Part shown: positions 1-64,000 of the stretch, piece after piece
Position numbering within the stretch: the stretch's first letter is position 1
Layout: every line of letters begins with the position of its first letter
NCBI GenBank assembly: GCA_026387355.1
Contig: JAPLLW010000008.1
Coordinates: 1,016-65,015 of the forward strand
Direction of reading: 5' to 3'
Length of the DNA: 64,000 nucleotides
Source of the DNA: Candidatus Omnitrophota bacterium
Lineage (GTDB): Bacteria; Omnitrophota; Gorgyraeia; Gygaellales; Profunditerraquicolaceae
Notes under the pieces: generated by a model
Database searches by the model: none
The model's input: the letters and a program-made list of their open reading frames with translations, nothing else
Told to the model about the DNA's origin: nothing
Program-made: the position numbers and the translations under genes

Positions 1-274
1 ATATATAGTTTTAATCTATCCAATAGGTTCATTCCTTTCATACGTCTATGCCCATTGTTCATTTAATCCCTCATATAAAATAGTTTTAGTAAATAACCTT
101 GTTTAATCTGAGCTTAAGCCGCTTAAGTCCACATTATAGGCCTTAACGCAAAGGATTAAATTTAGTCATAAAGTTCAAAAAAATATTCATTTTTTGATAT
201 TTTAAGGTATAATTAAATATAGCTCTTGCGTTGGCCTACTCAAGAATGATACTTAATCAAAAGAGGATATAAAG

Positions 275-2419
275 TTGCCAGCCGAAATAATAGAAAACCT
301 TGAACAGCAGATAGATATAGCTCTTTATCTGCGAATATTAAATAAAAGAAAAAACCAAATACTCTTAATTGCCGCACTTTTTACTTCCCTCGCAGTTTTA
401 CACTCATTTATCGCCAAGCCGATATACAGAGCTGAGACCAAAATTCTAATTCAGAAGAAGACGCCTAGGGCTAGTACTCTTCAAGACGCTGTAAGTGGGC
501 AGCCCTCTTCTTACGGCGCAGATTCCCAGTATGATTTCGAGTTTCTCCTAACCCAAATATCTATATTAAAAAGCAGTATTTTGGCCAAAAGGGTTGTTGA
601 TGTTATGGATTTTGCTAATCGGGCTAAATTACCCAGTAATTGTAATTCCACGGAAGTGCTTCAGAAGATGATGAATGCGGAAAACCCCAGAAAGACTTAT
701 GTAGTTAAATTATCAATAGAATCAACAGACCCCATTCTTGCTGCAGATGTAGCCAATAATTATACCAATGAGTATATTAAATTTGTTTTAAAAGAAAAAT
801 CCGCTGTTTCGGACAAGGCCTTAGGTATGCTTCAACAGCGTAGAGATGAACTTAGGAAGAAACTAGAAGAATCAGAATTGGAGCTTCAGAAATATGGGGC
901 AGAAAACAAGATAACCTCTTTTGAGGAAGAAAAACAAGATCAGATAAAAAGGATCTCTAATTTAAATGCGGATTTGACAGAGGCAAGGTCTAAAAGGCTA
1001 GAGTTGGAAGCGCTTTATAACAAATATCAGCGTTTGATTAATGATGGGGTGAGCCTGGAAGAATTGCCTTTAGTTAAAGATAACCCGGGTATCCAAGAAC
1101 TCAAATCAGATTATTTTAAGAAAGAAGCAATTTATACAGAAAATCTTCAGAAATTTACTGAAGATCATCCGATAATGGTTCAGCTTAAAACGGAACTCAG
1201 TAATTTAAGGGGAAGAATCAGGCAGCAGATTATTAAGGCTATAGAAGGGATTAAATCTGAATATGAAACATCTGCCTCGCGCGAAGAGGGATTAAGTAAG
1301 GCCTTAGAGGAAGAAAAAAAACTTAGTTGGGAGATTAACGATAAGACGGTAAAGTTGGAAGATTTACAAAGAGAAGTAAATGCAGATCGCGAGCTTTATA
1401 CTGATTTGGTGCAAAAGATGAAGGAGGTAGATTTAGGCAGCGAGTTTCTCATAAGCAGTATAACTGTATTAGATAAGGCAGAAGTTCCTTCTAGGCCGAT
1501 AAAACCTAAGAAATTAAGAGATATAATTTTGGCTTTATTCTTTGGTATTTCCGGGGGCATCGCGCTGGCATTTTCTCTAGAAAGAATTGACCTTTCTGTG
1601 AGAACCAGCGAAGATATAGATAATTATCTGGGATTACCATTCCTGGGATTCATCCCCGCATTAAATTTTAACAATAATATTGCTGAGAACCGGCTGATTA
1701 TTTATTCGGATTCCCAGTCAAGCGCCTCGGAAGCCCTGCGTAGCATCCGTGCGAATATTAACTTTATCTTCTCCGGCCAACCTAAGCCGCTTGCCTTTTT
1801 AATTTCATCAAGCTTTCCTCAAGAAGGAAAGAGCTTTAGCGCCGTGAATATAGCTATTGCTATGGCCAGTGCTAATGAAAAAGTTTTATTAGTTGATTGT
1901 GATTTACGCAGGCCGACCCTACATAAAATTTTAGAAGTCGATAATGGAGTCGGACTCACCGATTATTTATCTAAATCAGCTAAGTTGGAGCAGGTTATTC
2001 AAAATACAATTGTGGATAATTTATCAGTAGTTACCTGCGGTAAGCTTCCGAATAATCCCGTTGAGCTTCTTGAGTCGGAGGTGATGAAAAGGTTTATTGA
2101 AGAAGCAAAAAATAGTTATTTCCGTGTTATTATTGATTCGGCTCCGATTCTTTCGGTCACCGATTCGCTTATTTTATCCCACTTGGTCGATGGTGTCATT
2201 TTTGTGATCCGAAGCGGTAAGACTCCGTGCGGGATAGTCGTGGATGTAAAGAAGAAACTGTTGAACGCAAGTGCGAAAATTACAGGAGTAGTATTAAACA
2301 GGATCAATATGGAAAAAGAAAGCTACTACTATAATTATTATCAATATGAATCTGAAAAAAAAGATGGCCAGCATACTCATAAGCATAAAAAAAGTAGAAA
2401 TAGGCTTTCTGAGGACTAA
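275..2419 (+). CDS. Wzc-like polysaccharide co-polymerase / bacterial tyrosine autokinase (BY-kinase, PCP-2a type)
   Basis: TTG start at 275 with RBS aagagga at 261-267. N-terminal Wzz-like TM plus long coiled-coil periplasmic region, second TM, then C-terminal P-loop ATPase with Walker A 'PQEGKS', 'VLLVDCDLRRP', Walker B-like 'VIIDSAP', and Tyr-rich tail 'YYYNYYQY'. Confidence 0.85.
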   Translation: MPAEIIENLEQQIDIALYLRILNKRKNQILLIAALFTSLAVLHSFIAKPIYRAETKILIQKKTPRASTLQDAVSGQPSSYGADSQYDFEFLLTQISILKSSILAKRVVDVMDFANRAKLPSNCNSTEVLQKMMNAENPRKTYVVKLSIESTDPILAADVANNYTNEYIKFVLKEKSAVSDKALGMLQQRRDELRKKLEESELELQKYGAENKITSFEEEKQDQIKRISNLNADLTEARSKRLELEALYNKYQRLINDGVSLEELPLVKDNPGIQELKSDYFKKEAIYTENLQKFTEDHPIMVQLKTELSNLRGRIRQQIIKAIEGIKSEYETSASREEGLSKALEEEKKLSWEINDKTVKLEDLQREVNADRELYTDLVQKMKEVDLGSEFLISSITVLDKAEVPSRPIKPKKLRDIILALFFGISGGIALAFSLERIDLSVRTSEDIDNYLGLPFLGFIPALNFNNNIAENRLIIYSDSQSSASEALRSIRANINFIFSGQPKPLAFLISSSFPQEGKSFSAVNIAIAMASANEKVLLVDCDLRRPTLHKILEVDNGVGLTDYLSKSAKLEQVIQNTIVDNLSVVTCGKLPNNPVELLESEVMKRFIEEAKNSYFRVIIDSAPILSVTDSLILSHLVDGVIFVIRSGKTPCGIVVDVKKKLLNASAKITGVVLNRINMEKESYYYNYYQYESEKKDGQHTHKHKKSRNRLSED

Positions 2420-2557
2420 GGCCTTTTTTAATCCGGGATTCCGATTTGTTAAAAGATAATGAATTTCTAGATTTTGGTCAATTAGCTGCGTATCTTTTAC
2501 CGTTAAAAACCTTCCACGCCTTGCAAATAAGATTTATATACCCTAGAAGGAGGAAAA

Positions 2558-2938
2558 ATGTTCTTTAAAAAGTCTGATCCTACAGATAAAAGGGTACACA
2601 AAAGGTTAAAGGCTCGCCTTCTGGTTAAGTATCACCTCAAAGATGGTATGTCTGAGAATGTGGTAACCAATTTAAAGAATATTAGCGTTGGGGGCGTATC
2701 TTTTGCTACCGGAATTTCAGTAACAAAGAACAGTTTCTTAGAATTAGAGATATTATTTTTGCCCGAGGGATATCTTTTGAAAACTAAGGGAAAGGTTGTT
2801 TGGGTAAACTTGATAGCTAGGAGTAAGCAGTATCTGTTAGGAATCGAATTTGAGGGATTATCCGAGCAGGATAAAGAATTATTGAATCGGTACATTAACG
2901 AGGCCCTAAAATTTAATAGCAAAAAGAACTTTAAATAA
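2558..2938 (+). CDS. PilZ-domain (c-di-GMP receptor) protein
   Basis: 'KRVHKRLKAR' (RxxxR-type) followed by 'NISVGGVSF' (D/NxSxGG) PilZ signature; about 125 aa; immediately downstream of the Wzc-like gene. Confidence 0.7.
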   Translation: MFFKKSDPTDKRVHKRLKARLLVKYHLKDGMSENVVTNLKNISVGGVSFATGISVTKNSFLELEILFLPEGYLLKTKGKVVWVNLIARSKQYLLGIEFEGLSEQDKELLNRYINEALKFNSKKNFK

Positions 2939-2953
2939 GCTCTTATGTAAAGA

Positions 2954-4327
2954 ATGAACACTATAAAGTTATTAATTTTTATCATTTTTTTAGTTGTTAT
3001 GGTTTTAATGGCTTTAAACTCCCCTCTGCCACCTGCTTTAAGCTTGCTTACCATTTCGCTGTTACTTGCGGCTTTGATCTTAGTAATGATGATAAGCGTA
3101 GAACTTCCCATTGCTATCTTGATTCTTGCTATGCTTTTTTCTCCGGAAATAAGCGTTGGGGCAACCGTCTCAAGAGGGATAATTATACGTTTTGATGATA
3201 TCTTCATAATCCTTATTTTTATTATTTGGTTATTCAAAATGGCGGTTAATAAGCAATTAGGCCTCTTGAGACATACCTCGATTAATCTTCCCATTTGGAC
3301 ATATATTTTTATCTGTATTCTTTCTTCGATTAGTGCTTTTTACAACGGTATTGCGCAAAATCGCATTCTTTCAGGGGCATTTTTCATCTTAAAGTACTTG
3401 GAATATTTCTGTGTTTATTTTTTCGTACTCAACAACATAAAGACAGAGAAGCAGCTTAAACTCTTCTACAGTTTTCTTATGTTTACGTATCTGGCAGTAT
3501 GCGTTTATGGCTATATGCAGATTTTTACTTTTTTGCCTTCGGCAGAATCAGGCGCATTTAGGATAACCGCGCCTTTTGAGGGCAAGCCAGGAGAGCCAAA
3601 CACATTATCAGCATATTTAATGCTCTTAATGTCGCTTGCCCTGGGGGGTTTTCTTTATGAGAATAAGTATAGACTTAAGTTAACCTATCTAGCATTATTC
3701 CTATTGGGTATTTATCCGCTTTGCTATACGTTATCGCGTTCCGGGTATATGGGTTTCTTGACAATGTGCGTGGCTACGTTATTAATCGCTAGAAAAAAGA
3801 TTGTTTTTCTACTACCGGTCATCGTTATTCTTACGATGCTATTGTCGTATAATTTACCGGTCCAGGTAAAAAATAGAATTTCAGCTACTTTTGTTGGTAA
3901 GAAATATTCAGTTGGAGATGTTTCTATTGAGATTGATGGTTCGGCTAGGGAAAGAGTCACCAGCTACAAAGATGTGTTGGAGAAGAGGTATCCTTTGCAC
4001 CCGTTTTTAGGGACCGGCACCGCTTCGACCTTTATAGATGGACAATATTTTTCGGTATTAGCAGAGAATGGTTTATTCGGTTTGTTGGCTTTTTTTTGGA
4101 TTATCTTGGCTATTTTTGGTATTTGCAGAAAAAACTTAATTTTATTAAAAAAGGATAATTTCTCTCAGGGGTTAATCAGGGGTTTTTTGGCCGGCTTTAT
4201 TGGGTTATTAGTACATGCTTTGAGCGCAAATACTTTTATTTTGATACGGATTATGGAGCCATTCTGGTTTATAGTAGCTCTAATTGCTGCTTTACCTTTA
4301 GCTTTAGAGAAGAAAGTTAGTGTATAA
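2954..4327 (+). CDS. Wzy-like polysaccharide polymerase / O-antigen ligase family membrane protein
   Basis: About 11 predicted TM helices with a large periplasmic loop near the C-terminus; lies between Wzc and Wzx homologues. Confidence 0.55.
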   Translation: MNTIKLLIFIIFLVVMVLMALNSPLPPALSLLTISLLLAALILVMMISVELPIAILILAMLFSPEISVGATVSRGIIIRFDDIFIILIFIIWLFKMAVNKQLGLLRHTSINLPIWTYIFICILSSISAFYNGIAQNRILSGAFFILKYLEYFCVYFFVLNNIKTEKQLKLFYSFLMFTYLAVCVYGYMQIFTFLPSAESGAFRITAPFEGKPGEPNTLSAYLMLLMSLALGGFLYENKYRLKLTYLALFLLGIYPLCYTLSRSGYMGFLTMCVATLLIARKKIVFLLPVIVILTMLLSYNLPVQVKNRISATFVGKKYSVGDVSIEIDGSARERVTSYKDVLEKRYPLHPFLGTGTASTFIDGQYFSVLAENGLFGLLAFFWIILAIFGICRKNLILLKKDNFSQGLIRGFLAGFIGLLVHALSANTFILIRIMEPFWFIVALIAALPLALEKKVSV

Positions 4328-4333
4328 TAATCA

Positions 4334-5893
4334 ATGTCAGAAGAAAAAGAAAAATTAAGCTTTTCCCATGCAATGATTAGAAATACTACCTGGAATTTGT
4401 TCGGGCAGGGGTGTTTATTTCTTGTCGTTTTCTTTTCCACGCCATTTATCATTCGTACCTTGGGGGTAAATCTATACGGCATTTATGCTTTTGTCAGCGT
4501 AATTATAGGATATTTTTCCTTTCTCCAGCTGGGTCTGGGAGCGGCTTCAATAAAATACATATCTCAATATCTCGCGGCTAAAGAAGAAGAAAAAATAAGG
4601 AGTATATTCTGGGTATGCCTATTCACCAATATCTTTTTGGGGCTGGTAGGGATGGGAATAATCTTTTTGTCTGCTCCGTTCTTAGTGGGGAGGTTTTTAA
4701 AAATGCCCCAGGAGTTAAAAGAAACTTGTATCTTTGTTTTAAAAGCGGGATCGTTTGGATTCCTGATTGCTTTGATCCAAAGTGCGGTAGCTGGGGCAAT
4801 TCAGGCAGCGGGAAGATTCGATACACTAAATCGCGTAAGTGTTCTATTCGGCACGCTTCAGGCCCTCACGGCAGTCGCTATCTTAAAAATGGGTTTTTCA
4901 ATAAAAGGAATGATTATCTCAAACCTAGTAGTTAGTGCCGTAGCTGTGTATGTCTATTGGCTAAATACAAAAAAGATCTATCCGTTTCTAAGGAATCCGT
5001 TTTGGGATGGGAAAGCGTTAATTAAGCTATTCAAGTTTGGAAGCTTTGTTACCGTCTCTTCCGTGGTCAACCCGATATTACTCAATATCGAGAAAATTAT
5101 TTTGACCTCAATGCGCTCCGTAGCCAGCCTTGCTTATTATTCCGTACCATTTTCGCTGGTAGATAGGTTGACTATGATAAGGTCATCTTTTTCAGCTGTA
5201 TTATTTCCTGCTTTCAGCTCTTTGCAGGATTCTTATGAAGCCAAAAAAAGCGAAGTAAATAAAGACCTGCATTTTAGAAGTACCCTGTATATAATTTTTT
5301 TATACTCATTCTTCGCGTTGTTCTTTTTATACTTCGGTAAGGATTTTCTTAAGGTATGGTTAGGCAGTGATTTTGCAAATAATTCTACTAAGGCCCTAGT
5401 TATTTTAGCTTTCGCCGGACTAATTAACGCTTGCGCCGCTCCTTCGATGAATGCGCTTCAGGGGATGGACAGGCCGCATTTACCAGCTATATTCCACGTT
5501 TTTGAAACCGTATTGTATATACCTTTAGCTCTTATTTTAATTTATAAATTTGGCACAACTGGAGCAGCTCTGGCTTGGTTTCTACGTGTTTTATTAGACA
5601 TGCTACTTTTACATAAAGCTTCCTGTGATTTATTAGGAGAAAATATCTTTGTTTGGTATGCGAATATTCTTCGCCGAGCCCTGTCGCCAATACTATTTTC
5701 CGGCCTGTTGTTTTGGTGGCTTGAGAGCCTTAGACTACCTTTATTAAGTCCGTTAACCATCAGTCTTATCATTTGTGTTTTTATCCTTTATGTTTTTATG
5801 GTATGGAGGTGGGGGATGGATAATTTTGACAGAGTAAAAATATCGGATTTTTTAAACATTTATTTAAATAAGTTAATCCTGCGGAGGTCTTAA
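4334..5893 (+). CDS. Wzx-like polysaccharide flippase (MOP/MATE superfamily)
   Basis: About 14 TM helices with a Polysacc_synt-type N-terminus ('TTWNLFGQGCLFLVVFFSTPFIIRTLG'). Confidence 0.6.
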   Translation: MSEEKEKLSFSHAMIRNTTWNLFGQGCLFLVVFFSTPFIIRTLGVNLYGIYAFVSVIIGYFSFLQLGLGAASIKYISQYLAAKEEEKIRSIFWVCLFTNIFLGLVGMGIIFLSAPFLVGRFLKMPQELKETCIFVLKAGSFGFLIALIQSAVAGAIQAAGRFDTLNRVSVLFGTLQALTAVAILKMGFSIKGMIISNLVVSAVAVYVYWLNTKKIYPFLRNPFWDGKALIKLFKFGSFVTVSSVVNPILLNIEKIILTSMRSVASLAYYSVPFSLVDRLTMIRSSFSAVLFPAFSSLQDSYEAKKSEVNKDLHFRSTLYIIFLYSFFALFFLYFGKDFLKVWLGSDFANNSTKALVILAFAGLINACAAPSMNALQGMDRPHLPAIFHVFETVLYIPLALILIYKFGTTGAALAWFLRVLLDMLLLHKASCDLLGENIFVWYANILRRALSPILFSGLLFWWLESLRLPLLSPLTISLIICVFILYVFMVWRWGMDNFDRVKISDFLNIYLNKLILRRS

Positions 5894-6498
5894 TGAAGAG
5901 CGGAGGTTTGAGAAAATATATTAAATTAAAGATAAAAAAATGTTTTTGTATGTTTAAGGGGATTGGTAGTTCTAGGGATGGCGCGTATGTGTCTATATCG
6001 ACGGATTTGAAGAATCCTAGGTGTATCGTATTGGGCGAAGGAGCTGTTTTAGAAAAGCGTGCAAGGCTTTATGCAAACGGAAAGAATTCCCGGGTAGAGA
6101 TTGGAGACTATACTACGATTCTCCCTTTTGCGCTTCTTAAGGCAAATGGCGGAACAATCAAGCTGGGTAAGAGGTGTACTGTTAATGATTATGTCGTACT
6201 TAATGGTCTCGGAGGGATAAATATAGGAGACGATGTTCATATTGCTTCCCATGTAGCTATAGTGGCATCGGAGCACAGGATTGAGAAATTGGGAACCCCA
6301 TATTTTAGCAAGGATATGCAGGGTCAGGGGATTAAGATAGAAAATAGTGTTTGGATTGGAGCAAATGCCGTTATTTTAGACGGAGTTACAATTGGCGCGA
6401 TGTCTGTAATTGGGGCGGGGGCGGTTGTTACTAAAGATATACCTCCTCATTCACTGGCGGTAGGTGTTCCGGCAAGAGTAATTAAGCAATTAGGTTGA
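5893..6498 (+). CDS. Hexapeptide-repeat (left-handed beta-helix) sugar O-acetyltransferase
   Basis: Repeated [LIV]G-x4 hexapeptides: 'IGANAVILDGVTIGAMSVIGAGAVVTKDIPPHSLAVGVPARVI'. Confidence 0.75.
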   Translation: MKSGGLRKYIKLKIKKCFCMFKGIGSSRDGAYVSISTDLKNPRCIVLGEGAVLEKRARLYANGKNSRVEIGDYTTILPFALLKANGGTIKLGKRCTVNDYVVLNGLGGINIGDDVHIASHVAIVASEHRIEKLGTPYFSKDMQGQGIKIENSVWIGANAVILDGVTIGAMSVIGAGAVVTKDIPPHSLAVGVPARVIKQLG

Positions 6499-6504
6499 TT
6501 TAAC

Positions 6505-7587
6505 ATGAGAATCATTTTAGCTACACCTCAGGATAAAACAGTATTGGGCGTAATCGGTTCTTATTGTAAGGCGGCACTCCAGGCTCAAGGAAATGAAGTA
6601 TCGGTTTTTGATTTCCGGAAAGAGTTTTATGCAAAGAGCACATTAATGCAGCGCTTAAAATCGGCAGTCAGATCTGCTCTTCCTTTCCTGCCTTCTTTGC
6701 GCGAATTACCAGCGGTAAAATTGGTAATAGATGATAAGGTCAACCGAATGCTGCTGGATCGTTCTGTAAAATTCAAGCCGGATATATTACTGGTACTTTG
6801 CGGTGAGAACATATCTCTTGATACCCTGATTAAGATAAAGAATGTATCAGGCACATTTACAGTTAACTGGTTTTACGATACCTTAATCTCTCCGCATAGA
6901 GAAAGTTTAGTGAGATCAGTGCTGCCTTGTTACGATTATTTGTTTATAGTGGATTCTCTCGGTGTGTTAAAGCGAATAAAAGCAGACTTTAATAAAGTCG
7001 CTACCCTGCCTTTGGCCTGTGAACCCTTGGTGCACAAGCGCGTAGTTTTATCGGATAAAGAAGCTAGGATATACGGCAGTGATGTTGCTTTCGTTGGGAC
7101 AGTAACCCCGGAACGCGAAAAGATATTAGAAGAATTAAGCGGGTTTAACCTCAAGATTTGGGGGCGCTGGAGCCGTAAATCTGCTTGCTTAAATAGTTGT
7201 TACCAAAAGAAAGATGTATATGCAGAGGAAGCAGTTAAGATCTATAACTCTTCTAAAATAATACTTGATGTTCATTCGCTTTTCGGAAGAGAGAAAGAAA
7301 TCTATAATGTTACCCCGCGATTATTTGAGGTCCCTGCATCAGGAGCATTTTTATTAACAAACTATGTTTCTCAAGTGAGCGATTTTTATAAGATTGGTGA
7401 AGAAATTATCACCTATGGAGATGTAAATGAGTTAAAGAACCAGGTTTCTTATTATCTAAAGCATCCCGATGAACGGATAAACATAGCCGAAAGAGGCTAT
7501 CAGAGGGCGCATAAAGAGCATACTTACGCAAATCGCGTGACAAAGCTTCTGGAGACCGTAAAAAATATGTACACGAGTATTAACTAA
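6505..7587 (+). CDS. CgeB-like / GT1-like glycosyltransferase-family protein
   Basis: C-terminal region 'LFEVPASGAFLLTNY...GDVNELKNQVSYYLKHPDERINIAERGYQRAHKEHTY' resembles the C-terminal domain of CgeB/DUF3880 GT1-like proteins. Confidence 0.4.
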   Translation: MRIILATPQDKTVLGVIGSYCKAALQAQGNEVSVFDFRKEFYAKSTLMQRLKSAVRSALPFLPSLRELPAVKLVIDDKVNRMLLDRSVKFKPDILLVLCGENISLDTLIKIKNVSGTFTVNWFYDTLISPHRESLVRSVLPCYDYLFIVDSLGVLKRIKADFNKVATLPLACEPLVHKRVVLSDKEARIYGSDVAFVGTVTPEREKILEELSGFNLKIWGRWSRKSACLNSCYQKKDVYAEEAVKIYNSSKIILDVHSLFGREKEIYNVTPRLFEVPASGAFLLTNYVSQVSDFYKIGEEIITYGDVNELKNQVSYYLKHPDERINIAERGYQRAHKEHTYANRVTKLLETVKNMYTSIN

Positions 7588-8738
7588 TGAGTAAAATTAA
7601 TATTTTGTACTTGCATGAAGCATCTGAAGTAGCAGGGGCGGAGAATAGCCTGATTAACTTAACAGCTAAGCTGAGCCGCTTGGAGTTTAATCCGATATTT
7701 ATCTTACCCAAAGATGGACCACTATGCACAGAACTAAAGAAATTAGGCGTAGAGGTTAATTTTATTTCATTTCCTAAGATAAGAGAATTACGTGGTGTCT
7801 TAAAGAGCATTAAGCACATTTTTCAGCTGATCAATAAAAAAGGAATTGATATTATTCATTCAAATAGCATTCGTACTCATATTTATGGAGCCATAGCCGC
7901 GAAGCTTAAGAAAATACCTATTATCTGGCATCAGAGGAACTTAATTACTGATGAAAAGATCGATCTGGATAGGTTGCTATCTTTTATGCCGGATAAGATT
8001 ATTTGTAATTCTTTCGCTATAGCCAGGCGTTTTCTAAGAAGAAAAAGCCTTCCATGTAAGGTAGCGGTAATCCATAACGGGGTTGATACAGATAAATTTA
8101 ATTCCGTCATAGATGGTAAAAGTATACGTAATGAGTTTGGCATTAAGGATGATGAATTTGTTATCGGGATTGCCTCTAGGTTTAACTTTATGAAAGGCCA
8201 TGAAACTTTCTTCCAAGCCGCAAAAATCATACTTAATAAGAAAAACGTTTTTAGGGAGAATTTACGATTCTTGGTAGTTGGGAGTTCAGTTTTTAATGAA
8301 GATAAACCAAGAGAAGATTACCTTAAAAGGCTGATAAAAGAGCTAGGTATTGAAGACAGAGTAATCTTCACCGGGCTTAGGAGCGATATGCCTAAGGCTT
8401 ATGCGTCAATGGACATCTTTGTGTTGGCTACCGAAGCAGAGGCATGCGGCAGGGTAATTCTTGAGGCTATGGCATCAGGTAAGCCTGTGATAGCCACTGA
8501 TTCCGGGGGTAGCCCGGAGATGGTTAAAGACGGCGTTTCGGGGATTTTGTTTAAGCCGCATGATTCTAATGAGTTGGCAGAAAAGCTTTTATTTTTAATT
8601 GAAAATAAGGATCTGGCAAAGAAAATGGGGAGTAATGGGGTAAGGATAATTCAGGAGAGCTTTAGAATTGAAGATAATGTCAAGAAGACTGAAGTAATTT
8701 ACCATGAATTAATGCAAAAATATGATAGATCAAAATAA
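7587..8738 (+). CDS. Glycosyltransferase family 1 (GT4-type, retaining)
   Basis: 'EACGRVILEAMASGKPVIATDSGGSPEMV' E-x7-E-type GT1 C-terminal motif. Confidence 0.8.
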   Translation: MSKINILYLHEASEVAGAENSLINLTAKLSRLEFNPIFILPKDGPLCTELKKLGVEVNFISFPKIRELRGVLKSIKHIFQLINKKGIDIIHSNSIRTHIYGAIAAKLKKIPIIWHQRNLITDEKIDLDRLLSFMPDKIICNSFAIARRFLRRKSLPCKVAVIHNGVDTDKFNSVIDGKSIRNEFGIKDDEFVIGIASRFNFMKGHETFFQAAKIILNKKNVFRENLRFLVVGSSVFNEDKPREDYLKRLIKELGIEDRVIFTGLRSDMPKAYASMDIFVLATEAEACGRVILEAMASGKPVIATDSGGSPEMVKDGVSGILFKPHDSNELAEKLLFLIENKDLAKKMGSNGVRIIQESFRIEDNVKKTEVIYHELMQKYDRSK

Positions 8739-9906
8739 GACGTCTAGAGAAAGATCATTTTATTCGACCAAGTCGTCATGGTTTAAGAGCGCTCTTAAAA
8801 ACTTATATTTTTCCCTAAGAAGCTTGACTCTAACGCTTGTATTCCGAACCAGAAAGGCAGCAATTATCAGACAGGAGGATGTTCTTTCAATTGTAGTTAT
8901 TAGAATCGACAGGATAGGGGATCTGGTGGTTTCTTTTCCGGCGATCAAGGCCTTAAAAGAGATCTTTCCGCGCAGCCGCCTTGCGGTTATGGTTAGGCCT
9001 CAGCTAATGCCTCTCTTAAAGAATACACCCTGGATTGATGAGCGTATATCCTATAACGGTTTCTTGAATTCGATTGCAATTTTGCGTAGGAAGCATTTTT
9101 ACCTCGCAGTAGATTTGTTAATCGACTATCCGCTTAAGACTGCCTGGCTTTGTTTTTTTAGTGGGGCAAGATTAAGATTAGGTTTTGATATAGCCGGTAG
9201 GGGGAGATTGTTTAATCTCAGTCTGCGTCCAAGCCGCAAGGAGCAGAGACTTGGTGAACATACCCTAGAATTAGTTAAGTTCTTGGGAAGTGTTTTAGGT
9301 GTGTCTCAAGAGAAAATTCCTACTTCGGATTCGTGTATCTTGTTTTCTCGGGAAGATAAAGAATTTGCCGAAGAGTTTTTACGTGTTCGGGGGATAAAAA
9401 GTGATGACTTGATAATTGGCATACATCCGGGTGGGCAATTTCCTAGCCAGCATTGGATATTAGGCCGGTTTGCTGCATTAGCCGATGAAATTTACCAAAA
9501 ACATAGGGCAAAGATATTAATCTTGGGAAATTCCAACGAAAAAGAGCTGGTTGACAAGCTCAGTTCATTAATGAAGATAAAGCCAATTTTAACTGTAGGT
9601 CTTTCTTTGAATAAACTCGCCGCAATTATCGCACATTTTGATATACTGGTTTGTAATAATTCAGGGTTGTTGCATATTGCAGCCGCCTTAGAAATACCGA
9701 CTGTATCGACGATGGGTCCGACGCACCCGCAACTCTGGTCACCTAAAGGAGATAACCATATCGTACTAAGAAAAGAATTAGCCTGTAGCCCTTGTAACAG
9801 GCCTGTATGCGCCAGGCATGATTGCATGAAGTTAATTACTGTAGATGAAGTTTTGAGTGGGGTTGAGAACCAGATAAGTAAAATAGAAAATGCTAAAGTC
9901 AGTTAA
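8722..9906 (+). CDS. Glycosyltransferase family 9 (heptosyltransferase-like)
   Basis: 'ILSIVVIRIDRIGDLVVSFPAIKALKEIFP' N-terminus and 'LVCNNSGLLHIAAALEIPTVSTMGPTHP' C-terminus are typical of the RfaF/RfaC/WaaQ family. Confidence 0.7.
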   Translation: MIDQNKTSRERSFYSTKSSWFKSALKNLYFSLRSLTLTLVFRTRKAAIIRQEDVLSIVVIRIDRIGDLVVSFPAIKALKEIFPRSRLAVMVRPQLMPLLKNTPWIDERISYNGFLNSIAILRRKHFYLAVDLLIDYPLKTAWLCFFSGARLRLGFDIAGRGRLFNLSLRPSRKEQRLGEHTLELVKFLGSVLGVSQEKIPTSDSCILFSREDKEFAEEFLRVRGIKSDDLIIGIHPGGQFPSQHWILGRFAALADEIYQKHRAKILILGNSNEKELVDKLSSLMKIKPILTVGLSLNKLAAIIAHFDILVCNNSGLLHIAAALEIPTVSTMGPTHPQLWSPKGDNHIVLRKELACSPCNRPVCARHDCMKLITVDEVLSGVENQISKIENAKVS

Positions 9907-9908
9907 GG

Positions 9909-10976
9909 ATGTATATGAGTAAACCATTTTTTTACTGTCCAGATTGTAGAGGAGACCTATCGCTTCAGGATAACGCATATTTTTGCCTGCGGTGCTCTTC
10001 TCGTTGGCCCGTTAAGCAGGGTATCCCTGTTTTTATAAAGAATGAATTGCCTTATTGGGCGGAAATACCTAAGGCCGAAGCAATTCGATTTAATATTTTG
10101 GCGCAAGATTTAGGTTGGCGGGAAGCAATGAGAAAATCCCTTCCTGCTGGTTTGCAGGAATTCATATCAGATAAAGATAGGGTTGGCTGGAAATATTTTA
10201 TTGAATCCGATATCTCCGGTAAAGTTCTCGATGTCGGAAGCGGTTGGGGGGCTCTCGCCTTTTCTTTTGCGAAAAACTGTGAAGCAGTCTATGCCTTAGA
10301 GCCGGTCTGGGAAAGGGTAAATTTCATACGCATCAGAGCAGAGCAGGATAGAGAAGGTAATCTATTTCCGGTTTGCGCAGACGCTCTCAATTTGCCATTT
10401 CCGGATAATTACTTTGACCTAGTTATTTTTAACGGGGTCTTAGAGTGGCTAGGTTGTTCCGACTTAAGGCTTAAGCCAGATATTGCGCAGGAAAAAGGAT
10501 TAAAAGAGGCGCAAAGGGTATTAAGGCCCGGAGGATCTCTTTACATAGGCATCGAAAACAAGCTCTCTTTTTTTTATTTTCTTGGGGTTAAAGACCCGCA
10601 TAGCAGGTTGCGTTTCGCTACTTTAATGCCAAAGAAAATAGCAAATCTTTATTCGAAATTATTAAAAAAGAAGGAATATAGAACCTATATTTATTCCATG
10701 CCTGGTTACAGGGAATTGCTATCTAAGTCAGGGTTTAAGAGTGTATCTTTTTTTCTGCCTGCCCCAGGCTATATAAAATTTAAACATATTGTTGCCTTGG
10801 ATAAAGATAGAATTAACGATATAGATTATTTCTTCAGATTGATTAATTTCAGAATAATATTCTCACCAGCTTTATTCCGGATATTTTTTGTTCTTGTTAA
10901 AATGTTATTTAGTCCTTTTCTTAGGAATATTTTTAAGCTTTTTGTGCCTGACTATCTTATAATTGCTAAGAAATAA
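9909..10976 (+). CDS. Class I SAM-dependent methyltransferase with N-terminal Trm112-like zinc ribbon
   Basis: N-terminal 'CPDC...CLRC' followed by 'QGIPVF'; SAM motif I 'VLDVGSGWG'; motif post-I 'ALEPVWERV'; 'LRPGGSLYIGIEN'. Confidence 0.65.
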   Translation: MYMSKPFFYCPDCRGDLSLQDNAYFCLRCSSRWPVKQGIPVFIKNELPYWAEIPKAEAIRFNILAQDLGWREAMRKSLPAGLQEFISDKDRVGWKYFIESDISGKVLDVGSGWGALAFSFAKNCEAVYALEPVWERVNFIRIRAEQDREGNLFPVCADALNLPFPDNYFDLVIFNGVLEWLGCSDLRLKPDIAQEKGLKEAQRVLRPGGSLYIGIENKLSFFYFLGVKDPHSRLRFATLMPKKIANLYSKLLKKKEYRTYIYSMPGYRELLSKSGFKSVSFFLPAPGYIKFKHIVALDKDRINDIDYFFRLINFRIIFSPALFRIFFVLVKMLFSPFLRNIFKLFVPDYLIIAKK

Positions 10977-10996
10977 ATGCTAGGGTAAGAATTAAG

Positions 10997-12025
10997 ATGA
11001 AGAATGAATTAGCCAAGATTATTGTTGATCTCTATCGTAAAGACTGCGAAGTAGATATTGATATCCAAGATGTAAGTTTCTTATTTTTCTCAAGCAGAAT
11101 GAGCGATATACTGTTTGTATTCATTAAGGGGAATAAGCAACCGAAGTATGTATTAAAAGTCAGTCAAGACGAGATAAAAATTGAGCATATAAAAAAAGAG
11201 TGGGACATTTTAACTGGTATTAGCAGATTCAATGCCGGGATTTTACATAAAACTTTTCCTCTCCCGCTTTATAGCGGCGTGGTTAATGGGCATTATTTAT
11301 TCGTTGAAGAAGCTTGTAAAGGGATTCCTTTGGTTAATTTTATGTATTCTAAAAGAAATAAACGCAAAGAGATCTGCAATGTTTTACGTAGCACAACCGA
11401 ATGGATTTCGGAGCTACATCGCGTCTCATTCTTAGAAAATGTTTCAATCGATAATTTCTTATCAGCGGGATGGGTTATGAAAATAATAGAGTCATTCGGT
11501 AGTTTACATAATTTAACAGATCAGGAAAACCAGTTTATTAGGGAATTAATGCAGTTAAATAATTTGAAGGTCCCATTAGTAACGCAGCACAGTGATTTCT
11601 CGCCTTATAATATGTTTTGCGATAAAACTGGCAAAGCTTTATTTGTTTTAGATTGGCAATATTCAGTTTTAAGAGGTTCGCCGCTTGTAGATCTGTTAAA
11701 TTTTTTAGTGTTTTCTCAATCCCTACTTTCAAACCCAGGAAGATCAGCCAGGAAAAGAATTAACCTAAAATCATTTTTTGCCAACATTTATAATATACTT
11801 CCGGATCAGGACGACTTTATAAATACTTTCTACGGAAATGGCTGGTTCTCTAGGTTTGCCAGCGACTGCATTAAAGAATACTGCAACAAGATATCTCTGG
11901 ATAGAGGAGTATTGAGACTTATTTTTATTCTGTTTATCTTCCGGCACTTATATAATAAAAAAGATTTTTTTGCAACTTTTGTAGGAAAAGGTGATCCGGT
12001 TTTTATTAAAGCTATGAATACTTAA
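10997..12025 (+). CDS. Kinase-like protein (aminoglycoside phosphotransferase / choline-kinase fold)
   Basis: Brenner-type catalytic motif 'HSDFSPYNMF' and 'FVLDWQYS' (the DFG/IDxE equivalent). Confidence 0.5.
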   Translation: MKNELAKIIVDLYRKDCEVDIDIQDVSFLFFSSRMSDILFVFIKGNKQPKYVLKVSQDEIKIEHIKKEWDILTGISRFNAGILHKTFPLPLYSGVVNGHYLFVEEACKGIPLVNFMYSKRNKRKEICNVLRSTTEWISELHRVSFLENVSIDNFLSAGWVMKIIESFGSLHNLTDQENQFIRELMQLNNLKVPLVTQHSDFSPYNMFCDKTGKALFVLDWQYSVLRGSPLVDLLNFLVFSQSLLSNPGRSARKRINLKSFFANIYNILPDQDDFINTFYGNGWFSRFASDCIKEYCNKISLDRGVLRLIFILFIFRHLYNKKDFFATFVGKGDPVFIKAMNT

Positions 12026-12051
12026 GACAGTTTATATGTAAATTTAATACT

Positions 12052-13072
12052 ATGAAAGATGTATACAAGAAGATTCTGATAATTAATCTCGGCAGTATCG
12101 GCGATATACTTTTATCTACTCCGGCTTTAGGAGGAATGAAAACATGTTTTTCCGGATCTCAAATCTCCATGTTGGCTATAAAGAGAGCCCATTTTTTGAC
12201 AAGGGGCTTGCTTTATATAGAAAAATGCTCATTTTTTTGTACGGGGGGTTAGAAATTTCTTAAAAGATTTAAAGACGCTGCTAGGATTAAGAAAATAATC
12301 TTATGATTTAGCAGTGAATATGCGCACTCTTGTTTCATGATGGGGAGCTCAGAAGATTAGGCTGTTTTTAGCTATAATTAATCCGTACCTTAAGGCAAAA
12401 AGTAATGCTAGCGCAAGAGGTAGTTTCTTTGATATAAACATAAAATAGAGTGATATGGGTGATAAATACGAGATGGAGTATGGTATAGAAATTGTAGAAG
12501 CAATCGGAGCGGAGGTTAGAGATAAGAAAATAGATTTGTTTGTAAATAGCCTTGAAGCCCGTAAGATCGATCAAATTCTTGAGCAAGAAGGCTTAGCTAA
12601 AAGCGATACGCTTGTCGGTATACATCCGGGGGGGGCAATTTCCAAGCCAGCGTTGGATATTAGAGAGGGTTGCTGAATTAGCCGGTAAGATTGCTCAAAA
12701 ACATAAGGTAAAAATATTGATTTTGGGGCATTCTAGCATAAAGACCTGGCTGATAAGATTGTTGCATTAATGAAGATAAAGCCAATTTTAGCCTTAGGTA
12801 TTTCTTAAAATAGGCTTGTTGCGATTATCGCACATTTTGATATACTGGTTTGTAATAATTCAGGGCCTTTGCATATTGCTGCGAGCTTTAGGATGCCTAT
12901 AGTATCGACGATGGGGCCGACGCATCCTTATCTCTGGCTGCCTATGGAGGATAACTATATTGTGCTTAGGAAAGGACTTTCTTGCAGCTCTTGCAGCAGG
13001 CCTGTTTGTCACAGACATAAATGTATGGAGTTAATTTCGACAGATGAAGTCTTACAGGTGGTTGAAATTTAA
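12052..13072 (+). pseudogene. Degenerate duplicate of the GT9 heptosyltransferase gene at 8722..9906 (frameshifts and stops)
   Basis: Three short ORFs (12052-12252, 12455-12676, 12869-13072) each align to successive parts of the 8722..9906 product, e.g. 'PIVSTMGPTHPYLWLPMEDNYIVLRKGLSCSSCSRPVCHRHKCMELISTDEVL' versus 'PTVSTMGPTHPQLWSPKGDNHIVLRKELACSPCNRPVCARHDCMKLITVDEVL'. Nucleotide stretch 12769-12890 closely matches 9570-9690. An in-frame TAA and indels interrupt the reading frame. Confidence 0.75.
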
Positions 13073-13098
13073 ATCAACAGATTGAAGAAAAGTTAGGT

Positions 13099-14247
13099 TT
13101 GATTAGAATGAACAAGAGAACGCTTTTGGTTACCTATGATTTTCCTCCGATTGTAAGCGGCATAGGTAGTTTTTTTTACAATACCTGGAGATTTTTGCCT
13201 AGTGCTGATAATTTTATTTTAGCACCGAGGGTTAAGGGGGCAGAGGCCATCGATAATAGTGGCAGAGTTAAGGTATTTCGTTATATCAATTGGTTTTCCT
13301 CACCCGCGATTAGATCATTGATTCTATTATTTTATTTACCTCTTTTGTTAACGCGCGAAAGAATAAATACGCTTATTTGCGCTGTCCCGGTAAGTATAGG
13401 AGTTATCGGATTGGGATTTAAAAAGTTTTTTCACCTACCCTATTGCGTATTTTATTACGGAGGAGAATTTGACAAGTATAAGCGCAATAAAATATTTATG
13501 GGTATAATTAAAATGGTTGTTAGAAATGCAAGCTACGTTATTACGAATAGCGGATATTCCAGTAAAGAAGTAGAAAAGTTTGGAATAGATACGAGCAAAA
13601 TCATTAAGATTACTCCTGGAGTTGATACGGAAAAGTTCAGGCCGGGGATAGATTGTTTTTTATTAAAGAAGAGGTACGGGCTCGAGGGTAAGAAGGTGTT
13701 ACTTACAGTTGCAAGGCTGGTGAAGAGAAAAGGCGTAGAGGTGGTTATTCAGTCGCTACCTAAAATATTGGATGCATGTCCTGAGGTTATTTATTTAATC
13801 GTTGGAACGGGTGAAGAGGAAGTTTATTTGAAAAGGTTAGTAAAAGAAAAAGGGCTGGAGGAGAAGGTAATTTTTGTTGGTTTTGTCAGCGATGAAGAAT
13901 TGCCTAAATACTATAATTTGTGTGATATCTACGTTATGCCTAATATAATAACCGAAGGAGATGAGACATTAGAGGGTTTCGGTATCTCATTCGTTGAGGC
14001 CAGCGCTTGTGCAAAACCCTGTATTGGTGGTTTATCAGGGGGTGTTGAGGAAGCCGTGGAAGAAGGAAAGACGGGGTTTTTAGTCAATCCCAGTAATACC
14101 GATATATTAATTGGTAGAATCATTTGGCTGCTTAATGATGAGAAGTTAAGGCGCAGTATTGGTGATAATGGTCGACAGAAGACAGCTAGTGATTTTAAGT
14201 GGCAAGATAGAGCGCAAAAGCTAAGGGATATTGTTGATGCTATATAG
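13099..14247 (+). CDS. Glycosyltransferase family 1 (GT4-type)
   Basis: 'EGFGISFVEASACAKPCIGGLSGGVEEAV'; 'VARLVKRKGVEVVI'. Confidence 0.8.
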   Translation: MIRMNKRTLLVTYDFPPIVSGIGSFFYNTWRFLPSADNFILAPRVKGAEAIDNSGRVKVFRYINWFSSPAIRSLILLFYLPLLLTRERINTLICAVPVSIGVIGLGFKKFFHLPYCVFYYGGEFDKYKRNKIFMGIIKMVVRNASYVITNSGYSSKEVEKFGIDTSKIIKITPGVDTEKFRPGIDCFLLKKRYGLEGKKVLLTVARLVKRKGVEVVIQSLPKILDACPEVIYLIVGTGEEEVYLKRLVKEKGLEEKVIFVGFVSDEELPKYYNLCDIYVMPNIITEGDETLEGFGISFVEASACAKPCIGGLSGGVEEAVEEGKTGFLVNPSNTDILIGRIIWLLNDEKLRRSIGDNGRQKTASDFKWQDRAQKLRDIVDAI

Positions 14248-14264
14248 TTAAAGGACAGAAGCAT

Positions 14265-15332
14265 ATGGAGAATTTAGAAGATAAATTCAGGGATCATAAA
14301 TTTGTTTGCCCAGGGTGCAAGGGTAAGCTGGATTATAGCAATGATTTGTTTTCATGTCCTCAATGTAAAAATAGCTGGCCGCTTGTAGAAGGCTTAGCGG
14401 ATTTTAGGGTTTCAAAAGATAAATACTGGGGTGAGCATCCGGAAGAGGAGATAGACAGGCTAATCCTACGTTGTAAACAGGTAGGGTGGTCTCAGGCGCT
14501 GAGGGATTTCTTTACCGTAAGTGATCCGGAATATTATGATTCAATTATAGATAAAATGAGGGCGAATTGGCATTTTCTTGTTCCTCTAGATAAAGATGCG
14601 CGAATTCTAGATGCGGGATGTGGTTGGGGCCCGCTCTCTTTTGAGTTAGCTTCTGTATATAAGGAAGTTATTGCTTTTGATATTACAATGCAAAGATTAA
14701 GATTTATCGATTTACGTAGAGTTAGCGAAGATTTAAATAATCTTACACCAGTATGTGGTCAGGTTAATCATCTCCCTTTTCCTGATGGACATTTCGATCT
14801 GGTGATTTTTAATGGGATCCTAGAGTGGATACCGGTGATGGAAAGCAAAATAAATCCATATCTTGCTCAGCTTCAGGCACTTAAGGAAGCAGCGCGCGTT
14901 TTGAAGAAAAGCGGCTATCTGTATTTAGCTATAGAGAATAGATGGTCAGTGATAAATTTCTTGGGTTTTAAAGATGCGCATTCCCATTTGCGTTTCGCGC
15001 CTTTATTGCCGCGATTCCTGGCAGATATTTATAGTAGAGTTGTTCGGAAAAAAGACTTTCGGGAATATACCCATACATATTGGCAGCAGGAAAAGATTTT
15101 AAAGGAAGCAGGTTTTTCTGAAACTAAATTTTATTCTCCATTACCTGCTTATCGTCGTTTTCAATTTATCCTACCGCTAAATAGAGTTTCAAGAACTAAG
15201 TTTTTTGTAAGACACCTGTTTCGGCCGCGGGATAACTTACAGGTATTTTTTTCTAGGATAATAAGGCTACCTTTTGTTCTTAATCTTACAAAATATTTCG
15301 TCCCAGATTTCAGTATTTTTGCCAAAAAGTGA
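14265..15332 (+). CDS. Class I SAM-dependent methyltransferase with N-terminal zinc ribbon (paralogue of 9909..10976)
   Basis: 'CPGC...CPQC' ribbon followed by 'EGLADF'; 'ILDAGCGWGPLS'; same domain order and length as 9909..10976. Confidence 0.65.
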   Translation: MENLEDKFRDHKFVCPGCKGKLDYSNDLFSCPQCKNSWPLVEGLADFRVSKDKYWGEHPEEEIDRLILRCKQVGWSQALRDFFTVSDPEYYDSIIDKMRANWHFLVPLDKDARILDAGCGWGPLSFELASVYKEVIAFDITMQRLRFIDLRRVSEDLNNLTPVCGQVNHLPFPDGHFDLVIFNGILEWIPVMESKINPYLAQLQALKEAARVLKKSGYLYLAIENRWSVINFLGFKDAHSHLRFAPLLPRFLADIYSRVVRKKDFREYTHTYWQQEKILKEAGFSETKFYSPLPAYRRFQFILPLNRVSRTKFFVRHLFRPRDNLQVFFSRIIRLPFVLNLTKYFVPDFSIFAKK

Positions 15333-15333
15333 A

Positions 15334-16233
15334 ATGCTAAAATATCTTATTGAAGACTATAATAATTATGACTATATTCTGCATAACGGGCAATACAGAG
15401 TCACTCTTTTTGTTTTCGAAAAGAATAATTATTACCCTCAGTATCTATTAAAGATATATTCCCAAGAGAATGCAGGTAATTTGAAGCAGTTACAGGGATT
15501 GTTGCAAAAAATAAACCTGTACAGTTTGGCGATACTTAAGGATTCTGTTCCAAAGCTGTTAAATTTACAGGAGTTCGGTAAATCGTGTGTAATTAAGGAA
15601 GAGTATGTTCAGGGGATACTTCTGGCAAGGTATGCCGAAGGAAGAGGGCTTGTATGGGAAAAGGATTTTTTTCTTAACTTGAGCCTAATTGCTGAATGGT
15701 TGGTTGCTTTGCATAAAAACTTTACTGTGGGAGAAATTTCGTTCAGCAAGGATAAAGTCGCGCTTTTATTGAAAGATACGCAGCAGTTTTTAGATACGGG
15801 ATTTTTAAATTTAAAAGATGGCTTGATAACTATTCCTACGGTAATTTCACATGGTGACCTTATGCCGATGAATGTTATAAGAGTTAAAAACAAAATCTCC
15901 GTTTTAGATTGGGATAAGATGAAAACTGAGGGCTTGCCTTTATGGGACTTGCTTACCTTCATACTTCACTATCTCCATTCGCGCTATCGATTTCAAATAG
16001 AAGGCGTGTATTTGAAGCCAGAAGTTTTCTTAAAGTATTTTAGTTTGATCTACCAGAAAGATAACGCTATATCTAGATTTGTAAAAGAGAGAGTAGGGTA
16101 TTATTGCTCGAGTTTAAAATTGAATGATTCCCAAAGAGATCTTTTAATATTGCTCTGGATTTATGATATGCTTTATCTGTGCGGTGGTAAAACAAACAAT
16201 CCTGTTTCTTTGCCCAGGCTATTAAAACTATAA
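15334..16233 (+). CDS. Kinase-like protein (APH/ChoK fold; paralogue of 10997..12025)
   Basis: 'HGDLMPMNV' catalytic loop and 'VLDWDK'. The ATG at 15334 lies just after the upstream stop at 15330-15332, so it is preferred over the ORF-track start at 15274, which overlaps the previous gene by 59 nt. Confidence 0.5.
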   Translation: MLKYLIEDYNNYDYILHNGQYRVTLFVFEKNNYYPQYLLKIYSQENAGNLKQLQGLLQKINLYSLAILKDSVPKLLNLQEFGKSCVIKEEYVQGILLARYAEGRGLVWEKDFFLNLSLIAEWLVALHKNFTVGEISFSKDKVALLLKDTQQFLDTGFLNLKDGLITIPTVISHGDLMPMNVIRVKNKISVLDWDKMKTEGLPLWDLLTFILHYLHSRYRFQIEGVYLKPEVFLKYFSLIYQKDNAISRFVKERVGYYCSSLKLNDSQRDLLILLWIYDMLYLCGGKTNNPVSLPRLLKL

Positions 16234-16246
16234 TATATTTTAGAAT

Positions 16247-16909
16247 ATGATTAAAAAGTTTTATCTCTGGTTACTTAAAGCTACCTCTAAACCTAAGGAG
16301 AAAAATGAGTATTCTAAGGGGCATTGGCAGAATGCAATTAGAGAAAAAGTTACTTCTTTATGCGGGGGTATTAATGGCAAGATTTTAGAGGTCGGCTGCG
16401 GAGAGGGTTTATTTTTAGAACATTTAGCTCAAGAGAAACCTAATCTTGAGCTTTGGGGTATCGATAATAGTCAGATAAGAATTAATGAGGCACAGAGTAA
16501 AAAAAAGGCGGGAGATCTAACTAATTTAAACTTTGCTGTGGAGGATGCCACCAAGCTTTCTTTCTCCGACGGAAGTTTTGAAGCGGTAGTCTGTATCAAT
16601 GTTCTTTTTAACCTTCCTTCAATTGAACTGCTCAAGCAGGTACTTAAGGAGATGAGGCGGGTGTGTAAAACATCCGGGAAGATTTATTTTGATTTCCGTA
16701 ACGCGCTGAACCCGCTACTTTTTTTGAAATACCGTTTAGCTCCTTTTTATGATGAAACTGTTAAGGATCTTCCACTTAAGACATATTCACAAAAACAGAT
16801 TTCAGATATACTCAAGGATTTGGATATCAAGATTATTAATAAATCGTATATTGGTTTGCCTTTTAAATTATTTGCACCTATTGTTATCATTGAGGCAGAG
16901 AGATGTTAG
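16247..16909 (+). CDS. Class I SAM-dependent methyltransferase
   Basis: 'ILEVGCGEGLFLEHL' motif I; 'AVVCINVLFNL'. Confidence 0.7.
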   Translation: MIKKFYLWLLKATSKPKEKNEYSKGHWQNAIREKVTSLCGGINGKILEVGCGEGLFLEHLAQEKPNLELWGIDNSQIRINEAQSKKKAGDLTNLNFAVEDATKLSFSDGSFEAVVCINVLFNLPSIELLKQVLKEMRRVCKTSGKIYFDFRNALNPLLFLKYRLAPFYDETVKDLPLKTYSQKQISDILKDLDIKIINKSYIGLPFKLFAPIVIIEAERC

Positions 16910-18084
16910 CCAAAATTCCTATTGCCGGAACCCCCATAGAATTTATGGATATATTTCGTGCCATTACGCGAAGTATAAATAAAGGCGCAACCCATGATTT
17001 TATTACAATCATGGAGCAGTTTTTGGGCACAAGATTTATTCATTTTACAGATTCCGGTTTAGCTTCATTTTATATAATCCTTGAGGCGCTCAAAAAGATT
17101 AGTGGTAAAAAAGAGGTGATTTTGCCGTCGTATACTGCCGGAAATTTGATAGTAGCGATACAAAAAGCTGGCCTAGTCCCGGTGTTATGCGATATAAGCA
17201 TGGAAGATTTCAACCCAGACAGGGACTCTTTGCTGAAGGCCGTTACTTCAGAAACACTCGCCGTAGTTCTTGTGCATATGTTTGGGATTCCGATTAAAGA
17301 TATAGAAGGGCTTAGGAATAAAATCCCCAGAGATGTTTTTATTATCGAAGATTGTGCTCAATCTTTTGGGGCTAGAGTGGGAGGTAAAAGCGTAGGGCGC
17401 TTCGGCGACATAAGTTTTTTTAGTTTTAATCGGGGTAAAAATTTGCCGACTTGCGGCGGAGGGTGTTTTGCCACTAGTTCCGGGAATTTATTTGAAGCGC
17501 TAATTCATGAAACAGAAAGATTTACTGCTAAGGAGAATTCACGGGAGATTTCTAAGACTATTTTAAAGACTTTAGCCATTTCATTGGCTGTTAGGCCTTT
17601 GGTTTATGGAATGGGGTATTTTTTTATCTCTCGCTTTAAGGATTTGAGTCTGATTAGTGATTTTGAGGTTAAAGATTATTCAAGTTTTCAAGCCTCCCTG
17701 GGGCTTGAGTTATATAAGAAAGCGGCTAGCCTTTACCATTCAAGGAATAAAAACGGGATGTTTCTTATTAATAGCCTTAAGGTTAATCAAAACCTGATTA
17801 TACCAAACATATCAAAAGATATCTTTCCTGTTTTTAATCGGTTTCCTCTTGTTTTTAAAAACCCGGAAAAAGTTACTCTGGCGCAAAAAAAGCTCTGGCA
17901 GGTTGGCATAGAAAGTTCTCAGATGTATTGCAGGCCGCTTTATCAGATGTTTAATTTGGGTTGTAAATTAGAATCTTTTCCTAACACCGAATATTTTTAT
18001 CCACGGCTTTTGACTCTGCCTGTACATCCAGGGGTAAAAGAAAAAGATCTAGCTAATATGACAAGGGTAATTAATAACTTATGA
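16903..18084 (+). CDS. DegT/DnrJ/EryC1/StrS-family PLP-dependent sugar aminotransferase or dehydratase
   Basis: 'IIEDCAQSFGA' and 'SFFSFNRGKNLPTCGGG' (PLP-lysine region). Confidence 0.75.
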   Translation: MLAKIPIAGTPIEFMDIFRAITRSINKGATHDFITIMEQFLGTRFIHFTDSGLASFYIILEALKKISGKKEVILPSYTAGNLIVAIQKAGLVPVLCDISMEDFNPDRDSLLKAVTSETLAVVLVHMFGIPIKDIEGLRNKIPRDVFIIEDCAQSFGARVGGKSVGRFGDISFFSFNRGKNLPTCGGGCFATSSGNLFEALIHETERFTAKENSREISKTILKTLAISLAVRPLVYGMGYFFISRFKDLSLISDFEVKDYSSFQASLGLELYKKAASLYHSRNKNGMFLINSLKVNQNLIIPNISKDIFPVFNRFPLVFKNPEKVTLAQKKLWQVGIESSQMYCRPLYQMFNLGCKLESFPNTEYFYPRLLTLPVHPGVKEKDLANMTRVINNL

Positions 18085-19235
18085 TACCAAAGAGAAACTT
18101 AAAAAGGTTTTTAGGTAAAGCCATAAAGCAGCCGGGATATGCGCTTAAGGTTTTAAAAAAGCGTGTTGAGGCAAGCTTAAACTACAAATTGGGTGTGCCG
18201 GCAAAGGTTTTCCCGGAGTCGATTACTTTATTTTTAACCCATCAGTGTAATCTACGCTGCCGCATGTGTGGACAGTGGGGGGATAAAGGGGTTACCAGAA
18301 AGTTCTCCGTAGAGACCGCTAAAGAGCACCTTCAACCGGAGGAGCTGCGGCGTTTTATAGACGAGATTGCTGATTTTAGGCCGAGTATAACACTCTTTGG
18401 TGGAGAGCCATTGATTTATCCAGACTGTACCGAACTTATTAGATATATTAAACAGAAGAAGCTGCACTGTCTTATGATTACCAATGGTTCTCTTCTTGAG
18501 GCTCGTGCAGAAGAGATTGTTAAAAGCGGTTTAGATGAGCTGAATGTTTCTTTAGATGGCGCTTTAAGTCTGCATGATGAAATACGGGGGATGCCGGGGT
18601 TATTTGATAAGATTATGCGTGGATTGAAGCAAGTAGAGCATTATAAAGAAAAAGAGAAAAAGAATAAGCCACTTGTAAATTTACAATGCACGATCTCTAA
18701 GTACAATTATTTACATTTGGAAGAATTGCTTGGCGTAGCAGAAGAAGCAAAGGTTGATTCTTTAACATTTCATAATTTAATCTTTCTTGGAAATGAGTTA
18801 ATCCAAAAGCAAAAGGTTTTTGACGAATTGTTAAGTTCTAAATCCTGTGAGTGGGAGGGTTTTGTCTTTAATCCCGAGATAGACTCGGATATTTTATTTG
18901 AGAAGATCGAAAAGATAAGAGCCGGTCGTTACCGTTTTAATTTAGATTTTTACCCTAATTTCTCGCGCAGTGCCTTAAAGGAATACTATAATAATCCTAA
19001 TTATCTTCCTTCTGAATACTCAGCTCATTGTCTCAGCCCATGGATAGTTGCTTATGTTTTTCCCGATGGAGAAGTACGGCCGTGTTTAAATTTTAGTTAT
19101 TCTTTCGGGAATATCCACAAGAGAAGTTTTCGGGAGATTTGGTTTAGCGATGAGGCAATAAAATTCCGGCGCACACTTAAGCAAAACGGGCTTTTCCCGG
19201 TGTGCGTGCGTTGTACCGAATTGTACCGTTATTAA
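18081..19235 (+). CDS. Radical SAM protein with C-terminal SPASM/twitch-like Cys cluster
   Basis: 'CNLRCRMC' CxxxCxxC; 'FGGEPLI'; C-terminal Cys residues in 'HCLSPW', 'RPCLNF', 'CVRC'. Confidence 0.75.
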   Translation: MIPKRNLKRFLGKAIKQPGYALKVLKKRVEASLNYKLGVPAKVFPESITLFLTHQCNLRCRMCGQWGDKGVTRKFSVETAKEHLQPEELRRFIDEIADFRPSITLFGGEPLIYPDCTELIRYIKQKKLHCLMITNGSLLEARAEEIVKSGLDELNVSLDGALSLHDEIRGMPGLFDKIMRGLKQVEHYKEKEKKNKPLVNLQCTISKYNYLHLEELLGVAEEAKVDSLTFHNLIFLGNELIQKQKVFDELLSSKSCEWEGFVFNPEIDSDILFEKIEKIRAGRYRFNLDFYPNFSRSALKEYYNNPNYLPSEYSAHCLSPWIVAYVFPDGEVRPCLNFSYSFGNIHKRSFREIWFSDEAIKFRRTLKQNGLFPVCVRCTELYRY

Positions 19236-19243
19236 TTGCAAAT

Positions 19244-20419
19244 ATGCCTTACCAGAGAGAGAAAATTAAAATTGCCGAGGTGATCACCAGATTAGATCAG
19301 GGTGGATCGCCGGAAGTTGTTTTAGCGCTCTTAAGAGGTCTGGACCATGAACGTTACGCAGTAACATTAATTAGCGGTTTAACTATGAATATGGCAGATA
19401 ATTTGTCCGAAAACATTAAGGACAAAAGAATTAAGTTTATTTATCTCCCGTCTTTGGTTCGTAATATCAATCCCGTTCTCGATGCAATTGCTTTCTTTAA
19501 ACTTTACGGTATATTCAAAAGAGAAAGATTCGGCATAGTGCATACCCATACTTCAAAGGCAGGTGCATTAGGAAGATTGGCAGCAAAGTTAGCAGGAACT
19601 CCGGTTGTAATATACAATACCCATGGACATGTGTTTTATGGCTATTTTAACCAGTTTTTTAATAAACTAATTATGTATATTGAGAAATTTTTAGCTAATT
19701 TTTCGGATGCGATTATAACACTTTCGAAGAAAGAAAAAGATGATTTTGTCAGCCTAAAGATTGCCAAGCCGGATAAACTTAGAGTAATTTATAATGGAAT
19801 CGATTTAGATAAATTCGCAAATACGCAAGTTGATATTGAAAAGAATAAAAAGGAATTGGATTTGCCATTAGATTGTCCAGTGGTGGGTTTGATCAGTCGC
19901 TTGGAACCGGTTAAAGACCCGCTTGGTTTTATTGAAGCGGCTAAAATTATTTGTAGCGCTATACCTAATAGCTGTTTTCTAATTGTTGGTGATGGTTCTT
20001 TGCGTAGTAAGGTCGAGGAAAGGGCTAGGCAGCTTGGGATTAAAGAGAAGGTTATTTTTACTGGTTTTCGCGAAGACATTCCGGAAATCCTAAAGACGCT
20101 TGATTTGGTAGTGCTCTGTTCTCTAAATGAAGGCCTAGGTATTTTGCTAATTGAGGCTCAGGCAGCAGGAATACCCGTAATTGCTACGCAGGTAGGGGGA
20201 ATCCCAGAGGTGGTTATCGACGGAGAAACAGGGATTCTTGTATTACCTGGTAAACCTGAGGCGCTAGCAAAGGCAGTTATTGGATTATTACAGGATAGGC
20301 CTCGTCTTTTACGCATGGGAAGATCTGCACAGGCTTGGGTAAGATCAAGATTTAGTATTGCTTCTATGTTACGGGAATATTCAGATCTTTATGAAAAACT
20401 TATCCTTAAGAATGCTTAA
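19244..20419 (+). CDS. Glycosyltransferase family 1 (GT4-type)
   Basis: 'KIAEVITRLDQGGSPEVV' N-terminus; 'EGLGILLIEAQAAGIPVIATQVGGIPEVV'. The start at 19244 is chosen over the ORF-track start at 19202, which overlaps the upstream gene. Confidence 0.8.
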   Translation: MPYQREKIKIAEVITRLDQGGSPEVVLALLRGLDHERYAVTLISGLTMNMADNLSENIKDKRIKFIYLPSLVRNINPVLDAIAFFKLYGIFKRERFGIVHTHTSKAGALGRLAAKLAGTPVVIYNTHGHVFYGYFNQFFNKLIMYIEKFLANFSDAIITLSKKEKDDFVSLKIAKPDKLRVIYNGIDLDKFANTQVDIEKNKKELDLPLDCPVVGLISRLEPVKDPLGFIEAAKIICSAIPNSCFLIVGDGSLRSKVEERARQLGIKEKVIFTGFREDIPEILKTLDLVVLCSLNEGLGILLIEAQAAGIPVIATQVGGIPEVVIDGETGILVLPGKPEALAKAVIGLLQDRPRLLRMGRSAQAWVRSRFSIASMLREYSDLYEKLILKNA

Positions 20420-21845
20420 AAAAATCATTTTTATTATTCTTTTTGTTTTAGTTTTAACTCAAAGTGCATCTTTAGCCGAAGATTATTATAATCTAGCCGG
20501 ATGCATTCACGTAAATTCAAACGTCGGAAAAGGAAGATATTCGCTAGAAGAGATTATTGGTTTGGCTAGGTCTAATGGTATTCAGATAGTTATATTAGGA
20601 GATATACTTACTTCTAGGGTGGAGTACGGTATTTGGCCTTTGCGTAATATCTTAAAAGTCTTTGATGATAGCAGCTCTTTGTTAAATTACGGAGTAAGCA
20701 AATATTTAAATAAAATTAAAAGTTTTACTAATGATATATCGGATATTATTATAATGCCGGGAATAGAAGTGGCTCCTTTTTATTACTGGGCCGGTACTCT
20801 CCTTAAGAGGGATTTAGTTCTTCATGATCCTAGCAAGCATATGTTTATCGCTGGCTTAGATAAACCATCTGATTTATTGGGGATGCCTGTTATAGGTAAT
20901 CATAACGCAGGCAAATATGGTCTAATATCGATAATTCTAGCTTGGCCATTATTGGTTATGGGAATTGGCGTATATTTGTTTTTTAAAATACCCGTTAAAA
21001 AGGAAAGGAGAACGGTCGGCATTATCTTTTTATCTCTAGGGGTTATTTTCTTCATAAATAATTTTCCGTTTAAAAAGGCTATGTTCGATGCATATAGCAT
21101 AAAGAACCGGATTTTTTATTACCAGCAGCTGATAGATTATGTAAATAAAAAGGGGGGAGTTGTTTTTTGGCTCCAGCCTTGTGGGGAGTCAGGCGGTGTT
21201 TATAAGGGGGTTAAGTATGAGACATTGCCCTTTACGGAAGACCTGTTTTACACCCAAGGATATACCGGATTTTCCGTGTTTTACGAAGGAGAAGAAATGG
21301 TTAAGCCGATGGGCCCGTGGGATAAGCTATTACTTGAGTATTGTCTGGGCAAAAGAAATAGGCCTGTGTGGGCAATAGGCGATATGGATTACAGTTACGA
21401 GGAAGAAAACCATAAGAACTTCGGCGAGGTGCAGACGGTTTTTCTGGTAAAAGATAAAACCAAGGAAGCGGTAGTCAGGGCCCTTAAAAACGGGAATATG
21501 TATGCTTATTATTCCCGCGACCTGAAGAATCAATTGAGGCTGGATAAGTTTGAGGTCCGCGATAGGCTTACGGGGTCTTCTGCCATAATGGGCCAAGAGG
21601 TTTCTTGTTTTTCGCCTGCTGAAATAGCTATTAATATCTCAGGTCCTGAGGCTATTAGGGGGGGGTCTTCTTTAAGGCTTATTCGTAATGGTATGGTTAT
21701 CCAGGTCTTCCAGATAAAGAATTTACCCTTTAACACGGTTTTTATTGATGATTATTTCGTAAGCAGAGAGAAGTGTTATTACCGGTTGGAGGTAGAGGGG
21801 ATTGTGGCTAATCCTGTATTTGTTACTTTTAAAGACCTAAAATAA
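20391..21845 (+). CDS. Membrane-anchored hypothetical protein with a possible degenerate PHP-like region
   Basis: N-terminal signal/TM 'MKNLSLRMLKKIIFIILFVLVLTQSASLA' and a central TM pair. 'CIHVNSNVGKGRYSLEEIIGLARSNGIQIV' faintly resembles the start of a PHP phosphoesterase domain, but no full HxH motif is present. Confidence 0.35.
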   Translation: MKNLSLRMLKKIIFIILFVLVLTQSASLAEDYYNLAGCIHVNSNVGKGRYSLEEIIGLARSNGIQIVILGDILTSRVEYGIWPLRNILKVFDDSSSLLNYGVSKYLNKIKSFTNDISDIIIMPGIEVAPFYYWAGTLLKRDLVLHDPSKHMFIAGLDKPSDLLGMPVIGNHNAGKYGLISIILAWPLLVMGIGVYLFFKIPVKKERRTVGIIFLSLGVIFFINNFPFKKAMFDAYSIKNRIFYYQQLIDYVNKKGGVVFWLQPCGESGGVYKGVKYETLPFTEDLFYTQGYTGFSVFYEGEEMVKPMGPWDKLLLEYCLGKRNRPVWAIGDMDYSYEEENHKNFGEVQTVFLVKDKTKEAVVRALKNGNMYAYYSRDLKNQLRLDKFEVRDRLTGSSAIMGQEVSCFSPAEIAINISGPEAIRGGSSLRLIRNGMVIQVFQIKNLPFNTVFIDDYFVSREKCYYRLEVEGIVANPVFVTFKDLK

Positions 21846-21884
21846 ACCTGTTGATTAAAAGAGGCGTTAATATATAATAGTAAC

Positions 21885-22571
21885 ATGGTAGTTGCTGTCC
21901 ATCAGCCGAATTATTTGCCATGGCTAGGCTTTTTTCATAAAATAGATAAATGTGACACTTTTGTCTTTCTGGATAATGTCCAGTATGAGAAAAGAGAGTT
22001 TCAGAATAGAAATAAGATAAGAACCAAGGAAGATTTTCATTGGCTGACCGTGCCTGTGATTACAAAAGGCCTTTATACGCAAACTATAAGAGAGGTCTTG
22101 GTTGATAACACCCAGGAGTGGCAAAAGACGCATTGGGGGCTAATTTCAACGAATTACGGTAATTCCCCTTATTTTTCTGAGCATCGTAAATTCTTCTCAG
22201 AAGTCTATGCGCAAACATGGGTTAGATTGGTAGATTTAAACGTTTCGTGTATAAACTATATTTTAGATTACTTGGGTATTAAAAAGCCTGTGTGTTTTGA
22301 GTCCTCTATTGGTATTCAGTCTTTTCACACGCAGCGGATTATTGATATATGTAGAAAATTGAACGCGGATACATATTTATCCGGTCTCGGAGCTAAGGAG
22401 TATCTGGAAGAAGATAAGTTTAAAGAGGCAAGCATTAAGCTTGCCTATCAGGATTTTGTTCATCCCGAGTATAAGCAGGTCTATAGTCCGTTTATTCCGC
22501 AGATGTCTATAATTGACCTGATATTTAACTGCGGGAAGGAAGGCATAAATATCTTAAGGGGGCAAAAATGA
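21885..22571 (+). CDS. WbqC-like family protein
   Basis: 'VAVHQPNYLPWLGFFHKI' is the WbqC family signature. Confidence 0.75.
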   Translation: MVVAVHQPNYLPWLGFFHKIDKCDTFVFLDNVQYEKREFQNRNKIRTKEDFHWLTVPVITKGLYTQTIREVLVDNTQEWQKTHWGLISTNYGNSPYFSEHRKFFSEVYAQTWVRLVDLNVSCINYILDYLGIKKPVCFESSIGIQSFHTQRIIDICRKLNADTYLSGLGAKEYLEEDKFKEASIKLAYQDFVHPEYKQVYSPFIPQMSIIDLIFNCGKEGINILRGQK

Positions 22572-23182
22572 ATATTTTAGCTATCGGCGCGCATCCCGAT
22601 GATATCGAATTCGGTTGTGGTGGCACTTTGATTAAATGTAAGAAGGCTGGGCATAAAATATATACTTTAGTGCTTAGCAAGGGCTCAATGGGTGGCAGTG
22701 CATTTATACGCCAGAGAGAGCAGAAGGCAGCTGCCCGTTTTTTGAACGTAGCAAAGATTTATTGGGGGAATTTTTCCGATACCAACATTATATTGAACCA
22801 AAAGTTAATCCGGGTAATAGAGGATGTAGTTAAGGAGACTAAGCCGGATATAGTATTTTTTAATTATTTTTCGGATACTCACCAGGATCATCGTGCTCTC
22901 GCCGAAGGAGCGATATCTGCCACTAGATACGTAAAAAAAGTCTTATTTTATGAGACTCCTACTGCGCAATGTTTTGATCCGGATGTGTTTATGGATATCA
23001 CGGATTGCCTGACTGAGAAATTGAAATTGCTTATGTTGCACTCATCGCAGACCCATAAAACTCGCGTGCCTAAGCTAACCATACTTGAATCCGCCACCTC
23101 TTGCGCTAATTTCCGGGGATTCCAGGCACGGGTTAAATATGCCGAAGGCTTTAAATCTTTAAGGATGATGTTAGAAATATGA
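22568..23182 (+). CDS. PIG-L/LmbE-family N-acetylglucosaminyl deacetylase
   Basis: 'ILAIGAHPDDIEFGCGG' (AHPDDE motif) and 'HQDH'. Confidence 0.8.
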   Translation: MNILAIGAHPDDIEFGCGGTLIKCKKAGHKIYTLVLSKGSMGGSAFIRQREQKAAARFLNVAKIYWGNFSDTNIILNQKLIRVIEDVVKETKPDIVFFNYFSDTHQDHRALAEGAISATRYVKKVLFYETPTAQCFDPDVFMDITDCLTEKLKLLMLHSSQTHKTRVPKLTILESATSCANFRGFQARVKYAEGFKSLRMMLEI

Positions 23183-24216
23183 ACCTGATAATCGTTTTGC
23201 TAGCTGCCTTACTTATTACCATTTTATTAACTCCGCTTTGTCGAGGTGTTGCGATATCCTTGCGTATCGTAGATTATCCCAATGAAAGAAAAGTGCATCG
23301 TGTACCTACCCCATTATTGGGCGGTGTCTCTATTTTTATATCATTTGTTTTAATTCTTGCTTTTACGGGCCTTTTGAAAAATAAGGCAGTTCTCAGTATT
23401 ATTGCAGGGGCTACAATTATATCGGTTTTTGCTGTTTATGATGACGCCAAAAGAATAACCGCCGCCTCAAGGCTTCTTTCCCAGATTGTTGCCTCTTTCG
23501 TAATTATCAGATCAGGTATCGTTTTTACTTTTATGCCAAATACCGCATGGGGAAAGATTATCGAGATTATTCTCACCGTGATTTGGATCTTAGGGATTAC
23601 CAATGGTTTAAATTATCTGGATGGTTTGGATTGTTTGGCTGGAGGCCTGGTGGTTGTGAGCAGTTTTGGGTTTTTAGGCGTCGCCCTGCTTACCAATCAG
23701 TCTGTATTACAAATCTGTGCCGTAGCATTGGCGGGTGCGACCATAGGGTTCCTGCCGTTTAATTGCAAAAAAAGGATATTCCTAGGTGATATGAGCAGCA
23801 CTTTGGGCTTTATCCTTGCTGCCGTTGCTATTATGGGAACTTGGGCAGAGTATAGCCTAATCGATTTGACTATTCCTATACTTATCTTAGGTATTCCCGT
23901 ATTCGATATGATTTTTACTACTATCAGCCGTATTTATACCGGTAAGATTAAGTCCGCAGTACAATGGATGGAGTATGCCGGATTGGATCACTTCCACCAT
24001 CGTTTACTGAACTTAGGACTCAGCCCTGATTCAGTGGTTGTTTTTATCTGGGCAACGAACGTTGTATTATGCGCAAGCGCCCTGGTTCTTTGGGGGACGA
24101 GGAACTATCATTCAGTATTAATGCCGCTTTTGCTCGTTTTCCAGGCGGTGATAGTTTTTATTTTGATTAGCGTTTTGATGGTTTTCGGTAAACATAAGAA
24201 AATTAAGATTAAATAA
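23179..24216 (+). CDS. Polyprenyl-phosphate sugar-1-phosphate transferase (MraY/WecA, GT4 family); candidate initiating transferase
   Basis: 'VHRVPTPLLGGVSIF' and 'NGLNYLDGLDCLAGG'; multi-TM protein. Confidence 0.8.
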   Translation: MNLIIVLLAALLITILLTPLCRGVAISLRIVDYPNERKVHRVPTPLLGGVSIFISFVLILAFTGLLKNKAVLSIIAGATIISVFAVYDDAKRITAASRLLSQIVASFVIIRSGIVFTFMPNTAWGKIIEIILTVIWILGITNGLNYLDGLDCLAGGLVVVSSFGFLGVALLTNQSVLQICAVALAGATIGFLPFNCKKRIFLGDMSSTLGFILAAVAIMGTWAEYSLIDLTIPILILGIPVFDMIFTTISRIYTGKIKSAVQWMEYAGLDHFHHRLLNLGLSPDSVVVFIWATNVVLCASALVLWGTRNYHSVLMPLLLVFQAVIVFILISVLMVFGKHKKIKIK

Positions 24217-24224
24217 AGACAGAT

Positions 24225-25046
24225 ATGTATGAACGATATTGGCAGTTAAAAGAAAAGCCTTTTGAAAATACCCCTAACCCGCACTTCGCATATTATTCTC
24301 CAAAACACGAAGAGGCTTTAATGCGCATGCTCTATGCTATAAATGAGCATAAAGGTTTTGCCGTGCTTACCGGAGACTACGGTAGCGGGAAAACCTTATT
24401 GAGTAGGCTATTGCTTCAGGAGCTAAGTAAAGATGAGAAGAGGTGTAATGTTGCTTTGATAGTTAATCCACTGCTTTCAGCCATAGAGTTCTTAAGAGAG
24501 ATTATTTATCAGCTTGACGGTAGCGACCACAAAGAAGATAAGCTTACTCTTTTACATATGCTTAATGACTACCTCTACCAGGGCCTGAAAAATAAGAAGG
24601 AGACAGTAGTTATCGTTGACGAAGCGCAGCTAATCCCTGAGAGCTTGTTTGACGAATTAAGGTTACTGCTCAATTTTCAGTTAGATGACAGGTATCTTTT
24701 GAGCCTTATCTTTATAGGACAGCCAGAACTTATCAATATTATAAAAAAAGTAAAACAATTAGAACAGCGTATTGCTGTTAGATATCATTTAACCGGGCTT
24801 GAAGAGGCAGAGGTTAAGAGCTATATAGCGCATCGTTTGCAGGTCGCAGGATGTGAAAAACAGATTTTTGAGGATGACGTTTGTAAAACTATCTATAACC
24901 GTACTGCGGGTATACCTAGAAAAATAAATATGATTTGCGATATGAGCTTAATGATTGGCATGATTAAGAAGAGTGCTATAATTAATAATGAGATAGTTTT
25001 GGAAGTGATCGCGGATTATAATGATCAATTTAGAAACGATATTTAG
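24225..25046 (+). CDS. ExeA/GspA-like AAA ATPase (resembles the ATPases associated with exosortase/PEP-CTERM EPS loci)
   Basis: Walker A 'GDYGSGKT'; Walker B 'VVIVDEAQ'. Confidence 0.6.
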   Translation: MYERYWQLKEKPFENTPNPHFAYYSPKHEEALMRMLYAINEHKGFAVLTGDYGSGKTLLSRLLLQELSKDEKRCNVALIVNPLLSAIEFLREIIYQLDGSDHKEDKLTLLHMLNDYLYQGLKNKKETVVIVDEAQLIPESLFDELRLLLNFQLDDRYLLSLIFIGQPELINIIKKVKQLEQRIAVRYHLTGLEEAEVKSYIAHRLQVAGCEKQIFEDDVCKTIYNRTAGIPRKINMICDMSLMIGMIKKSAIINNEIVLEVIADYNDQFRNDI

Positions 25047-25055
25047 GGGTAATAT

Positions 25056-26123
25056 ATGGTAAGACTTGCTGATTTAATAAAGCAAAAGATGGAGGAGGCT
25101 CGTAAGGCTGGCGAGTATCCGGATAAGCCACAGGAGAAGCTTAAAAATAAGGCCGAGTTAGCTAAGGCAATCTGCGAAATAAATAAAGCTAAGTCGGAGG
25201 AGTCCTGCGCTTATTATGAGGATGTACGCAAGCTAATTAAGGAAGCATTTTTTCAGCTTAGTAAAGATAGCAATTTTGAGCTTGCGTCTATCAAGGATAT
25301 TGTTAGCAAGGTAGTCGACCAGCTGGTTATCGATGGATCAAAATTATTGAAATTAGCTATCTCTAAGCCTGCGCCCGAAGATTATATCATATGCCATTCT
25401 GTCAATGTTTGTATTTTCTCCATAGAAATTGGTTTGTCGATGAAATACAATAAATCAGACCTCAACACAATAGGATTGGGCGCTTTATTGCATGATATAG
25501 GCCTGGCTAAGATGACCAGTATTTTTCTAACCGACCCCACAAAATTATCTTCAACCGATGTGAATCTGTTGAAGTCTCATCCTCTGGTCGGGTTTGAGAT
25601 AGCGGGCAAATATGTGGATATCGCAGAGGACGCAAAGAAAATAATTGCTCAGCATCATGAAAGATATAATGGCTCAGGTTATCCGCAAGCTCTTAAAGGA
25701 GACGCTATAAGCAAATTTAGCCAGATCGTGGGGTTAGCTAATTTATTTGAGTCGAAGACCCATCCGCGTCCAGGAAGAAAGAAGATGGTCCCCTATGAAT
25801 TTATGAAGGAGCTATTCACTCACGAAGAGAATCTGTTTGCTACGGATATTATTAAGGCTATGGTTAAAAGGTTTGGTATTTATCCTATCAGCAGCTGGGT
25901 TATGTTAAACAGTAACCAGATCTGCCAGGTTTGCGACGTTAATGAGAACTTCCCCTTAAGGCCTATAGTAAATGTGCTATTTGACGCTGAAGGCAAAAGG
26001 TTGTCGCAGCCTAAGATATTAAACCTGGCTGAGCAGAAGAGTGGTGTCCATATAAAAGAGGCTTTTGGCGAAACAGATCTTATTATCGGCGAAAAAGACA
26101 TAAAAAAGAGGGAGGTGAGGTAG
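25056..26123 (+). CDS. HD-GYP domain c-di-GMP phosphodiesterase
   Basis: 'HDIGL' and 'HHERYNGSGYP' (HD and GYP motifs). Confidence 0.8.
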   Translation: MVRLADLIKQKMEEARKAGEYPDKPQEKLKNKAELAKAICEINKAKSEESCAYYEDVRKLIKEAFFQLSKDSNFELASIKDIVSKVVDQLVIDGSKLLKLAISKPAPEDYIICHSVNVCIFSIEIGLSMKYNKSDLNTIGLGALLHDIGLAKMTSIFLTDPTKLSSTDVNLLKSHPLVGFEIAGKYVDIAEDAKKIIAQHHERYNGSGYPQALKGDAISKFSQIVGLANLFESKTHPRPGRKKMVPYEFMKELFTHEENLFATDIIKAMVKRFGIYPISSWVMLNSNQICQVCDVNENFPLRPIVNVLFDAEGKRLSQPKILNLAEQKSGVHIKEAFGETDLIIGEKDIKKREVR

Positions 26124-26125
26124 AT

Positions 26126-26308
26126 ATGAAGATTCTTATGAAAGGGCTTTTATTTTTAGCGACCATATCCGTGTTTGTTGGTATGGTTTCCCGGGTTACT
26201 TTGAAACCGATTTTTTCTATCGAAGCGAATGCTTTTTTGCGTTTCGCCGCTCTTTGCATTCTTTTTGTTATTGGTTTGGCGGCATTAAAATTAGCTGAGA
26301 AACAATAA
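26126..26308 (+). CDS. Small membrane protein (hypothetical)
   Basis: 60-aa ORF with two hydrophobic helices, directly after the HD-GYP gene; RBS 'agggaggtgagg' upstream. Confidence 0.3.
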   Translation: MKILMKGLLFLATISVFVGMVSRVTLKPIFSIEANAFLRFAALCILFVIGLAALKLAEKQ

Positions 26309-26370
26309 CAGTTAATAAAACTTTAGAAATCCAGGACATCGTTTTTTTTGCTATAAAGGAACCTAAGAAT

Positions 26371-26715
26371 ATGATAAAGGATAGATTCGAAGAAAAAAGA
26401 AAATATCCGCGCGTTAACAAGGATGCTTACATTGATTATTCTTTTAAGACTCCTAAGGGTCAGGTTAACGAAGGGTTACGTTTAAGCGTAAATATAAGCG
26501 CCGGCGGACTGATGTTTGTGACTTCTAGATGCTTAAAGAAAGGAATAAAATTAAAGTTAAATATTAATATCGGGAGCGTTTCAAAGCCGATTAAGGCTTT
26601 TGCTAAGGTGGCTTGGGTTAAAAGGCGTGAAGACGGGGAATATGCCGTCGGAGTTGTTTTTTATCGTATCAGTGAGGCAGGCAGAAAGAAAATACTTCTT
26701 TATTCTTTATTCTAA
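26371..26715 (+). CDS. PilZ-domain protein
   Basis: 'RKYPRV' (RxxxR) followed by 'NISAGGLMF' (DxSxGG); 114 aa. Confidence 0.7.
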   Translation: MIKDRFEEKRKYPRVNKDAYIDYSFKTPKGQVNEGLRLSVNISAGGLMFVTSRCLKKGIKLKLNINIGSVSKPIKAFAKVAWVKRREDGEYAVGVVFYRISEAGRKKILLYSLF

Positions 26716-26729
26716 AGTTCTCGCCGTTA

Positions 26730-28820
26730 TTATCTGGGATTTTCTTCTTCGGAATAGTATTGTTTATACTGGTAATATTTGTAATAATAGTCGGAATCCG
26801 TTCGGAATAGGCTGGAGATATCATTTAGAACAATTCCCGTAACATTTGCCTTCAAGGTCACAAACTCTTCCTTTGTGCGTATTAAGACCTGGCGGGATAT
26901 TTTTCCGAGCTTATGCACTAATAATACCGAGTCTACTTTAGGAGCTAAAACTAAAGCGTCTGCTAGAGGCAAAGCAGGAGGGGTGTCTAGGATTATAACC
27001 TCAAAATTGGCGCTTAAATCTTTCAATAAATTATCCATTTCCTCAGAACTTAATAATTCGGTAGAGTTCGGTGTTCTTGACCCGGAAGTGATGATGCTTA
27101 AGTTGTCTAGCCCTGTAGTTTTTAAGGCTTGATCCCAATCAGCCTCCATCAGGATGTCGACTAGATTTCTGGCTGTTTCTTCCCATGGCGCAGAAGCGGT
27201 TAAAATTTCCGTAAGCCCAGGGTAACTTTTCTTGAAACCAAAGGCTTTATGTATAGAAGGTTTTCTTAGGTCTGCATCAATAAGCATAACTTTATGCCCC
27301 ATTTGAGCAATAATGATGGCAAGATTTATGCTGGTCATGCTTTTACCTTCCATGGGGCTGGAGCTAGAAACAAGAATTTTTTTACCCAGTTCTTTATCGA
27401 TCCCGAGTTTCTGAAATAAATTTGCTTGAAGCATGCGGAAGGCTTCTTTTACTATAGATTTCTCTTCATAATTAATAAGCAATCTCTTGGTGGCCTGCAC
27501 AGGGTTCGCTGTTCTTTCTTTTCTGAGTATGTAATGCCGCAGGTTTTCTAATAAAGTTTCCTTAAAAGATTTCTTTTTTTCATCGGGCAATTCGAAATAC
27601 GGTATGAGCCCGATTACCTGTATCCCGGTAACTTTTTCCACCTCTTCTATGGTTCTTACCGAAAAGTCAAGTTGTTCGAAGATGAAGGCAGCAATAATAC
27701 CGGCAAGTGCTCCTGTGAGAAGGCCAAAGATTATTATCAAGGGTAAGTTAATGTTGATAGGGGTGCGAGATTCTACCGCCCGGTCCACGATAGTGACCGA
27801 TTGCGCCTTTTTGCTCTCCTCATTAATCCGGGCATCATCAAGTTTGCTTTTTAGAAGGGTGTAGAGTTTCTCATCGTTAGTAATTTCTCTTTTTAGGCGC
27901 ATCTCCTCTAGTTGTAGATTAGGAGGAATCTCGATAGTAGAAATGACCTCGGAATCCTGAATATCGTCTTTTTTCTGGAAGGTCTCCAACTGCTTCTTTA
28001 AAGACTCGTTTTCGCTTTTTATTGCGATTACATTTGGGTGGGATTCTGTATAAACTGTCAGCAGTTCCCGTAATTTATCTTCATTGCTTGTGAGTTTATT
28101 TTTTAAGGATAGATAGGGAAGGTTCGCCTGTTGTCTTTTTTTGATTTCGATAAGCTGTTCCCGCTTATATTTGTCAATCCCCTCGTTATGTTTCTTTAAT
28201 GCCTCCTCTGAAGCGGCTAGCCTTTTTGAGATCTCTGCCAGGCGTCCTTCTATGAAATTTACTACCATAGCCGCCTGTCTGGATATTTCATTTTTTGCCT
28301 CTGTAACATAGACTTCGGCGATTTTATTAGCAATATCCTTTGCTTTCTTGGGATCAGTATTTTTTACAGTGATCTTAACCACGTTGCTTTCCGGTAAGGC
28401 CTCTGCGGAAATATTGCTCACTAAAGAGCCGACGATTGCGTTAATGCTGTTTTGATCGGAATCTTGAGGTATAAGATTTAATTCTCTGGCTACTTTTTCA
28501 ATAAGTTGTCTGCTTGTGATAATCGTTGCTTGAGAATTAAGTAAATCTGCGGCCGGCTGTTTAGAAAGGCCCGGCATATTGATGTCAGCATTGGAAAACT
28601 CGATGACTATTTTTACGGTTGTGCTTGCTTGGAAGATGGGGGTGCGGGTATTGCCGTAGATGATATTTATCAGAAAGACAACCAGAAAGACGGAGAGGAT
28701 TACCGTTTTTCTTTTACGAAAGATCCGGATATAATCTCTGAGGTTTAATTCGTATTCAGGCATAGTTTTCTTGCTTTTTACTATATCATAGTATAAAATT
28801 AATGTCAAGGAGCCCCACAT
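26730..28820 (-). CDS. Wzc-like polysaccharide co-polymerase / BY-kinase (second paralogue)
   Basis: Two TMs plus coiled-coil periplasmic domain; Walker A 'SPMEGKS'; 'VMLIDADLRKP'; 'VIILDTPP'; C-terminal 'DYYYKYYQYKQYY'. Confidence 0.85.
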   Translation of the reverse strand: MWGSLTLILYYDIVKSKKTMPEYELNLRDYIRIFRKRKTVILSVFLVVFLINIIYGNTRTPIFQASTTVKIVIEFSNADINMPGLSKQPAADLLNSQATIITSRQLIEKVARELNLIPQDSDQNSINAIVGSLVSNISAEALPESNVVKITVKNTDPKKAKDIANKIAEVYVTEAKNEISRQAAMVVNFIEGRLAEISKRLAASEEALKKHNEGIDKYKREQLIEIKKRQQANLPYLSLKNKLTSNEDKLRELLTVYTESHPNVIAIKSENESLKKQLETFQKKDDIQDSEVISTIEIPPNLQLEEMRLKREITNDEKLYTLLKSKLDDARINEESKKAQSVTIVDRAVESRTPININLPLIIIFGLLTGALAGIIAAFIFEQLDFSVRTIEEVEKVTGIQVIGLIPYFELPDEKKKSFKETLLENLRHYILRKERTANPVQATKRLLINYEEKSIVKEAFRMLQANLFQKLGIDKELGKKILVSSSSPMEGKSMTSINLAIIIAQMGHKVMLIDADLRKPSIHKAFGFKKSYPGLTEILTASAPWEETARNLVDILMEADWDQALKTTGLDNLSIITSGSRTPNSTELLSSEEMDNLLKDLSANFEVIILDTPPALPLADALVLAPKVDSVLLVHKLGKISRQVLIRTKEEFVTLKANVTGIVLNDISSLFRTDSDYYYKYYQYKQYYSEEENPR

Positions 28821-28821
28821 T

Positions 28822-29418
28822 ATGAGAATAATGAGTTTATTTTTGGTTTTTCTTCTGGTTTTCTTTTGCTACGGGGCAAGTTTTGCTCAGGATCCAGTTG
28901 CTAAACAATATTTTGACGAAGGTCAGATGCATCTTGAAGCGGGTAACTATAATCAGGCGATTGAAAGTTTCCGGATGGCAGTATCCCTGGAAGATGATTA
29001 TACTGATGCTTATATTGAAATGGGTGTTGCCTATAAAGAAAAGGGTGATTTTGATAAGGCAATAATATATTTGGAGAAAGCTATTTCTATAGTAGGTAAT
29101 GTTTTTGAACCAGCCTATCTTTCTGATGCCTTCACTAATCTAGGCGTAATTTATTTAAAGAAAGGCAATTTTGACCGGGCTTTTAAGTATTTAAAGCAGG
29201 CGGTTTTCATAAATCCAAGTTCAAGTCTTACCTATAATAATTTGGGCCTGTTTTATCTAGCAAAAGGATCTTTTGATGAGGCTATAGATAATTTTTATAA
29301 AGCCATTTCTTTGAATCCGGATCCTTCCAATGAGGCAAATCGTAATTTAGCTATCGCTTACGAAGAAAAGAAGAATGCCTTAGAAGGTAAGCCAGCGCAG
29401 GCACATTTAAACAAATAG
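28822..29418 (+). CDS. Secreted TPR-repeat protein
   Basis: Signal peptide followed by 4-5 TPR-like 34-aa repeats (AxxxLxxAxxxxP pattern with conserved G/Y/N positions). Confidence 0.7.
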   Translation: MRIMSLFLVFLLVFFCYGASFAQDPVAKQYFDEGQMHLEAGNYNQAIESFRMAVSLEDDYTDAYIEMGVAYKEKGDFDKAIIYLEKAISIVGNVFEPAYLSDAFTNLGVIYLKKGNFDRAFKYLKQAVFINPSSSLTYNNLGLFYLAKGSFDEAIDNFYKAISLNPDPSNEANRNLAIAYEEKKNALEGKPAQAHLNK

Positions 29419-29450
29419 CCCGATTGCTATCTAAAAAAGTTGATTTTTAA

Positions 29451-30638
29451 ATGAGGTGTGCTATAATAAAAACAATGAAATTGCCGTTACCTATTGTTCT
29501 ATTAACCTGCGTTTTACTTTTAACTTTTTCTAGCGTAGTGTTAGGTGAAAGTAACCCCGTCATTAAGGATTCATCAGTAGCTATTCCTATTGGGCAGGAA
29601 GTCATTGCCCCAGCAGATAAAATATTAATTACTATTTGGAGAAAGCCGGATCATTCTGAAATAGAGCTCGACGGTAATTTCGCAGTAGATAAAGATGGAT
29701 TTGTAAATCTCTCTACCATTGGCCAGATTAAGGCCGCAGGCCTGTCTATCCCGCAATTAAAAGAAGAGCTTATTAAGCAGGCAGGTCGGTTTCTAAAGTC
29801 TCCTGAGGTTGCTGTAAGCCCGGCGAAAATCCAGGATAGCGAACCAGGTGTGTTTTCTAAAAAGGAAGAGATAGATAAGCTAGTTGCAGAACAATCAAGA
29901 GATAGAAGGAAGCAGATGGCCAGGGATAGGGATGATATAGTAGAGGCGCAAGAGGGTTATGATATTGGTATTAAAAAGAATAAGTCCCGCACGGCTAAGG
30001 TTAAGCCAAATGTTGTAAGATATACCTCTATCTTAGAAGAAAGAAAGCCTGCAGAGTACACTATTAATATAGATGATGTTTTGGATGTTACGGTTTGGCA
30101 AAACCCGGAACTTTCCAAAGAAGTCACCGTGCGTTCTGACGGAAGGATTACCCTGCTTCTGGCCGGGGATGTTCAGGCAGCGGGGCTTACGACTACACAA
30201 TTAAAAGACGAGATAGCTAAGAAACTCGGCACTTATGTAATTAATCCGCAGGTAGCAGTAACATTAAAGAAATTCGGCGGTAAAAGGATAGTGGTTTTAG
30301 GTGAAGTCAGGCAGCCGGGTACCTATAAGCTTGATGCAAATGCGCGTTTAATGGAGGCTATCGGGATGGCTGAAGGGTTTACGGACAAATCTTTTACAGG
30401 AAGCGTTCTTTTGGCAAGAGCCGATTCTTATGGTAATCCGCGCATTTTTATTATTGATACTTATGATATCATGGGTAGGGGCAGGGTTGACAAAAATATA
30501 ATTCTTCAACAGTTTGATGTAGTCTATGTACCTCGTACAAAGATTTGGAATGTTGTAAACTTGCTAAAGCCTTTCGCTGATCTGATTGCCGAGGTTAAGA
30601 CAGCCTCTAACAACTCTCAGATGATGTTTGTTGAATAA
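29451..30638 (+). CDS. wza: Wza-like outer-membrane polysaccharide export protein (Poly_export plus SLBB domains)
   Basis: Two 'DxL...(I/V)...DGx(I/V)xLxxxGx(I/V)xAAGL(S/T)xxQL' export modules, e.g. 'DVLDVTVWQNPELSKEVTVRSDGRITLLLAGDVQAAGLTTTQLK'; signal peptide present. Confidence 0.8.
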   Translation: MRCAIIKTMKLPLPIVLLTCVLLLTFSSVVLGESNPVIKDSSVAIPIGQEVIAPADKILITIWRKPDHSEIELDGNFAVDKDGFVNLSTIGQIKAAGLSIPQLKEELIKQAGRFLKSPEVAVSPAKIQDSEPGVFSKKEEIDKLVAEQSRDRRKQMARDRDDIVEAQEGYDIGIKKNKSRTAKVKPNVVRYTSILEERKPAEYTINIDDVLDVTVWQNPELSKEVTVRSDGRITLLLAGDVQAAGLTTTQLKDEIAKKLGTYVINPQVAVTLKKFGGKRIVVLGEVRQPGTYKLDANARLMEAIGMAEGFTDKSFTGSVLLARADSYGNPRIFIIDTYDIMGRGRVDKNIILQQFDVVYVPRTKIWNVVNLLKPFADLIAEVKTASNNSQMMFVE

Positions 30639-30670
30639 ATTACAGGTGTAGTTCTATATCTAACTATTTT

Positions 30671-30765
30671 GGTCCAGGTTCCAGTATTGTATTTTCTGCG
30701 ATATATGTCGGTAAGAATTGTTTTAATCCCCGCTAGATCTTTAATCGCCATAGATATTTTTAATA
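30671..30765. repeat. Degenerate about 95-nt copy of the comM 3' coding end (direct repeat of 32127..32221)
   Basis: About 70% nucleotide identity to 32127-32221 in the same orientation, with the shared blocks 'taagaattg' and 'atatttttaata'. The minus-strand translation still shows remnants ('I.KI', 'IQY', 'LD') of the ComM C-terminus but is interrupted by stops. Confidence 0.6.
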
Positions 30766-30903
30766 AATAAAGTAATTAACGTTTAATATAGGCAGTATAG
30801 TATCCGCAAGGGGCGAATTACCTTAAGTTACGATTAGAATCAATCTCCGTACCACTTGTTTGTGTTATAATTATAAACAAAAATTGTATAAACTTAAAGC
30901 AAT

Positions 30904-32118
30904 ATGAATATCGATAAAGCAAGAAGAATTGACTATTGGATTGGGGTGCCTTTGTGTTTTTTGCTAAGTTGCCTAAATTTTGTTCAAAGATTAGTTTGTT
31001 TTAAGCAAAAAAATGCGGGCCCACCCAAGAGAATTCTCTTGATAAAACTTTCAGAGTTGGGCACCATCATTCTGGCATATCCGCTTTTAAATCGGATAAA
31101 AAAAGAATATCCCTGTGCAGAGTTATTTTTTGTAACGTTCAGCAGAAACCGGGGTATTTTTAAATTATTAGGAGGGATAGTTCCCGACAAGAATATCTTG
31201 GGGATACGGGAAGAGAGGCGCTTTCTTATATTAGATACATTAAGTGCGATTAAGAGATTACGTCAAGAAGGGATAGATGTTACTTTTGATTTGGAGTTTT
31301 TCTCGCGATTTTCGGCAGCATTAGCTTATCTTGTTAAATCTAGCAAAAGAATAGGTTTTTATCACTATGCTTTTGAAGGGTTATATAGAGGAAATCTTTT
31401 AACCCATAAAATACAGTACAATCCTTTAAGTCACATAACTAAGAATTATTTATCTCTAGTTCAAGACATCGAGCAGTCAGGTAAGAACATGCCTCAATTG
31501 GCAGAAACAATAGAAGAAAGAGAAGTAGTATTTCCAAAATATGCTTCGCACAATGAAGTAAAAGATAAGGTATTGAAGAAAATCAGAGAGGCCGGGGTGG
31601 ATCCAGACAAAAATAAGCTGTTGCTTATTAATCCTGGTGAAGGTATGTTGCCGTTAAGAGAATGGCCTATAGAGAACTTCATTCTTTTGTCAAAGCTAAT
31701 CCTAGAAAATAACAATAATTCTGTAATCTTAATTGGTACAGAAGGAGTATCTGGGAAAGCTTGCGCAATTTTAAGGGCGATAAATAACCCAAGGTGCATA
31801 AGCTTGGTTAAACAGACACAACTCGACGAACTCTTAGAACTTTTTAATATTTCACAAGCTTTAATCTCCAATGATTGCGGTCTAGCGCATTTAGCGATGC
31901 TCTCCCCTATTAGGAAATTCATTATTTTTGGTCCGGAAAGTCCGCAAATATTTGGTCCGCTAGGAATTAATAACCGGATAATATATGCGAATTGGCCTTG
32001 CTCTCCGTGTTTATCAGTGCTTAACCATAGGGGCTCTTTATGCAAGGATAATTGGTGCTTAAGGAATATAAAAACTGAAGATGTTTATGGATTGATTAAG
32101 AATGAAGTGAAATTTTAA
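30904..32118 (+). CDS. Glycosyltransferase family 9 (heptosyltransferase-like), distinct from the 8722 copy
   Basis: 'ILLIKLSELGTIILAYPLLNRIKKEYP' and 'ISNDCGLAHLAMLSPIRKFIIFGPESPQIFGP'. Confidence 0.7.
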   Translation: MNIDKARRIDYWIGVPLCFLLSCLNFVQRLVCFKQKNAGPPKRILLIKLSELGTIILAYPLLNRIKKEYPCAELFFVTFSRNRGIFKLLGGIVPDKNILGIREERRFLILDTLSAIKRLRQEGIDVTFDLEFFSRFSAALAYLVKSSKRIGFYHYAFEGLYRGNLLTHKIQYNPLSHITKNYLSLVQDIEQSGKNMPQLAETIEEREVVFPKYASHNEVKDKVLKKIREAGVDPDKNKLLLINPGEGMLPLREWPIENFILLSKLILENNNNSVILIGTEGVSGKACAILRAINNPRCISLVKQTQLDELLELFNISQALISNDCGLAHLAMLSPIRKFIIFGPESPQIFGPLGINNRIIYANWPCSPCLSVLNHRGSLCKDNWCLRNIKTEDVYGLIKNEVKF

Positions 32119-33671
32119 ATTCGGTGGTCTAGGCTTCTGTACTGTATTGCCTCAGAAATATGCTCGATAAGAATTGCTTCAGCTCCCGTTAAATCCGCAA
32201 TCGTTCTGGATATTTTTAATATCTTATCATAGGCTCGCGCAGATAATCCTAACTCATGCATAGCCTGTTTTAGTAATTCTTTAGCCGGCGTATCCAGGAT
32301 ACAGTATTTTCGGATCAACTTCGCGTTCATTGCCGCATTACAAAATATTCCATCAGTTTTTAATCTCTCCCTTTGAACCTCACGGGATTTCTCAACGCGG
32401 TTTTTGATTGCTACGGAAGGTTCCGCATCTTTTGTATCAGTTAAATCTCGGTACTTTATGGAAGATAATTCAATGTGTATATCAATTCTATCTAAGAGAG
32501 GTCCGGATATTTTAGCCATGTAATTTGCAATCTTATTTGGATTGCAATGGCAGGTTTTACGAGGGTCACTGTAATAACCGCAGGGGCAGGGGTTCATTGC
32601 GGCCACTAAAGTAAATGTTGCCGGAAAGGTAAGTGATTTGAATATCCGCGATACGCGTATTGAACCGTCTTCCAAGGGTTGTCTTAGGCTCTCTAAACAG
32701 TCGCGCCGGAATTCTGGCAATTCGTCCAGGAAAAGTACTCCTTGATGCGCCAGGCTTATTTCTCCCGGCATAGGTACCGAGCCTCCGCCAATCAGCGCTA
32801 CGCTGGATATACTGTGGTGTAGAGAACGAAACGGCCGGGTAGCTATAATACCATCTTTATTTGGCAAGATTCCCATAACCGAGTGGATCTTGCTTATTTC
32901 TAGCGCTTCTTCTAATGTTAGGTCCGGCATAATGGTGGGTACTCTTTTTGCAAGCATGGTCTTGCCGCTTCCTGGAGGGCCAATCATCAGAATATTATGT
33001 CCTCCGGCAACAGCTACCTCCATCGCCCTTTTTGCAAGGTATTGGCCTTTTACTTCCGAGAAATCAATATTATAACGGTTGTTTTCTTTGAATAAATCTT
33101 CTAAGTCTAGCTTAAATGGCTTAAGCATACTCGGATTGCTAAGAAACTCCACGCTTTCTTTAAGCGATTTAAGCGAGAATACAGATGTTCTCGAGACTAT
33201 AGATGCTTCTTTGGCGTTTAGTTCGGGAATGATTATATTATTGGTTGATGGGTTGTTTAATCTTGCTATAGCCATAGCTATGGGCAAGGCGCCTTTAATT
33301 GATTTGAGTGAGCCGTCCAAGGAAAGCTCTCCTAAAACAAAATAGTTTTTAAGTCCTTCTTTATTTAGCTGTTCAGTTGCTGCAAGAATGCCTAAAGCGA
33401 TGGGTAAGTCAAAGCAAGCGCCCTCTTTTTTAACCCCCGAAGGTGCTAAGCTTACGGTAATTCTCTCCGGTGGCCAGTAGAATCCGGAATTCTTAATTGC
33501 TGACCGGACTCGCTCCTTGCTTTCTTTGACTGCTGAATCAGGAAGCCCGACCAGGTTTAGGGCTGGTAGTCCACCTGAAACATCAACCTCAATCTCTACC
33601 GGGTAGCCTTCTATCCCTTGTAAGCCAAAACTCAATACTTTAGCAAGCATCAGCTCCTCCATGTTTACCAT
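32115..33671 (-). CDS. comM: ComM/YifB-family Mg-chelatase-like AAA+ ATPase
   Basis: N-terminal Lon-like domain; Walker A 'GPPGSGKT'; 'VLFLDELPEF'; C-terminal 'HHSISSVALIGGG'-type ChlI region. Confidence 0.85.
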   Translation of the reverse strand: MVNMEELMLAKVLSFGLQGIEGYPVEIEVDVSGGLPALNLVGLPDSAVKESKERVRSAIKNSGFYWPPERITVSLAPSGVKKEGACFDLPIALGILAATEQLNKEGLKNYFVLGELSLDGSLKSIKGALPIAMAIARLNNPSTNNIIIPELNAKEASIVSRTSVFSLKSLKESVEFLSNPSMLKPFKLDLEDLFKENNRYNIDFSEVKGQYLAKRAMEVAVAGGHNILMIGPPGSGKTMLAKRVPTIMPDLTLEEALEISKIHSVMGILPNKDGIIATRPFRSLHHSISSVALIGGGSVPMPGEISLAHQGVLFLDELPEFRRDCLESLRQPLEDGSIRVSRIFKSLTFPATFTLVAAMNPCPCGYYSDPRKTCHCNPNKIANYMAKISGPLLDRIDIHIELSSIKYRDLTDTKDAEPSVAIKNRVEKSREVQRERLKTDGIFCNAAMNAKLIRKYCILDTPAKELLKQAMHELGLSARAYDKILKISRTIADLTGAEAILIEHISEAIQYRSLDHRI

Positions 33672-33818
33672 TTATCAGCAAGCTTCCAATCTAATAGACG
33701 CAAAAAACAATGAAATCTAACCAAAATTTCATAAATAATGCTGAATTTGGGATAAATTAGCAGGAGGCGAGAGAAGAAATTACTTGCAATTTAATGCCGA
33801 GATTATATAATAACTCTC

Positions 33819-34376
33819 ATGCATAAGAATGTATTGCGCAATATTATTATACTGCTTTTGGCAAGCAGCTTGGTTTTTTTGGTAGTCAGGTATATTTCTT
33901 CTCTTAAGGGTCAGGTTAGAACGCTTGAAAATCAGAAGCAAAACTTATTGCAGGAACTAGAGAAAGAAAAAATTGTTGTGCAGGACTTGAATATAAAAAA
34001 TACGGGTTTAAAGAAGAATCTAAAAGCTACATATAAAAGATTAAACAAATCATTCCAGGAGCTAGATGTGCAGGAGACTAAATTTGAGCAGTTAAGCTCA
34101 AAGTTCTCTTTATTAAAAGCAGAGAATAGCGCGCTTTTAACGGAAAAAGATGGGCTGGTTAAAGAAAACGAAGGTTTGAAAGTAAAATTAAGTTCAGTTA
34201 AAGAGCTTAAGAAGGCTATCCAAGAGCTTAAGCATGGCAAGGTGCTGATGGATGGGAATCGCGGATTTCTAGTAAAAGATGGCCAGTCAACCGCTGTTTC
34301 AAGGGTTAAGATAGAAGTGATCCCCGCCACAGAGAGCAATAATGAAAGAAATACTCTTCCAGTTATCTCAAAATAA
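33819..34376 (+). CDS. Membrane-anchored coiled-coil protein (hypothetical)
   Basis: N-terminal TM followed by heptad-rich sequence (LQELEKEK..., LKAENSALLTEKDGLVKENEGLKVKL). Confidence 0.4.
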   Translation: MHKNVLRNIIILLLASSLVFLVVRYISSLKGQVRTLENQKQNLLQELEKEKIVVQDLNIKNTGLKKNLKATYKRLNKSFQELDVQETKFEQLSSKFSLLKAENSALLTEKDGLVKENEGLKVKLSSVKELKKAIQELKHGKVLMDGNRGFLVKDGQSTAVSRVKIEVIPATESNNERNTLPVISK

Positions 34377-34788
34377 GATTTTTCTTACCACTCTCTCTGC
34401 CTGGTTTATTGCTCAGGCGATTAAGGTGTTTTTGGGGGTGTTGCGAAATAAAAGGTTTGATTTTCGTTTGTTTGTAGGAACCGGCGGCATGCCCTCAAGC
34501 CATGCGGCAGGCGCATCCTGTTTGGCTACCGCAGTAGGTCTCGAATATGGATTTAACAGCGCTTACTTTGCTTTAGCTGCTTCATTCGCAATTGTGGTTA
34601 TGTTTGATGCTCAAGGGGTTCGCAGGGCGACAGGAAGGCAGGCGCGTATTCTAAATAAAATAACAGATGATATTTATTGGCAAGGTAAAATTCACGATGG
34701 TCGGCTGCGTGAACTTATTGGGCATACGCCAATTGAGGTTATCGCCGGGTTTTTGCTCGGTATTTTAATAGCAATATTAGCACAATAG
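34342..34788 (+). CDS. Divergent PAP2 / DUF212 family membrane protein
   Basis: 'GGMPSSHAA' phosphatase-like motif; about 4 TM helices. Confidence 0.6.
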   Translation: MKEILFQLSQNKIFLTTLSAWFIAQAIKVFLGVLRNKRFDFRLFVGTGGMPSSHAAGASCLATAVGLEYGFNSAYFALAASFAIVVMFDAQGVRRATGRQARILNKITDDIYWQGKIHDGRLRELIGHTPIEVIAGFLLGILIAILAQ

Positions 34789-34801
34789 GAGGGGGAGTAG
34801 A

Positions 34802-35617
34802 GTGAATAAGAAAATCTTAATAATTGTTGGCGTAGTAGTAATCGGGTTAATTTTATTCTTATTTTTTGCCGCGAATAAGAATAGTTCTGGGTTATCTTTA
34901 CAGAAGTCCATCACCCCTTCTGCGCAAGTTTTATTAAATCAGGCAAAGGACTTACAGAATAAAGGAGATCTTTTAGGAGCAAAAGATGTTTACCAGAGAT
35001 TAGTAAATGATTTCTCGAATTCTTCGGAGGCGATGAATTGGCAGAAGAAGTCGGAAGAGATTAATGTGAAGCTCTTATTCTCTGCGAATATAACTCCTAA
35101 AAGCGTACTTTATGAAATTAAACCCGGAGATACTCTTAATAAAATCGCCAGAGAATTTAAGACTACCTCGGATTTGATAAAAAAGAGTAATGATCTAGCC
35201 GGCGATCGGATTATCCCGGGTAGAAAGATTAAGGTTTGGAATGCGCCATTTAGTATCCTGGTTGATAAATCACAAAATATCCTGATTCTCAAGAGCGACG
35301 AAGAGATAATTAAGACTTATATTGTTTCTACCGGTAAGAATAATTCAACTCCCGTTGGTAATTTTAAAATTAACTCTAAGTTAATTAATCCTACCTGGTT
35401 TAAGGCTGGTGCAGTTGTTCCGGCTGGCACCCCTGAAAATATCCTTGGTACCCGCTGGTTGGGTATAGATGTACCTAGCTACGGGATACATGGGACAACC
35501 GAACCGCAGAGCTTAGGTAGGCAGGTAACCCAGGGTTGCGTGCGCATGAGCAACCCGGAAGTTGAAGAACTGTATACCATTGTCCCCATCGGAACAGAAG
35601 TAACTATTGTCGATTAA
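34802..35617 (+). CDS. LysM-domain L,D-transpeptidase (YkuD family)
   Basis: LysM 'YEIKPGDTLNKIAREFKTTSDLIKKSNDL'; catalytic 'HGT...SLGRQVTQGCVRM'. Confidence 0.8.
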   Translation: MNKKILIIVGVVVIGLILFLFFAANKNSSGLSLQKSITPSAQVLLNQAKDLQNKGDLLGAKDVYQRLVNDFSNSSEAMNWQKKSEEINVKLLFSANITPKSVLYEIKPGDTLNKIAREFKTTSDLIKKSNDLAGDRIIPGRKIKVWNAPFSILVDKSQNILILKSDEEIIKTYIVSTGKNNSTPVGNFKINSKLINPTWFKAGAVVPAGTPENILGTRWLGIDVPSYGIHGTTEPQSLGRQVTQGCVRMSNPEVEELYTIVPIGTEVTIVD

Positions 35618-35624
35618 ATAACTT

Positions 35625-36572
35625 ATGGCCGGATTAGACTTCGAAAAACCTATTGTTGAGTTAGAAAAGAAGATCCAAGAGCTAAAGAATTTTATCTCGG
35701 AAAAGAAGATAGATCTTTCATCTGAGGTTAAGCGCCTTGAAGATAAGCTGGAGCATCTTAAAAAAGATACCTATAGCAATATTTCTGCTTGGCAAAGAGT
35801 TCAGCTTTCTCGTCATCCGCAGAGGCCCTATACGCTGGATTATATCGGATTACTTATGTCTGATTTTATAGAGCTGCACGGCGATAGATTATTTTCGGAT
35901 GATTTAGCAATCATCTCAGGATTTGCTAAGCTCGACAAACAAAAAATAGCGGTTATTGGTCATCAGAAGGGCAGGGATACTAAGGAAAATCTAAAGCGCA
36001 ATTTTGGTTGCGCCCATCCCGAAGGTTACCGTAAGGCCTTACGTGTAATGCATATGGCTGAAAGATTTGATTTACCGGTTGTGATTTTTATTGATACCCC
36101 CGGAGCATATCCTGGGATAGGAGCTGAAGAACGCGGTCAATCGCAGGCAATAGCTGAAAATTTAAGAGAGATGATTTTGATAGCTACGCCAATTGTCTCT
36201 GTAGTTATAGGAGAAGGTGGTTCCGGAGGCGCCCTGGGTGTTGGGGTGGCTGACCGGGTATGTGTTTTAGAGAATTCTTATTATTCAGTTATCTCTCCTG
36301 AAGGTTGCGCGGCAATTCTCTGGAAGGACGGATCAAAAGCGCCTCATGCAGCAGAGGTGCTTAAGCTTACTGGAGAAGACCTGCTTAAGCTCGGCGTTAT
36401 TGATGAAATTATACCTGAGCCTTTGGGTGGCGCGCATCGCAATCCTAAAGAAACATCCGAGAATCTAAAGAATACGCTTCTTAAGAATCTTAAAGAGCTT
36501 AAGTCTTTTTCTAAGGAAGAACTTTTAAAATTGCGGTATAGTAAATTCCGCGATATGGGTATAGTAGCATGA
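35625..36572 (+). CDS. accA: Acetyl-CoA carboxylase carboxyltransferase alpha subunit
   Basis: 'ARHPQRPYTLDYI', 'FIDTPGAYPGIGAEERGQSQAIAENL', 'VIGEGGSGGALG'. Confidence 0.9.
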   Translation: MAGLDFEKPIVELEKKIQELKNFISEKKIDLSSEVKRLEDKLEHLKKDTYSNISAWQRVQLSRHPQRPYTLDYIGLLMSDFIELHGDRLFSDDLAIISGFAKLDKQKIAVIGHQKGRDTKENLKRNFGCAHPEGYRKALRVMHMAERFDLPVVIFIDTPGAYPGIGAEERGQSQAIAENLREMILIATPIVSVVIGEGGSGGALGVGVADRVCVLENSYYSVISPEGCAAILWKDGSKAPHAAEVLKLTGEDLLKLGVIDEIIPEPLGGAHRNPKETSENLKNTLLKNLKELKSFSKEELLKLRYSKFRDMGIVA

Positions 36573-37084
36573 TTGAGCAGGAGCTATTACTATTAGGTTT
36601 GCTTCGCGAAAGCCCTAAGCACGGCTATAACATTAAGATTGAAATTAAGAGAATCTTGTCACTGTTTGCCGGAGTGGAGTTAAAATCTATTTATTATCCA
36701 TTGCGTATACTTGAAAATAAGGGATTAGTGGTTAAGCGGGTATTAAAACCTGGAAAAAGGCCCAAGCGTATTGTCTATGCCTTGACCAAGAAGGGTCTTG
36801 AGCGCTTTGACGAACTTTTAAGTAAAAGCCTGCTTAATTTCAAAAGGCCGCAGTTTAGTTTAGACTTAAGTTTATATTTTCTGCATTATTTGAAGCCGAC
36901 AGTTGCCCGGCGTAGACTGCGGGCACGGTTGCATATATTAAATAAGATCTCGCTTGAACTGGAGAAGATGTTTCATACCCAAGAGAGGAGAAAGAATCTT
37001 TCCTTACGCAGAATATTAGAGCATAATTTTAAGGCCCTTGAAGCGGAGGAGATTTTTCTCTCTAATTTGATTAAAACGATTTAA
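36569..37084 (+). CDS. PadR-like transcriptional regulator
   Basis: Winged-helix N-terminus 'LLLGLLRESPKHGYNIKIEIKRIL...YYPLRILENKGLV'. Confidence 0.5.
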   Translation: MIEQELLLLGLLRESPKHGYNIKIEIKRILSLFAGVELKSIYYPLRILENKGLVVKRVLKPGKRPKRIVYALTKKGLERFDELLSKSLLNFKRPQFSLDLSLYFLHYLKPTVARRRLRARLHILNKISLELEKMFHTQERRKNLSLRRILEHNFKALEAEEIFLSNLIKTI

Positions 37085-37096
37085 CCCTCATTTAGC

Positions 37097-37150
37097 TTGA
37101 CAGAGGGTAATTTTTGTGGCATATTATTAATGGCATTAATATTTAATGCC
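37097..37150 (+). promoter_or_regulatory. Putative sigma70-type promoter (TTGACA-17 nt-CATATT) with an overlapping perfect palindrome GGCATTAA-TAT-TTAATGCC; likely MarR operator
   Basis: TTGACA at 37097-37102, 17-nt spacer, CATATT at 37120-37125; 8-bp inverted repeat with 3-nt spacer at 37132-37150, directly upstream of RBS GGGGG and the ATG at 37173. Confidence 0.4.
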
Positions 37151-37172
37151 TTTAATAATAAAGGGGGTTAAT

Positions 37173-37625
37173 ATGAAACTTTCTGCTCATGATTTTGCAG
37201 ACCAAATGAACGAAGTTATGCCTGTGATCTTAAAAAGATTTGTGCGCATGCAAGCTGAGGAATTGAATAAAGGCCAGATTACCCCGCCTCAAATATTGAT
37301 ATTAGAATTTCTAAACAGAAAAGGACCCTCAAAGATGACGGATATCGCCCGTTTTATGGGTACAAGTACAGCTGCTTCAACCGGGATTGTGAATAGACTG
37401 GTTAAGTCTGGTTATGTAATCAGGTCTTTTGACGAAAATGACCGTAGAATTGTTAAGATAAAGATAAATCCTAAGGGGTTGGATTTAGCAAAAAAGATAT
37501 CTTTTAACCGGCGGAATATGTTAATTAATATTTTCGGTAGGATTTCAGAGCAAGACCGTTTTGATTATTTGCGCATACTTAAAAAGATTAAAGATAATTT
37601 AATTGAGGAAGGCGATCAAGGATAA
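37173..37625 (+). CDS. MarR-family transcriptional regulator
   Basis: 'ITPPQILILEFLNRKGPSKMTDIARFMGTSTAASTGIVNRLVKSGYV...DRR' winged HTH. The start is moved to the ATG at 37173 (RBS aaggggg at 37161-37167) because the ORF-track start at 37146 falls inside the operator palindrome. Confidence 0.75.
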   Translation: MKLSAHDFADQMNEVMPVILKRFVRMQAEELNKGQITPPQILILEFLNRKGPSKMTDIARFMGTSTAASTGIVNRLVKSGYVIRSFDENDRRIVKIKINPKGLDLAKKISFNRRNMLINIFGRISEQDRFDYLRILKKIKDNLIEEGDQG

Positions 37626-38923
37626 TGCAAAGAAGAATTATTTATATAATGATTATTTTATTATTAAGTTTTGGGCTAAAATCCGCATTTTCATTTGATA
37701 TTGGTCAGCCTGCTCCAAATACTTCTCCTTTGACGCTTGTTGAGTGTTACAACCTTACGCTTAAGCAGAGTGAGAAAATCGGTATTAATACTGAACTTAT
37801 CAAAGAAGCACAGGCGCGTTTTTCTCAGGCAATGGGAACGCTTATGCCGCATGTTACTTTTTACTCGGAAAATAGCTGGAAAGATGCTTTAGATAGCGGG
37901 GGTACTTCTGTGAGTTCGGGAGGGGGACTTGAGCAAAGATTCAATTTTCAGCAGACGCTCTTTAAGGGATTTAGAGAATTTGCAGCAATGAAAGGTGCCA
38001 AGTTTGAGCAGGCACAGCGGATAAATGAGAAGCTACGCGCAGAACAATTACTCTTATTGGATGTAACGAACTCATTTTATCTGTTACTTGAAGAGAAAGA
38101 TGATTTAAACTCTCTCTTATCAATCAAGAAGGCATTAATCAATAGGATTCACGATCTTATGGATAGGGAAAAACTTGGTCGATCCAGACGTAGTGAAGTG
38201 GTTAGTACAGAATCAGAGTTATATAGTGTGAATGCTGATATTGAGTTGGCTAAGAGTCGGGTAATACTTGCGCGTCAGATGCTAGAGTTTTTGACTGGGG
38301 TTACCATTACAGAAGTCATAGATTCAGATAAGGATTTTCCTATTTTAGATTCCGAAGAGAGTTATCTTGCTAATTCAGGGGTACGACCGGATGTTTTAGC
38401 CACCGAAAATGCTTGGGAGGTTTCCAAGCAGAATAAGAAAATTGCAGTTAGTGGTTTATTGCCCGAAATAACCGTAGAAGGTAATATTTATACTCATCGT
38501 ATTCAAGCTTTGGAAGGAAGCACTTGGGATGCTGCATTAAATGTAAGTATCCCGATTTTTGAAGGTACTGAAGTCTATGGACTGATTCAAGAAGCGGCTA
38601 TTAAGGCTACTGAAGCAGAGCTTGAGTATAGGCATACAAGACGCAAGACCTATGCGGATATCCGCGATGCCTATGTTAAAATACAAACAGGCATTCCACG
38701 CACCTTGGCTTTCAAAAAGGCTTTAATGGCCAGCGAAATGAATTATACTTTACAGAAATCTGATTACAAGTTAAACTTAGTTAATAATTTAGATGTTTTA
38801 GCTGCGATAAGGACGCTGGAGAATACGCGACGTAATTTTATAAATTCTTATTACACAACCAAGCGTTCTTATTGGCAGTTGCAGGTAGCTGTAGGTCAAC
38901 TGAAGGCTGGAGAAATTAAATGA
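37625..38923 (+). CDS. TolC-like outer-membrane efflux protein (OMF family)
   Basis: Signal peptide; 'LTLVECYNLTLKQSEKIGINTELIKEAQARF' OMF N-terminal repeat; two-repeat alpha-helical architecture; about 430 aa. Confidence 0.7.
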   Translation: MQRRIIYIMIILLLSFGLKSAFSFDIGQPAPNTSPLTLVECYNLTLKQSEKIGINTELIKEAQARFSQAMGTLMPHVTFYSENSWKDALDSGGTSVSSGGGLEQRFNFQQTLFKGFREFAAMKGAKFEQAQRINEKLRAEQLLLLDVTNSFYLLLEEKDDLNSLLSIKKALINRIHDLMDREKLGRSRRSEVVSTESELYSVNADIELAKSRVILARQMLEFLTGVTITEVIDSDKDFPILDSEESYLANSGVRPDVLATENAWEVSKQNKKIAVSGLLPEITVEGNIYTHRIQALEGSTWDAALNVSIPIFEGTEVYGLIQEAAIKATEAELEYRHTRRKTYADIRDAYVKIQTGIPRTLAFKKALMASEMNYTLQKSDYKLNLVNNLDVLAAIRTLENTRRNFINSYYTTKRSYWQLQVAVGQLKAGEIK

Positions 38924-41900
38924 GTCTCTCTGATATATCTATAAAAAATCCAGTATTCGCCTGGATGCTTATGGCGGCACTTATGATTTTTGGTATCATA
39001 AGTTATAGTCGTCTTGGCGTAAGCCAGCTTCCTGATATAGACTTTCCTGTCGTTTCAGTTAGCCTTACCTGGGAGGGTGCGGCCCCTGAAGTTATGGAAT
39101 CAGATGTTGTGGATATTGTTGAGGATTCCATAATGAGCATACAAGGAGTGCGCGATGTCTCCTCATCTATCCGCCAGGGGTCAGCCAACATAACTATTGA
39201 ATTTGATTTGGGCCGGGATATAGACGTAGCAGTCCAGGATGTGCAGAATAAAATCCAACAGGTTCAAAAACGTCTCCCCAATGATATAGACCCAGCGACA
39301 ATAAGCAAGGTAAATCCCGAAGACCAGCCAATTGTTATGATTACGTTCTCTTCCGCGACCATGCCCTTACGCGATCTAATGACTTATGTTCAGGATCATC
39401 TAAAAGATCAGTTTGCAACCATCAGTGGAGTAGGAGAGATTTATTTGGGAGGTTATGTAGACAGGAATTTAAGAATTTGGGTTGATTCCTCTAAGCTAGA
39501 GGCTTATCAACTTACGGTGCAGGATGTGATTGATGCGGTTGAAAAACAGCATGAAGAGATACCCGCTGGTCGTCTGGAGACAAGTAAAGATGAGCGAAAT
39601 ATCCGCGTTATGGGAGAGGCAGGGACTCCTGAAGAGTTTGGAAATATTATTATACCCAAGCGTAATGGTCTGCCTGTTTTTAGGCCCATTTATATAAAGA
39701 ATGTGGCGACTATAGAAGATGGTTTAGCCGATATAAGAAGGATTGCGCGCACTAATGGTAAACAAACGGTGGCTCTTGGTATCCGTAAACAGCGCGGGGC
39801 AAACGAGGTTGAAGCAGCTCATGGTGTATTAAAAAGATTGGAAGAGGTGAATAAGTCGCTCCCCAAGGAGATCGAAGCAAATGTGCGTTATAACCGGACA
39901 AAATTCAGCGAGGATTCAATCCACGAGTTAGTTTTTACGTTGTTACTGTCAGCCTTGGTTACTTCTCTTGTGTGCTGGGCATTTTTAGGTTCCTGGAGCG
40001 CTACGTTAAATATACTGCTTGCCATTCCTACTTCTATTCTGGGTACTTTTATTATTATTTATTTTATGGGTTTTACATTAAATACCTTTACAGTTTTAGG
40101 ATTATCCTTGGCAATAGGTATAGTTGTAGATGATGCAATTATGGTTTTAGAGAATATTGTGCGTCGCAAAGAAGAAGGAGAGGAACAGATTATCGCTGCC
40201 AGAGAGGGGGCGCGCCAGATCTCTTTTGCTGCAGGAGCTGCAACCGCTGCCCTTATCGCCATATTCTTGCCGGTTGCTTTTATGATTGGAATCATCGGGA
40301 AATTCTTTTATCAATACGGAGTAACTATTTCAGTGGCTGTAGCGCTCTCTTTACTGGAAGCGCTTACGCTTACCCCTATGCGTTGTTCGCAATTTCTGCA
40401 AGTGGGAGAGCGTAGCACTGTATTCGGCCGTTTCATAGAGAAGAGTTTTCGTTGGTCGGCAGAAAAATACAAAAAATTGCTTACCCATGCACTTCATTTT
40501 CGAGTATGGGTTTTAATAATAACTACTCTTTTATTCTTCGGTTCCCTTTATTTAGTTAAGATATTACGTAAAGAATTCCTGCCTTCTCAAGACCAGAGTA
40601 TGTTTATATGCCGTATGCAGACACCGGTTGGTTCATCTATTGATTTTACCGCAGAGCATTTCAAGCTTGCAGAAGATTTTATCTCTAAGCGCCCGGAGGT
40701 TCAAGGTTACACTTCTTTAATCGGAGGTTTTTCTGGAGGAGAGGTCAATTCAGGGATAATTTTTGTTACTTTTAAGGACCCCAAAGAAAGACCGGTTGTG
40801 CCTCCTAATAAACGTCCGCTTTCTCAAAACCAATTAATGATAATTTTTCGTCAAGAGTTGAATAAGATTCCGGATGTTCGGGCGACTATTCAAGATCTTT
40901 CTTTATCCGGTTTTTCAGCGCAACGAGGTTTTCCTATTGAAATTTCCCTAAGAGGTCCTGATTGGGACAAGTTAGCGATTTATTCCGAAAAAATGCGTAA
41001 ACTTATGAGTGAAAGTCCACTTATGGTAGACGTGGATACAGATTATTTGGAGAGGGTTCCCGAGATAGAGATTATTCCTTTTCGTGAAAGGGCTTCCAGC
41101 CGCGGTGTAAGTATTACGACTATTGGTAATGCTATTGATGCCCTTATTGGAGGAAAACGCATTGGGAAATACACCAAAGATGGTCGTCGCTATGACGTTA
41201 GGATTCGTGTTGTGCCTAATCAGCGTAACGATCTTGAGGATATAGAAAATATCTGGGTCTGGAATAATCTGGGAGAATTGGTGCAATTAAAAGAAGTGGT
41301 AACTATAATTCAGAAACCAAAACCCATAACCATAACTCGGCGTAACCGTGAAAGGGCGATATCTCTTTTTTCTAATGTAGCCCAAGGTAAATCCCAGACA
41401 GATGCGCTTAAAGAAGTTGAGCGTATTGCCAAAGAGGTTCTTCCGGAAGGTTACCGTATAGTTCTTACCGGTAGCACGCAGACTTTTAAAGAGTCATTCT
41501 CTAGCCTTATTTTTGCCTTACTCTTGGGAATTCTTATAGCATATATGGTTTTAGCTTCGCAGTTTAATAGTTATATACACCCAATAGTCGTTCTTTTGGC
41601 GCTACCTTTTAGTATCTCCGGGGCCTTAGTTACTTTGTGGATAGGTAATCAATCCTTGAATATCTTTAGTCTTATCGGCTTAATTCTGCTTATGGGTATT
41701 GTCAAAAAGAATTCTATTCTCTTGGTAGATTTTACAAATCAGATGCGTAATGATAACTTAGATTTGCACTCGGCCTTACTCAAAGCCTGCCCCATAAGAC
41801 TAAGGCCCATACTAATGACTTCAATAGCGACTATTGCAGCAGCTATTCCTCCTGCTTTGGCCCTTGGTCCGGGCGCAGAAACGCGCATTCCTATGGCTAT

Positions 41901-42042
41901 TACCATAATTGGAGGAGTAACTCTTTCGACGGTGCTAACACTTTTTGTCGTTCCTTGCGCCTATTCTCTTTTCAGTAAAATTGAGCGTAAGAAATTCGGT
42001 ATTTCCAGAAAAGATTCTAAAAGAGTAGGTGAGTTAAAATGA
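38920..42042 (+). CDS. RND efflux transporter (AcrB/HAE1-like)
   Basis: 1040 aa with 12-TM pseudo-symmetric architecture; 'FAWMLMAALMIFGIISY', 'GLSLAIGIVVDDAIMVLENI', 'LGLILLMGIVKKNSILLVDF'. Confidence 0.9.
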   Translation: MSLSDISIKNPVFAWMLMAALMIFGIISYSRLGVSQLPDIDFPVVSVSLTWEGAAPEVMESDVVDIVEDSIMSIQGVRDVSSSIRQGSANITIEFDLGRDIDVAVQDVQNKIQQVQKRLPNDIDPATISKVNPEDQPIVMITFSSATMPLRDLMTYVQDHLKDQFATISGVGEIYLGGYVDRNLRIWVDSSKLEAYQLTVQDVIDAVEKQHEEIPAGRLETSKDERNIRVMGEAGTPEEFGNIIIPKRNGLPVFRPIYIKNVATIEDGLADIRRIARTNGKQTVALGIRKQRGANEVEAAHGVLKRLEEVNKSLPKEIEANVRYNRTKFSEDSIHELVFTLLLSALVTSLVCWAFLGSWSATLNILLAIPTSILGTFIIIYFMGFTLNTFTVLGLSLAIGIVVDDAIMVLENIVRRKEEGEEQIIAAREGARQISFAAGAATAALIAIFLPVAFMIGIIGKFFYQYGVTISVAVALSLLEALTLTPMRCSQFLQVGERSTVFGRFIEKSFRWSAEKYKKLLTHALHFRVWVLIITTLLFFGSLYLVKILRKEFLPSQDQSMFICRMQTPVGSSIDFTAEHFKLAEDFISKRPEVQGYTSLIGGFSGGEVNSGIIFVTFKDPKERPVVPPNKRPLSQNQLMIIFRQELNKIPDVRATIQDLSLSGFSAQRGFPIEISLRGPDWDKLAIYSEKMRKLMSESPLMVDVDTDYLERVPEIEIIPFRERASSRGVSITTIGNAIDALIGGKRIGKYTKDGRRYDVRIRVVPNQRNDLEDIENIWVWNNLGELVQLKEVVTIIQKPKPITITRRNRERAISLFSNVAQGKSQTDALKEVERIAKEVLPEGYRIVLTGSTQTFKESFSSLIFALLLGILIAYMVLASQFNSYIHPIVVLLALPFSISGALVTLWIGNQSLNIFSLIGLILLMGIVKKNSILLVDFTNQMRNDNLDLHSALLKACPIRLRPILMTSIATIAAAIPPALALGPGAETRIPMAITIIGGVTLSTVLTLFVVPCAYSLFSKIERKKFGISRKDSKRVGELK

Positions 42043-42533
42043 AGAGCGTCTTAGTTTATTATTCACATTACGGTAATACTGCGAATGTTGCAAGCGAGGT
42101 ACAAGACTATTTGAGAAAACTGGGAACAGTGGATAAGCTAGAGATAGAATATTTTTCTAAGAATAAGGGGTTGCTTGAGAGGGTATTCTATAGGTTATTA
42201 CCTAACTTAGTTAACATAGCTTCGATAAAAACAGATTTAAAGGAATACGACCTTATATGTTTTGGAATACCGGTTTGGGGCGGCAGACCTTCTGCTCCAA
42301 TAATAAGATACCTGAAGCTTTGCAAAAATATTCAAAATAAGAAGATAATATGTTTTTACATCTTTGGTGTTGATGCGAGCGCTAAGATTTGCGCTGAGTA
42401 CGTCGGTAAGGCTTTAGGCAAAAAAACCCATAGGACAATAGTAAATGTCTTTATCCCGTGGGCAAATGTGCACGATGATAATTTTATAAAGGATTCATTT
42501 AGAGAAGTCTTTAAGGACGAAAAAACTACCTAA
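42039..42533 (+). CDS. Flavodoxin-like fold protein
   Basis: 'MKSVLVYYSHYGNTANVA' N-terminal flavodoxin-type phosphate-binding loop; 'ICFGIPVWGG'. Confidence 0.5.
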   Translation: MKSVLVYYSHYGNTANVASEVQDYLRKLGTVDKLEIEYFSKNKGLLERVFYRLLPNLVNIASIKTDLKEYDLICFGIPVWGGRPSAPIIRYLKLCKNIQNKKIICFYIFGVDASAKICAEYVGKALGKKTHRTIVNVFIPWANVHDDNFIKDSFREVFKDEKTT

Positions 42534-42654
42534 CTATAGGCCTTTCTTATATTTTTAATCCAAAAATAATTTGCTTGACAGGTATGAATTTATTTAATAA
42601 AATGGTTTCAGGTTAGATTAGTAAAATTTTACTATATTTTAAGGAGCGTTTAGA

Positions 42655-42927
42655 ATGGATTGGGATAATCTTGTTAAAGATAAATTTCAGAAAATGATTA
42701 TTAAGATTCCTTTATTTCATCGCCGGATTACCGAAGAAGCGGTAAATAAAAGGGCGCAAGAGAATGCTTTGGCTAGAAAATCGACAAAGATTGAAGAAGT
42801 TGATGTAATTACTGCTTTCTTTTCGGATGTGCCGTCTCCTTTTTATAGTATGATGATTCGATTGCTTGAGCAGGCTGGATTTGATTATAGGAGATATGGT
42901 TTTCCTAAGGGAGAAAAAACAAGATGA
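42655..42927 (+). CDS. Hypothetical small protein
   Basis: 90-aa ORF with RBS 'aaggag' upstream; no recognisable motif. Confidence 0.3.
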   Translation: MDWDNLVKDKFQKMIIKIPLFHRRITEEAVNKRAQENALARKSTKIEEVDVITAFFSDVPSPFYSMMIRLLEQAGFDYRRYGFPKGEKTR

Positions 42928-43931
42928 AAATAGCAGTAATAGGCGCAGGGGCAATAGGAAGTCTTGTCGCCGGTTATTTAAAACTAAAAGGCGAAGATGT
43001 CTATTTGGTAGGCCGCCCAGCTACTGTTAAGGCAATAAAGGAGAATGGCTTAAAGATTAGCGGTTGCCGCGGAGAATTTAAGGCGTCGGTGGATATTTAC
43101 GAAATGCTTGTTTCTAGTCCCAAGCTGCTTATTCTGGCAACAAAAACTCAAGATATTAATCAGTTTTTAAGGGATAACTTAAGTTTAATTAAAGATTCAA
43201 TAATCTTAACTACGCAGAATGGGGTCCAGGCGGATAATATCGTTGCTAAGGTTCTTCCTAAAAAGAATATAGTCTCTAGCATAATTATGTTTGGGGCCAC
43301 ATATTTGGATCCGGGTAAGGTTGTGCATAATTTTGAAGGGAGCTGGATTTTAGGTAATATATTTGGCCAGGGGACTAATACAAATACGATTTCCTTAAGT
43401 TTGTCTTTAAATAAATCATTTAACATTATGATAAGCGAAGATATATTAGGGATGAAATATCTAAAAATATTTGTTAATGCAAATAATTGTATCCCCGCCA
43501 TTCTGGGGGTGAGTATGCAGGAGGCTTTTTGCGACCCCGAGGTTAGCCGCATTAGTATTGCTATATGGAAAGAGGGATTTGACATAATTGATAAGCTAGG
43601 GATTAAATTAACTTCTTTGCCGGGTTTTCCGATAGAGAATATAACTAAGCTTATTGCGCTTGCTCCTCAAGAGGCAGCACAAGTTTTTTCAGGGATTATG
43701 ACTAAATTAAGCAAAGATCCTCTTTATGGATCTATATTGCAGAGCATTAAAAGGGGGAGATCTTCTGAGATTGATTATTTAAACGGTGAATTTGTAAGCC
43801 TGGCCAAGCAGAATAAGCTCGAGGCAGACTTAAATAAAAAGATGGTTGAGATGGTACATACAGTTGAACAGAATGGTAAATTCTTCAGCAAAGCTGAATT
43901 ATTAGCCGCGACAAAGGAATTCCTGAACTAA
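42924..43931 (+). CDS. 2-dehydropantoate 2-reductase family (PanE/ApbA-like) NAD(P)-dependent ketoreductase
   Basis: 'MKIAVIGAGAIGSLVAGYL' Rossmann N-terminus; family-typical length and 'QNG' region; C-terminal 'SILQSIKRGRSSEIDYLNG'. Confidence 0.75.
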   Translation: MKIAVIGAGAIGSLVAGYLKLKGEDVYLVGRPATVKAIKENGLKISGCRGEFKASVDIYEMLVSSPKLLILATKTQDINQFLRDNLSLIKDSIILTTQNGVQADNIVAKVLPKKNIVSSIIMFGATYLDPGKVVHNFEGSWILGNIFGQGTNTNTISLSLSLNKSFNIMISEDILGMKYLKIFVNANNCIPAILGVSMQEAFCDPEVSRISIAIWKEGFDIIDKLGIKLTSLPGFPIENITKLIALAPQEAAQVFSGIMTKLSKDPLYGSILQSIKRGRSSEIDYLNGEFVSLAKQNKLEADLNKKMVEMVHTVEQNGKFFSKAELLAATKEFLN

Positions 43932-43932
43932 A

Positions 43933-44532
43933 ATGTCTGAAGTGAATACCCCATTTCCAAAATTAAAACTAACTGTAACCGGTGTATTTGGCGTTTGTTA
44001 TCATGGTTACAAAAATGGTGATGAGATTATCTTAGAGGATTTTACTCATGCCCCTAAACATTTTTGTCTAGGATTAGCGCACGCTTTATTTCCGGTAATC
44101 TACGCTTTAAGTTTTGGCGCTAAATTCGGTTTTCGCGATAACCAGCGTTCACTTTTGGTTACCTGTCCTGATGGAGGAAAATTGGAGTTTCAGGCAGAGA
44201 TCCTGGATAAAAACGGTCAGGTAGAAACTCTAGCCCGCGATCCTAATCATAAGGGCCCTAACCCTAAGAAGATGGTCATTGAGGTAGTGCAGGCAAAGGG
44301 GAAATGTAGTTTTGGCTATAAAGTCGGAGACAAATGGGAGACTACGGGATTAAAATGTATCCCCGGTTTCTGCGGAGCGGCATTTCATACTGCCTTTCCG
44401 GCCTTGTTTGCTTTAAACTTTGGAGCAAAGTTTTTCTTTATGCAAGATCCAAATTCAATCGATACAGTTACCTGTCCCGATGGAGGAAATATAATTTTTA
44501 AAGTAACGCGAGTAGAAGAGGAGAGAAAATAA
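43933..44532 (+). CDS. Tandem-duplicated Cys/His-rich domain protein (two ~95-aa repeats each ending in CPDGG)
   Basis: Half 1 'GVCYHGYKNGDEI...HFCLGLAHALFPVIYALSFGAKFGF...VTCPDGGKLEF'; half 2 'GKCSFGYKVGDKW...GFCGAAFHTAFPALFALNFGAKFFF...VTCPDGGNIIF'. Confidence 0.5.
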   Translation: MSEVNTPFPKLKLTVTGVFGVCYHGYKNGDEIILEDFTHAPKHFCLGLAHALFPVIYALSFGAKFGFRDNQRSLLVTCPDGGKLEFQAEILDKNGQVETLARDPNHKGPNPKKMVIEVVQAKGKCSFGYKVGDKWETTGLKCIPGFCGAAFHTAFPALFALNFGAKFFFMQDPNSIDTVTCPDGGNIIFKVTRVEEERK

Positions 44533-45798
44533 TTGATGAACAAGCGTAGAGTTGTTATTACAGGTATCGGAGTAGTTTCTCCGAATGGCATTGGTAAGGA
44601 GAATTGTTTTAAGGGGATGATTTCTGGAAAGTCTGGGATTAAGCGTGTTGACGGATTTGATGTGGCAATCTTTAATACTAAAATTGCTGCTGAGGTGCGT
44701 GATTTCGATCCTTTTAAATTAGGGCTTAACCATGATGAAGCTATGCGTATGGATAGATATGTTCAGTTTGGCGTGGTCGCAGGAAACATGGCGATTAAAG
44801 ATAGTGGATTAGACCTTTCTAAAGAGGATCCAGAGCGTATCGGAGTATGTCTTGCCAATGCTATTTGCGGGACAAAATACATGGAAGAGGAGTTTGCCCT
44901 AGTTACTGATGATGGGAAGAAACCTATTGATCCAGCTTTAGTGCGGCCGGACCTATATGATGCTGCCATGTTTAATACTCCCTCAATTGAATTAAGCGCT
45001 AAGTATGGTTTCAAAGGCAATTGCAATACGCTTTCAACGGGTTGTACCGCCGGGACAGATTCACTTGGGTTTGGTTTAGAGACAATTCAGGATGGGGAGC
45101 AGGATATAATGATTTGTGGCGCAGCCGAAGCGCCGATTACGCCGATCACCTTTGGCGCGTTTGATGTGGTAAATGTCTTATCAGTAAGAAATGATGAGCC
45201 TGAAAAGGCCTCGCGGCCTTTTGATAATAAACGCGACGGATTTGTTTTATCGGAAGGGGCCGGGATTTTAGTTTTGGAAGAATTAAACCATGCGTTAAAA
45301 CGAAATGCCAGGATTTATTGCGAGGTTTTAGGATTTGGCACTAGCTGCAACGCCTTTCATATGACTGATCTTCCTTCAGATGGAGGGGCAATGGTTAGTT
45401 GTATTTCTCTAGCTTTAAAAGACTCAGGCGTAAGGCCTGAGGAAGTAGATTACATCAGCGCTCATGGATCATCTACGCGCATGAATGATATCTTTGAGAC
45501 AAGCGCTTATAAGACTATATTCGGAGAGTATGCATATAAATTACCGATAAGCTCCTTAAAGTCTATGATTGGCCACCCCTTAGCTGCGGCTAATGCAATA
45601 GAGATGACAGTCTGCTCTATGATTTTTGAAAGGAATATCTTGCCTCCTACCATTAATCAAGAAGAAAAAGATCCTCTTTGCGATTTGCATTATATACCGA
45701 ATAAGGCAATTGATAAAAAGGTAGATATGATTTTGAAAACAAGTAGTGGATTTTCAGGAATTCACTCTTCATTAGTCTTGAGGAGATATAATGGATAA
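44533..45798 (+). CDS. Beta-ketoacyl-ACP synthase (KAS I/II-like ketosynthase, catalytically complete)
   Basis: Cys-His-His triad present: 'LSTGCTAGTDS', 'YISAHGSSTRMND', 'KSMIGHPLAAANAIE'. Confidence 0.9.
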   Translation: MMNKRRVVITGIGVVSPNGIGKENCFKGMISGKSGIKRVDGFDVAIFNTKIAAEVRDFDPFKLGLNHDEAMRMDRYVQFGVVAGNMAIKDSGLDLSKEDPERIGVCLANAICGTKYMEEEFALVTDDGKKPIDPALVRPDLYDAAMFNTPSIELSAKYGFKGNCNTLSTGCTAGTDSLGFGLETIQDGEQDIMICGAAEAPITPITFGAFDVVNVLSVRNDEPEKASRPFDNKRDGFVLSEGAGILVLEELNHALKRNARIYCEVLGFGTSCNAFHMTDLPSDGGAMVSCISLALKDSGVRPEEVDYISAHGSSTRMNDIFETSAYKTIFGEYAYKLPISSLKSMIGHPLAAANAIEMTVCSMIFERNILPPTINQEEKDPLCDLHYIPNKAIDKKVDMILKTSSGFSGIHSSLVLRRYNG

Positions 45799-47032
45799 GA
45801 TAGCTGTAACTGGTATAGGGGTAGTTTCACCGTCCGGGATAGGTAAGCGCCAGCTTTGGGCAAATATCAAAAGCGGCCGTTCATTTATTAAAGAGATCAC
45901 TCGTTTCGATGCCTCTAAATACCCATCGCGCATTGCCGGGCAAATCGATGATTTGGAGAAATATAGCACTATCTCTGAGCGCTTGCTTAAGAAAATCGAC
46001 GCTTTCTCGCATATGGCCTTAATTGCTTCAGAGCTAGCTTTGCAGGATGCTGGAATAGATATTAAAAATGAAGATCCGAGTTTAGTAGGTATATTTCTGG
46101 GAAATGCTATCGGCGGATGGCTTTATGCCGAGACAGAACTGCGCGATATGTATATCGAAGGACGCGAAGGAGTTTCTCCTTATATGGCCTCAGCTTGGTT
46201 TCCGGCTGCGCCACAAGGCCAGGTCTCTATTTATTATGGTATAAAAGGATTCAGTAAGACAGTTGTCGCAGACAGGGCTAGTTCTTTAATGGCGCTAGGT
46301 TATGCCAGAAAAGTTTTAGCTAAAAATAAATTAAATATGATTTTAGGTGGAGGGATGGAAGCCCCAGTTACACCCTATGCGCTTTTATGCTGCAATACTT
46401 ACGGCGCATTATCAAAAGACAATTCTCATCCGCAAGAGGCATACCGGCCGCATGATAAAAAGAGGAATGGTTTTGTAATCGGCGAGGGTTCAGGTATTGT
46501 AGTTATGGAGAGTATTGAACGTGCAAAAAAGCGTCAGGCAAATATTTTAGCTTTAATCTCCGGATATGGCACAACCTGCGATGGGGTAGACCGGATTAAT
46601 TCTGCTAAAGACGGAAAAGAGCTTGCCCGGGCAATAAATATTGCACTTGTTGATGCAAAGGCAAATATCAATGAAATCAATTATATCAGTTTAGATGGAT
46701 TAGCAGTAGATATTTGGGATAATTCTGAAGTGTTGGCTTTAAAAGAAGTCTTTGGTAGCCGCATAAAAGAGATCCCGGTAAGCTGTCCTAAGTCCATGTT
46801 TGGTAATCTGCTCGGTGCTTCCGGGGCATTGGATATGATTATTGCTATACAGGCAATGGAGCACGCTTTAGTTCCTCCGACATTAAATTTAGATGAGCCG
46901 GCATCAAACGGGCTTAATTATATAGGTAAGCAGGCAAAAGAACATACAATCAGAAAAGCTCTGATTATATCACGCGGCAGAGGAGGGATTAATTCTGCGC
47001 TGGTAGTTGAGAAAGGGAGTAACAATGCTTAA
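45791..47032 (+). CDS. Ketosynthase-like partner lacking catalytic residues (chain-length-factor-like)
   Basis: Thiolase-fold homologue of the upstream KS, with the active-site Cys replaced ('TVVADRASS'), the first His absent ('YISLDGLAVD') and the second His replaced by Asn ('KSMFGNLLGASGA'). Its start overlaps the upstream stop (ATGGATAA). Confidence 0.75.
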   Translation: MDKIAVTGIGVVSPSGIGKRQLWANIKSGRSFIKEITRFDASKYPSRIAGQIDDLEKYSTISERLLKKIDAFSHMALIASELALQDAGIDIKNEDPSLVGIFLGNAIGGWLYAETELRDMYIEGREGVSPYMASAWFPAAPQGQVSIYYGIKGFSKTVVADRASSLMALGYARKVLAKNKLNMILGGGMEAPVTPYALLCCNTYGALSKDNSHPQEAYRPHDKKRNGFVIGEGSGIVVMESIERAKKRQANILALISGYGTTCDGVDRINSAKDGKELARAINIALVDAKANINEINYISLDGLAVDIWDNSEVLALKEVFGSRIKEIPVSCPKSMFGNLLGASGALDMIIAIQAMEHALVPPTLNLDEPASNGLNYIGKQAKEHTIRKALIISRGRGGINSALVVEKGSNNA

Positions 47033-47219
47033 GAAAATAGTATGTGCAGCTTCGTTTGTAGTTTTCGTATTGTGCGTTTATTCTTTTTTGGGTGGTAACA
47101 AAGTATTTGAAGGTAAATTTGAGAACGATTATGTTGCTTGGTATTTTCTGGCCAAAGGAATCTTTTGTTCTTTAGCGCTTTATTTATTAGTTTTAATTCT
47201 AGAGAAATTAAAAAAATAA
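47007..47219 (+). CDS. Small two-TM membrane protein (hypothetical)
   Basis: 70-aa hydrophobic ORF between the KS-like gene and the radical SAM gene. Confidence 0.3.
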   Translation: MRKGVTMLKKIVCAASFVVFVLCVYSFLGGNKVFEGKFENDYVAWYFLAKGIFCSLALYLLVLILEKLKK

Positions 47220-47229
47220 GGGAGGGGTA

Positions 47230-48693
47230 ATGAAGATTTTATTTGTTATGCCGAAAGTCGGAGCTTGGGCAACACACGGGATACATAGGTCTCCTAACCA
47301 GCTTTATGCACATTGGGCCTCATACGTTAGGGAGACACGCGGTTACGCAGATGTCGCAGTTATTGACGGTAAAGCTGACCAGCTTTCTATGGATGAGCTG
47401 ATTGAACAGGTAAAAAGCAAAAATCCTGATGTTGTGGTTATGGGAGAGCAGTTGCATGGTTACGGCGGATACGGTGTTTTGCGTCATTTTAAAGACGCAG
47501 CTGTTAGGATTAAGACAGTTTTACCTAAGACAAAGATAGTTTTGGGCGGGCTATGGTATTCTGCAATGCCCGTTCCTACACTCGAAGAGAATCCTGCGGT
47601 TGATTTTGTAGTTATGGGAGAAGAGGAATCATTTGGAGATTTGATTGAGGCGCTCGATAAGAATAAGCCCTTGAAAGACGTGGGTGGAGTTACTTCGCGC
47701 ATTGACGGCCAAATTGTTATGGGGCCACATAAGCCGCTTATGATGGATTTGGATAAGTTACCTCTTCCAGCGTACGATTTATTCCCTATGGATAAATATG
47801 TGGGGCATACTTACTGGAAACCGTTTGTAGATATGGTTACCTCGAGGGGTTGTCCATCTGCTTGCACATTTTGCTATGAATGGGATCAGTTTGATCCACG
47901 CTCACCGTCTGATTTTCTGAAATGGCGCGCGAAGTCTCCGGAGAGAGTTATGGAGGAGTTAAATCTCTTACATAAAAAATACGGGGTAAAGGTTGTGGTT
48001 ATTCAGGATGATAATTTTAATGTTGACCCTAAAAGAGTGCAGAAGTTCTGCGAACTTAAAAAAGCAGCAAATAATCCGATTAAGTGGGTATCTTTAGGTC
48101 GTGCCATTGATTGGGTTAACTGCGAATCAATCCTGCCGCTTATGAAAGAGAATGGTTTGTTTATGGGCGTATTCGGTATTGAGGTCACGACACAGTCGGA
48201 ACTCAAAAAAATCGCTAAAGGTATTACTCTAGACCAGATTAAAAAGACGATTGAGATCCTGCGCAGAAATGATATCGCGATTGTCGCAGATATTATGATG
48301 GGTTTTGATTATGATACCGAAGAGATCATTAAGCAGCGTTTTGAGTTTACTGATCAAGTGGACCCGGATATTTTGTGGGTGGGATACGTTACCCCTGCTC
48401 CGAATTCACCGATGTGGAGAATTGCTTTAAAGAAAAACTGGATTGATCCTAAGAAGGTAGATTTTAGCACATGGGATTTTCTACATCCGGTAATTCCCAC
48501 GGATCATTTAACTACTGAAGATTTAGGTAGGCTTGGTTCATGGTGTATGCGTGAGTTTTTCTCAAAACCCGGAAGAATCAACCGGATTATGGAGAGTGAT
48601 TTTGACCCGCTTGCAAAACTTTGTTTCCAGGATGTTATGAACGGTATTAATAAGTGGGAAGCAGCCGCGACTAAGGGAGAAGTGCAGATATAG
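47230..48693 (+). CDS. B12-binding-domain radical SAM protein (class B rSAM)
   Basis: N-terminal B12-binding-like region 'KILFVMPKV...VVVMGEQLHG', then the radical SAM cluster 'VTSRGCPSACTFC' (CxxxCxxC). Confidence 0.75.
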   Translation: MKILFVMPKVGAWATHGIHRSPNQLYAHWASYVRETRGYADVAVIDGKADQLSMDELIEQVKSKNPDVVVMGEQLHGYGGYGVLRHFKDAAVRIKTVLPKTKIVLGGLWYSAMPVPTLEENPAVDFVVMGEEESFGDLIEALDKNKPLKDVGGVTSRIDGQIVMGPHKPLMMDLDKLPLPAYDLFPMDKYVGHTYWKPFVDMVTSRGCPSACTFCYEWDQFDPRSPSDFLKWRAKSPERVMEELNLLHKKYGVKVVVIQDDNFNVDPKRVQKFCELKKAANNPIKWVSLGRAIDWVNCESILPLMKENGLFMGVFGIEVTTQSELKKIAKGITLDQIKKTIEILRRNDIAIVADIMMGFDYDTEEIIKQRFEFTDQVDPDILWVGYVTPAPNSPMWRIALKKNWIDPKKVDFSTWDFLHPVIPTDHLTTEDLGRLGSWCMREFFSKPGRINRIMESDFDPLAKLCFQDVMNGINKWEAAATKGEVQI

Positions 48694-48771
48694 ATTTTGC
48701 GGGTCCTGGCACGGGAGGCGCTTCTCGCGCTAAAACGCGCTTCGAAACATCCCCGTGCCACCCGTAAAATT
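48692..48771. repeat. Structured intergenic element (about 80 nt, nested hairpins); shares a 30-nt core with 49846..49895
   Basis: 'ttttgcgggtcc tggcacggg agg cgcttctcgcgc ... cccgtgcca cccgtaaaa': a 9-bp outer stem (ttttgcggg / cccgtaaaa with one G-U), a 9-bp inner stem (tggcacggg / cccgtgcca), and the GC hairpin ggcgc-ttctc-gcgc. Confidence 0.55.
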
Positions 48772-48812
48772 ATTTATTATTAATTGTTATTTATATTGCA
48801 GCAGGAGGGTTT

Positions 48813-49049
48813 ATGGATACAAAATCAAAAGTAAGAGACGTATTAGTAAATTTATTAAAAGTAAAGCCAGATGAATTAAAGGATGATTTGACTCTGCAGG
48901 AGAGTATTGGGGTTGATTCTACTGAGATGGTAGAGTCAGTGATTGCTTTAGAAAAATCGTTCGGGGTAAAGCTTAGCCCGAAGGAGATTACCAAGAATTC
49001 AACAGTTAATGATATTGCTAACAATATCCAATCAAAATTAGCCAAATGA
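48813..49049 (+). CDS. Acyl carrier protein
   Basis: 78 aa; 'LTLQESIGVDSTEMVESVIALEKSFGV' carries the DSxE phosphopantetheine-attachment motif; RBS 'ggaggg'. Confidence 0.8.
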   Translation: MDTKSKVRDVLVNLLKVKPDELKDDLTLQESIGVDSTEMVESVIALEKSFGVKLSPKEITKNSTVNDIANNIQSKLAK

Positions 49050-49843
49050 AGATAGTTGATTTAAGTCTACCGATTGACGAAAAAGCCTTTGAAGTGCATA
49101 AGGTTGATATCGAGCGGGTAACTCATAAAGCCGGTGTTGAGAAATTTAACCGCGTAATTATGGGTAAGACTTTAATCGGTAAAATCAAATACCTTTTGGG
49201 TCAGCGCATAATTAAGCCTCAAGATTTACCGGATGAGGAATTCCTCTCGCTTGAAATCGTGCATTCTCCGGTACATATCGGTACCCACCTGGATTATTCA
49301 TTCCATTACGGTTCAAAATCAGAAGGCCGCGCCTCTAAGACTGCAGATGAGATTCCTTTAGATTGGTGCTATTCTGACGGAGTAAAACTGGATTTATCTC
49401 ATAAGAAACCTAATGAAACGATAAAGGCGCTTGATTTAGCAGAAGCGCTTAAGAAGATAAATTATTTGCTTAAAGCAAATGATATTGTGTTGATCCGTAC
49501 TGGTGCAGATGAATTATACGGCGGACCAAAATATTTTATGGATTACCCCGGGATTGATACATCGTCTATAGATTTTCTTCTGGATAAAGGAATTAAAATA
49601 TTTGGCGTGGATACCATGGGAATTGACCGACCATACCGTTTTATGCTTAAAGAATTTATGGATACAAAAGATATAAAATGTTTTTACCCTGCGCATTTCT
49701 ACGGCAGGAAGCGTGAATTTATTCATATTGAGCGTTTAGCCAATTTAGAGAAATTGCCGGATTATGGATTTAAGGTAATCTGTTTCCCGATTAGAATAAA
49801 GAATACAGGTGCTGCCTGGGCAAGGGTTGTAGCATTATTATAG
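49046..49843 (+). CDS. Cyclase-family protein (kynurenine-formamidase-like metal-dependent hydrolase/cyclase fold)
   Basis: 'HSPVHIGTHLDYSFHYG' HxGTHxDxPxH signature. Confidence 0.7.
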   Translation: MKIVDLSLPIDEKAFEVHKVDIERVTHKAGVEKFNRVIMGKTLIGKIKYLLGQRIIKPQDLPDEEFLSLEIVHSPVHIGTHLDYSFHYGSKSEGRASKTADEIPLDWCYSDGVKLDLSHKKPNETIKALDLAEALKKINYLLKANDIVLIRTGADELYGGPKYFMDYPGIDTSSIDFLLDKGIKIFGVDTMGIDRPYRFMLKEFMDTKDIKCFYPAHFYGRKREFIHIERLANLEKLPDYGFKVICFPIRIKNTGAAWARVVALL

Positions 49844-49845
49844 AA

Positions 49846-49895
49846 TTTTTACTGGTCCTGGCACGGGCGCTTCTCGCGCCAAGCCCCGCAAAGTT
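49846..49895. repeat. Second copy (partial, rearranged) of the structured intergenic element
   Basis: 'ggtcctggcacggg-cgcttctcgcgcc' core is identical to 48702-48730 apart from a 3-nt indel. Its 3' flank 'ccccgcaaag' is the reverse complement of the other copy's 5' flank 'ttttgcgggt'. A GC hairpin ggcgc-ttctc-gcgcc is present. Confidence 0.5.
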
Positions 49896-49913
49896 AGATA
49901 AAAGGAGAATGTT

Positions 49914-50357
49914 ATGGCTGGACATACTTGTAATTCGATTGTTATCAATGCGCCTTATGAGAAGATCTTTGATATTTCAAATGATATTACTCGTTGGACA
50001 GAATTATTCGGCACGGAGTATAAGAAGGCAGAAGTAGTAAAAAAAGAGGCAAACAAAATCACTTTCCGTCTTACGGATGAGGATGACAAGAGCTGGCAGT
50101 CCTGGCGCCTGCTTTTTAAAGATAAATATTTTGCCTATGCCGAACGCGAAGAGCCGAAATTTCCTTTTAAGTATATGAAGATCGTCTGGCTTTATACCCC
50201 TAAGCCCGAAGGCATCGAAATGACCTGGATTCAGCACTTTGAAATGGAAAAAGATTTTAAGTTCAATGACCAGCAGATTGAAGGTTTTATTAATGAAGGC
50301 TCTAAAGAAAACCTTAAGATCTTTAAGCGGATTATTGAAAAAGAAGCTGCTAAGTGA
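49914..50357 (+). CDS. SRPBCC-superfamily protein (polyketide cyclase/dehydrase-like, Polyketide_cyc2 type)
   Basis: 147 aa; 'SIVINAPYEKIFDISNDITRWTELF' START/Bet v1-like N-terminus typical of the TcmN/SnoaL-adjacent cyclase family. Confidence 0.5.
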   Translation: MAGHTCNSIVINAPYEKIFDISNDITRWTELFGTEYKKAEVVKKEANKITFRLTDEDDKSWQSWRLLFKDKYFAYAEREEPKFPFKYMKIVWLYTPKPEGIEMTWIQHFEMEKDFKFNDQQIEGFINEGSKENLKIFKRIIEKEAAK

Positions 50358-51481
50358 AGAAGTCGACTTTTGTTATTTTATGTCTGGAAGGCGCGGTTTT
50401 ATCTTTTAACGTTGCCGCCGCAGCTGCTTTAATACCTTCAATCGCACAAGATTTTGCTCTTTCTCAATTTCTGGTTGGTAATATTGTATGGCTATATATG
50501 ATCCCTTATGGACTGGCTGCGTTTTTCTACGGTCCTCTGATTAGGGCTTTTGACGCAAGGCGCGTAGAATTAATCTGCATGTTTTTGTTTTCCGTAGCAA
50601 ATCTAGTTGCCGGTTTGTCACATAATATTACAACTTTATTTATTGCGCGATTTTTAATGGGGTTATTCGGGGCATCAGTTATACCGCTGGGGTTAATCTT
50701 AATCGGCCAGCGCATATCTCAGGATAGGCGTGGTCGTTTTATCGGAGTATTTTTTAGCACTACCTTTGTTGCGTCTTTGGCGGGACTATTCTTAAGTGGG
50801 ATAATCTCTTGGCGTTTGATTTTCTTGATCCCGGCGGCCCTAGGGTTTCTTCTTTGGGTAGGCATGTATTTTTATCTCCCAAGCTTTAAGGAAGAAAACA
50901 GGATCTTTCGCATGGATTATATTTTGGCTTTTAAGAATAAGAATGTCGTACGCATATTTACCTATATTCTTTTTATCAGCCTTATTTATCATGGTATACA
51001 GCAGTGGTTGGGGGTCTATTTCTCAACCCAGTTAAATTTAAGTCAGTTTATGATCAGTATGCTTATAACATTAACTAGCTTAAGCGGGATTGTGGGAGAG
51101 GTCTGGGGGGGAAGCCTTGCGGATTCGCTAGGTAGACAAAGAGTAGTTAATATAGGTATTATTGCCATGATTGTTTGTATCGGTATCTTAATATTAAAAT
51201 TACCTTTAGCCATTATAGCTTTAGCGATGATTATTTGGGGGTTGGGTTGGACCTTTAACCACGTGGGGTTAGCGACTATGCTTACTGATCTACCGAAAGA
51301 ATTATTAAATGAGGCAGCGAGCTTAAATAGCGGAGTGCGTTTTCTTGCGGGTGGCATAGGAGTTAGTCTGGGTGGTTTGATTATGCATAAGAGTTTTAGT
51401 CTCGGGTTTATTATTTTCGGAAGCGCGTTAACCATGCTTTTATTATCAGGTAAATTAATTAATATAAAAAATAGGGGGTAA
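50354..51481 (+). CDS. MFS transporter
   Basis: 12 TM helices; 'GPLIRAFDARR' MFS loop 2-3-like motif. Confidence 0.75.
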   Translation: MKKSTFVILCLEGAVLSFNVAAAAALIPSIAQDFALSQFLVGNIVWLYMIPYGLAAFFYGPLIRAFDARRVELICMFLFSVANLVAGLSHNITTLFIARFLMGLFGASVIPLGLILIGQRISQDRRGRFIGVFFSTTFVASLAGLFLSGIISWRLIFLIPAALGFLLWVGMYFYLPSFKEENRIFRMDYILAFKNKNVVRIFTYILFISLIYHGIQQWLGVYFSTQLNLSQFMISMLITLTSLSGIVGEVWGGSLADSLGRQRVVNIGIIAMIVCIGILILKLPLAIIALAMIIWGLGWTFNHVGLATMLTDLPKELLNEAASLNSGVRFLAGGIGVSLGGLIMHKSFSLGFIIFGSALTMLLLSGKLINIKNRG

Positions 51482-51483
51482 CT

Positions 51484-52260
51484 ATGAACCAGGACTTAAA
51501 AGGTAAAGTTGCGATTCTAACAGGAGCTAGTCGAGGTATTGGTAAGGCACTTGCTTGCACAGCTGCAGGCTTAGGGATCAACTTAACTCTTGCTGCGCGC
51601 GGAGAGGGTCCCTTGAAGGAGACAGCTGATGAGATTGCCAAGAAATATAAAGTTCAGGTTTTACCTGTTTCTTGCGATGTTACAAAGTTAGAAGATTTGG
51701 AGAATCTGGTGAATAAGACAAAAGAAAAATACGGTAAAATTGATATTCTGATTAATTGCGCAGGTGTATCCAGTCAGTTTCCTTTTCAGTTGCAGCCGAT
51801 AGAGGATTTTGAGAGATTGGCGTATACCAATTATCTAGGTTATGTGCGGCTTATCCGTTTAGTGATCAATGATATGATCGAGCAGAAATACGGGGCAATT
51901 ATAAATATAGTCTCAGGTTCCACCCTGGTCGACCCTGTTCCGAGAAACTTTATTGTTTATAGCTCTTTAAAGGTAGGGTTACGTGCTTTTTCTAAGGGGC
52001 TCTTCTGGGAATTACGCGATCATGGGATTAAAGTAACTTCAATATTGCCGGGGGTAACAGATACTGATCTTACCGGGAAGTTGAAAGATATCACTAATGA
52101 TACATCGCGTTTAATGAGTACTCAGGCAATCGAAGATGCGGTTAAGTTTGCTTTGACCGTGCCGCAGAATGTCTGCCCGCTTGAGATTTCTGTAATCAAT
52201 CAGCAAACGCCATGGACTGCGCCGGTTATACCATTTAAACAAGCGCACCCGGGTAAATAA
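51484..52260 (+). CDS. Short-chain dehydrogenase/reductase (SDR; ketoreductase-like)
   Basis: 'TGASRGIGKALA' and 'NCAG' motifs; catalytic 'YSSLK'. Confidence 0.85.
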   Translation: MNQDLKGKVAILTGASRGIGKALACTAAGLGINLTLAARGEGPLKETADEIAKKYKVQVLPVSCDVTKLEDLENLVNKTKEKYGKIDILINCAGVSSQFPFQLQPIEDFERLAYTNYLGYVRLIRLVINDMIEQKYGAIINIVSGSTLVDPVPRNFIVYSSLKVGLRAFSKGLFWELRDHGIKVTSILPGVTDTDLTGKLKDITNDTSRLMSTQAIEDAVKFALTVPQNVCPLEISVINQQTPWTAPVIPFKQAHPGK

Positions 52261-52280
52261 AACAACGGGAAAGTTAAGAA

Positions 52281-52676
52281 ATGATGCAAGAAAATGATTT
52301 AAAGAACTTGAAAAAACGCTATCTTATCTGGTTTTACAAAGTCAGTAAAGAGGCTTTGGATAAAATTGAGCGTAAATTCTCGCAGGTTGATATCGACCGC
52401 TTTATCTTAAAAAAGCTGAAGAGATCAGATAAGCATGAAGCCATAGAATTTTTTATCGCGCAGTTTTCTGATTATATCGAGAAAAAAGAACAGGATGGCT
52501 TGAATCTCAAGTTCGAAAATAAAAAGTTAAAACCGGAGTATTTATTCTTGGTTTTGAAATTACAGGCGATTGAGAAGGCGATAGTAAAAGAGTTGGGAAA
52601 GAAAGCTCTTGTTGAGATTAAGCGGCTTTATGAGACAGAGATGACTGAGCGCATTTTAAGGAGCACAGAACACTAA
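52281..52676 (+). CDS. Hypothetical protein
   Basis: 131-aa Lys/Glu-rich ORF, co-directional within the cluster. Confidence 0.3.
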   Translation: MMQENDLKNLKKRYLIWFYKVSKEALDKIERKFSQVDIDRFILKKLKRSDKHEAIEFFIAQFSDYIEKKEQDGLNLKFENKKLKPEYLFLVLKLQAIEKAIVKELGKKALVEIKRLYETEMTERILRSTEH

Positions 52677-53582
52677 ATGTTAGTTGATAGCCACTCACAT
52701 TGGTTACCAGAGGCAATAATCAGCAATGCCCATTTTTATCATAAAGGTTGGGGGGATATTGAGGCTCAACTAAAGATGATGGATGAAGCGGGTATTGATA
52801 AGGCAGTCTTATCTTATCCGACTTCGGATGCGCATCTAAAATTAGGAAGTATCTCAGAAGTCGTACGTATTTTTAACGACCATGTGGCAAGGGTTTTAAA
52901 GAAATATCCGGAGAGATTTATCGGCGCAGCAATTCTACCGATTGATCATGAGCAGGATATGATTAAAGAATTTAAACGCGCAACCGAAGAGCTAGGTTTT
53001 AAGGCAATTTCATTAGCTACAAGTTATAACGGGGTTTACCTAGACGACGCTAGATTCCTTAATATTTATAAATTAGCCCAAGATGAGAATATTCCTATCT
53101 TTGTGCATTCGCAAATTGTAAAACCTATTGGTATTGAACGAGTGGAAGATCCGTTACTTACCCCAGTGATCGAGTATGTTTTTGATACGACTATATGCAT
53201 CGGTAAGCTTTTAATGTCGGATATTCTGCGCGATTATCAGGCGAAGTTTATCTTTGGTTATTTTGGAGGTGTGACTCCGTTTTTAGCAAATCGCTTTGAC
53301 ACAACCTATGCAATGTTGCGGGGGGTGAATTTTGTTAAGGATTTAAAAGGTAATCCTACAGATTTCTTAAAGAATATTTATGTTGATACTAGCGGAGATA
53401 AAACTAAGGCCAATTTTGCTGCGGCTTTAGAGCTGGTTGGGCCAAAACATATTCTATGGGGGAGCGACTATCCGGCAAAGAAAGATACCTCCTCAGGCAT
53501 TCAGGCAATTAAAGAATTAGGTATATCAGTAGATGATAAGAATAATATTTTGGGAGGCAATTTAGAAAGGATGCTAAAATGA
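52677..53582 (+). CDS. Amidohydrolase-2 family (TIM-barrel metal-dependent hydrolase/decarboxylase)
   Basis: 'MLVDSHSHWLP' N-terminal HxH; 'FVHS'; 'WGSDYP' C-terminal Asp motif. Confidence 0.65.
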   Translation: MLVDSHSHWLPEAIISNAHFYHKGWGDIEAQLKMMDEAGIDKAVLSYPTSDAHLKLGSISEVVRIFNDHVARVLKKYPERFIGAAILPIDHEQDMIKEFKRATEELGFKAISLATSYNGVYLDDARFLNIYKLAQDENIPIFVHSQIVKPIGIERVEDPLLTPVIEYVFDTTICIGKLLMSDILRDYQAKFIFGYFGGVTPFLANRFDTTYAMLRGVNFVKDLKGNPTDFLKNIYVDTSGDKTKANFAAALELVGPKHILWGSDYPAKKDTSSGIQAIKELGISVDDKNNILGGNLERMLK

Positions 53583-54046
53583 AGCTGGAAATTACGGTTT
53601 TAACTTTATTTTTAGCGGTATTTTATATGAATCTATTAACTGCTGAGCCAATGCCCGAGGCAATTGCAGTAAATGATCAGACAAAGGAGTGCGCAGTATT
53701 TTTTCTAGGTGATGAATGCACGGATTGTAGTGTACCAGAGGGGTGGAGGCAGACAGGCTATTCTAATCAGTCTGATTGCCCGGATGGATATAAGAAGATT
53801 GATACTGTTGAATCAGTATGCACCCCGAGAAAAACAGCTTTTTGTTGTTCAGAAAATCATTCCGGGACTAATGGTAATTGCCGGGATTTAGTTATTAATG
53901 AAACAAGTAAAGAATGCGCTTTTTTAGAAGATGTAAATAGTTGTTTAAGTTTGTCGCAAGGATGGAAAACAGGAGACTTGTGTCCGGGTAATTTTCAGTG
54001 GCAACAGGATCCCCTTGATTGTGGAACAAGAAGTAAACAAAATTAA
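53579..54046 (+). CDS. Secreted Cys-rich protein with an internal repeat
   Basis: Signal peptide; 12 Cys residues; two repeats '[ST]KECA...C...GW(R/K)(Q)TG...CP(D)G(Y/N)(K/F)'. Confidence 0.45.
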   Translation: MKLEITVLTLFLAVFYMNLLTAEPMPEAIAVNDQTKECAVFFLGDECTDCSVPEGWRQTGYSNQSDCPDGYKKIDTVESVCTPRKTAFCCSENHSGTNGNCRDLVINETSKECAFLEDVNSCLSLSQGWKTGDLCPGNFQWQQDPLDCGTRSKQN

Positions 54047-54134
54047 TGTATTTATAGCGGGTGGCTGCTGATATGGGATGGATCAGCAGACAGGACCCGC
54101 TAAGAAAAGAATAAAAATAAAAAGGAGAAATAAG

Positions 54135-54884
54135 ATGCAGATGGTTAAAGATGTACATTTAACGGGTAAAGATTTAACTGATATGGTGCAACTCAGGCCG
54201 CAGGATGTGGGCAAATATGCGATTGTCCCGGGCCCTCGCGATAGGCTGGACGTCTTATTGAAGAAATTCGATAATCCGGTGAAGAATTTTACTTTTATGG
54301 AATATTCCATGTATACAGGTATGGTCGAAGGAGTAAGAATAAGCGCGATTAACGGCGGAAGGTTTTCGACGGATACCTCAATTACGACAGAAGTTATCTG
54401 TAATGCGCAAATCCAGAATATTATCCGCGTAGGTACTTGCGGTTCACTCGATGAAAATATCAAAATTGGAGATATATTCGTGGTTGATGAGATAATCCGC
54501 GGAGACGGGGTTACTCCATATTATGTGGATAAGGATTTCAAGACCGTAGCGGATAAAAAGATCTCCGATACCTTATATGAAATAGGTAAAGGTATGGGTT
54601 TAAATATCCATCGCGGTAAAGCCTGGACTACTGATGCTCTTTTGCGAGAGACTCGAGAAATAGTTGAAGCCAAACGCAAGGAAGGAGCCAAGGTAGTAGA
54701 TATGGTTTCATCAACCCTGCTTACCATTGCCCAGACTTATAAAATTAAAGCCGGATCAATCCTTGCGGTAAGCGATAATGTAGTAACAGGCGAGATGGGC
54801 TTTATGAACCCTTTGTATTATATGGCAGAAGCAAATATTTTAAAGATTGCTTTGGAAGCTGTCAATAAGCTAGAATTAAAATAA
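54135..54884 (+). CDS. Nucleoside phosphorylase (PNP/UDP family 1; purine/uridine/MTA phosphorylase-like)
   Basis: 'HLTGKDL...YAIVPGPRDRLDVL' and 'IRVGTCGSL' are family signatures. The start is set at the ATG at 54135 with RBS aaaggag at 54121-54127. Confidence 0.75.
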   Translation: MQMVKDVHLTGKDLTDMVQLRPQDVGKYAIVPGPRDRLDVLLKKFDNPVKNFTFMEYSMYTGMVEGVRISAINGGRFSTDTSITTEVICNAQIQNIIRVGTCGSLDENIKIGDIFVVDEIIRGDGVTPYYVDKDFKTVADKKISDTLYEIGKGMGLNIHRGKAWTTDALLRETREIVEAKRKEGAKVVDMVSSTLLTIAQTYKIKAGSILAVSDNVVTGEMGFMNPLYYMAEANILKIALEAVNKLELK

Positions 54885-55207
54885 TGCATACACTTTCGAG
54901 AGTTATAGGAATCTGGTTTATTTTACTGGGGTTAGGATTGACTATGGGGTATGGTCTTAACAATCCAGAGGAAAGCAGGAAAGGGATTCTCTTTTTTATA
55001 TTTATGACTTTCATTATTTTGGGGATTGGGGTTACTGGTTTAAGGAACTGGGCAAGAATCGCCTTAACTTTTGCTACAGCTTTTGCAGTAGTTGTTTCTC
55101 TTATGTATAATCTTCGCGAAGGTTTAGTAATGCTGATACTTTTTTCACCGGTTATCGTTTTGCAGCTAAAGAGTGCTAAGAAGCAGTTTACTCTTTGGAA
55201 ACCATGA
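54884..55207 (+). CDS. Small membrane protein (hypothetical)
   Basis: 107 aa with 3-4 hydrophobic helices. Confidence 0.3.
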   Translation: MHTLSRVIGIWFILLGLGLTMGYGLNNPEESRKGILFFIFMTFIILGIGVTGLRNWARIALTFATAFAVVVSLMYNLREGLVMLILFSPVIVLQLKSAKKQFTLWKP

Positions 55208-56130
55208 AATTTTCACCACTATTCTGGCCAATTCAATTAAAGGGCAACACAATCTACATACTTGATGAGACTTTGTTGCCCCAGAAGCTTAGCTACATAA
55301 AAGCTAAGGATTATAAGCAGGCATGCCGCGCAATAAGAGAGATGAAGACGCGCGCTGTGGGTCAAGTTTTATTGGTAATGTATATTTTTCTGCAGTTAAT
55401 TAAGCAGGGCAGACAGAATGAGATAGCAAAAGTAGCCAATGCGATCAACGCTACGCGGCCGACACTTTCGTTTAAATCTTTAACCGACATGGTCTTAGGT
55501 TGGTCAAAAAGCAAAGCGCCTTTAGAAAAATGTATACTTGGTTTCTTGGAAGGCTTAAAATATAGCCGCATAAAGCAGGCAGAAGAGGCCAGCAAGTTAA
55601 TTAAAGACAAAGATGTAATTCTTACTCATTGTAATGTCAGTGGGCTCCTACCTTTAATCGGAGAAATTTGCCTTAAACAAAATAAGAAAATAAGCTTCTT
55701 TGCTACAGAGACTCGTCCTTACCTGCAGGGTTCACGTCTTACCGCGTGGGAATTAAAGAGGGCAGGTTTTGATGTAACCATTATTACTGATGGAATGACC
55801 GCTTCAGTAATCTCGCAGGGTAAAGTAAATAAGGTAATAGTAGGAGCAGATCATTTAGCGCTTAATGGCGATATTGCTAATAAAGTAGGAACTTATGCCA
55901 TTGCGGTCATCGCAAAATACTTCGGCATTCCTTTTTATGTACTCTGCCCTCCCGCATCGGGGTTAAAGTCCGGAAAAGATATTAAGATTGAAATAAGGCC
56001 GGATATTGAGATGTTGGAATATCAGGGATTACGCCTTGCGCCCAAAGGTGTAAAGGGATATTATCCTGCGTTTGATGTTACCCCAGCGGAATTAATTACT
56101 AAACATATACATTTGGAGATAAAAAGATGA
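55195..56130 (+). CDS. eIF-2B alpha/beta/delta-family sugar-phosphate isomerase (MtnA-like)
   Basis: 'ATETRPYLQGSRLTAWEL', 'VIVGADHLALNGDIANKVGTY', 'GIPFYVLCP'. Confidence 0.8.
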   Translation: METMKFSPLFWPIQLKGNTIYILDETLLPQKLSYIKAKDYKQACRAIREMKTRAVGQVLLVMYIFLQLIKQGRQNEIAKVANAINATRPTLSFKSLTDMVLGWSKSKAPLEKCILGFLEGLKYSRIKQAEEASKLIKDKDVILTHCNVSGLLPLIGEICLKQNKKISFFATETRPYLQGSRLTAWELKRAGFDVTIITDGMTASVISQGKVNKVIVGADHLALNGDIANKVGTYAIAVIAKYFGIPFYVLCPPASGLKSGKDIKIEIRPDIEMLEYQGLRLAPKGVKGYYPAFDVTPAELITKHIHLEIKR

Positions 56131-57128
56131 TTTTCTGTAAAGAGAGAGCTCTAAAGAAGGAAATTATAAATGTCGGCAAGCGGCTTTATCAAACAGGCCT
56201 GGCTGTTGCTAAATCCGGCAACATTAGCGCCCGGTTAGACGATGAGCATATTTTGATTACGGCAACTGGAACTTCTTTAGGTAATTTGAAATATCAGGAT
56301 ATAGTTAAAGTAGATTTAGAAACAGGCAGGGTTTGTGGAAATATTAATCCTAGTTCTGAGTTACTGCTGCATTCTTTGGTCTATAAGAATTTTAAAGCAA
56401 AAACCGCGATTCATTGTCACCCTCCGTTAATTAACGGATATTTTGCGGTGACTGATGACTTAAAGGCGTTGACTTTTGAAACTAAATTCTATTTAGGCAA
56501 CGTTCCTGTAGTTGCGCAGGAGACACCTACTGTAACTAAGCCCGAAGCAGTAATCGCGGCTCTTAAAACAAATAACCTGGTTGTACTTAAGAATCACGGT
56601 ACAGTTGCTATTGCTGATAAGTTTTCAGATGGCCTTAGTCTTACTGAAGCCTTAGAAGAGGCAGTGCGTACAACCGCGCTAGCCAGGATCTTTAAGAAAG
56701 ATATTCTTGATGACTTGGATAAAGCTACGAAAGATGACCTAAGTAAGTCTATTGCTTTCCCGATGTTTTCCCGTGAGCATATTCAGGCGATTGTTGATCT
56801 GGTGAATAAGGATGAGTTTATCGCCCAGAAGGGGAGAGAGTTGGATTTAACCTTAAAGCTAGCTATAAAGTTAGATGGAAGCGATAAAGCTTACAAATTT
56901 AACTTTGAAAAAGGAAAGATTGTTAAGTTGGATTTTAATGCTGATGCGCCATTTGTTATCTCTGCGCCAGCAGCTGTCTGGGAGCAGGTTTTCCTGGGTA
57001 AGCTAGATTCATTTGTAGCAGTTACGCAGGGTAAGATGAAATTAACAGGCCAGTTAGGGCAGCTATCTAAATGGTATGTTCCGTTTTCGCGGCTTTTTGG
57101 GATATTTAAGGAAGTAAGGATAAAGTAA
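56127..57128 (+). CDS. Class II aldolase/adducin-domain protein fused to a C-terminal SCP2 sterol-carrier-like domain
   Basis: 'AKSGNISARLDDEHILITATGTSLG' and 'HSLVYKNFKAKTAIHCHP' (class II aldolase metal site). C-terminal 'KFNFEKGKIVKLDFNADAPFVISAPAAVWEQVFLGKLDSFVAVTQGKMKLTGQLGQL' is SCP2-like. Confidence 0.75.
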   Translation: MIFCKERALKKEIINVGKRLYQTGLAVAKSGNISARLDDEHILITATGTSLGNLKYQDIVKVDLETGRVCGNINPSSELLLHSLVYKNFKAKTAIHCHPPLINGYFAVTDDLKALTFETKFYLGNVPVVAQETPTVTKPEAVIAALKTNNLVVLKNHGTVAIADKFSDGLSLTEALEEAVRTTALARIFKKDILDDLDKATKDDLSKSIAFPMFSREHIQAIVDLVNKDEFIAQKGRELDLTLKLAIKLDGSDKAYKFNFEKGKIVKLDFNADAPFVISAPAAVWEQVFLGKLDSFVAVTQGKMKLTGQLGQLSKWYVPFSRLFGIFKEVRIK

Positions 57129-57130
57129 AT

Positions 57131-58615
57131 ATGAATAAATACCAACTATTTATTAACGGAAAGTTTGTTGAGACTAAAGAGAAACAGAATATTCTTAATC
57201 CTTCAACGGGCAAAGTTATTGCTGATACAGGGATTGCTTCTCTTAGTGAAGTTGATTTAGCTATTACCAGCGCGCGTAAGGCTTTTGATGAAGGAGAGTG
57301 GCCTAAGCTTTCCCTGGAAGAACGCAAGGGTTTTCTCATAAAGATTAAACAGGGAATCTTAGATTGCGCGGCAGAGCTTGCCAGCATCGAGAGTGCAAAT
57401 TCCGGTAAGCCGATCAAAGAAACAACTTTTATGGACATCCCATCAAGTGCCAAGGCATTTGAAGATATTGCCAATAAATTCGAAAGTTATCTGCATGATG
57501 AGAATATAAATGTTTCAGAAGCTGCAAAAGCGAATTTAAGGCGTGAGCCGGCCGGTGTAGTAGTTTTAATTGTCCCCTGGAACTATCCTTTATTGATTGC
57601 CTCTTGGAAATTGGCGCAGGCACTTGCCGCGGGTAACACAGTGGTAATAAAACCTTCCAGCCTTACTCCTTTAAGTCTGCTTATCTTAGCCAGGATTATA
57701 AAAGAAGCAGGTCTACCCGAAGGGGTAGTAAATATTATTAACGGTAGCGGAAGTGTTATAGGAGAAGCATTGTGTTCGGATAAGAGGGTGGATATGGTTT
57801 CGTTTACCGGGAGTAATGAAGTGGGAAGGCAGATTCTTAATTATTCCTCCAAGAATATCAAGAAATTAACTATGGAGTTAGGAGGAAAATCTGCAAGTTT
57901 AGTATTCTCAGATATGGATATTGATACTGCAGTGAATGCCTCGCTCTGCTCTATATTTTTGAACCAGGGGCAGATGTGTACTGCTATGTCGCGCATATTT
58001 GTTGAGGAAGGTATTTTTGATAAATTCACCAAAGATTTTGTGGCTAAGGCTATGCGTATTAAATTGGGCCTTGCCGATGATTACGAAACGCAGATGGGTC
58101 CGTTAATTAGCGATGCTCAGCGTAAAAGAGTTATCGCATTCTTAGAGAAGGCCAAGGCTGAGGGTGCAAAACTTTTATGCGGCGGGAAGATTCCTAAGGC
58201 ACAAGATTTAATAAACGGGTATTTTTTTGAACCCACAGTTGTCGTTAATGTTAACACGCACTCACATATATTCAAAGAAGAGGTTTTTGGGCCGGTAGTT
58301 ATAATTAATGAATTTTCCAGCACTGAGGAAGCTGTGCGTCTGGCGAATGATTCTGATTTTGGCTTAGCCAGCTGTATATGGACTAAAGACTTAAGTTTAG
58401 CAGAAGATTTAGCTAAGAGGATAAATGCCGGGACCATCTGGATTAATACTTACGGTATGTTTTATAATGAGCTTCCATACGGTGGATTTAAGCAGAGCGG
58501 TTTCGGTAAAGAATTAGGCAGGGAGGGATTCCTAGAATATACCAGGCTTAAGAATATAGTTATTGATCAGACGCCCGATGCTAAACCTCTTGTAAATTAT
58601 TGGTATGGATTCTAG
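57131..58615 (+). CDS. NAD(P)-dependent aldehyde dehydrogenase
   Basis: 'ELGGKSASLVF' and catalytic 'FLNQGQMCTAMSRIFV'; 494 aa. Confidence 0.9.
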   Translation: MNKYQLFINGKFVETKEKQNILNPSTGKVIADTGIASLSEVDLAITSARKAFDEGEWPKLSLEERKGFLIKIKQGILDCAAELASIESANSGKPIKETTFMDIPSSAKAFEDIANKFESYLHDENINVSEAAKANLRREPAGVVVLIVPWNYPLLIASWKLAQALAAGNTVVIKPSSLTPLSLLILARIIKEAGLPEGVVNIINGSGSVIGEALCSDKRVDMVSFTGSNEVGRQILNYSSKNIKKLTMELGGKSASLVFSDMDIDTAVNASLCSIFLNQGQMCTAMSRIFVEEGIFDKFTKDFVAKAMRIKLGLADDYETQMGPLISDAQRKRVIAFLEKAKAEGAKLLCGGKIPKAQDLINGYFFEPTVVVNVNTHSHIFKEEVFGPVVIINEFSSTEEAVRLANDSDFGLASCIWTKDLSLAEDLAKRINAGTIWINTYGMFYNELPYGGFKQSGFGKELGREGFLEYTRLKNIVIDQTPDAKPLVNYWYGF

Positions 58616-58628
58616 CGGATAAGATAAA

Positions 58629-59342
58629 ATGAAGGCGCTTATATCTTTATGGGTTTGGGTAGCTACAGCCGTATTAACAATTACGTTATATTTTGTCGTT
58701 TTTTTTGTCGTAATTATATCCTGGCCTTTTGACAAAAGTAGAAAGCTTGCCCACGCGCAATGTTTTTGGTGGTCAAATTGCATATTGCGTATGAATCCTT
58801 TCTGGAAGCTAGAAGTTAATGGGCTTGAAAATATTGACCATAAAAAGACGTATGTGATTATCTCTAATCACCAGAGTATGGCAGATATCGTCGTGCTTTA
58901 TAAGATCCATACGCAATTTAAGTGGGTATCCAAGGAAAGTCTTTTTCGGGTTCCTTTTATAGGATGGTGTTTATCACTTACTAAACATATAAAGCTTGCG
59001 CGCGGAGAATTCTCAAGTATAAAAAAGATTTATCGCGAAGCCGCAGAATGGCTTAGGAAAGATATGTCGGTATTATTTTTCCCTGAAGGAACTCGCAGCG
59101 AAACCGATGAGATGAATGTTTTTCAGAACGGAGCCTTCAAATTAGCCATAAAAGAAAAGAAACCCATTCTCCCGATTTGTTTAAAAGGCACCCGGGAAAC
59201 TATTCCTAAGGGTAGTTGGGTCTTCAGAGCAACAGTTAAAGCCAGCCTCACAGTATTACCTGCCATTGAAACCAGCCAGTTGTCGCCAGGTGATTTCGTT
59301 TTATTAAGGGATGAAGTTTTTGCCAAGATTAATAGCGCCTAA
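58629..59342 (+). CDS. 1-acyl-sn-glycerol-3-phosphate acyltransferase-like (PlsC family)
   Basis: 'NHQSMADIVV' (HX4D) and 'FPEGTRS' motifs; N-terminal TM. Confidence 0.8.
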   Translation: MKALISLWVWVATAVLTITLYFVVFFVVIISWPFDKSRKLAHAQCFWWSNCILRMNPFWKLEVNGLENIDHKKTYVIISNHQSMADIVVLYKIHTQFKWVSKESLFRVPFIGWCLSLTKHIKLARGEFSSIKKIYREAAEWLRKDMSVLFFPEGTRSETDEMNVFQNGAFKLAIKEKKPILPICLKGTRETIPKGSWVFRATVKASLTVLPAIETSQLSPGDFVLLRDEVFAKINSA

Positions 59343-59389
59343 GCTAATTTTTATTGACCGCTAGTCACTCTGGAAGTAAAATATAGACG

Positions 59390-60460
59390 ATGAAAAGCAA
59401 GGTTTACTTTATAGGCGTAAGCGAATCGGATTATTCGTTAACCATTCAAAGTAAGCTCAAGCATCTTCTTGATAAAGCCGGGTTGTTTGACCATATCAAG
59501 GCAAATGACAGAGTTTGCGTGAAATTACATTTTGGTGAGGAAGGCAATACCGGATTTGTTAAACCTGAATACCTGCGTATTATCTGTGATAAGTTAAAAG
59601 GAAAGCTCGCCCGCCCGATATTGAGCGATACGAATACCCTTTATAAGGGCTTGCGTACTAATTCCAAGGATCATCTTAAGCTTGCACATGAACATGGTTT
59701 TACTCCTGAAAATACTGGCGTAGAAGTGATTATCCCTGATGACAAAATAAAAGATAATTGTAAAGAGATAGAGATCAATCAGAAGTTTATAAAGTTTGCA
59801 AAAGTCTCCAGCCTTTTTATAGATGCAGATGCTTTAGTGGGCGTCGCCCATTTTAAAGGCCATATTATGACTGGTTTTGGCGGTGCGCTTAAGAATATCG
59901 GAATGGGTTGCGCTATTCGCGAAGGAAAACTTCAGCAGCATTCAAATATTGCGCCGATTATTTATTTGGATGCTTGTGTTGCTTGCGGCGCCTGCGTGGA
60001 GGCCTGTCCGGTAAAGGCGATAACTCTAAAAGACAAAAAAGCGTATATTGATAGCGCTACGTGTATTGGTTGCGCTAGTTGTCTCGCCGCATGTAATTAT
60101 CATGCAATTGATGTGCATTGGGCATCAGGAGGAGATACGATTCAGGAAAAAATGATTGAATATGCCTCTGCTGTCTTGGGAAAACAAAAAAATAAACCCG
60201 TTTTCATTAATTTCTGCATTAAGATTACCAAAGAATGCGACTGTTTGGCTAAGGATGATCCCAGGGTTGTTTCGGATATCGGGATATTAGCTTCACTAGA
60301 TCCGGTGAGTCTTGATAAGGCCTGTTTGGATATGATTGAGAAAAGAGCAGGCAGGGATATATTCAAAGAATTACATCCTGACCGGGATGGTTATAAGCAG
60401 CTTAAATATGCCGCTGCTTTAGGATTAGGTAATCTCGACTATGATTTATTATCGGTTTAG
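59390..60460 (+). CDS. DUF362-domain protein with 2x[4Fe-4S] ferredoxin insert
   Basis: 'CVACGACVEACP' and 'CIGCASCLAACNYH'. Confidence 0.7.
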   Translation: MKSKVYFIGVSESDYSLTIQSKLKHLLDKAGLFDHIKANDRVCVKLHFGEEGNTGFVKPEYLRIICDKLKGKLARPILSDTNTLYKGLRTNSKDHLKLAHEHGFTPENTGVEVIIPDDKIKDNCKEIEINQKFIKFAKVSSLFIDADALVGVAHFKGHIMTGFGGALKNIGMGCAIREGKLQQHSNIAPIIYLDACVACGACVEACPVKAITLKDKKAYIDSATCIGCASCLAACNYHAIDVHWASGGDTIQEKMIEYASAVLGKQKNKPVFINFCIKITKECDCLAKDDPRVVSDIGILASLDPVSLDKACLDMIEKRAGRDIFKELHPDRDGYKQLKYAAALGLGNLDYDLLSV

Positions 60461-60486
60461 TATTCTTTGGATTAGGGGAGGTTGAT

Positions 60487-61074
60487 ATGAAGAAAAAGAT
60501 TTTGATTGGCGTCTTGGCTATTTTCTGCGCCGCGTTAATATTTGAAACCGGTTATTTAATAGGCTTAAACAGCAAAATAAAGATCAGGCGAGGTTGGTAC
60601 AGCCAGCGTCGACCTGTAGTGCCGATGAGAAACTTATCTATCCCGGAGTGGGAAGATTCTCGCGATATTGCATTTCTGCAAAGAAGCCTTGAGCGCGGGC
60701 AGCCGATTAGGCCGCCAATTCAAAAGAGTGGGTACTTCTTTGTTACCGCAATGACTTCTAAAGATATCGGGAATGAGCGTATAATTAGCATTAATCTTCC
60801 TGGTTTGAATAAGGATGCGATTAAGGTTGAGGTTAAGGGCAAGCAGTTAACCATTCAGGCGCTGCAAAAACAAGCCGAAAGAATTGATAAAAAGGGTTTT
60901 CACCAGGAATCTTCCAGCGCAACTAATTTTTTGCAGGTAATCCCTTTACCCGAGAATGCTATAGCGCATAAAATTCGCGCAGAGTATATGCAGGAAGTGC
61001 TTACCATTACCATCCCTATGGCCAAAGAGGTGAGAAAGCCGAAAGCAGCCGTAGTTAAAATCGACGTAAAGTAG
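60487..61074 (+). CDS. Hsp20/alpha-crystallin-domain protein with N-terminal signal/TM segment
   Basis: 'ISINLPGLNKDAIKVEVKGKQLTIQA...FLQVIPLPENAIAHKIRAEYMQEVLTITIP' alpha-crystallin domain; N-terminal 'MKKKILIGVLAIFCAALIF'. Confidence 0.6.
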   Translation: MKKKILIGVLAIFCAALIFETGYLIGLNSKIKIRRGWYSQRRPVVPMRNLSIPEWEDSRDIAFLQRSLERGQPIRPPIQKSGYFFVTAMTSKDIGNERIISINLPGLNKDAIKVEVKGKQLTIQALQKQAERIDKKGFHQESSSATNFLQVIPLPENAIAHKIRAEYMQEVLTITIPMAKEVRKPKAAVVKIDVK

Positions 61075-61155
61075 ATACAATATAATTAGACAGTTTTAAG
61101 ATTTATTTATTAATCTTTAATTGATTAGTTTTTCATTAGCGGTAAAATAGTATCA

Positions 61156-62511
61156 ATGGAGAGAATGGCAATAGCAAAACATCCGCGCCCACCTTATAAA
61201 ACTGTTTTCTTCCTTTGTTGTATCCTTTTAAGCCTTGTCTTTATCCAATCTTTGATTGCTGACGATGTAATTGATAAGCCGGTCTGCCTAACTTCGGTTA
61301 AAGACGCTATCCTTTTAGCTTTCAAGAATAACCTCGCTATCCAGATTCAAGAGAAAGAAGTTGACGCTACCCGTGCCGGAATAATGCAGGCGCGTAGCGC
61401 TATTTTGCCCCAGGTAGATTTTCAAGCCGCTTATACACATAATGAAAAAGTTCCTGCGCAGGATATTTTCTTTGGTTATGAAAATAATAAAATGGTTGGA
61501 CTATCAGCTTCCCAGGTTATCTATGACGGCGGCGCAAGTATTGCCGCGATTAAACAAGCTAAACTTAATTTAAATATCCAGGTTCAGACACTTACTGCGC
61601 AAAAGTTAGATGTTGAGTTTGAAGCCAAAAGGCTTTATTACGGTTTGCTTCTAGCCTATGAAACTGAGCGTATAACTAAAGAGCTCTTTGGTCAGGCTAA
61701 GGCTCATTATGAAGATGTAAAAAATAAATTTGAGCAGGGGACTTCTTCAAAGTTTGATCTTTTGCAGTCCAAGATTCAGGTTGCAAAAGTTGTTCCGGAA
61801 TTAATCAAGGCCAAGAACGCAATTGATTTAATCAAGGCAGAATTTAAGAAATTATTAAAGATTAAAATGGAAGATGAGCTTAAAGTAACTGATCAGTTAG
61901 CTTATTTACCAGTAGAAATTAATGAACCGGAATTTTTAAGAATTGCTTATTTAAGCCAACCCCAGATGAATATACGCGCTCTCGGTATTGATGTAAATAA
62001 ATGGGCGATCCAAGTAGCCAGGGCGAGCAACCGGCCGCAGATTAATGCATCAGGAAATTTAGCGTATAATACAAATAAATTAGACAAAATGTTTGATGCA
62101 TCCCAGCGCAATTGGAACGCCGGAATCAGCGTAAGTATACCTATCTTTGACGGGTTTTCTTCCAAGGCAAAGGTTGATGCCGCCAAGTCGCGTTACGAAG
62201 AATCTCGCCTGCAGAAAGAAGATACAGGAGATCAGATTGCCGTGGATATCCGCCAGGGTTGTCTGGACCTAAGGCAGTCACAAGCGATTATTGATTACAC
62301 AAAAGATAATATTGATGAGGCGAAGGAAGCCTTAAAGATCTCTGAAGTTAGTTACGATATCGGAGAAGGGACAAATCTTGATGTATTGGATTCACAGGTA
62401 TCTTTAAGTCAAGTAGAAGAGAATTTAGCCAGTGCTGTTTATGATTATCTTATGGCAGATGCATTTTTAAATAAAACTATGGGCAGGCTTTTAGAAGGAG
62501 ATAAAAAATGA
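61156..62511 (+). CDS. TolC-like outer-membrane efflux protein (OMF)
   Basis: Signal peptide; duplicated alpha-helical-barrel repeats; 'LTSVKDAILLAFKNNLAIQIQEKEVDA'. Confidence 0.75.
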   Translation: MERMAIAKHPRPPYKTVFFLCCILLSLVFIQSLIADDVIDKPVCLTSVKDAILLAFKNNLAIQIQEKEVDATRAGIMQARSAILPQVDFQAAYTHNEKVPAQDIFFGYENNKMVGLSASQVIYDGGASIAAIKQAKLNLNIQVQTLTAQKLDVEFEAKRLYYGLLLAYETERITKELFGQAKAHYEDVKNKFEQGTSSKFDLLQSKIQVAKVVPELIKAKNAIDLIKAEFKKLLKIKMEDELKVTDQLAYLPVEINEPEFLRIAYLSQPQMNIRALGIDVNKWAIQVARASNRPQINASGNLAYNTNKLDKMFDASQRNWNAGISVSIPIFDGFSSKAKVDAAKSRYEESRLQKEDTGDQIAVDIRQGCLDLRQSQAIIDYTKDNIDEAKEALKISEVSYDIGEGTNLDVLDSQVSLSQVEENLASAVYDYLMADAFLNKTMGRLLEGDKK

Positions 62512-63344
62512 AGAATAAGAAGAATGTTATTATATTTATTACGTTGATCGCAGTAATTATCCTAGGGGTATTATTATATATTCACATAAAGCAAGGCGAG
62601 AATCGTCATGCGGTTAAGGTTTCCGGGAACATTGAAGGCGATGACGTGCGCATATCTTTTCGAGTGGAAGGCCAGATTGAAGAGTTGCTTGTTGACGAAG
62701 GTTACGTAGTCAAAAAAGGTGACACGGTTGCAAAATTAAAGACTGATGAGTTATCAAAGACCCGGGATAATGCCGCAGGGGCATTGAAAGCGGCAGAATA
62801 TGAGTATGTCCTTGCCAAGATTGATTATGAGCGTGCTGAAAATCTGCTTGCCGCAGGAGGAACCACTACTCAAAAAAGGGACTCAGCTAAGACCAATCGA
62901 GATTCTCTAATGGCGGATGTAGAAAAACTTAAAGCATCTTTGGATTTGGCGCAGACGCGACTGGATTTTACAACCCTAACTTCTCCTCTTAACGGTTATA
63001 TATTAGTTAAAAGCGCTTTAGGCGGCGAGGTTGTTCAAATAGGCGCTCCTGTTTTTACCGCAGTTGATTTGAATAATATCTGGGTAACTGCGTATATCAA
63101 TGAATCAGATTTAGGCAAGGTTAAGCTGGGGCAGAAGGCATACGTAGAAACAGATAGTTACCCCGGTAAGAAATATAACGGCACCGTTTCATTCATATCT
63201 TCCCAAGCAGAATTTACACCTAAATACATCCAGACTACTGAAGAAAGAGTAAAGTATGTTTACAGGATAAAGGTAAGGGTTGATAATTCTAGCCTAGACC
63301 TTAAGCCCGGGATGCCCGCAGACGCCTACATAACGTTTGAATAG
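62508..63344 (+). CDS. HlyD-family periplasmic adaptor (membrane fusion protein)
   Basis: N-terminal TM, coiled-coil hairpin, beta-barrel 'LTSPLNGYILVKSALGGEVVQIGAPVFT', C-terminal 'LKPGMPADAYI'. Confidence 0.8.
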   Translation: MKNKKNVIIFITLIAVIILGVLLYIHIKQGENRHAVKVSGNIEGDDVRISFRVEGQIEELLVDEGYVVKKGDTVAKLKTDELSKTRDNAAGALKAAEYEYVLAKIDYERAENLLAAGGTTTQKRDSAKTNRDSLMADVEKLKASLDLAQTRLDFTTLTSPLNGYILVKSALGGEVVQIGAPVFTAVDLNNIWVTAYINESDLGKVKLGQKAYVETDSYPGKKYNGTVSFISSQAEFTPKYIQTTEERVKYVYRIKVRVDNSSLDLKPGMPADAYITFE

Positions 63345-63347
63345 ATA

Positions 63348-64000
63348 ATGATTACAATTAAGACCGAGAATCTCACTCGTAAATTCGGGACTTTAACAGC
63401 TTTGGATTCTTTGAATCTCGAGGTTAATGAGGGTGAGATTTTTGGTTTAGTCGGCCCGGATGGCGCAGGAAAGACTACAACCATGCGTCTTTTAACTGGG
63501 ATAATGGATCCTACTTCGGGGAATGCCTGGGTTTATAATAAACACACCGTTAAGGAAGCTGAAAGCTTAAAAGAGCAAATTGCATATATGTCTCAGCGCT
63601 TCGGTCTTTATGAAGAATTAAGCGTAATGGAGAATATTAATTTTTACGCTGATGTATACGGGGTTACGAAAGAAAAACGCGAGGCGGATATTGAGCGCCT
63701 GCTTAAATTTTCCGGGCTCCTGCCTTTTAAAGAGCGTTTTGCCGGCAAGCTTTCCGGAGGGATGAAACAAAAGTTAGGGCTAGCCTGTGCTCTTATACAC
63801 ACGCCAAAGGTTTTATTCCTTGATGAGCCTACCAATGGAGTTGATCCTGTCTCGCGAAGAGACTTTTGGAGCATTCTTTACGAACTATTAAAAGAAAAGG
63901 TCACAATATTCTGTTCAACTTGTTATCTTGATGAGGCAGAGCGTTGTGGCAGGGTGGGGCTAATGCATAAAGGAAAGTTATTACGCTGCGAGACGCCGAA
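63348..64000 (+). CDS. ABC transporter ATP-binding protein (partial; runs off the window end)
   Basis: Walker A 'GPDGAGKTT', Q-loop, signature 'LSGGMKQKL', Walker B 'LFLDEPT'. Absent from the ORF track only because no stop codon lies within the window. Confidence 0.85.
   Translation, partial: MITIKTENLTRKFGTLTALDSLNLEVNEGEIFGLVGPDGAGKTTTMRLLTGIMDPTSGNAWVYNKHTVKEAESLKEQIAYMSQRFGLYEELSVMENINFYADVYGVTKEKREADIERLLKFSGLLPFKERFAGKLSGGMKQKLGLACALIHTPKVLFLDEPTNGVDPVSRRDFWSILYELLKEKVTIFCSTCYLDEAERCGRVGLMHKGKLLRCETP

Follow-up and report, generated by a model that had tools for sequence, protein, structure and literature searches.

A type II polyketide synthase-lineage gene cluster conserved among Omnitrophota and its possible oxygen-independent pathway

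Introduction

What does a compact run of genes built around two ketosynthases and an acyl carrier protein (ACP) encode in a Candidatus Omnitrophota MAG, and is it a rarity? We approached this through the ORF list and profile searches of a window of 64,000 nucleotides (the whole stretch of DNA analysed), together with comparison of related loci. A sequence-only reading had described twelve genes over about 11 kb as a minimal type II polyketide synthase (PKS) core, had allowed for an envelope lipid instead, and had taken the system to be rare and probably undescribed.

Here we show, by sequence comparison, that the ketosynthases KS1 (KS-alpha type) and KS2 (chain-length-factor, CLF, type) belong to the type II PKS lineage, and that, judged in the same way, the cluster is conserved near-unchanged among Omnitrophota and is not a rare oddity. 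The preferred reading, which we hold to be somewhat more probable than otherwise, is an O2-independent aromatic polyketide pathway combined with BchE/HpnJ-like radical tailoring and dedicated disposal of 5'-deoxyadenosine.

Layout of the locus

The twelve genes listed earlier are all present according to ORF calls and Pfam/NCBIfam profiles, tightly packed on the + strand between 42655 and 53582, with the largest spacers at 197 bp (47033-47229) and 119 bp (48694-48812) and the others small or negative. Their proposed span proved too short, as the conserved functional unit is operon-like and covers about 16 kb (42655-58615), extending past 53582 into + strand genes for a nucleoside phosphorylase, an MtnA-like isomerase, a class II aldolase-SCP2 protein and an aldehyde dehydrogenase (ALDH). 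The first gene of the unit encodes p90 (42655-42927), a small conserved protein of 90 aa that matches DUF2621 only weakly (E 4e-4, below cut-off); its orthologues, 37-71% identical, occur in most related loci, and it adjoins either the ApbA-family or the radical SAM (rSAM) gene in every gene order. Genes for MCAT and PPTase were not found within the unit, a point against the preferred reading.

The ketosynthase pair

KS1 (44533-45798) matches both ketoacyl-synt domains (N, E 9e-43; C, E 1e-30) and carries the active-site motif STGCTAG with an intact Cys171/His311/His348 triad. As had been read previously, KS2 (45791-47032; N, E 2e-43; C, E 7e-24) has lost all three catalytic residues, with Arg, Asp and Asn in their positions (Arg replacing Cys), and its start overlaps the KS1 stop by ATGGATAA, read directly at 45791-45798. 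Among solved structures, KS1 scores best with actinorhodin KS-alpha (1TQY_A, 380 bits) and AntD (6SMO_B, 367), above any FabF (352), and it aligns ungapped with act KS-alpha and AntD, whereas FabFs require a 5-residue gap. The tree places KS1, with 100% bootstrap, within a KS-alpha clade that holds act KS-alpha, AntD and cyanobacterial (gloKS), Ktedonobacter and myxobacterial KS and no FabF-like sequence; its orthologues from four phyla form a clade with 93% bootstrap. The CLF-side clade is weak in the NJ tree (21-24% support), which we count against the preferred reading.

KS1 is 49% identical to Gloeocapsa gloKS and KS2 37% identical to gloCLF, and the DRAS and AWFPA motifs of KS2 are also found in gloCLF and in the Ktedonobacter racemifer CLF. 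The Gloeocapsa CLF has CDRASGA and ATAWFP in common with KS2, and the corresponding minimal PKS yielded 13C-malonate-derived C24-C26 polyketides, dodeca- and tridecaketides, in vitro (PMC11744666). All A subunits compared have STGC with Cys-His-His, and the cluster's B subunits have D-[R/K]-x-S in all but one, that of Nitrospirota, which has Ile; KS2 itself shows 83-92% identity over the best 120 listed sequence clusters. The KS-alpha placement and the motifs shared with an active cyanobacterial CLF bear out the minimal type II PKS core proposed from sequence and, with the Gloeocapsa activity, count in favour of the preferred reading.

These data also speak to whether the KS pair and ACP are simply a housekeeping fatty-acid synthase, an explanation we regard as extremely improbable. 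KS1 does pass NF005589, a generic subfamily model for beta-ketoacyl-ACP synthase II (446 bits, cut-off 387), and an AccA gene lies, syntenically, 6 kb upstream, but KS1 stays below the FabF equivalog cut-off (460 bits against 494) and the discrete ACP (48813-49049; PP-binding E 8e-11, DST serine motif) below every housekeeping AcpP cut-off (52.8 bits against 71). The KS pair includes a catalytically dead member, FabH, FabD, FabZ and FabI are all absent from the unit, and the phyla in which the cluster is patchily distributed would be expected to possess a FAS II of their own. Because KS1 clusters with KS-alpha proteins to the exclusion of FabF and KS2 is of CLF type, sharing CLF motifs, primary fatty-acid synthesis was rejected; the pair falls outside FabF/FabB.

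Reductases, cyclase-fold proteins and other PKS-side genes

Between p90 and KS1 lie a PanE/ApbA-family NAD(P)H ketoreductase (42924-43931; ApbA E 2e-32, ApbA_C E 6e-17; TIGR00745 169.5 bits, cut-off 141), kept beside the KS pair in Omnitrophota, Thermodesulfobacteriota, Dehalococcoidales and Nitrospirota, and a tandem TIGR04076 protein (43933-44532; E 1.5e-28). The latter has no Pfam match and consists of two Cys/His repeats, each ending in TCPDGG, which is invariant in 26 homologues.

The ACP is followed by a PF04199 metal-dependent 'cyclase' family protein (49046-49843; E 8e-28), in which an HxGTHxDxxxH motif was read and which matches solved structures only weakly, to isatin hydrolase; its gene also accompanies KS/CLF pairs in cyanobacterial, Ktedonobacter, Pseudonocardiales and Vitiosangium loci. 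The SRPBCC protein of polyketide cyclase/dehydrase fold (49914-50357), whose gene adjoins KS/CLF in almost all related loci, actinomycete ones included, passes Polyketide_cyc (31 bits, cut-off 23.4) and falls just short with Polyketide_cyc2 (26.2 bits). Amide hydrolases and proteins that bind lipids or quinones also belong to these two cyclase-fold families; cyclase roles here are thus assumed, which weighs against the preferred reading.

Further along are a DHA-type efflux-like MFS transporter (50354-51481; MFS_1 E 3e-44), present in most Omnitrophota loci and missing from those of Thermodesulfobacteriota, Dehalococcoidales and Nitrospirota, and an SDR ketoreductase (51484-52260; adh_short E 1.4e-48, KR domain match, YxxxK) that is no FabG equivalog (115 bits against a cut-off of 298) and is 81% identical in locus L001. 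The 131-aa hypothetical protein that comes next (52281-52676) matched no family in profile searches; its orthologues, 46-77% identical, are confined to window-type loci of a close Omnitrophota group. The Amidohydro_2 enzyme (52677-53582; Pfam E 1e-22), conserved in all four phyla, has HxH and GSDYP metal-ligand motifs and is assigned to the non-oxidative aromatic-acid decarboxylase branch, its nearest solved structures being 5-carboxyvanillate decarboxylase LigW, ACMSD and gamma-resorcylate decarboxylase.

The radical SAM enzyme and the nucleoside-breakdown module

The rSAM enzyme (47230-48693) is of class B, with B12-binding and Radical_SAM domains and its CxxxCxxC present as GCPSACTFC. NCBIfam scores (BchE 205.7 bits, HpnJ 157.6, methyltransferase families at most 115) are all below their respective cut-offs and place it nearest BchE/HpnJ, not class B methyltransferases. 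The class B assignment made earlier stands, and of the two roles then suggested C-methylation is therefore the less likely. We count this proximity, like that of the Amidohydro_2 enzyme to aromatic-acid decarboxylases, for the preferred reading.

Downstream, the hexameric-type nucleoside phosphorylase (54078-54884; PNP_UDP_1 E 1e-32; 83% identical in L001) has uridine phosphorylase and DeoD PNP as its nearest solved structures, with Sulfolobus MTAP at 46 bits; that it is closest to uridine/purine phosphorylases and not to MTA/5'-deoxyadenosine enzymes counts against the preferred reading. The MtnA-like (eIF-2B-related) sugar-1-phosphate isomerase (55195-56130; IF-2B E 2e-53) exceeds the TIGR00524 cut-off (192.5 bits against 185.9) and stays below MtnA equivalog cut-offs. 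The class II aldolase (56127-57128; Aldolase_II E 1e-33) has 6VOQ and 6VOP (both named only 'Aldolase'), FucA and 6BTD (deposited as fuculose phosphate aldolase) as its nearest solved structures, and ends in an SCP2 lipid-binding domain (23.2 bits, cut-off 21.3) that is included in full-length matches from distant loci, PF02036 being precomputed for many orthologues. With a small hydrophilic 5-deoxy sugar phosphate as substrate such a domain would be unexpected, so the fusion too weighs against the preferred reading. The gene for the NAD(P)+ ALDH (57131-58615; Aldedh E 3e-165) comes after that for the aldolase in all of gene orders A, B and C.

Could the module instead act on the polyketide? 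The rSAM enzyme would then attach the 5'-deoxyadenosyl radical to it, as MqnE and HpnH do with their substrates, and the phosphorylase (in the role of MqnB/HpnG), isomerase, aldolase-SCP2 and ALDH would trim the ribose until a carboxymethyl extension of two carbons was left on the hydrophobic scaffold. Several observations lean this way: the fused SCP2 domain suggests that the aldolase substrate is hydrophobic, the ALDH scores 432 bits with phenylacetaldehyde dehydrogenase models, the phosphorylase weakly resembles HpnG (41 bits) and futalosine hydrolase (26 bits), and the Thermodesulfobacteriota locus (L003), where an ALDH homologue was not found, has two aldehyde:ferredoxin oxidoreductases in the cluster. 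The module is also co-inherited with the rSAM gene and, in gene order C, interleaved with the PKS genes. We nevertheless think this quite unlikely, since we know of no cobalamin-binding rSAM enzyme that adenosylates a substrate, the phosphorylase is far nearer ordinary uridine/purine phosphorylases, and the sequence offers nothing that would tell adduct trimming from plain salvage.

Distribution and conservation

Hundreds of Omnitrophota sequence clusters retain the gene cluster, and a bulk catalogue already includes KS-CLF pairs from Ca. Omnitrophica (PMC10132072), so the supposed rarity does not hold. Over 50 independent genomes share this gene set, which is thus not a chance assembly. The Omnitrophota set comprises ApbA, TIGR04076, KS, CLF, ACP, cyclase, SRPBCC, SDR and Amidohydro_2 genes, most of which are also found in three other anaerobic phyla, represented by Thermodesulfobacteriota (L003), Dehalococcoidales (L031, L051) and Nitrospirota (L075); the KS pair thus keeps these neighbours in four phyla although their order is shuffled, and the genes are not unrelated. 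The unit including the rSAM gene and module recurs in Thermodesulfobacteriota; Dehalococcoidales and Nitrospirota show the PKS core without either.

At least three shuffled gene orders exist in Omnitrophota, in which the rSAM, phosphorylase and isomerase-aldolase-ALDH genes change place and stay in the unit; in order C the phosphorylase heads the operon, ahead of p90. The rSAM gene, mobile within the cluster, tracks the module genes, and the two occur together in 30 loci. This linkage bears on the proposal that the module is general nucleoside-ribose catabolism (ribose-1-P to ribulose-1-P to DHAP plus glycolaldehyde to glycolate), unrelated to the PKS and adjacent through shared genome ancestry only. 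Such a role would suit the uridine/purine phosphorylase likeness, the weak aldolase match to the ribulose-1-phosphate aldolase model (65 bits) and the ALDH matches to lactaldehyde dehydrogenase models, and L042, alone among the loci flanked on each side by 3 kb or more of sequence, has rSAM and no module within 3 kb. Yet the link survives three gene orders, one splitting the module around PKS genes, and recurs in a different phylum (L003); moreover, of the loci whose sequence runs past the cluster, the two in which rSAM was not seen, L031 and L075, show no module either, although L031 extends just 0.4 kb on the upstream side. Unrelated catabolism is accordingly improbable.

Core proteins are 81-86% identical in L001, compared with 76% for AccA and 61% for ComM, and the excess over AccA is repeated in the other eight AccA-bearing loci except L002, which duplicates L001 and was set aside in this comparison. 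Such constraint is typical of primary metabolism, and this degree of conservation is unusual for aromatic polyketide clusters, a point against the preferred reading. Since the core exceeds AccA in conservation, the product probably has a central role in the cell and is not a dispensable antibiotic. The excess itself, with the four-phylum distribution and the rSAM-module linkage through gene orders, counts for the preferred reading.

Conservation at this level would also suit an unusual envelope or membrane lipid, with KS, CLF and ACP building a hydrophobic, largely aliphatic or partly cyclised chain on which the rSAM enzyme forms C-C bonds or rings. Consistent with a lipid are the SCP2 domain, the lipid-export genes (MMPL and LolA-like) beside rSAM in L003, which count against the preferred reading, a PlsC acyltransferase in the window (58629-59342), and antiSMASH 'ladderane' clusters of unknown function reported from Omnitrophota MAGs (PMC9902471). 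The alternative is weakened, and on balance unlikely: hotdog dehydratase and enoyl reductase are lacking from the unit in whichever gene order, KS1 is firmly KS-alpha and not FabF, PlsC is conserved in none of the related loci compared, and ring formation suits the trio of cyclase, SRPBCC protein and aromatic-acid decarboxylase. Nor does the rSAM enzyme pass the lipid/ladderane model TIGR04072, with which it reaches 70.8 bits against a cut-off of 360.

Proposed pathway

Under the preferred aromatic polyketide reading, KS1 and KS2 would, by family behaviour, form a heterodimer that builds up a poly-beta-keto chain from malonyl units, carried by the discrete ACP, with malonyl loading and phosphopantetheinylation presumably supplied from elsewhere in the genome. 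The SDR and PanE-like reductases may reduce specific carbonyls, the SRPBCC protein and PF04199 metal-dependent cyclase may fold and cyclise the chain, and the LigW/ACMSD-like Amidohydro_2 enzyme could strip the carboxyl from the resulting hydroxy-aromatic acid. Aerobic type II pathways use oxygenases for tailoring of the kind that the BchE/HpnJ-like cobalamin rSAM enzyme, to go by its nearest families, might perform as an O2-independent oxidative or C-C-forming step. Each of its turnovers would release 5'-deoxyadenosine, an inhibitory by-product, which the phosphorylase, isomerase, aldolase-SCP2 and ALDH could convert to DHAP and an aldehyde, and the latter to an acid; the module, whose co-inheritance is observed, would thereby act as a DHAP-shunt-type route. 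The tandem TIGR04076 protein and p90 are candidate conserved partners of the pathway, and export of the product in Omnitrophota is probably the task of the MFS protein. The top sigma-70-like match of the region (11/12), a consensus match only, lies just upstream of p90 at 42575-42603.

A type II polyketide synthase unit at 42655-58615

The sequence-only reading had placed a compact biosynthetic cluster, built around an active and an inactive ketosynthase, at 42655-53582. Its twelve genes were all recovered where it had located them, on the + strand and separated by no more than 197 bp, and profile searches confirmed their families. They encode a reductase of the PanE/ApbA family, a 199-aa protein with two TIGR04076 repeats and TCPDGG at the end of each (43933-44532), the ketosynthase KS1 (44533-45798; Cys171/His311/His348), its partner KS2 (45791-47032), which has the ketosynthase fold with Arg/Asp/Asn at the three catalytic positions, a B12-binding radical SAM enzyme with a CxxxCxxC motif (rSAM, 47230-48693), an acyl carrier protein (ACP, 48813-49049; PP-binding, E 8e-11), a cyclase of family PF04199, an SRPBCC protein that scored 31 bits with Polyketide_cyc (cut-off 23.4), an MFS transporter, an SDR, an orphan protein of 131 aa, and an Amidohydro_2 enzyme. 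KS2 begins inside the end of KS1: an 8-nt overlap, ATGGATAA (45791-45798), takes in the stop of the one and the start of the other. In the NCBI records (MCX5700402-420) the cluster proteins all stand under generic names.

The genes and position of the reported cluster held; its end at 53582 did not, and four downstream genes carry the unit to 58615. These encode a nucleoside phosphorylase (PNP_UDP_1, 54078-54884), an MtnA-like isomerase (55195-56130), a class II aldolase with an SCP2 domain at its C-terminus (56127-57128), and an aldehyde dehydrogenase (ALDH, 57131-58615), and are referred to here as the module. Two small genes without family match interrupt the unit, one for a Cys-rich 155-aa protein with a hydrophobic N-terminal leader (53579-54046) and one for a hydrophobic 107-aa protein (54884-55207). 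Both were rejected as members, as was the PlsC-type gene that follows the unit (58629-59342), all three being without homologue in the related loci.

The spacer between KS2 and rSAM is filled by a 70-aa ORF (47007-47219, TTG start) with two hydrophobic helices, and a gap in the NCBI numbering at MCX5700407 suggests that it was annotated. A tblastn search of the 82 related loci gave no match to it, and the spacer DNA is not conserved there either. A regulatory RNA, such as a cobalamin riboswitch, in this 197-bp spacer before rSAM was rejected, since a scan of the entire window returned no Rfam family at or above threshold. Counts from promoter and terminator scans equalled the shuffled expectation, and the sole promoter match worth noting (11/12) lies upstream of 42655, the start of the gene for a 90-aa protein (p90, 42655-42927) that opens the unit.

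The ketosynthase pair belongs to the polyketide lineage

Among solved structures, KS1 was closest to the actinorhodin (act) KS-alpha (1TQY_A, 380 bits) and Photorhabdus AntD (6SMO_B, 367 bits), with FabF proteins at 352 bits or less; it aligns without a gap to the first two, and the FabFs require a five-residue gap. A neighbour-joining tree (83 sequences, 410 columns, 100 bootstraps) united KS1 with its Omnitrophota, Thermodesulfobacteriota, Dehalococcoidales, and Nitrospirota orthologues in one clade (93% bootstrap), nested in a KS-alpha clade (100%) that also includes act KS-alpha, AntD, and ketosynthases of cyanobacteria, Ktedonobacter, and myxobacteria. No FabF-like sequence fell in the latter clade, and the tree does not place the KS pair firmly within FabF/FabB. 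Against the FabF equivalog TIGR03150 (cut-off 493.75), KS1 scored 459.8 and KS2 365.9, and the ACP scored under every AcpP equivalog and subfamily cut-off. As far as the unit itself shows, the alternative that these genes serve primary fatty-acid synthesis is rejected because KS1 lies outside the FabF clade and KS1 and the ACP fall below the equivalog cut-offs. None of the other fab genes (fabH, fabD, fabG, or fabZ) was found in the unit.

KS2 grouped among inactive ketosynthase partners in the same tree, with low support on the side of the chain length factors (CLFs; 21-24%). Against solved structures its score was 266 bits for FabF and lower, at 234 bits, for act CLF; AntE was absent from its best 60 structure matches. 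In a search of 1.8 billion representative proteins, KS2 proved to be a member of a broad family of dead ketosynthases in which Arg or Lys replaces the Cys within a D-[R/K]-A-S motif. Canonical actinomycete CLFs carry Gln at the Cys position; KS2 lacks this Gln and has Arg instead, with the DRAS and AWFP motifs of the functional CLF of the Gloeocapsa minimal PKS (gloPKS).

The unit encodes a subunit of KS-alpha lineage with intact Cys-His-His, an adjacent and overlapping KS-like CLF without the catalytic Cys, and a discrete ACP distinct from housekeeping AcpP; at family level, the SDR, Polyketide_cyc, and PF04199 proteins are kept with the KS pair across phyla. The interpretation of the cluster as a type II PKS, put forward from the sequence alone, is supported by the KS-alpha placement, the dead CLF partner, the ACP, and the ketoreductase and cyclase families.

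Comparison with known polyketide and lipid systems

The closest functional precedent is the KS, CLF, and ACP of Gloeocapsa sp. PCC 7428, which gave 13C-malonate-labelled dodeca- and tridecaketides (C24-C26) in vitro, and whose CLF has the motifs CDRASGA and ATAWFP (PMC11744666). Like gloPKS, the present system pairs a KS-alpha with an STGC motif and a CLF with Arg for the active-site Cys (CDRASGA) and ATAWFP; identity is 49% between KS1 and gloKS and 37% between KS2 and gloCLF. This single relative is the source of our prediction that the putative KS1-KS2 heterodimer would catalyse iterative malonyl condensation and yield a cyclised aromatic product. The gloPKS chain length of C24-C26 is not transferable to the Omnitrophota system, whose own chain length and cyclisation pattern may differ. 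Another experimentally handled member of the Arg/Lys-type family, the KS-CLF of Ktedonobacter racemifer, is one of the related loci (L067). Cyanobacterial, Ktedonobacter, Pseudonocardiales, and myxobacterial loci share with the window only KS, CLF, and the PF04199 cyclase and/or SRPBCC genes, at 35-55% identity, and are ordinary type II PKS relatives. The cyanobacterial and Ktedonobacter clusters are without the ApbA, TIGR04076, Amidohydro_2, and B12 radical SAM genes and without the module, and the hosts of gloPKS-type clusters, unlike Omnitrophota, are aerobes or phototrophs.

With the actinorhodin PKS and AntD/AntE/AntF, the present cluster has in common a discrete ACP, a ketoreductase, partners of ARO/CYC type, and a predicted heterodimer in which one partner is dead; the place of aerobic oxygenase tailoring is probably taken here by a radical SAM enzyme. 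By gene content (a FabF-like KS, an ACP, a B12 radical SAM enzyme, and anaerobic hosts) the cluster also resembles the antiSMASH 'ladderane' class, clusters of which have been reported in non-anammox MAGs including Omnitrophota (PMC9902471). Its KS, however, is a KS-alpha and its accessory genes are of aromatic-PKS type, and membership of the ladderane class (TIGR04072) was rejected, rSAM scoring 70.8 bits against a cut-off of 360. Nor does the cluster match an aryl polyene or other highly reducing type II PKS, comparisons with which had been offered as speculative: no hotdog dehydratase, KS in addition to the KS/CLF pair, thioesterase, or adenylation enzyme was detected by Pfam in the ORFs of 42655-59342, and the ishigamide KS (6KXD) reached only 254 bits with KS1, against 380 for act KS-alpha. 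A system of the cispentacin AmcF/AmcB type was rejected with scores far under the cut-offs (162 against 325 and 31.5 against 80).

Candidatus Omnitrophica is one of 14 phyla entered in a bulk catalogue of KS-CLF pairs, which analyses it no further (PMC10132072). Our literature search for a described Omnitrophota type II PKS product returned bulk catalogues with no product or mechanism, and the phylum-level genomic studies of Omnitrophota that we searched do not mention polyketides. The system combines an Arg-CLF type II PKS core, a fixed anaerobic accessory set consisting of the PanE-like reductase, the TIGR04076 protein, and the putative aromatic-acid decarboxylase, and a co-inherited BchE-like radical SAM and putative nucleoside-trimming module.

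Distribution, gene order, and co-inheritance

A scan of 185,579 species genomes with an alignment of Arg-type dead KS proteins gave 80 loci, and these loci (handles L001, L002, and so on) were then searched by tblastn with the window proteins. The full set from p90 to Amidohydro_2, rSAM included and the 131-aa orphan not counted, occurs in several dozen Omnitrophota MAGs, a count that takes in MAGs labelled "uncultured Planctomycetales" with the same cluster at 80-88% identity. A Thermodesulfobacteriota MAG (L003) has most of the set, which recurs without rSAM in Dehalococcoidales (L031, L051) and Nitrospirota (L075) MAGs.

At least three gene orders exist within the Omnitrophota. That of the window (p90-ApbA-TIGR04076-KS-CLF-rSAM-ACP-cyclase-SRPBCC-MFS-SDR-orphan-Amidohydro_2-phosphorylase-isomerase-aldolase-ALDH) ends with the module; a second begins with it (phosphorylase-isomerase-aldolase-ALDH-rSAM-p90-ApbA-(TIGR04076)-KS-CLF-ACP-cyclase-SRPBCC-MFS-SDR-Amidohydro_2), and a third splits it (phosphorylase-p90-ApbA-TIGR04076-KS-CLF-ACP-cyclase-SRPBCC-MFS-SDR-rSAM-Amidohydro_2-isomerase-aldolase-ALDH). 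The rSAM gene and the four-gene module track each other, both being present in 30 loci. The two loci that lack rSAM and have sequence beyond the cluster, L031 (only 0.4 kb upstream) and L075, lack the module too, and L042 is the only locus with rSAM but no module that has at least 3 kb of sequence on both sides. Since these genes are kept together through rearrangement and across phyla, the comparison provides good evidence that they would act as one functional unit.

In L003, two aldehyde:ferredoxin oxidoreductases lie in the cluster and an ALDH homologue was not found; an FMN reductase-type flavoprotein (FMN_red) follows rSAM, and MMPL and LolA-like genes precede it. An amine-oxidase/phytoene-desaturase-like flavoprotein is also present, and these accessory genes (within 1-7000 and 13269-17188 of L003) hint at outer-membrane handling of a hydrophobic product and at aldehyde chemistry linked to ferredoxin.

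One Omnitrophota subclade, represented by L010, lacks the TIGR04076 gene. It carries unrelated ORFs (9520-9978, 11272-12714, and 13979-15265) inserted at the KS/CLF, CLF/ACP, and cyclase/SRPBCC junctions, and these insertions break the translational coupling seen in the window. An Omnitrophota-type cluster was also present in MAGs titled 'uncultured Planctomycetales/Planctomycetia bacterium' (L005, L007, L012, L023, L025, L028, L029, L038, L043, L049, L056, L057, L068, and L070), some with 80-88% identity and the same ComM-DUF212-YkuD-AccA-PadR flank; their labels are probably coarse or wrong.

Candidate oxygen-independent tailoring enzymes

BchE is the anaerobic Mg-protoporphyrin monomethyl ester cyclase and HpnJ performs the ring contraction of the hopanoid cyclitol ether; these class B radical SAM enzymes carry out O2-independent oxidative or C-C rearrangement chemistry, not methylation. 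Against curated families, rSAM scored highest with BchE (205.7 bits) and HpnJ (157.6 bits), and at most 115 bits with class B methyltransferases. BchE and HpnJ are its nearest relatives only, the equivalog cut-offs being 481 and 578. It combines B12-binding and radical SAM domains as they do, in the context of a PKS rather than of chlorophyll or hopanoid synthesis. From this kinship we infer that rSAM may take over, without oxygen, the tailoring that aerobic type II pathways leave to oxygenases. At least two rSAM subtypes occur among the related clusters (47-55% and 68-94% identity), and these identity classes do not follow KS divergence across loci. L056 has an upstream rSAM (52% identical) and, after Amidohydro_2, a second, divergent B12 radical SAM paralogue (17358-18803, 43% identical).

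The Amidohydro_2 enzyme is closest to the 5-carboxyvanillate decarboxylase LigW, ACMSD, and gamma-resorcylate decarboxylase, a relationship that fits a putative role in decarboxylating a hydroxy-aromatic acid. For the tandem TIGR04076 protein, the structural model was of moderate quality and retrieved no convincing structural neighbour.

A module resembling the DHAP shunt

The DHAP shunt, or 5-deoxyribose disposal pathway, clears by-products of radical SAM enzymes and MTA through MtnP or MtnN plus MtnK, MtnA/DrdI, and Ald2/DrdA. The module has the same order of a nucleoside-cleaving enzyme, an MtnA-family isomerase, and a class II aldolase, and it likewise adjoins, and is co-inherited with, a radical SAM gene. 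The isomerase scored 192.5 bits against TIGR00524 (cut-off 185.9), passing only this MtnA/eIF-2B-related subfamily model, and is encoded together with the aldolase (Aldolase_II, E 1e-33), the genes overlapping (56127 against 56130); at the level of sequence families, this pairing of MtnA-family isomerase and class II aldolase matches that of the shunt. The aldolase resembles 6VOQ and 6VOP (chains named only 'Aldolase'), FucA, and 6BTD (deposited as fuculose phosphate aldolase).

The module departs from the shunt in that its phosphorylase is UP/DeoD-like, not MtnP-like: it scored 106 bits with the uridine phosphorylase model, 90 with DeoD, 41 with MTA nucleosidase, and 22 with MTAP, and its nearest solved structures are uridine and purine phosphorylases, the hexameric MTAP of Sulfolobus reaching 46 bits. 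It differs further in the SCP2 domain on the aldolase, in a fixed fourth member, ALDH (aldehyde:ferredoxin oxidoreductases in L003), and in being embedded in a PKS operon. On the simplest reading, the module would remove, by a route of DHAP-shunt type, the 5'-deoxyadenosine that rSAM sets free. An alternative of a more exotic kind, with an adenosylated hydrophobic intermediate as the molecule that is trimmed, would have a place for the conserved SCP2 domain, which removal of 5'-deoxyadenosine leaves unexplained. In its most elaborate form, which we regard as very improbable, the cobalamin radical SAM enzyme attaches a 5'-deoxyadenosyl group to the polyketide scaffold, and the four enzymes of the module cut its ribose back until a side chain with a two-carbon acid is left; the product would be an essential polyketide-derived cofactor or quinone-like membrane redox carrier, which ultra-small Omnitrophota and a few further anaerobes would make with no use of O2. 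Were such an attachment true, it would constitute both a new polyketide extension and a new use of DHAP-shunt enzymes.

Conservation at the level of primary metabolism

Between the window and L001 (of which L002 is a duplicate), the core proteins are 81-86% identical (TIGR04076 86%, KS1 81%, KS2 83%, rSAM 86%, SDR 81%, and phosphorylase 83%), against 76% for AccA and 61% for ComM as housekeeping proteins. In the other eight AccA-bearing loci, conservation of the KS/CLF/rSAM core is roughly equal to that of AccA or higher. In each of the searches with KS2, the TIGR04076 protein, and the aldolase, the best 120 sequence clusters listed were Omnitrophota orthologues, 74-100% identical to the query; no distant relative was among them, and those known here stem from the search of representative proteins and the scan of species genomes. 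Judged from these identities, the core is conserved in the manner of primary metabolism, which is the most unusual property of the cluster.

Type II PKSs have been studied almost wholly as sources of dispensable antibiotics and pigments in aerobic actinomycetes. The present cluster differs in its uncultivated, ultra-small anaerobic hosts (the Omnitrophota are, to our knowledge, a phylum without a cultured member) and its spread over several anaerobic phyla, in being hard-wired to a BchE-like radical SAM enzyme with its own putative nucleoside by-product pathway, and in purifying selection at the level of AccA or stronger. If this reading is right, Omnitrophota would make a polyketide with a core physiological role, and the defined gene set would allow a direct test of O2-independent aromatic polyketide tailoring. 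The function of the orphan TIGR04076 family becomes approachable in the same gene set. Such experiments are feasible, since Arg-type KS-CLF pairs from non-actinomycetes (gloPKS and that of K. racemifer, KrKSCLF) express well in E. coli.

AccA (35625-36572) lies 6 kb upstream of the cluster and is syntenic in about ten Omnitrophota loci; AccA homologues also occur near KS/CLF in the actinomycete loci L061, L071, L079, L080, and L082. This proximity may reflect linkage to malonyl-CoA supply.

Genomic surroundings of the unit

Between PadR and the first cluster gene, 37146-42533 encodes MarR, an outer-membrane efflux protein, an AcrB-type RND pump, and a flavodoxin. These genes were rejected as members of the unit, being absent from L001/L002 and variable elsewhere: the same site holds different RND pumps (about 30% identical) in other loci and a flavodoxin alone in L026, and it appears to be a variable slot for efflux and electron-donor genes. 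Beyond the unit, 58629-61074 encodes the PlsC-type acyltransferase, a DUF362 protein with two 4Fe-4S motifs, and HSP20, none of them conserved beside the unit in other loci.

Almost half of the window (275-31000) is a polysaccharide/LPS-type locus. It contains two Wzz/GNVR/tyrosine-kinase-like genes (275-2419 on the + strand and 26730-28820 on the - strand), Wzy, a flippase, many GT1/GT4/GT9 glycosyltransferases, methyltransferases, a DegT aminotransferase, WbqC, PIG-L, and Poly_export. Unusually for a locus of this type, a SPASM-domain radical SAM gene (18081-19235) lies within it.

Follow-up and report, generated by a model that had tools for sequence, protein, structure and literature searches.

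Results

An intact ketosynthase gene and its overlapping partner

The window analyzed here, a stretch of 64,000 nucleotides from a Candidatus Omnitrophota genome, carries two adjacent ketosynthase (KS) genes on its + strand, as do all the other genes described below. An earlier note on this DNA had reported these two open reading frames (ORFs) as thiolase-fold paralogues, and both are present at the coordinates it gave. KS1 (44533..45798, 421 aa), the catalytic ketosynthase or KS-α, has Cys171, His311, and His348 intact; its ORF is listed from a TTG at 44533, with the ATG at 44536 as the likelier start. KS2 (45791..47032, 413 aa), which we regard as a probable chain-length factor (CLF, or KS-β), has Arg162, Asp302, and Asn339, the first of them preceded by Asp161.

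As read directly from the sequence, the two ORFs overlap by 8 nt, ATGGATAA. The junction (45780..45798) comprises a GAGGAG Shine-Dalgarno sequence at 45780-45785, the KS2 ATG at 45791-45793, and the KS1 stop codon TAA at 45796-45798, so the frames overlap, but the start codon itself, contrary to the earlier note, shares no base with the stop codon. Across 78 Omnitrophota loci, the junction is a 1-nt overlap (TAATG) in 31, an 8-nt overlap in 22, and an abutment in 6; tight coupling has therefore been kept in 59 of the 78. The two genes are neighbors in every locus examined. In a related Deltaproteobacteria cluster they are separated by 123 nt, and there are also natural proteins in which an active KS is fused to a dead one. 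The overlap, the Shine-Dalgarno sequence, and the conserved junction together suggest that KS1 and KS2 would be co-expressed.

KS1 contains the Pfam ketoacyl-synt N and C domains and a KS-α-specific 5-aa insertion. Its best matches in the PDB are the actinorhodin (act) KS-α (1tqy_A, E=1.5e-112) and AntD (6smo_B, 1e-108), with FabF behind; it is 46% identical to the KS of Ktedonobacter racemifer (KrKS) and groups with KS-α in 137 of 200 NJ bootstraps. Against the FabF equivalog TIGR03150, KS1 scores 459.8 and KS2 365.9 bits, both below the cut-off of 493.75. With this score, and with the Cys-His-His triad absent, KS2 was rejected as a FabF (β-ketoacyl-ACP synthase II). The NCBI label for such proteins is only ‘beta-ketoacyl-ACP synthase family protein’.

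Replacement of the catalytic triad in KS2

The complete loss of the triad from KS2, reported earlier on the basis of three motifs quoted from each protein, is borne out, as all six strings were found at the aligned positions. STGCTAG (168-174), SAHGSS (309-314), and MIGHPL (345-350) of KS1 correspond to ADRASS (160-165), SLDGLA (300-305), and MFGNLL (336-341) of KS2, so that Arg162, Asp302, and Asn339 align with Cys171, His311, and His348. Three independent alignments were used: BLASTP of KS1 against KS2 (32% identity, E=1e-79), HMMER against the T. thermophilus FabF 1j3n, and MAFFT with 50 homologues. In all three, the Cys position is taken by Arg162, His1 by Asp302, and His2 by Asn339, and none contains a displaced Cys or His nearby; because they are ungapped around all three positions, a mere shift of the catalytic residues is ruled out. 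The D-R/D/N pattern is invariant in 120 of 120 close database homologues of KS2, which excludes chance as the origin of the loss.

The earlier note had also described Asp-Arg at the Cys position. Arg162 does occupy that position, but Asp161 is the residue before it, where classical CLFs are acidic too: in the MAFFT alignment it matches the acidic residue preceding Gln in the Streptomyces CLF motif SDQAGG. The Gln that marks the Cys position of classical actinobacterial CLFs and KSQ-type proteins is absent from KS2. Among 29 CLF-clade lineages less than 50% identical to one another, the Cys position holds Arg in 16 and Lys in 3; only 2 have Gln there, and this Gln defines the actinobacterial CLF subclade only. 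As Asp-Arg is the commonest state among non-actinobacterial CLFs, the description of KS2 as ‘non-canonical’ is valid against the Streptomyces textbook CLF but not against its non-actinobacterial counterparts. Loss of the Gln in the latter has been documented, and AntE carries Asp at this position (PMC6638757).

KS2 as an intact and constrained protein

KS2 comprises the domains PF00109 and PF02801, and its AlphaFold2 model is a complete KS fold (pLDDT 92.9, pTM 0.93). In Foldseek the model reached a TM of 0.95 to FabF and 0.93 to the act CLF (1tqy_B), with FabFs ranking first; values this close mean that the fold search does not separate CLF from FabF. The lowest-confidence part of the monomer model (residues 131-140, pLDDT 69) is the AWFPA..GQVSI segment, which is expected from KS structures to be located at the dimer interface and acyl tunnel.

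With three catalytic residues all gone, KS2 could be imagined as a decaying, non-functional paralogue of KS1, and a frameshifted pseudogene was the alternative that the earlier note had raised to a conserved full-length partner. However, the ORF is full length and without a frameshift, its orthologues measure 408-417 aa and are 78-88% identical in 80 Omnitrophota species genomes, and its dN/dS of 0.060 is on par with those of KS1 (0.048) and accA (0.055). This conservation and selection refute the pseudogene reading, which, with the constancy of D-R/D/N and the confident predicted fold also against it, is almost certainly wrong. Since it is only 32% identical to KS1, KS2 is not a recent duplicate either. 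Conservation of this degree is unusually high for a secondary-metabolite gene, an observation that sits less easily with a CLF.

Affinity of KS2 to chain-length factors

NJ analysis, a simple method applied to sampling biased towards KS2 relatives, recovered a CLF clade with KS2 and the annotated Streptomyces CLF in 200 of 200 bootstraps. The same clade includes CLF-like proteins of Ktedonobacter, Clostridium, and Paenibacillus and stands apart from KS-α and FabF. KS2 also has motifs found only in CLFs, namely AWFPA..GQVSI, the most conserved CLF-specific segment, SRGRGG instead of the KS GFGG, and the acidic residue before the Cys position. Where KS2 reads ‘SAWFPAAPQGQVSI’, SRGRGG, and D161, the Streptomyces CLF reads ‘FAWFYAVNSGQISI’, ARGRGG, and D; these signatures (AWF[PY]A..GQ[IV]SI, [AS]RGxGG, and the acidic residue) are absent from the KS-α and FabF rows of the alignment.

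When an annotated plasmid collection was searched, KS2 best matched proteins named ‘ketosynthase chain-length factor’. KS2 is 45% identical to a CLF-like protein common to the clostrubin producers C. beijerinckii and C. puniceum, and 41% identical to the K. racemifer CLF (KrCLF), which reads SDRASG/FAAGSA/FGNLF. The KrKS-KrCLF pair has been purified and sediments as a KS-CLF heterodimer in SV-AUC (preprint 10.1101/2020.05.18.102780). By whole-sequence score in the PDB, FabF (5e-78) is slightly ahead of the act CLF (2e-68), and the NCBIfam polyketide KS model PRK07103 gives KS2 205 bits, below its cut-off of 445. Candidatus Omnitrophica is already among the phyla listed with KS-CLF pairs (PMC10132072).

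The gene block around the pair

The co-directional block begins with a conserved 90-aa ORF (42655..42927) that has only a weak DUF2621 match and occurs in 66 loci with a median identity of 64%. The best promoter-like match (42575-42603) lies just upstream of it and was the only suggestive site in a promoter and terminator scan that gave no more promoter-like sites than chance would (33, with 34.2 expected). The ORF is followed by a PanE/ApbA-family NAD(P)H reductase (42924..43931; PF02558 and PF08546; TIGR00745 169.5 bits, above the cut-off of 141), with synteny extending over 68 loci and the Deltaproteobacteria cluster. Directly upstream of KS1 lies a tandem TIGR04076-family protein (43933..44532; 99 bits, two stretches) with two repeats, each containing C-x-H, F-C, and CPDGG motifs whose Cys and His columns are invariant. 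Present in 75 loci at a median identity of 85.8%, it has no PDB relative by sequence, and its single-sequence AF2 model has a pLDDT of 42, too low for use. Other type II PKS clusters from outside the actinobacteria also contain TIGR04076, which in C. beijerinckii is fused to the acyl carrier protein (ACP).

Between the CLF and ACP genes lies the most conserved gene of the block (median identity 90.5%, dN/dS 0.028), which encodes a B12-binding radical SAM enzyme (47230..48693; PF02310 and PF04055). It is BchE/HpnJ-like, scoring 205 bits against BchE and 158 against HpnJ, each under its cut-off. The 78-aa ACP (48813..49049; PF00550, E=8e-11) has a GVDSTEM phosphopantetheine site and is kept in 64 loci at a median identity of 74%. 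Its stop overlaps by 4 nt the start of a PF04199 ‘Cyclase’ family protein (49046..49843, E=8e-28) of the OxyN-type polyketide cyclase family, with homologues of 42-46% identity in C. beijerinckii, Paenibacillus, Bacillus, and Deltaproteobacteria clusters. Then come a single-domain SRPBCC aromatase/cyclase of the TcmN/WhiE type (49914..50357; PF03364 and PF10604), with no PDB relatives other than TcmN ARO/CYC and WhiE/polyketide cyclases (E=1e-24), and a candidate exporter of the MFS family (50354..51481; PF07690, E=3e-44) found in 40 loci and the Deltaproteobacteria cluster. A KS-CLF-ACP-TcmN-OxyN architecture has been described before (PMC7693217).

Further downstream, an SDR (51484..52260; adh_short, E=1e-48, and KR domain) is a candidate ketoreductase; it is 3-ketoacyl-ACP reductase-like but below the cut-off, has generic SDRs as PDB matches, and occurs in 55 loci with a median identity of 84%. 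An Amidohydrolase_2 protein (52677..53582; PF04909), a candidate polyketide decarboxylase, matches LigW 5-carboxyvanillate decarboxylase, ACMSD, and γ-resorcylate decarboxylase in the PDB at about 1e-20, and is also found in the C. beijerinckii, Paenibacillus, and Deltaproteobacteria clusters. A set of genes at 54078..58615 encodes a PNP_UDP_1 nucleoside phosphorylase, an MtnA-like IF-2B-family isomerase, a class II aldolase-SCP2 fusion, and an aldehyde dehydrogenase, and is reminiscent of the DHAP shunt, with salvage of 5'-deoxyadenosine or MTA as its putative role. The phosphorylase, isomerase, and aldolase fusion genes keep synteny with the PKS in Omnitrophota as well as in the Deltaproteobacteria MAG, where AFOR replaces ALDH.

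The accA gene (equivalog 500 bits) and a PadR regulator gene (35625..37084) lie immediately upstream of the 90-aa ORF in most other genomes; in this window MarR-OEP-RND-flavodoxin genes (37146-42533) are inserted between them and the PKS block. A PlsC-like acyltransferase is encoded near the block, and FabZ and FabI are not found in it. All genes for a minimal PKS (KS-α, CLF, and ACP), an aromatase, and a cyclase are present, with synteny in 55-80 loci, and the block is syntenic in at least 80 Omnitrophota species and one Deltaproteobacteria lineage.

Discussion

The best overall explanation of KS2 is that it is the CLF (KS-β) of a type II iterative aromatic PKS, and we hold this to be very probably correct. 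Its sequence, fold, clade membership, gene context, purifying selection, and conservation are established, and from these we infer heterodimer formation with KS1, control of chain length, the product class, and the tailoring roles. The KS-α/CLF-like arrangement proposed in the earlier note gains support from the clade placement, the CLF-only motifs, the identity to KrCLF, the affinities of KS1, and the presence of cyclases.

By homology with known KS-CLF systems, the overlapping, translationally coupled genes would yield KS1 and KS2 in equal amounts, which would assemble into a KS-α/KS-β heterodimer with one active site. There, KS1 would decarboxylate malonyl-ACP and condense the extender onto the growing poly-β-keto chain carried by the block's ACP. 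KS2 would perform no chemistry itself but would stabilize KS1 and, at the dimer interface, seal the distal end of the substrate tunnel that the two subunits share, thereby setting chain length, with its vestigial pocket presumably filled by Arg162, Asp302, and Asn339 and flanked by Asp161. The Gln of classical CLFs is the proposed decarboxylative-priming residue. Because KS2 lacks it, it cannot be a KSQ-like decarboxylative primer, and priming would come from KS1 or another starter. The nascent chain would then be folded and aromatized by the TcmN-type ARO/CYC and the OxyN-type cyclase and may be tailored without oxygen by the SDR, the PanE-like reductase, the Amidohydrolase_2 decarboxylase homologue, and the B12-radical-SAM enzyme, before export by the MFS transporter.

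The closest known systems are the non-actinobacterial (‘ancestral’-type) KS-CLF pairs KrKS/KrCLF, ClrA/ClrB (clostrubin), DenA/DenB, AntD/AntE, and PcyE/PcyF, in which the KS-α and CLF genes are likewise adjacent and the CLF lacks both Cys and Gln (identities 41-45% for CLF and 45-46% for KS). KrCLF (D-R/A/N) and the C. beijerinckii/C. puniceum protein (D-R/E/H) both have the D-R dyad where KS2 has it. These clusters also have KS-CLF-ACP with TcmN-type and OxyN-type cyclases in common, and often Amidohydrolase_2 and a TIGR04076 domain. In contrast to clostridial and some Ktedonobacter proteins, which keep one or both His residues, the Omnitrophota KS2 has all three positions replaced (R/D/N). 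Its block further differs in having a B12-radical-SAM gene between CLF and ACP, a tandem double TIGR04076 domain, an attached PanE-like reductase and salvage genes, and a host phylum, Omnitrophota, where its conservation across at least 80 species resembles that of a core gene. With the actinorhodin KS/CLF (PDB 1TQY) and Streptomyces CLFs, KS2 shares the clade (200/200), the fold (TM 0.93), gene order and coupling, the AWF[PY]A..GQ[IV]SI and [AS]RGxGG motifs, the acidic residue before the Cys position, and Asp at His1. However, the Streptomyces pattern is D/E-Q..D..R and that of KS2 is D-R..D..N, with Gln replaced by Arg and the His2-position Arg by Asn, at an identity of about 33-36%.

A lipid product, ladderane or otherwise, was considered because of the radical SAM enzyme and the antiSMASH ‘ladderane’ calls reported in Omnitrophota MAGs (PMC9902471). 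KS1 and KS2 would then be a live/dead KS heterodimer of the fatty-acid-synthase type that builds an unusual lipid, with the B12-radical-SAM enzyme remodeling the acyl chain. The model is anammox Cluster I, where a live/dead KS pair occurs together with its own ACP and a cobalamin radical-SAM enzyme; there amxFabF2 and amxFabFmut form a heterodimer whose dead subunit has lost Cys, His, and His (bioRxiv 10.64898/2026.05.19.726425), and PDB 9s5h is probably this complex. The B12-radical-SAM gene beside a live/dead pair recalls that cluster and counts against a CLF, and a lipid would also suit the nearby accA and PlsC-like acyltransferase, the housekeeping-like selection on KS2, an MMPL/DUF1329 exporter in the Deltaproteobacteria cluster, and the slightly better score of KS2 against FabF than against the act CLF. 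However, the anammox dead subunit has Val/Thr at the Cys position and is encoded upstream of its partner, whereas KS2 has Arg and lies downstream of KS1; the PDB scores of our proteins to the 9s5h chains are weaker than to FabF or the act CLF; and the radical SAM enzyme, at 70.8 bits against the ladderane model TIGR04072 (cut-off 360), is not of the anammox type. Aromatases are missing from the anammox cluster, which has FabZ and a phytoene-desaturase homologue, whereas the Omnitrophota block has an aromatase and neither FabZ nor FabI. Together with the OxyN-type cyclase, the aromatic-acid-decarboxylase homologue, the best matches of KS1 to act KS-α and AntD, and the placement of KS2 in the CLF clade, where its nearest studied relatives are aromatic-PKS CLFs, these differences disfavor a lipid, which we judge improbable. 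Iga11/Iga12 (ishigamide) and AmcF/AmcG (cispentacin) likewise pair a KS with a non-catalytic KS-like partner lacking both triad and Gln, but their clusters have dehydratases and reductases for polyene or cyclopentane products and no TcmN/OxyN cyclases, and the NCBIfam AmcF model was matched far below its cut-off (136 against 325 bits).

It is conceivable, too, that KS2 is conserved but acts independently of KS1, for instance by forming a homodimeric scaffold, by binding the ACP or intermediates, or by serving other enzymes of the block. The KS1-KS2 complex is a predicted one, the Arg/Asp-filled pocket is unlike that of a textbook CLF, and the Deltaproteobacteria genes do not overlap. Nevertheless, the two genes adjoin in every locus examined, their overlap or abutment is kept in Omnitrophota, the homologous Kr pair is a heterodimer, and natural fusions join such proteins; moreover, AWFPA..GQVSI, the most conserved CLF-specific segment and one expected at the dimer interface, is the least confident part of the monomer model. 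A role apart from KS1 is thus very unlikely, and KS2 is best regarded as the CLF of KS1.

Identified as such, KS2 is a further member, from Omnitrophota, of the family of KS-CLFs already known outside the actinobacteria. Since other non-actinobacterial bacteria were known to have such proteins, the finding holds but is rather ordinary, and the surroundings of the PKS, with a B12-radical-SAM enzyme, tandem TIGR04076, and apparent salvage genes, are more interesting than KS2 itself. Annotation rules could profit from the finding that Asp-Arg is common in CLFs and the textbook Gln exceptional.

A broader proposal, which we advance tentatively and consider more doubtful than probable, is that KS1-KS2 forms the core of a lineage-wide, oxygen-independent aromatic polyketide pathway physically coupled to a DHAP-shunt-like salvage of 5'-deoxyadenosine, rather than a sporadic antibiotic cluster. 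Such a pathway would comprise the type II PKS, the BchE/HpnJ-like B12-radical-SAM enzyme, tandem TIGR04076, the PanE-like reductase, and the decarboxylase homologue, under housekeeping-grade purifying selection across Omnitrophota and common to one Deltaproteobacteria lineage. If this is true, the product would be physiologically central, e.g., a redox carrier of the quinone type, a membrane pigment, or an effector of host interaction; most CLF pockets would have Asp-Arg rather than Gln, possibly as the ancestral state; and TIGR04076 would be a previously unrecognized ACP-associated PKS accessory.

Omnitrophota are uncultured, ultra-small anaerobes, and we know of no natural products from them. 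A type II PKS conserved at 80-90% identity over at least 80 species, together with a cobalamin radical SAM enzyme and apparent 5'-deoxyadenosine salvage, is a target within experimental reach. E. coli tends to yield non-actinobacterial KS-CLFs in soluble form; therefore, the KS1/KS2 pair could be expressed there, which could reveal an anaerobic aromatic polyketide and its oxygen-independent tailoring.

Results

The adjacent plus-strand ORFs KS1 (44533-45798, 421 aa) and KS2 (45791-47032, 413 aa) both contain N- and C-terminal ketoacyl-synthase domains and are 32% identical (BLASTP, E=1e-79). The earlier note claimed that KS2 has lost the entire catalytic triad, and the six motif strings on which it relied were all found in the two proteins. 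The loss itself is borne out by three concordant alignments (BLASTP, HMMER against Thermus FabF, and a 50-sequence MAFFT alignment), which place Arg162, Asp302, and Asn339 of KS2 at the sites of Cys171, His311, and His348 of KS1. All three are gap-free around these sites, ruling out catalytic residues that are present but shifted. Two details of the original description need adjustment. Arg162 does occupy the Cys position, but Asp161 of the reported Asp-Arg pair is the residue preceding it. Likewise, the two ORFs share 8 nt, but the KS2 ATG (45791-45793) sits 3 nt ahead of the KS1 stop codon (45796-45798) rather than overlapping it. A GAGGAG motif read from the sequence lies ahead of the KS2 start (45780-45785, plus strand). 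In 78 related loci the junction shows a 1-nt overlap (31 loci), an 8-nt overlap (22), or abutment (6), and owing to this recurrence translational coupling of KS1 and KS2 is considered a conserved feature.

KS2 is not a pseudogene. Its 120 best database homologues (82-100% identity, 408-417 aa) all retain Asp-Arg, Asp, and Asn at the triad sites (D-R/D/N), and dN/dS points to purifying selection, although the estimates are rough because dS is near saturation (KS2 0.060, KS1 0.048, accA 0.055, and the B12-binding radical-SAM (rSAM) gene 0.028; Nei-Gojobori, unsaturated pairs). The fold is predicted to be complete: the AlphaFold2 model has a pLDDT of 92.9 and TM scores of 0.95 to FabF and 0.93 to actinorhodin CLF, a fold search that is unable to tell a chain-length factor (CLF) from FabF. 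When genomes were scanned with each species represented once, 126 of them contained a relative; the 80 with the best matches are all Omnitrophota MAGs (78-88% identity), some mislabelled as Planctomycetales. The window, too, stems from a Candidatus Omnitrophota MAG, with a 100% match to the database protein P0001.

The interpretation of KS2 as a CLF-type subunit, also proposed earlier, is supported by clade placement, CLF-only motifs, and identity to the Ktedonobacter racemifer protein KrCLF. In a neighbor-joining tree with a FabF-like root, the triad-deficient sequences, including KS2 and a Streptomyces CLF, form one clade in 200/200 bootstraps; KS1 groups with KS-alpha in 137/200. KS2 and the Streptomyces CLF have in common two motifs seen only in CLFs, 'AWF[PY]A..GQ[IV]SI' and '[AS]RGRGG', the latter taking the place of 'GFGG' in KS. 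In tblastn against annotated plasmids, Streptomyces genes named 'ketosynthase chain-length factor' rank above fabF. KS1 carries the five-residue KS-alpha-specific insertion, and among solved structures it matches actinorhodin KS-alpha (1.5e-112) and AntD (1e-108) best.

When representatives at 50% identity were searched exhaustively, the KS2 family proved to be tight. The nearest outsider is from a Deltaproteobacteria MAG (55%, D-R/D/N), followed by a protein common to Clostridium beijerinckii and C. puniceum (45%, D-R/E/H) and by proteins from Ktedonobacter (40%, D-R/H/H), Paenibacillus (38%, D-R/D/N), and Archangium (37%). Both clostridia produce clostrubin, and it is by their CLFs (ClrB) that an 'ancestral' clade of non-actinomycete type II PKSs is defined (PMC7693217). 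In K. racemifer, KrCLF is 41% identical to KS2 and its partner KrKS 46% identical to KS1; the published KrCLF sequence reads 'FLSDRASG', 'FAAGSAV', and 'AFGNLF' (D-R/A/N), and sedimentation of the KrKS-KrCLF pair gave a heterodimer of roughly 99 kDa (10.1101/2020.05.18.102780). Candidatus Omnitrophica is among 14 phyla listed with KS-CLF pairs (PMC10132072), and one orthologue already bears the automatic name 'Actinorhodin polyketide putative beta-ketoacyl synthase 2'. KS2 is a further member of an already known non-actinobacterial kind of KS-CLF.

The label 'non-canonical' holds relative to the Streptomyces textbook CLF, and only against it is Asp-Arg unusual. Among 29 CLF-clade lineages less than 50% identical to one another, a sample biased to KS2 relatives, Arg is the commonest residue at the Cys position (Arg 16, Lys 3, Gln 2, other 8). 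The classical pattern, as in the Streptomyces CLF of pSA3239, is 'SDQAGG' with Asp at the first and Arg at the second His position, whereas KS2 has its Arg at the Cys position. For AntE, Asp rather than Gln has already been reported there (PMC6638757). We found no published comment on Arg at this position, and the word 'arginine' is absent from the K. racemifer preprint (10.1101/2020.05.18.102780).

Discussion

The conserved, co-directional gene block comprises a 90-aa ORF, a PanE-like reductase, a tandem TIGR04076 protein, KS1, KS2, the BchE/HpnJ-like rSAM (47230-48693, plus strand), an ACP (48813-49049, plus strand; 78 aa, GVDSTEM, PF00550, 8e-11), a PF04199 cyclase, a TcmN-type ARO/CYC, an MFS transporter, an SDR, a 131-aa ORF, and an Amidohydrolase_2 of the LigW/ACMSD/gamma-resorcylate decarboxylase family. 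The only PDB relatives of the ARO/CYC are TcmN and WhiE (1e-24). The core matches the KS-CLF-ACP-TcmN-OxyN architecture of the ancestral-type clusters (PMC7693217), and the KS-CLF pairs of C. beijerinckii and Paenibacillus have the same accessories (PF04199 cyclase, SRPBCC, and Amidohydrolase_2) beside them. This gene content argues for an aromatic polyketide as the product rather than a ladderane-like lipid. Also against the lipid, the block has no FabZ, and its rSAM (under every NCBIfam cut-off) scores 71 bits where the ladderane model demands 360. Downstream of the block lies a DUF362 protein, in the window with a 4Fe-4S ferredoxin insert (59390-60460); the C. beijerinckii PKS cluster likewise contains a DUF362 protein (locus L085, 11784-12863), with DUF169 and CMD-family genes as neighbours. 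Such a protein might assist anaerobic tailoring as an accessory in electron transfer.

Type II PKS clusters from outside the actinobacteria repeatedly contain a TIGR04076-family domain, which is marked by conserved C-x-H, F-C, and CPDGG motifs; searches gave no Pfam model and no PDB relative. In the Omnitrophota block (43933-44532) and in the Deltaproteobacteria MAG (locus L083, 8029-8619) the domain is doubled in tandem and sits immediately ahead of KS1; it is fused to the ACP N-terminus in C. beijerinckii (L085, 9260-9787), and stands alone in Paenibacillus (locus L086, 13341-13649). It may represent an unrecognised ACP-associated PKS accessory.

Strict synteny of the block was observed by tblastn of the window proteins against 80 loci. 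The rSAM is its most conserved gene by both identity (median 90.5%) and dN/dS, exceeding accA (78.7%); the other medians are 85.8% for TIGR04076, 84.1% for SDR, 83.8% for KS1, 82.6% for KS2, and 80% for the cyclase. In most genomes accA-PadR lies directly upstream of the 90-aa ORF; in the window, MarR, an outer-membrane efflux protein (OEP), an AcrB-type RND pump, and a flavodoxin-like gene (37146-42533) are inserted between them. The Deltaproteobacteria cluster carries the same cassette at 35-64% identity. Inside the block, a 155-aa secreted Cys-rich ORF (53579-54046) and a 70-aa membrane ORF (47007-47219) found no counterpart when the 80 related loci were searched by tblastn; each is peculiar to this genome or else is no gene at all. 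The first half of the window (1-33700) is occupied by a large locus for making and exporting polysaccharide, with two Wzz/GNVR tyrosine-kinase-like proteins, a Wzy-like protein, a flippase, many glycosyltransferases, a methyltransferase, and a Wza-like Poly_export protein, together with a minus-strand Mg-chelatase-like (ComM/YifB-type) ATPase.

Genes for a PNP_UDP_1 nucleoside phosphorylase, an MtnA-like (IF-2B, MTR-1-P-isomerase-like) protein, a class II aldolase-SCP2 fusion, and an aldehyde dehydrogenase (ALDH) follow at 54078-58615 (plus strand). The first three are syntenic with the PKS/rSAM block in both Omnitrophota and the Deltaproteobacteria MAG (L083, 18447-21242), which has aldehyde:ferredoxin oxidoreductases (AFOR) in place of ALDH. 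They recall the DHAP shunt, and from general knowledge of that route we take them to be putative salvage genes for 5'-deoxyadenosine or MTA. They look like a module coupled to the rSAM that would recycle its by-product.

Coupled translation would yield KS1 and KS2 in equimolar amounts for a heterodimer with a single active site, located in KS1, in which KS2 would close the acyl tunnel at the dimer interface and so set chain length. Since KS2, without Gln, could not act as a KSQ-like priming decarboxylase, priming would fall to KS1. Arg162 may pair with Asp302 or Asp161 in a salt bridge that fills the dead KS2 pocket. The most conserved CLF-specific segment of KS2 (residues 129-148) contains the part of the monomer model with the lowest confidence (residues 131-140, pLDDT 69), which from general knowledge of KS structures is presumably at the dimer interface. 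Natural single-chain fusions of 760-870 aa (the database proteins P0122, P0138, and others) join an active KS (G/A-C-H-H) to a C-terminal triad-less KS-like domain, with residue patterns such as GCHH+DTDH and ACHH+DRSD. They lend Rosetta-stone support to live/dead KS partnerships in general. A more novel but rather unlikely reading, which we put forward tentatively, is that the block encodes an aromatic polyketide pathway that works without oxygen, extends across the phylum, and yields a physiologically central product.

Follow-up and report, generated by a model that had tools for sequence, protein, structure and literature searches.

The window (the whole stretch of DNA that was analysed, 64 kb in length) contains an Omnitrophota type-II-PKS-like operon that is syntenic at orthologous loci in 80 genomes, across which the gene order rSAM-ACP-cyclase-SRPBCC is invariant. 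Three copies of a palindromic element lie in or just past this operon, all of which match a single covariance model, R1, and a search with filters off found no further copies in the 64-kb window. The genes and elements concerned are the following:

47230..48693, + strand: B12-binding radical SAM gene (Pfam PF04055 and PF02310), whose stop codon adjoins copy 1
48694..48770, + strand: copy 1, an intact 77-nt imperfect palindrome (R1 67.6 bits, E 2e-14)
48771..48812, + strand: AT-rich tail of the spacer with the ACP ribosome-binding site AGGAGGG, read from the sequence
48813-49049, + strand: ACP gene (Pfam PF00550)
49046-49843, + strand: cyclase gene (Pfam PF04199)
49846..49893, + strand: copy 2, degenerate and internally deleted (R1 11.1 bits, E 1.7)
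49914..50357, + strand: SRPBCC polyketide-cyclase-like gene (Pfam PF03364 and PF10604), downstream of copy 2
53579-54046: final gene of the operon, with a TAA stop codon, 8 nt after which copy 3 lies
54054..54103, - strand: copy 3, short and intact (R1 35 bits, E 2e-6)

There is a 4-nt overlap between the ACP and cyclase genes, and the pair (48813..49843, + strand) is bracketed by copies 1 and 2, which begin 1 nt past the TAG stop codon of the B12-radical-SAM gene and 3 nt past that of the cyclase gene, respectively. The GC content is locally 0.62, compared with approximately 0.39 for the window. The GC-rich repeat that an initial annotation of this DNA had described around the ACP-cyclase pair is real, in that the two copies share 14 + 13 exact bases (a 14-mer and a 13-mer): GGTCCTGGCACGGG occurs exactly twice in the 64 kb (at 48702 and 49854) against an expectation of 0.03, and GGCGCTTCTCGCGC is present at 48717 and 49866. 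The common core, which had been put at 30 nt, is 29 nt long in copy 1 but 26 nt in copy 2, the two differing by a 3-nt indel, and the similarity extends back to the stop codons (TATAGA-TTTT...). Both copies are unchanged in two further public assemblies of the same strain. The exact core TCCTGGCACGG..GCGCTTCTCGC had no match in genome or metagenome contig collections that do not include this strain, and the window's exact variant was not found outside its strain among genome and metagenome contigs.

In copy 1, the outer stem (ATTTTGCGGGT/ACCCGTAAAAT) and the middle stem (GGCACGGG/CCCGTGCC) form as originally claimed, with a CCT bulge at 48705-48707, and the predicted fold of -38.3 kcal/mol (z -4.7) was equalled in stability by 0 of 200 shuffled sequences. 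The minimum-energy apical hairpin is GCGC-TAAAAC-GCGC (UAAAAC in the RNA) and not the ggcgc-ttctc-gcgc form previously assigned to this copy, which forms only in copy 2. The 5′ half of copy 2 equals that of copy 1 except for the 3-nt indel, and its 3′ end GCCA(agc)CCCGCAAA is retained, whereas the 3′ arm of the middle stem is missing; copy 2 is a relic of an internal deletion that kept both ends. Folding, which had been suggested as a check, separates the two: copy 1 beats its shuffles, while copy 2 (z +0.5 and -0.28 on the + strand) is no better than shuffled sequence. For the outer arm of copy 2, an "inverted arrangement" was also considered and rejected, as the difference lies in one base: copy 1 has a G.U pair where copy 2 has an A.C mismatch, and this single covarying position alternates between A-U and G-C across the family. 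Nothing is inverted. Copy 3, which was absent from the initial annotation, is located past the last gene of the operon and upstream of the following + strand gene; it has the sequence TTAGCGGGTCCTGTCTGCTGATCC...GATCAGCAGCCACCCGCTAT in reverse orientation and a predicted fold of -23.8 kcal/mol.

These copies belong to a family of GC-rich imperfect palindromes, 46-90 nt in length, in Candidatus Omnitrophota genomes. Its members have a conserved frame (...CGGGT-CCT(bulge)-G-N-C[variable stem]G-C-C-ACCCG...), outside which lie an A/T-rich outer stem and its complement, and inside which lie a variable, covarying inner stem and an apical hairpin. In family alignments A4 and A5, T/A-rich paired flanks are followed by (A/G)CGGGT, and the usual 3′ flank is CUAAAA or CAAAA. 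Covariance across relatives, another check proposed at the outset, supports the pairing: 94.1% of cells are paired, compared with 78.4% in shuffles and 29-52% in slid controls, and 15 of 22 pairs have undergone compensatory changes on both sides. Mispairs on the element strand are about equally divided between G.U (30) and A.C (26), so that there is no sign of selection acting on a single RNA strand; counted against the mRNA strand, the few mapped cases give 6 G.U and 7 A.C. Searches against Rfam 15 returned no match at E <= 10 for the window region or at E <= 1 for five loci with canonical copies. The sole real Rfam hits lay elsewhere in one locus, L112, and comprised an FMN riboswitch and a tRNA. 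A literature search on Omnitrophota palindromic, REP, or RAYT elements and on the motif strings of the family found nothing relevant; with no Rfam entry and no paper found on it, the family is undescribed.

The family is widely dispersed, with at least 120 metagenome contigs matched by one subfamily pattern. Among the matches listed, 17 contigs (14%) carry the ACP-cyclase operon and approximately 100 do not, the latter copies flanking tgt/queA, cysS, tmk/holB, tpiA/secG, trxB, and similar housekeeping genes. Since copies sit between so many unrelated genes, the element is best seen as a REP-like repeat of the genome and not as one designed to regulate a single cluster. The 91 classifiable sites comprise 85 between tandem genes, 3 between convergent genes, and 3 between divergent genes; orientation relative to the flanking genes is the same in 53 cases and opposite in 32 (38% antisense), and the median placement is 9 nt past the upstream stop codon and 54 nt ahead of the next start. 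Density, estimated from genome fragments, is approximately one copy per 25-45 kb. Lake-sediment and groundwater sites are rich in contigs of this kind, while no viral contig matched either of two subfamily patterns.

In the 80 orthologous operons, the spacer upstream of the ACP gene (spacer 1) ranges from 0 to 930 nt and that downstream of the cyclase gene (spacer 2) from 4 to 1079 nt. About a quarter of these spacers consist of a ribosome-binding site alone; each spacer measures <=25 nt in 18 orthologs, and both are short in 7. Because many orthologous spacers are short or empty, the element is dispensable. About 25 orthologs have related hairpins in spacer 1, in spacer 2, or where the operon ends, a ATATTAAT-like tail is common to the filled spacers when these are compared, internal-deletion relics recur (e.g., in spacer 1 of L024), and other, unrelated palindrome families fill the same spacers in other genomes. 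Across a clade, however, the elements of spacer 1 and of spacer 2 appear to be orthologous and keep their pairing via compensatory changes, which would also fit selection for function. The family is also several-fold enriched in the ACP-cyclase operon: all three window copies lie within about 4 of 25 spacers, and the orthologous loci gave 28 hits inside the operon, 3 just beyond its end, and 0 elsewhere in 0.5 Mb of flanking sequence. In view of this enrichment, the element may have a secondary, co-opted effect on operon expression.

Several observations bear on how copies arise within a genome. L017 has two copies with 100% identity, and two sites in L027 have a nested apical insertion in common. 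Identity of the inner core is higher among copies within a genome (0.76) than at the same site across genomes (0.66), which points to spread or homogenisation within the genome, whereas outer-stem identity shows the reverse (0.55 and 0.70, respectively). Candidate mobilising enzymes were sought by tblastn, with RAYT and IS200 TnpA sequences as queries, followed by Omnitrophota RAYTs. Five RAYT-like genes (PF01797; NF047646 61-81 bits) were detected in 2 Mb of Omnitrophota loci, of which the one in L110 alone reaches the 80-bit cut-off of NF047646. None of these five is flanked by R1-family copies, each being flanked by a different repeat type, e.g., GTAGACCTACGCGGTCTAC. Open reading frames between inverted element pairs (L168, L144, and L149) encode flavodoxin-like, TPR, and secreted proteins, with no transposase among them. 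Comparison of filled and empty sites revealed no target-site duplication, and the flanks are mutually inverted instead of direct repeats.

The known systems that come closest include the REP/BIME elements of Enterobacteria and Pseudomonas. REPs have been defined as imperfect palindromes of 20-40 bp, one end of which bears an unpaired GTAG or CGTC tag, with many copies dispersed between genes, chiefly past ORFs where the neighbouring genes are unidirectional or convergent (PMC3733652, PMC2817692); most have been found past the ends of ORFs, between unidirectional genes (PMC3733652). Like REP/BIME elements, members of the Omnitrophota family are GC-rich, form imperfect palindromes interrupted by a bulge or mismatch, occupy many dispersed intergenic sites just past ORFs, between co-directional genes and in both orientations (85 of 91 sites are tandem among the matches listed), show polymorphism among relatives, and resemble one another more closely within a genome. 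By analogy, they would be expected to act as a barrier to 3′ exonucleases and to stall ribosomes when situated <16 nt from a stop codon (PMC12306157); that source, citing Liang 2015 and Higgins 1988, gives <=15 nt from the stop codon for ribosome stalling by REPs and notes that an evolution of REPs through gene conversion was suggested long ago. Unlike REP/BIME elements, the family is two to three times longer (46-90 vs 20-40 nt), has no GTAG or CGTC tag, gave no flanking RAYT gene in the 2 Mb searched, and combines a variable outer stem with a conserved part inside it.

REPINs consist of two inverted REPs and a spacer that together form a long hairpin, and are mobilised by a single-copy RAYT (PMC3116915). 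The Omnitrophota family likewise forms hairpins of approximately 70 nt with two imperfectly complementary arms and a variable apical spacer, exists as a within-genome population with a dominant "master" sequence, and persists vertically for long periods at orthologous sites. Its arms (CGGGTCCTGTCTTGGGTATTTTC and its imperfect complement), however, are not self-complementary and are not short palindromes themselves, only whole hairpins or deletion relics were found, with no REP singlets seen, and the RAYT-like genes found in Omnitrophota loci carry other repeats. The Correia/NEMIS elements of Neisseria and the ERIC/IRU elements of enterobacteria are 70-150-nt imperfect palindromes near gene ends that, like the present family, are transcribed in operon mRNAs, where they fold into long hairpins, and show presence/absence polymorphism and internally deleted variants. 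Correia elements carry a TA duplication. Set against such MITE-like repeats, the family is distinguished by showing no terminal inverted repeat with a target-site duplication, and we know of no related full-length insertion sequence for it.

Several other explanations for the elements deserve consideration. The initial annotation had raised, alongside a REP-like repeat, an attenuator/terminator pair or a cis-regulatory RNA specific to this cluster that would adjust ACP:cyclase stoichiometry against the remainder of the operon. Copies 1 and 2 do bracket exactly the ACP-cyclase pair in gene orientation, the hairpin of copy 1 is very stable, and the family is enriched in the operon. However, copies of the family lie mostly outside the operon, and many orthologs lack them (each spacer is empty in 18 and both in 7), so that, at the level of the family, cluster-specific regulation is already largely refuted by this distribution. 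Moreover, copy 2 has lost its structure, the stems have no U-tract, neither copy is called as a terminator, and 38% of the family is antisense, all of which speak against an attenuator/terminator pair, while the Rfam result and the lack of any excess of G.U over A.C mispairs speak against a dedicated cis-regulatory RNA; we therefore regard a cluster-specific function as very unlikely. Even less credence can be given to ordinary bidirectional or "I-shaped" intrinsic terminators that look alike by chance. Intrinsic (Rho-independent) terminators comprise a GC-rich hairpin and then a U-tract on the transcribed strand, and the position of GC-rich hairpins directly past stop codons, together with a spacer-2 subtype in which an A-tract, a hairpin, and a T-tract follow one another (AAAACGGG...CCCGTTTT), would suit such a role. 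Most copies, by contrast, are T-rich on the 5′ side and A-rich on the 3′ side (TTTTAGCGGG...CCCGCTAAAA), opposite to the layout of a terminator; the sequences after copies 1 and 2 are AAAAUUAUUU and AAAGUUAGAU, respectively, with no U-tract in either, and copies occur inside conserved operons such as tpiA-secG, tmk-holB, and rSAM-ACP. Nor would independently arisen terminators share an 11-nt and an 8-nt motif and a fixed bulge. A promoter/terminator scan of the window gave counts at the level of shuffled sequence and called neither copy as a terminator; a weak promoter-like match (9/12) lies inside copy 1.

Integron attC-like sites that make ACP-cyclase a mobile cassette were likewise weighed. 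attC sites have R''/R' core sites (RYYYAAC...GTTRRRY) and occur in arrays of unrelated cassettes adjoining intI. The elements do look like such sites in being imperfectly palindromic over 50-90 nt, in having extrahelical bases and an apical part that varies, and in following ORFs, and GTTAGAT after copy 2 fits GTTRRRY; this is, however, roughly a 1-in-1000 pattern present at one copy only, and the elements also lie between housekeeping genes. With no RYYYAAC/GTTRRRY core sites in the family consensus and a gene order fixed in 80 genomes, the attC reading is effectively refuted and its probability is negligible. A less remote alternative, though still an unlikely one, is a functional motif kept by the host instead of a selfish element, that is, a stop-proximal hairpin bound via the CCT bulge and the GGGT/ACCC frame by a putative nuclease, helicase, nucleoid protein, or RNA-binding protein, which would determine where mRNAs end on the 3′ side, how stable they are, or how translation is coupled inside operons, with the ACP-cyclase operon as a preferred client. 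The strong conservation of an asymmetric motif with covarying stems, the tight placement at a median of 9 nt past stop codons, the retention of elements at orthologous sites across a clade, and the several-fold operon enrichment are all in keeping with this, but both orientations are frequent (53:32), G.U and A.C mispairs are equal, many orthologous operons are entirely without the element, decayed copies are tolerated (copy 2 and spacer 1 of L024), and unrelated palindrome families occupy the same spacers elsewhere.

On balance, copies 1-3 are likely to represent a dispersed REP/REPIN/MITE-like palindromic repeat family and not an ACP-cyclase regulator, a reading that the initial annotation had included and that is favoured by the matches in at least 120 metagenome contigs, the housekeeping neighbours, and the many orthologous operons without the element. 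Under this reading, elements would settle in co-directional spacers, typically approximately 10 nt or less past a stop codon and in either orientation, and would be gained, lost, and internally deleted over time, copy 2 being one product of the last process. We infer that spread or homogenisation within genomes may proceed by transposition, by gene conversion with the conserved motifs as anchors, or by both. Copy 1 is co-transcribed in the operon and forms its hairpin of -38 kcal/mol 1 nt past the stop codon, where, by analogy with E. coli REP, it probably shields the upstream mRNA from 3′-exonucleases and/or delays ribosomes at the stop; if ACP:cyclase expression is affected at all, this is probably a by-product.

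There is also a modest chance that the elements are domesticated stop-proximal bulged hairpins, or are mobilised by a type of enzyme that has so far not been associated with repeats of this kind. In the domesticated case, a dedicated Omnitrophota protein would read the invariant GGGT-CCT-G / C-ACCC frame, gene conversion would homogenise the copies in each genome, relative expression in operons would be tuned, and the PKS-like operon, in which there are three sites and the family is enriched several-fold, would be a favoured client.

If the elements are indeed a dispersed REP/REPIN/MITE-like family, such hairpins should not be taken as dedicated regulators of polyketide-type biosynthesis or as cassette borders. 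A structurally well-defined family of intergenic palindromes is documented here in an uncultured phylum, one that could mark Omnitrophota contigs for binning and that offers a natural test case for REP-like spread and its effects on operons beyond Proteobacteria.

Three members of one GC-rich hairpin repeat family, here called copies 1 to 3, are arranged in the window around the genes of the type-II-PKS-like operon as follows:

47230-48693, B12-binding radical-SAM (rSAM) gene (Pfam)
48694-48770, copy 1, a 77-nt imperfect palindrome inside the 119-nt rSAM-to-ACP spacer (spacer 1)
48813-49049, ACP gene (Pfam)
49046-49843, cyclase gene (Pfam)
49846-49893, copy 2, a shorter GC-rich stretch inside the 70-nt cyclase-to-SRPBCC spacer (spacer 2)
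49914-50357, SRPBCC cyclase-like gene (Pfam)
54054-54103, minus strand, copy 3, past the stop of the last operon gene (search for related hairpins)

With some corrections, the elements that the initial annotation had placed on either side of the ACP-cyclase pair are indeed related. Copies 1 and 2 share GGTCCTGGCACGGG, found twice in 64 kb against an expectation of 0.03, and a second block, GGCGCTTCTCGCGC, with a 3-nt indel between the two; exact sharing covers 26-29 nt, and the likeness extends back to the stop codons (TATAGA-TTTT...). The description of both as structured holds for copy 1, which folds at -38.3 kcal/mol (z -4.7; equalled by 0 of 200 shuffles), but not for copy 2, whose plus strand folds no better than shuffles (z +0.5 for the spacer, -0.28 for the element). 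The supposedly inverted outer arm of copy 2 comes down to one base, in a pair for which family members have either A-U or G-C; copy 1 has G.U there and copy 2 has A.C. The family covariance model (R1) scored copy 1 at 67.6 bits, copy 3 at 35 bits, and copy 2 at 11.1 bits (E 1.7), and with filters off it recovered no further members in the 64 kb. Judging from the R1 alignment, copy 2 is a relic with an internal deletion, because it lacks the interior and the middle stem's 3′ arm but keeps an intact 5′ half and, as its 3′ end, GCCA(agc)CCCGCAAA. A similar relic occupies spacer 1 of another Omnitrophota locus (L024). The strain's sequence is identical in two other public assemblies, which therefore offer no variation to exploit. 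The window region matched no Rfam family, and a consensus scan called no terminator at copy 1 or copy 2.

The family frame consists of an A/T-rich outer stem, CGGGT, CCT, G-N-C, a variable stem with an apical hairpin, G-C-C-ACCCG, and the complement of the outer stem. An alignment of 27 diverse members (A4) supports a single long hairpin, with 94.1% of cells paired versus 78.4% in column shuffles and 29-52% when partner columns were slid; both sides have changed in 15 of 22 pairs. The GGGT/ACCC pairs, the 3-nt CCT bulge, and the G-C and C-G pairs that follow are invariant. Counted as G.U, mispairs number 30 on the element strand and 26 on the opposite one, near-equal counts that do not match selection on a single RNA strand and do match a DNA palindrome or a set of young copies. 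In some members a second palindrome, GCCTGCCTGCCGGCAGGCAGGC, is nested in the apical loop, and longer composite forms also occur, a mosaic architecture likewise seen in BIMEs:

L027:10752-10839, L027:15584-15671, L123:1096-1183, L135:5025-5112, L162:393-480, members with nested GCCTGCCTGCCGGCAGGCAGGC
L004:16392-16527, L052:9208-9378, L053:19869-20029, composite forms of 136-171 nt

Close relatives of the cyclase number more than 1,400, and those with names belong to Candidatus Omnitrophota/Omnitrophica. In 80 orthologous loci from species-representative genomes, the order rSAM-ACP-cyclase-SRPBCC is retained, and both spacers are hypervariable (0-930 nt for spacer 1, 4-1079 nt for spacer 2). 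Hairpins clearly akin to copy 1 occur in many of the longer spacers, and the position of the elements differs between genomes, with spacer 1, spacer 2, and the operon end all represented. Either spacer can shrink to 25 nt or less, a bare ribosome-binding site, as happens to each in 18 genomes and to both at once in 7; the elements are thus not needed by the operon. The operon itself (window 43933-54046) encodes a DUF-like 199-aa protein, two ketosynthase-like proteins, the B12-radical SAM protein, ACP, a PF04199 cyclase, and an SRPBCC protein, together with MFS, SDR, and amidohydrolase proteins and two unknowns, and is strikingly conserved in 80 Omnitrophota species (cyclase 62-88% identical, rSAM up to 96%). 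A hydrophobic, membrane-like 70-aa ORF (47007-47219) in the ~200 nt that separate the second ketosynthase-like gene from the rSAM gene may be a real small operon gene. Elsewhere in the window, a repeat scan found a ~414-nt direct repeat (9429-9840 and 12629-13039; families D1/D2; 76-78% identical, 3.2 kb apart), probably reflecting paralogous genes. In other genomes of the phylum, spacers 1 and 2 are filled by unrelated palindromic families, for example GGGACGGTTCT...AGAACCGTCCC and GGGACTGTCCCC...GGGGACTGTCCC, or by AT-rich tandem repeats:

L011:9669-9764, L026:9513-9626, L038, L049:9659-9764, L071:9683-9746, unrelated palindromes
L028, L058:9721-9764, L074, L082, unrelated palindromes
L040 (spacer 1), L057, L081, AT-rich tandem repeats

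Since the exact window core was absent from genome and metagenome contig collections, metagenome contigs were scanned for the commonest subfamily, CGGGTCCTGTCTTGG...CCAAGCCACCCG, which occurred on at least 120 of them. Among the matches listed, only 17 of 120 contigs (14%) carry the PKS-like operon; on the others the element is found between housekeeping genes, including tgt/queA, cysS, tmk/holB, tpiA/secG, thioredoxin reductase, glutaredoxin, and peroxiredoxin. This distribution bears out one option of the initial annotation, a REP-like repeat, and the alternative of cluster-specific regulation, by an attenuator/terminator pair or a cis-regulatory RNA, is unsupported given the empty spacers in orthologs and the lack of Rfam matches and terminator calls. 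Canonical family copies also matched nothing in Rfam, subfamily patterns found no copies in viral contigs, and no paper on the family was found in the literature. Genes predicted with a simple caller place 85 elements between co-directional, 3 between convergent, and 3 between divergent neighbours, a tandem excess largely expected from the baseline in the same contigs (629/688 gene pairs co-directional); 53 share the orientation of the genes and 32 oppose it. The median element starts 9 nt past the upstream stop and ends 54 nt short of the next start codon.

Two copies in one locus (L017) are identical across 71 nt, and another (L027) has a nested apical-loop insertion common to two sites. Across 39 elements, inner cores average 0.76 identity within a genome at different sites versus 0.66 at the same site in different genomes, whereas for the outermost stem bases the within-genome value is the lower one (0.55 versus 0.70), and filled spacer-1 and spacer-2 sites have flanking tails in common across a clade. 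Element sites would accordingly seem old and inherited, with interiors homogenised inside each genome, perhaps through repeated replacement or through gene conversion that uses the conserved motifs as anchors; for REPs, gene conversion was put forward as early as 1988 (Higgins et al., cited in PMC12306157).

A tblastn search of 2 Mb of Omnitrophota loci with RAYT and IS200 queries found five RAYT-like genes, confirmed as PF01797 by Pfam and scoring 61-81 bits against the REP-associated tyrosine transposase model NF047646 (cut-off 80). Three are inserted precisely at the ACP-cyclase junction, where in most genomes the two genes overlap:

L029:3409-4092, L027:9236-9904, L053:9275-9952, RAYT-like genes (PF01797; NF047646 61-63 bits)
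L029, flanking GTAG-type REPs of its own, GTAGACCTACGCGGTCTAC, with an extra copy at ~L029:13200-13330
L121:1063-1095 and 1765-1795, repeats GACACCCGACGGGTGTC flanking a RAYT-like gene outside the operon
L110:1166-1215 and 1735-1775, repeats GGAAACAGTTTCC flanking a RAYT-like gene outside the operon

Each of the five is flanked by its own, different repeat type and none, in the 2 Mb, by the window's family, so several REP-RAYT systems coexist in the phylum and no enzyme among those found is assignable to the CGGGTCCTG family. The family behaves like REPs, REPINs, and MITEs but does not pass the tests that define any of them. Its excessive length and lack of a tag set it apart from a REP; its arms, unlike those of a REPIN, are not palindromes, and no RAYT was found for it in the 2 Mb; and the direct target-site duplication expected of a MITE is not visible. 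It is filed under dispersed intergenic palindromic repeats, as new within that known class.

Copies 1-3 sit inside a run of co-directional genes or at its end and, from gene layout, are almost certainly transcribed together with it. As described in PMC12306157, E. coli REP hairpins shield upstream mRNA from 3′ exonucleases, and a REP less than 16 nt from a stop codon stalls the terminating ribosome and reduces upstream gene expression (after Liang, Rudd and Deutscher 2015). With a start 1 nt past the rSAM stop for copy 1 and 8 nt past the stop of the upstream gene for copy 3, similar effects on the rSAM gene and the last operon gene are plausible by analogy; copy 2 has lost most of its structure.

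The family is over-represented several-fold in the PKS-like operon: all three window copies fall within ~4 of the 25 spacers of at least 40 nt, and the 80 orthologous loci contain 28 matches inside the operon, 3 just beyond its end, and none in the remaining 0.5 Mb of flank. Operon junctions also gather RAYT genes, and the operon spacers look like a general landing site for repeats. The elements may have been co-opted for a role in the operon, but a general landing-pad property, such as available spacers or expression level, seems more likely than a dedicated function.
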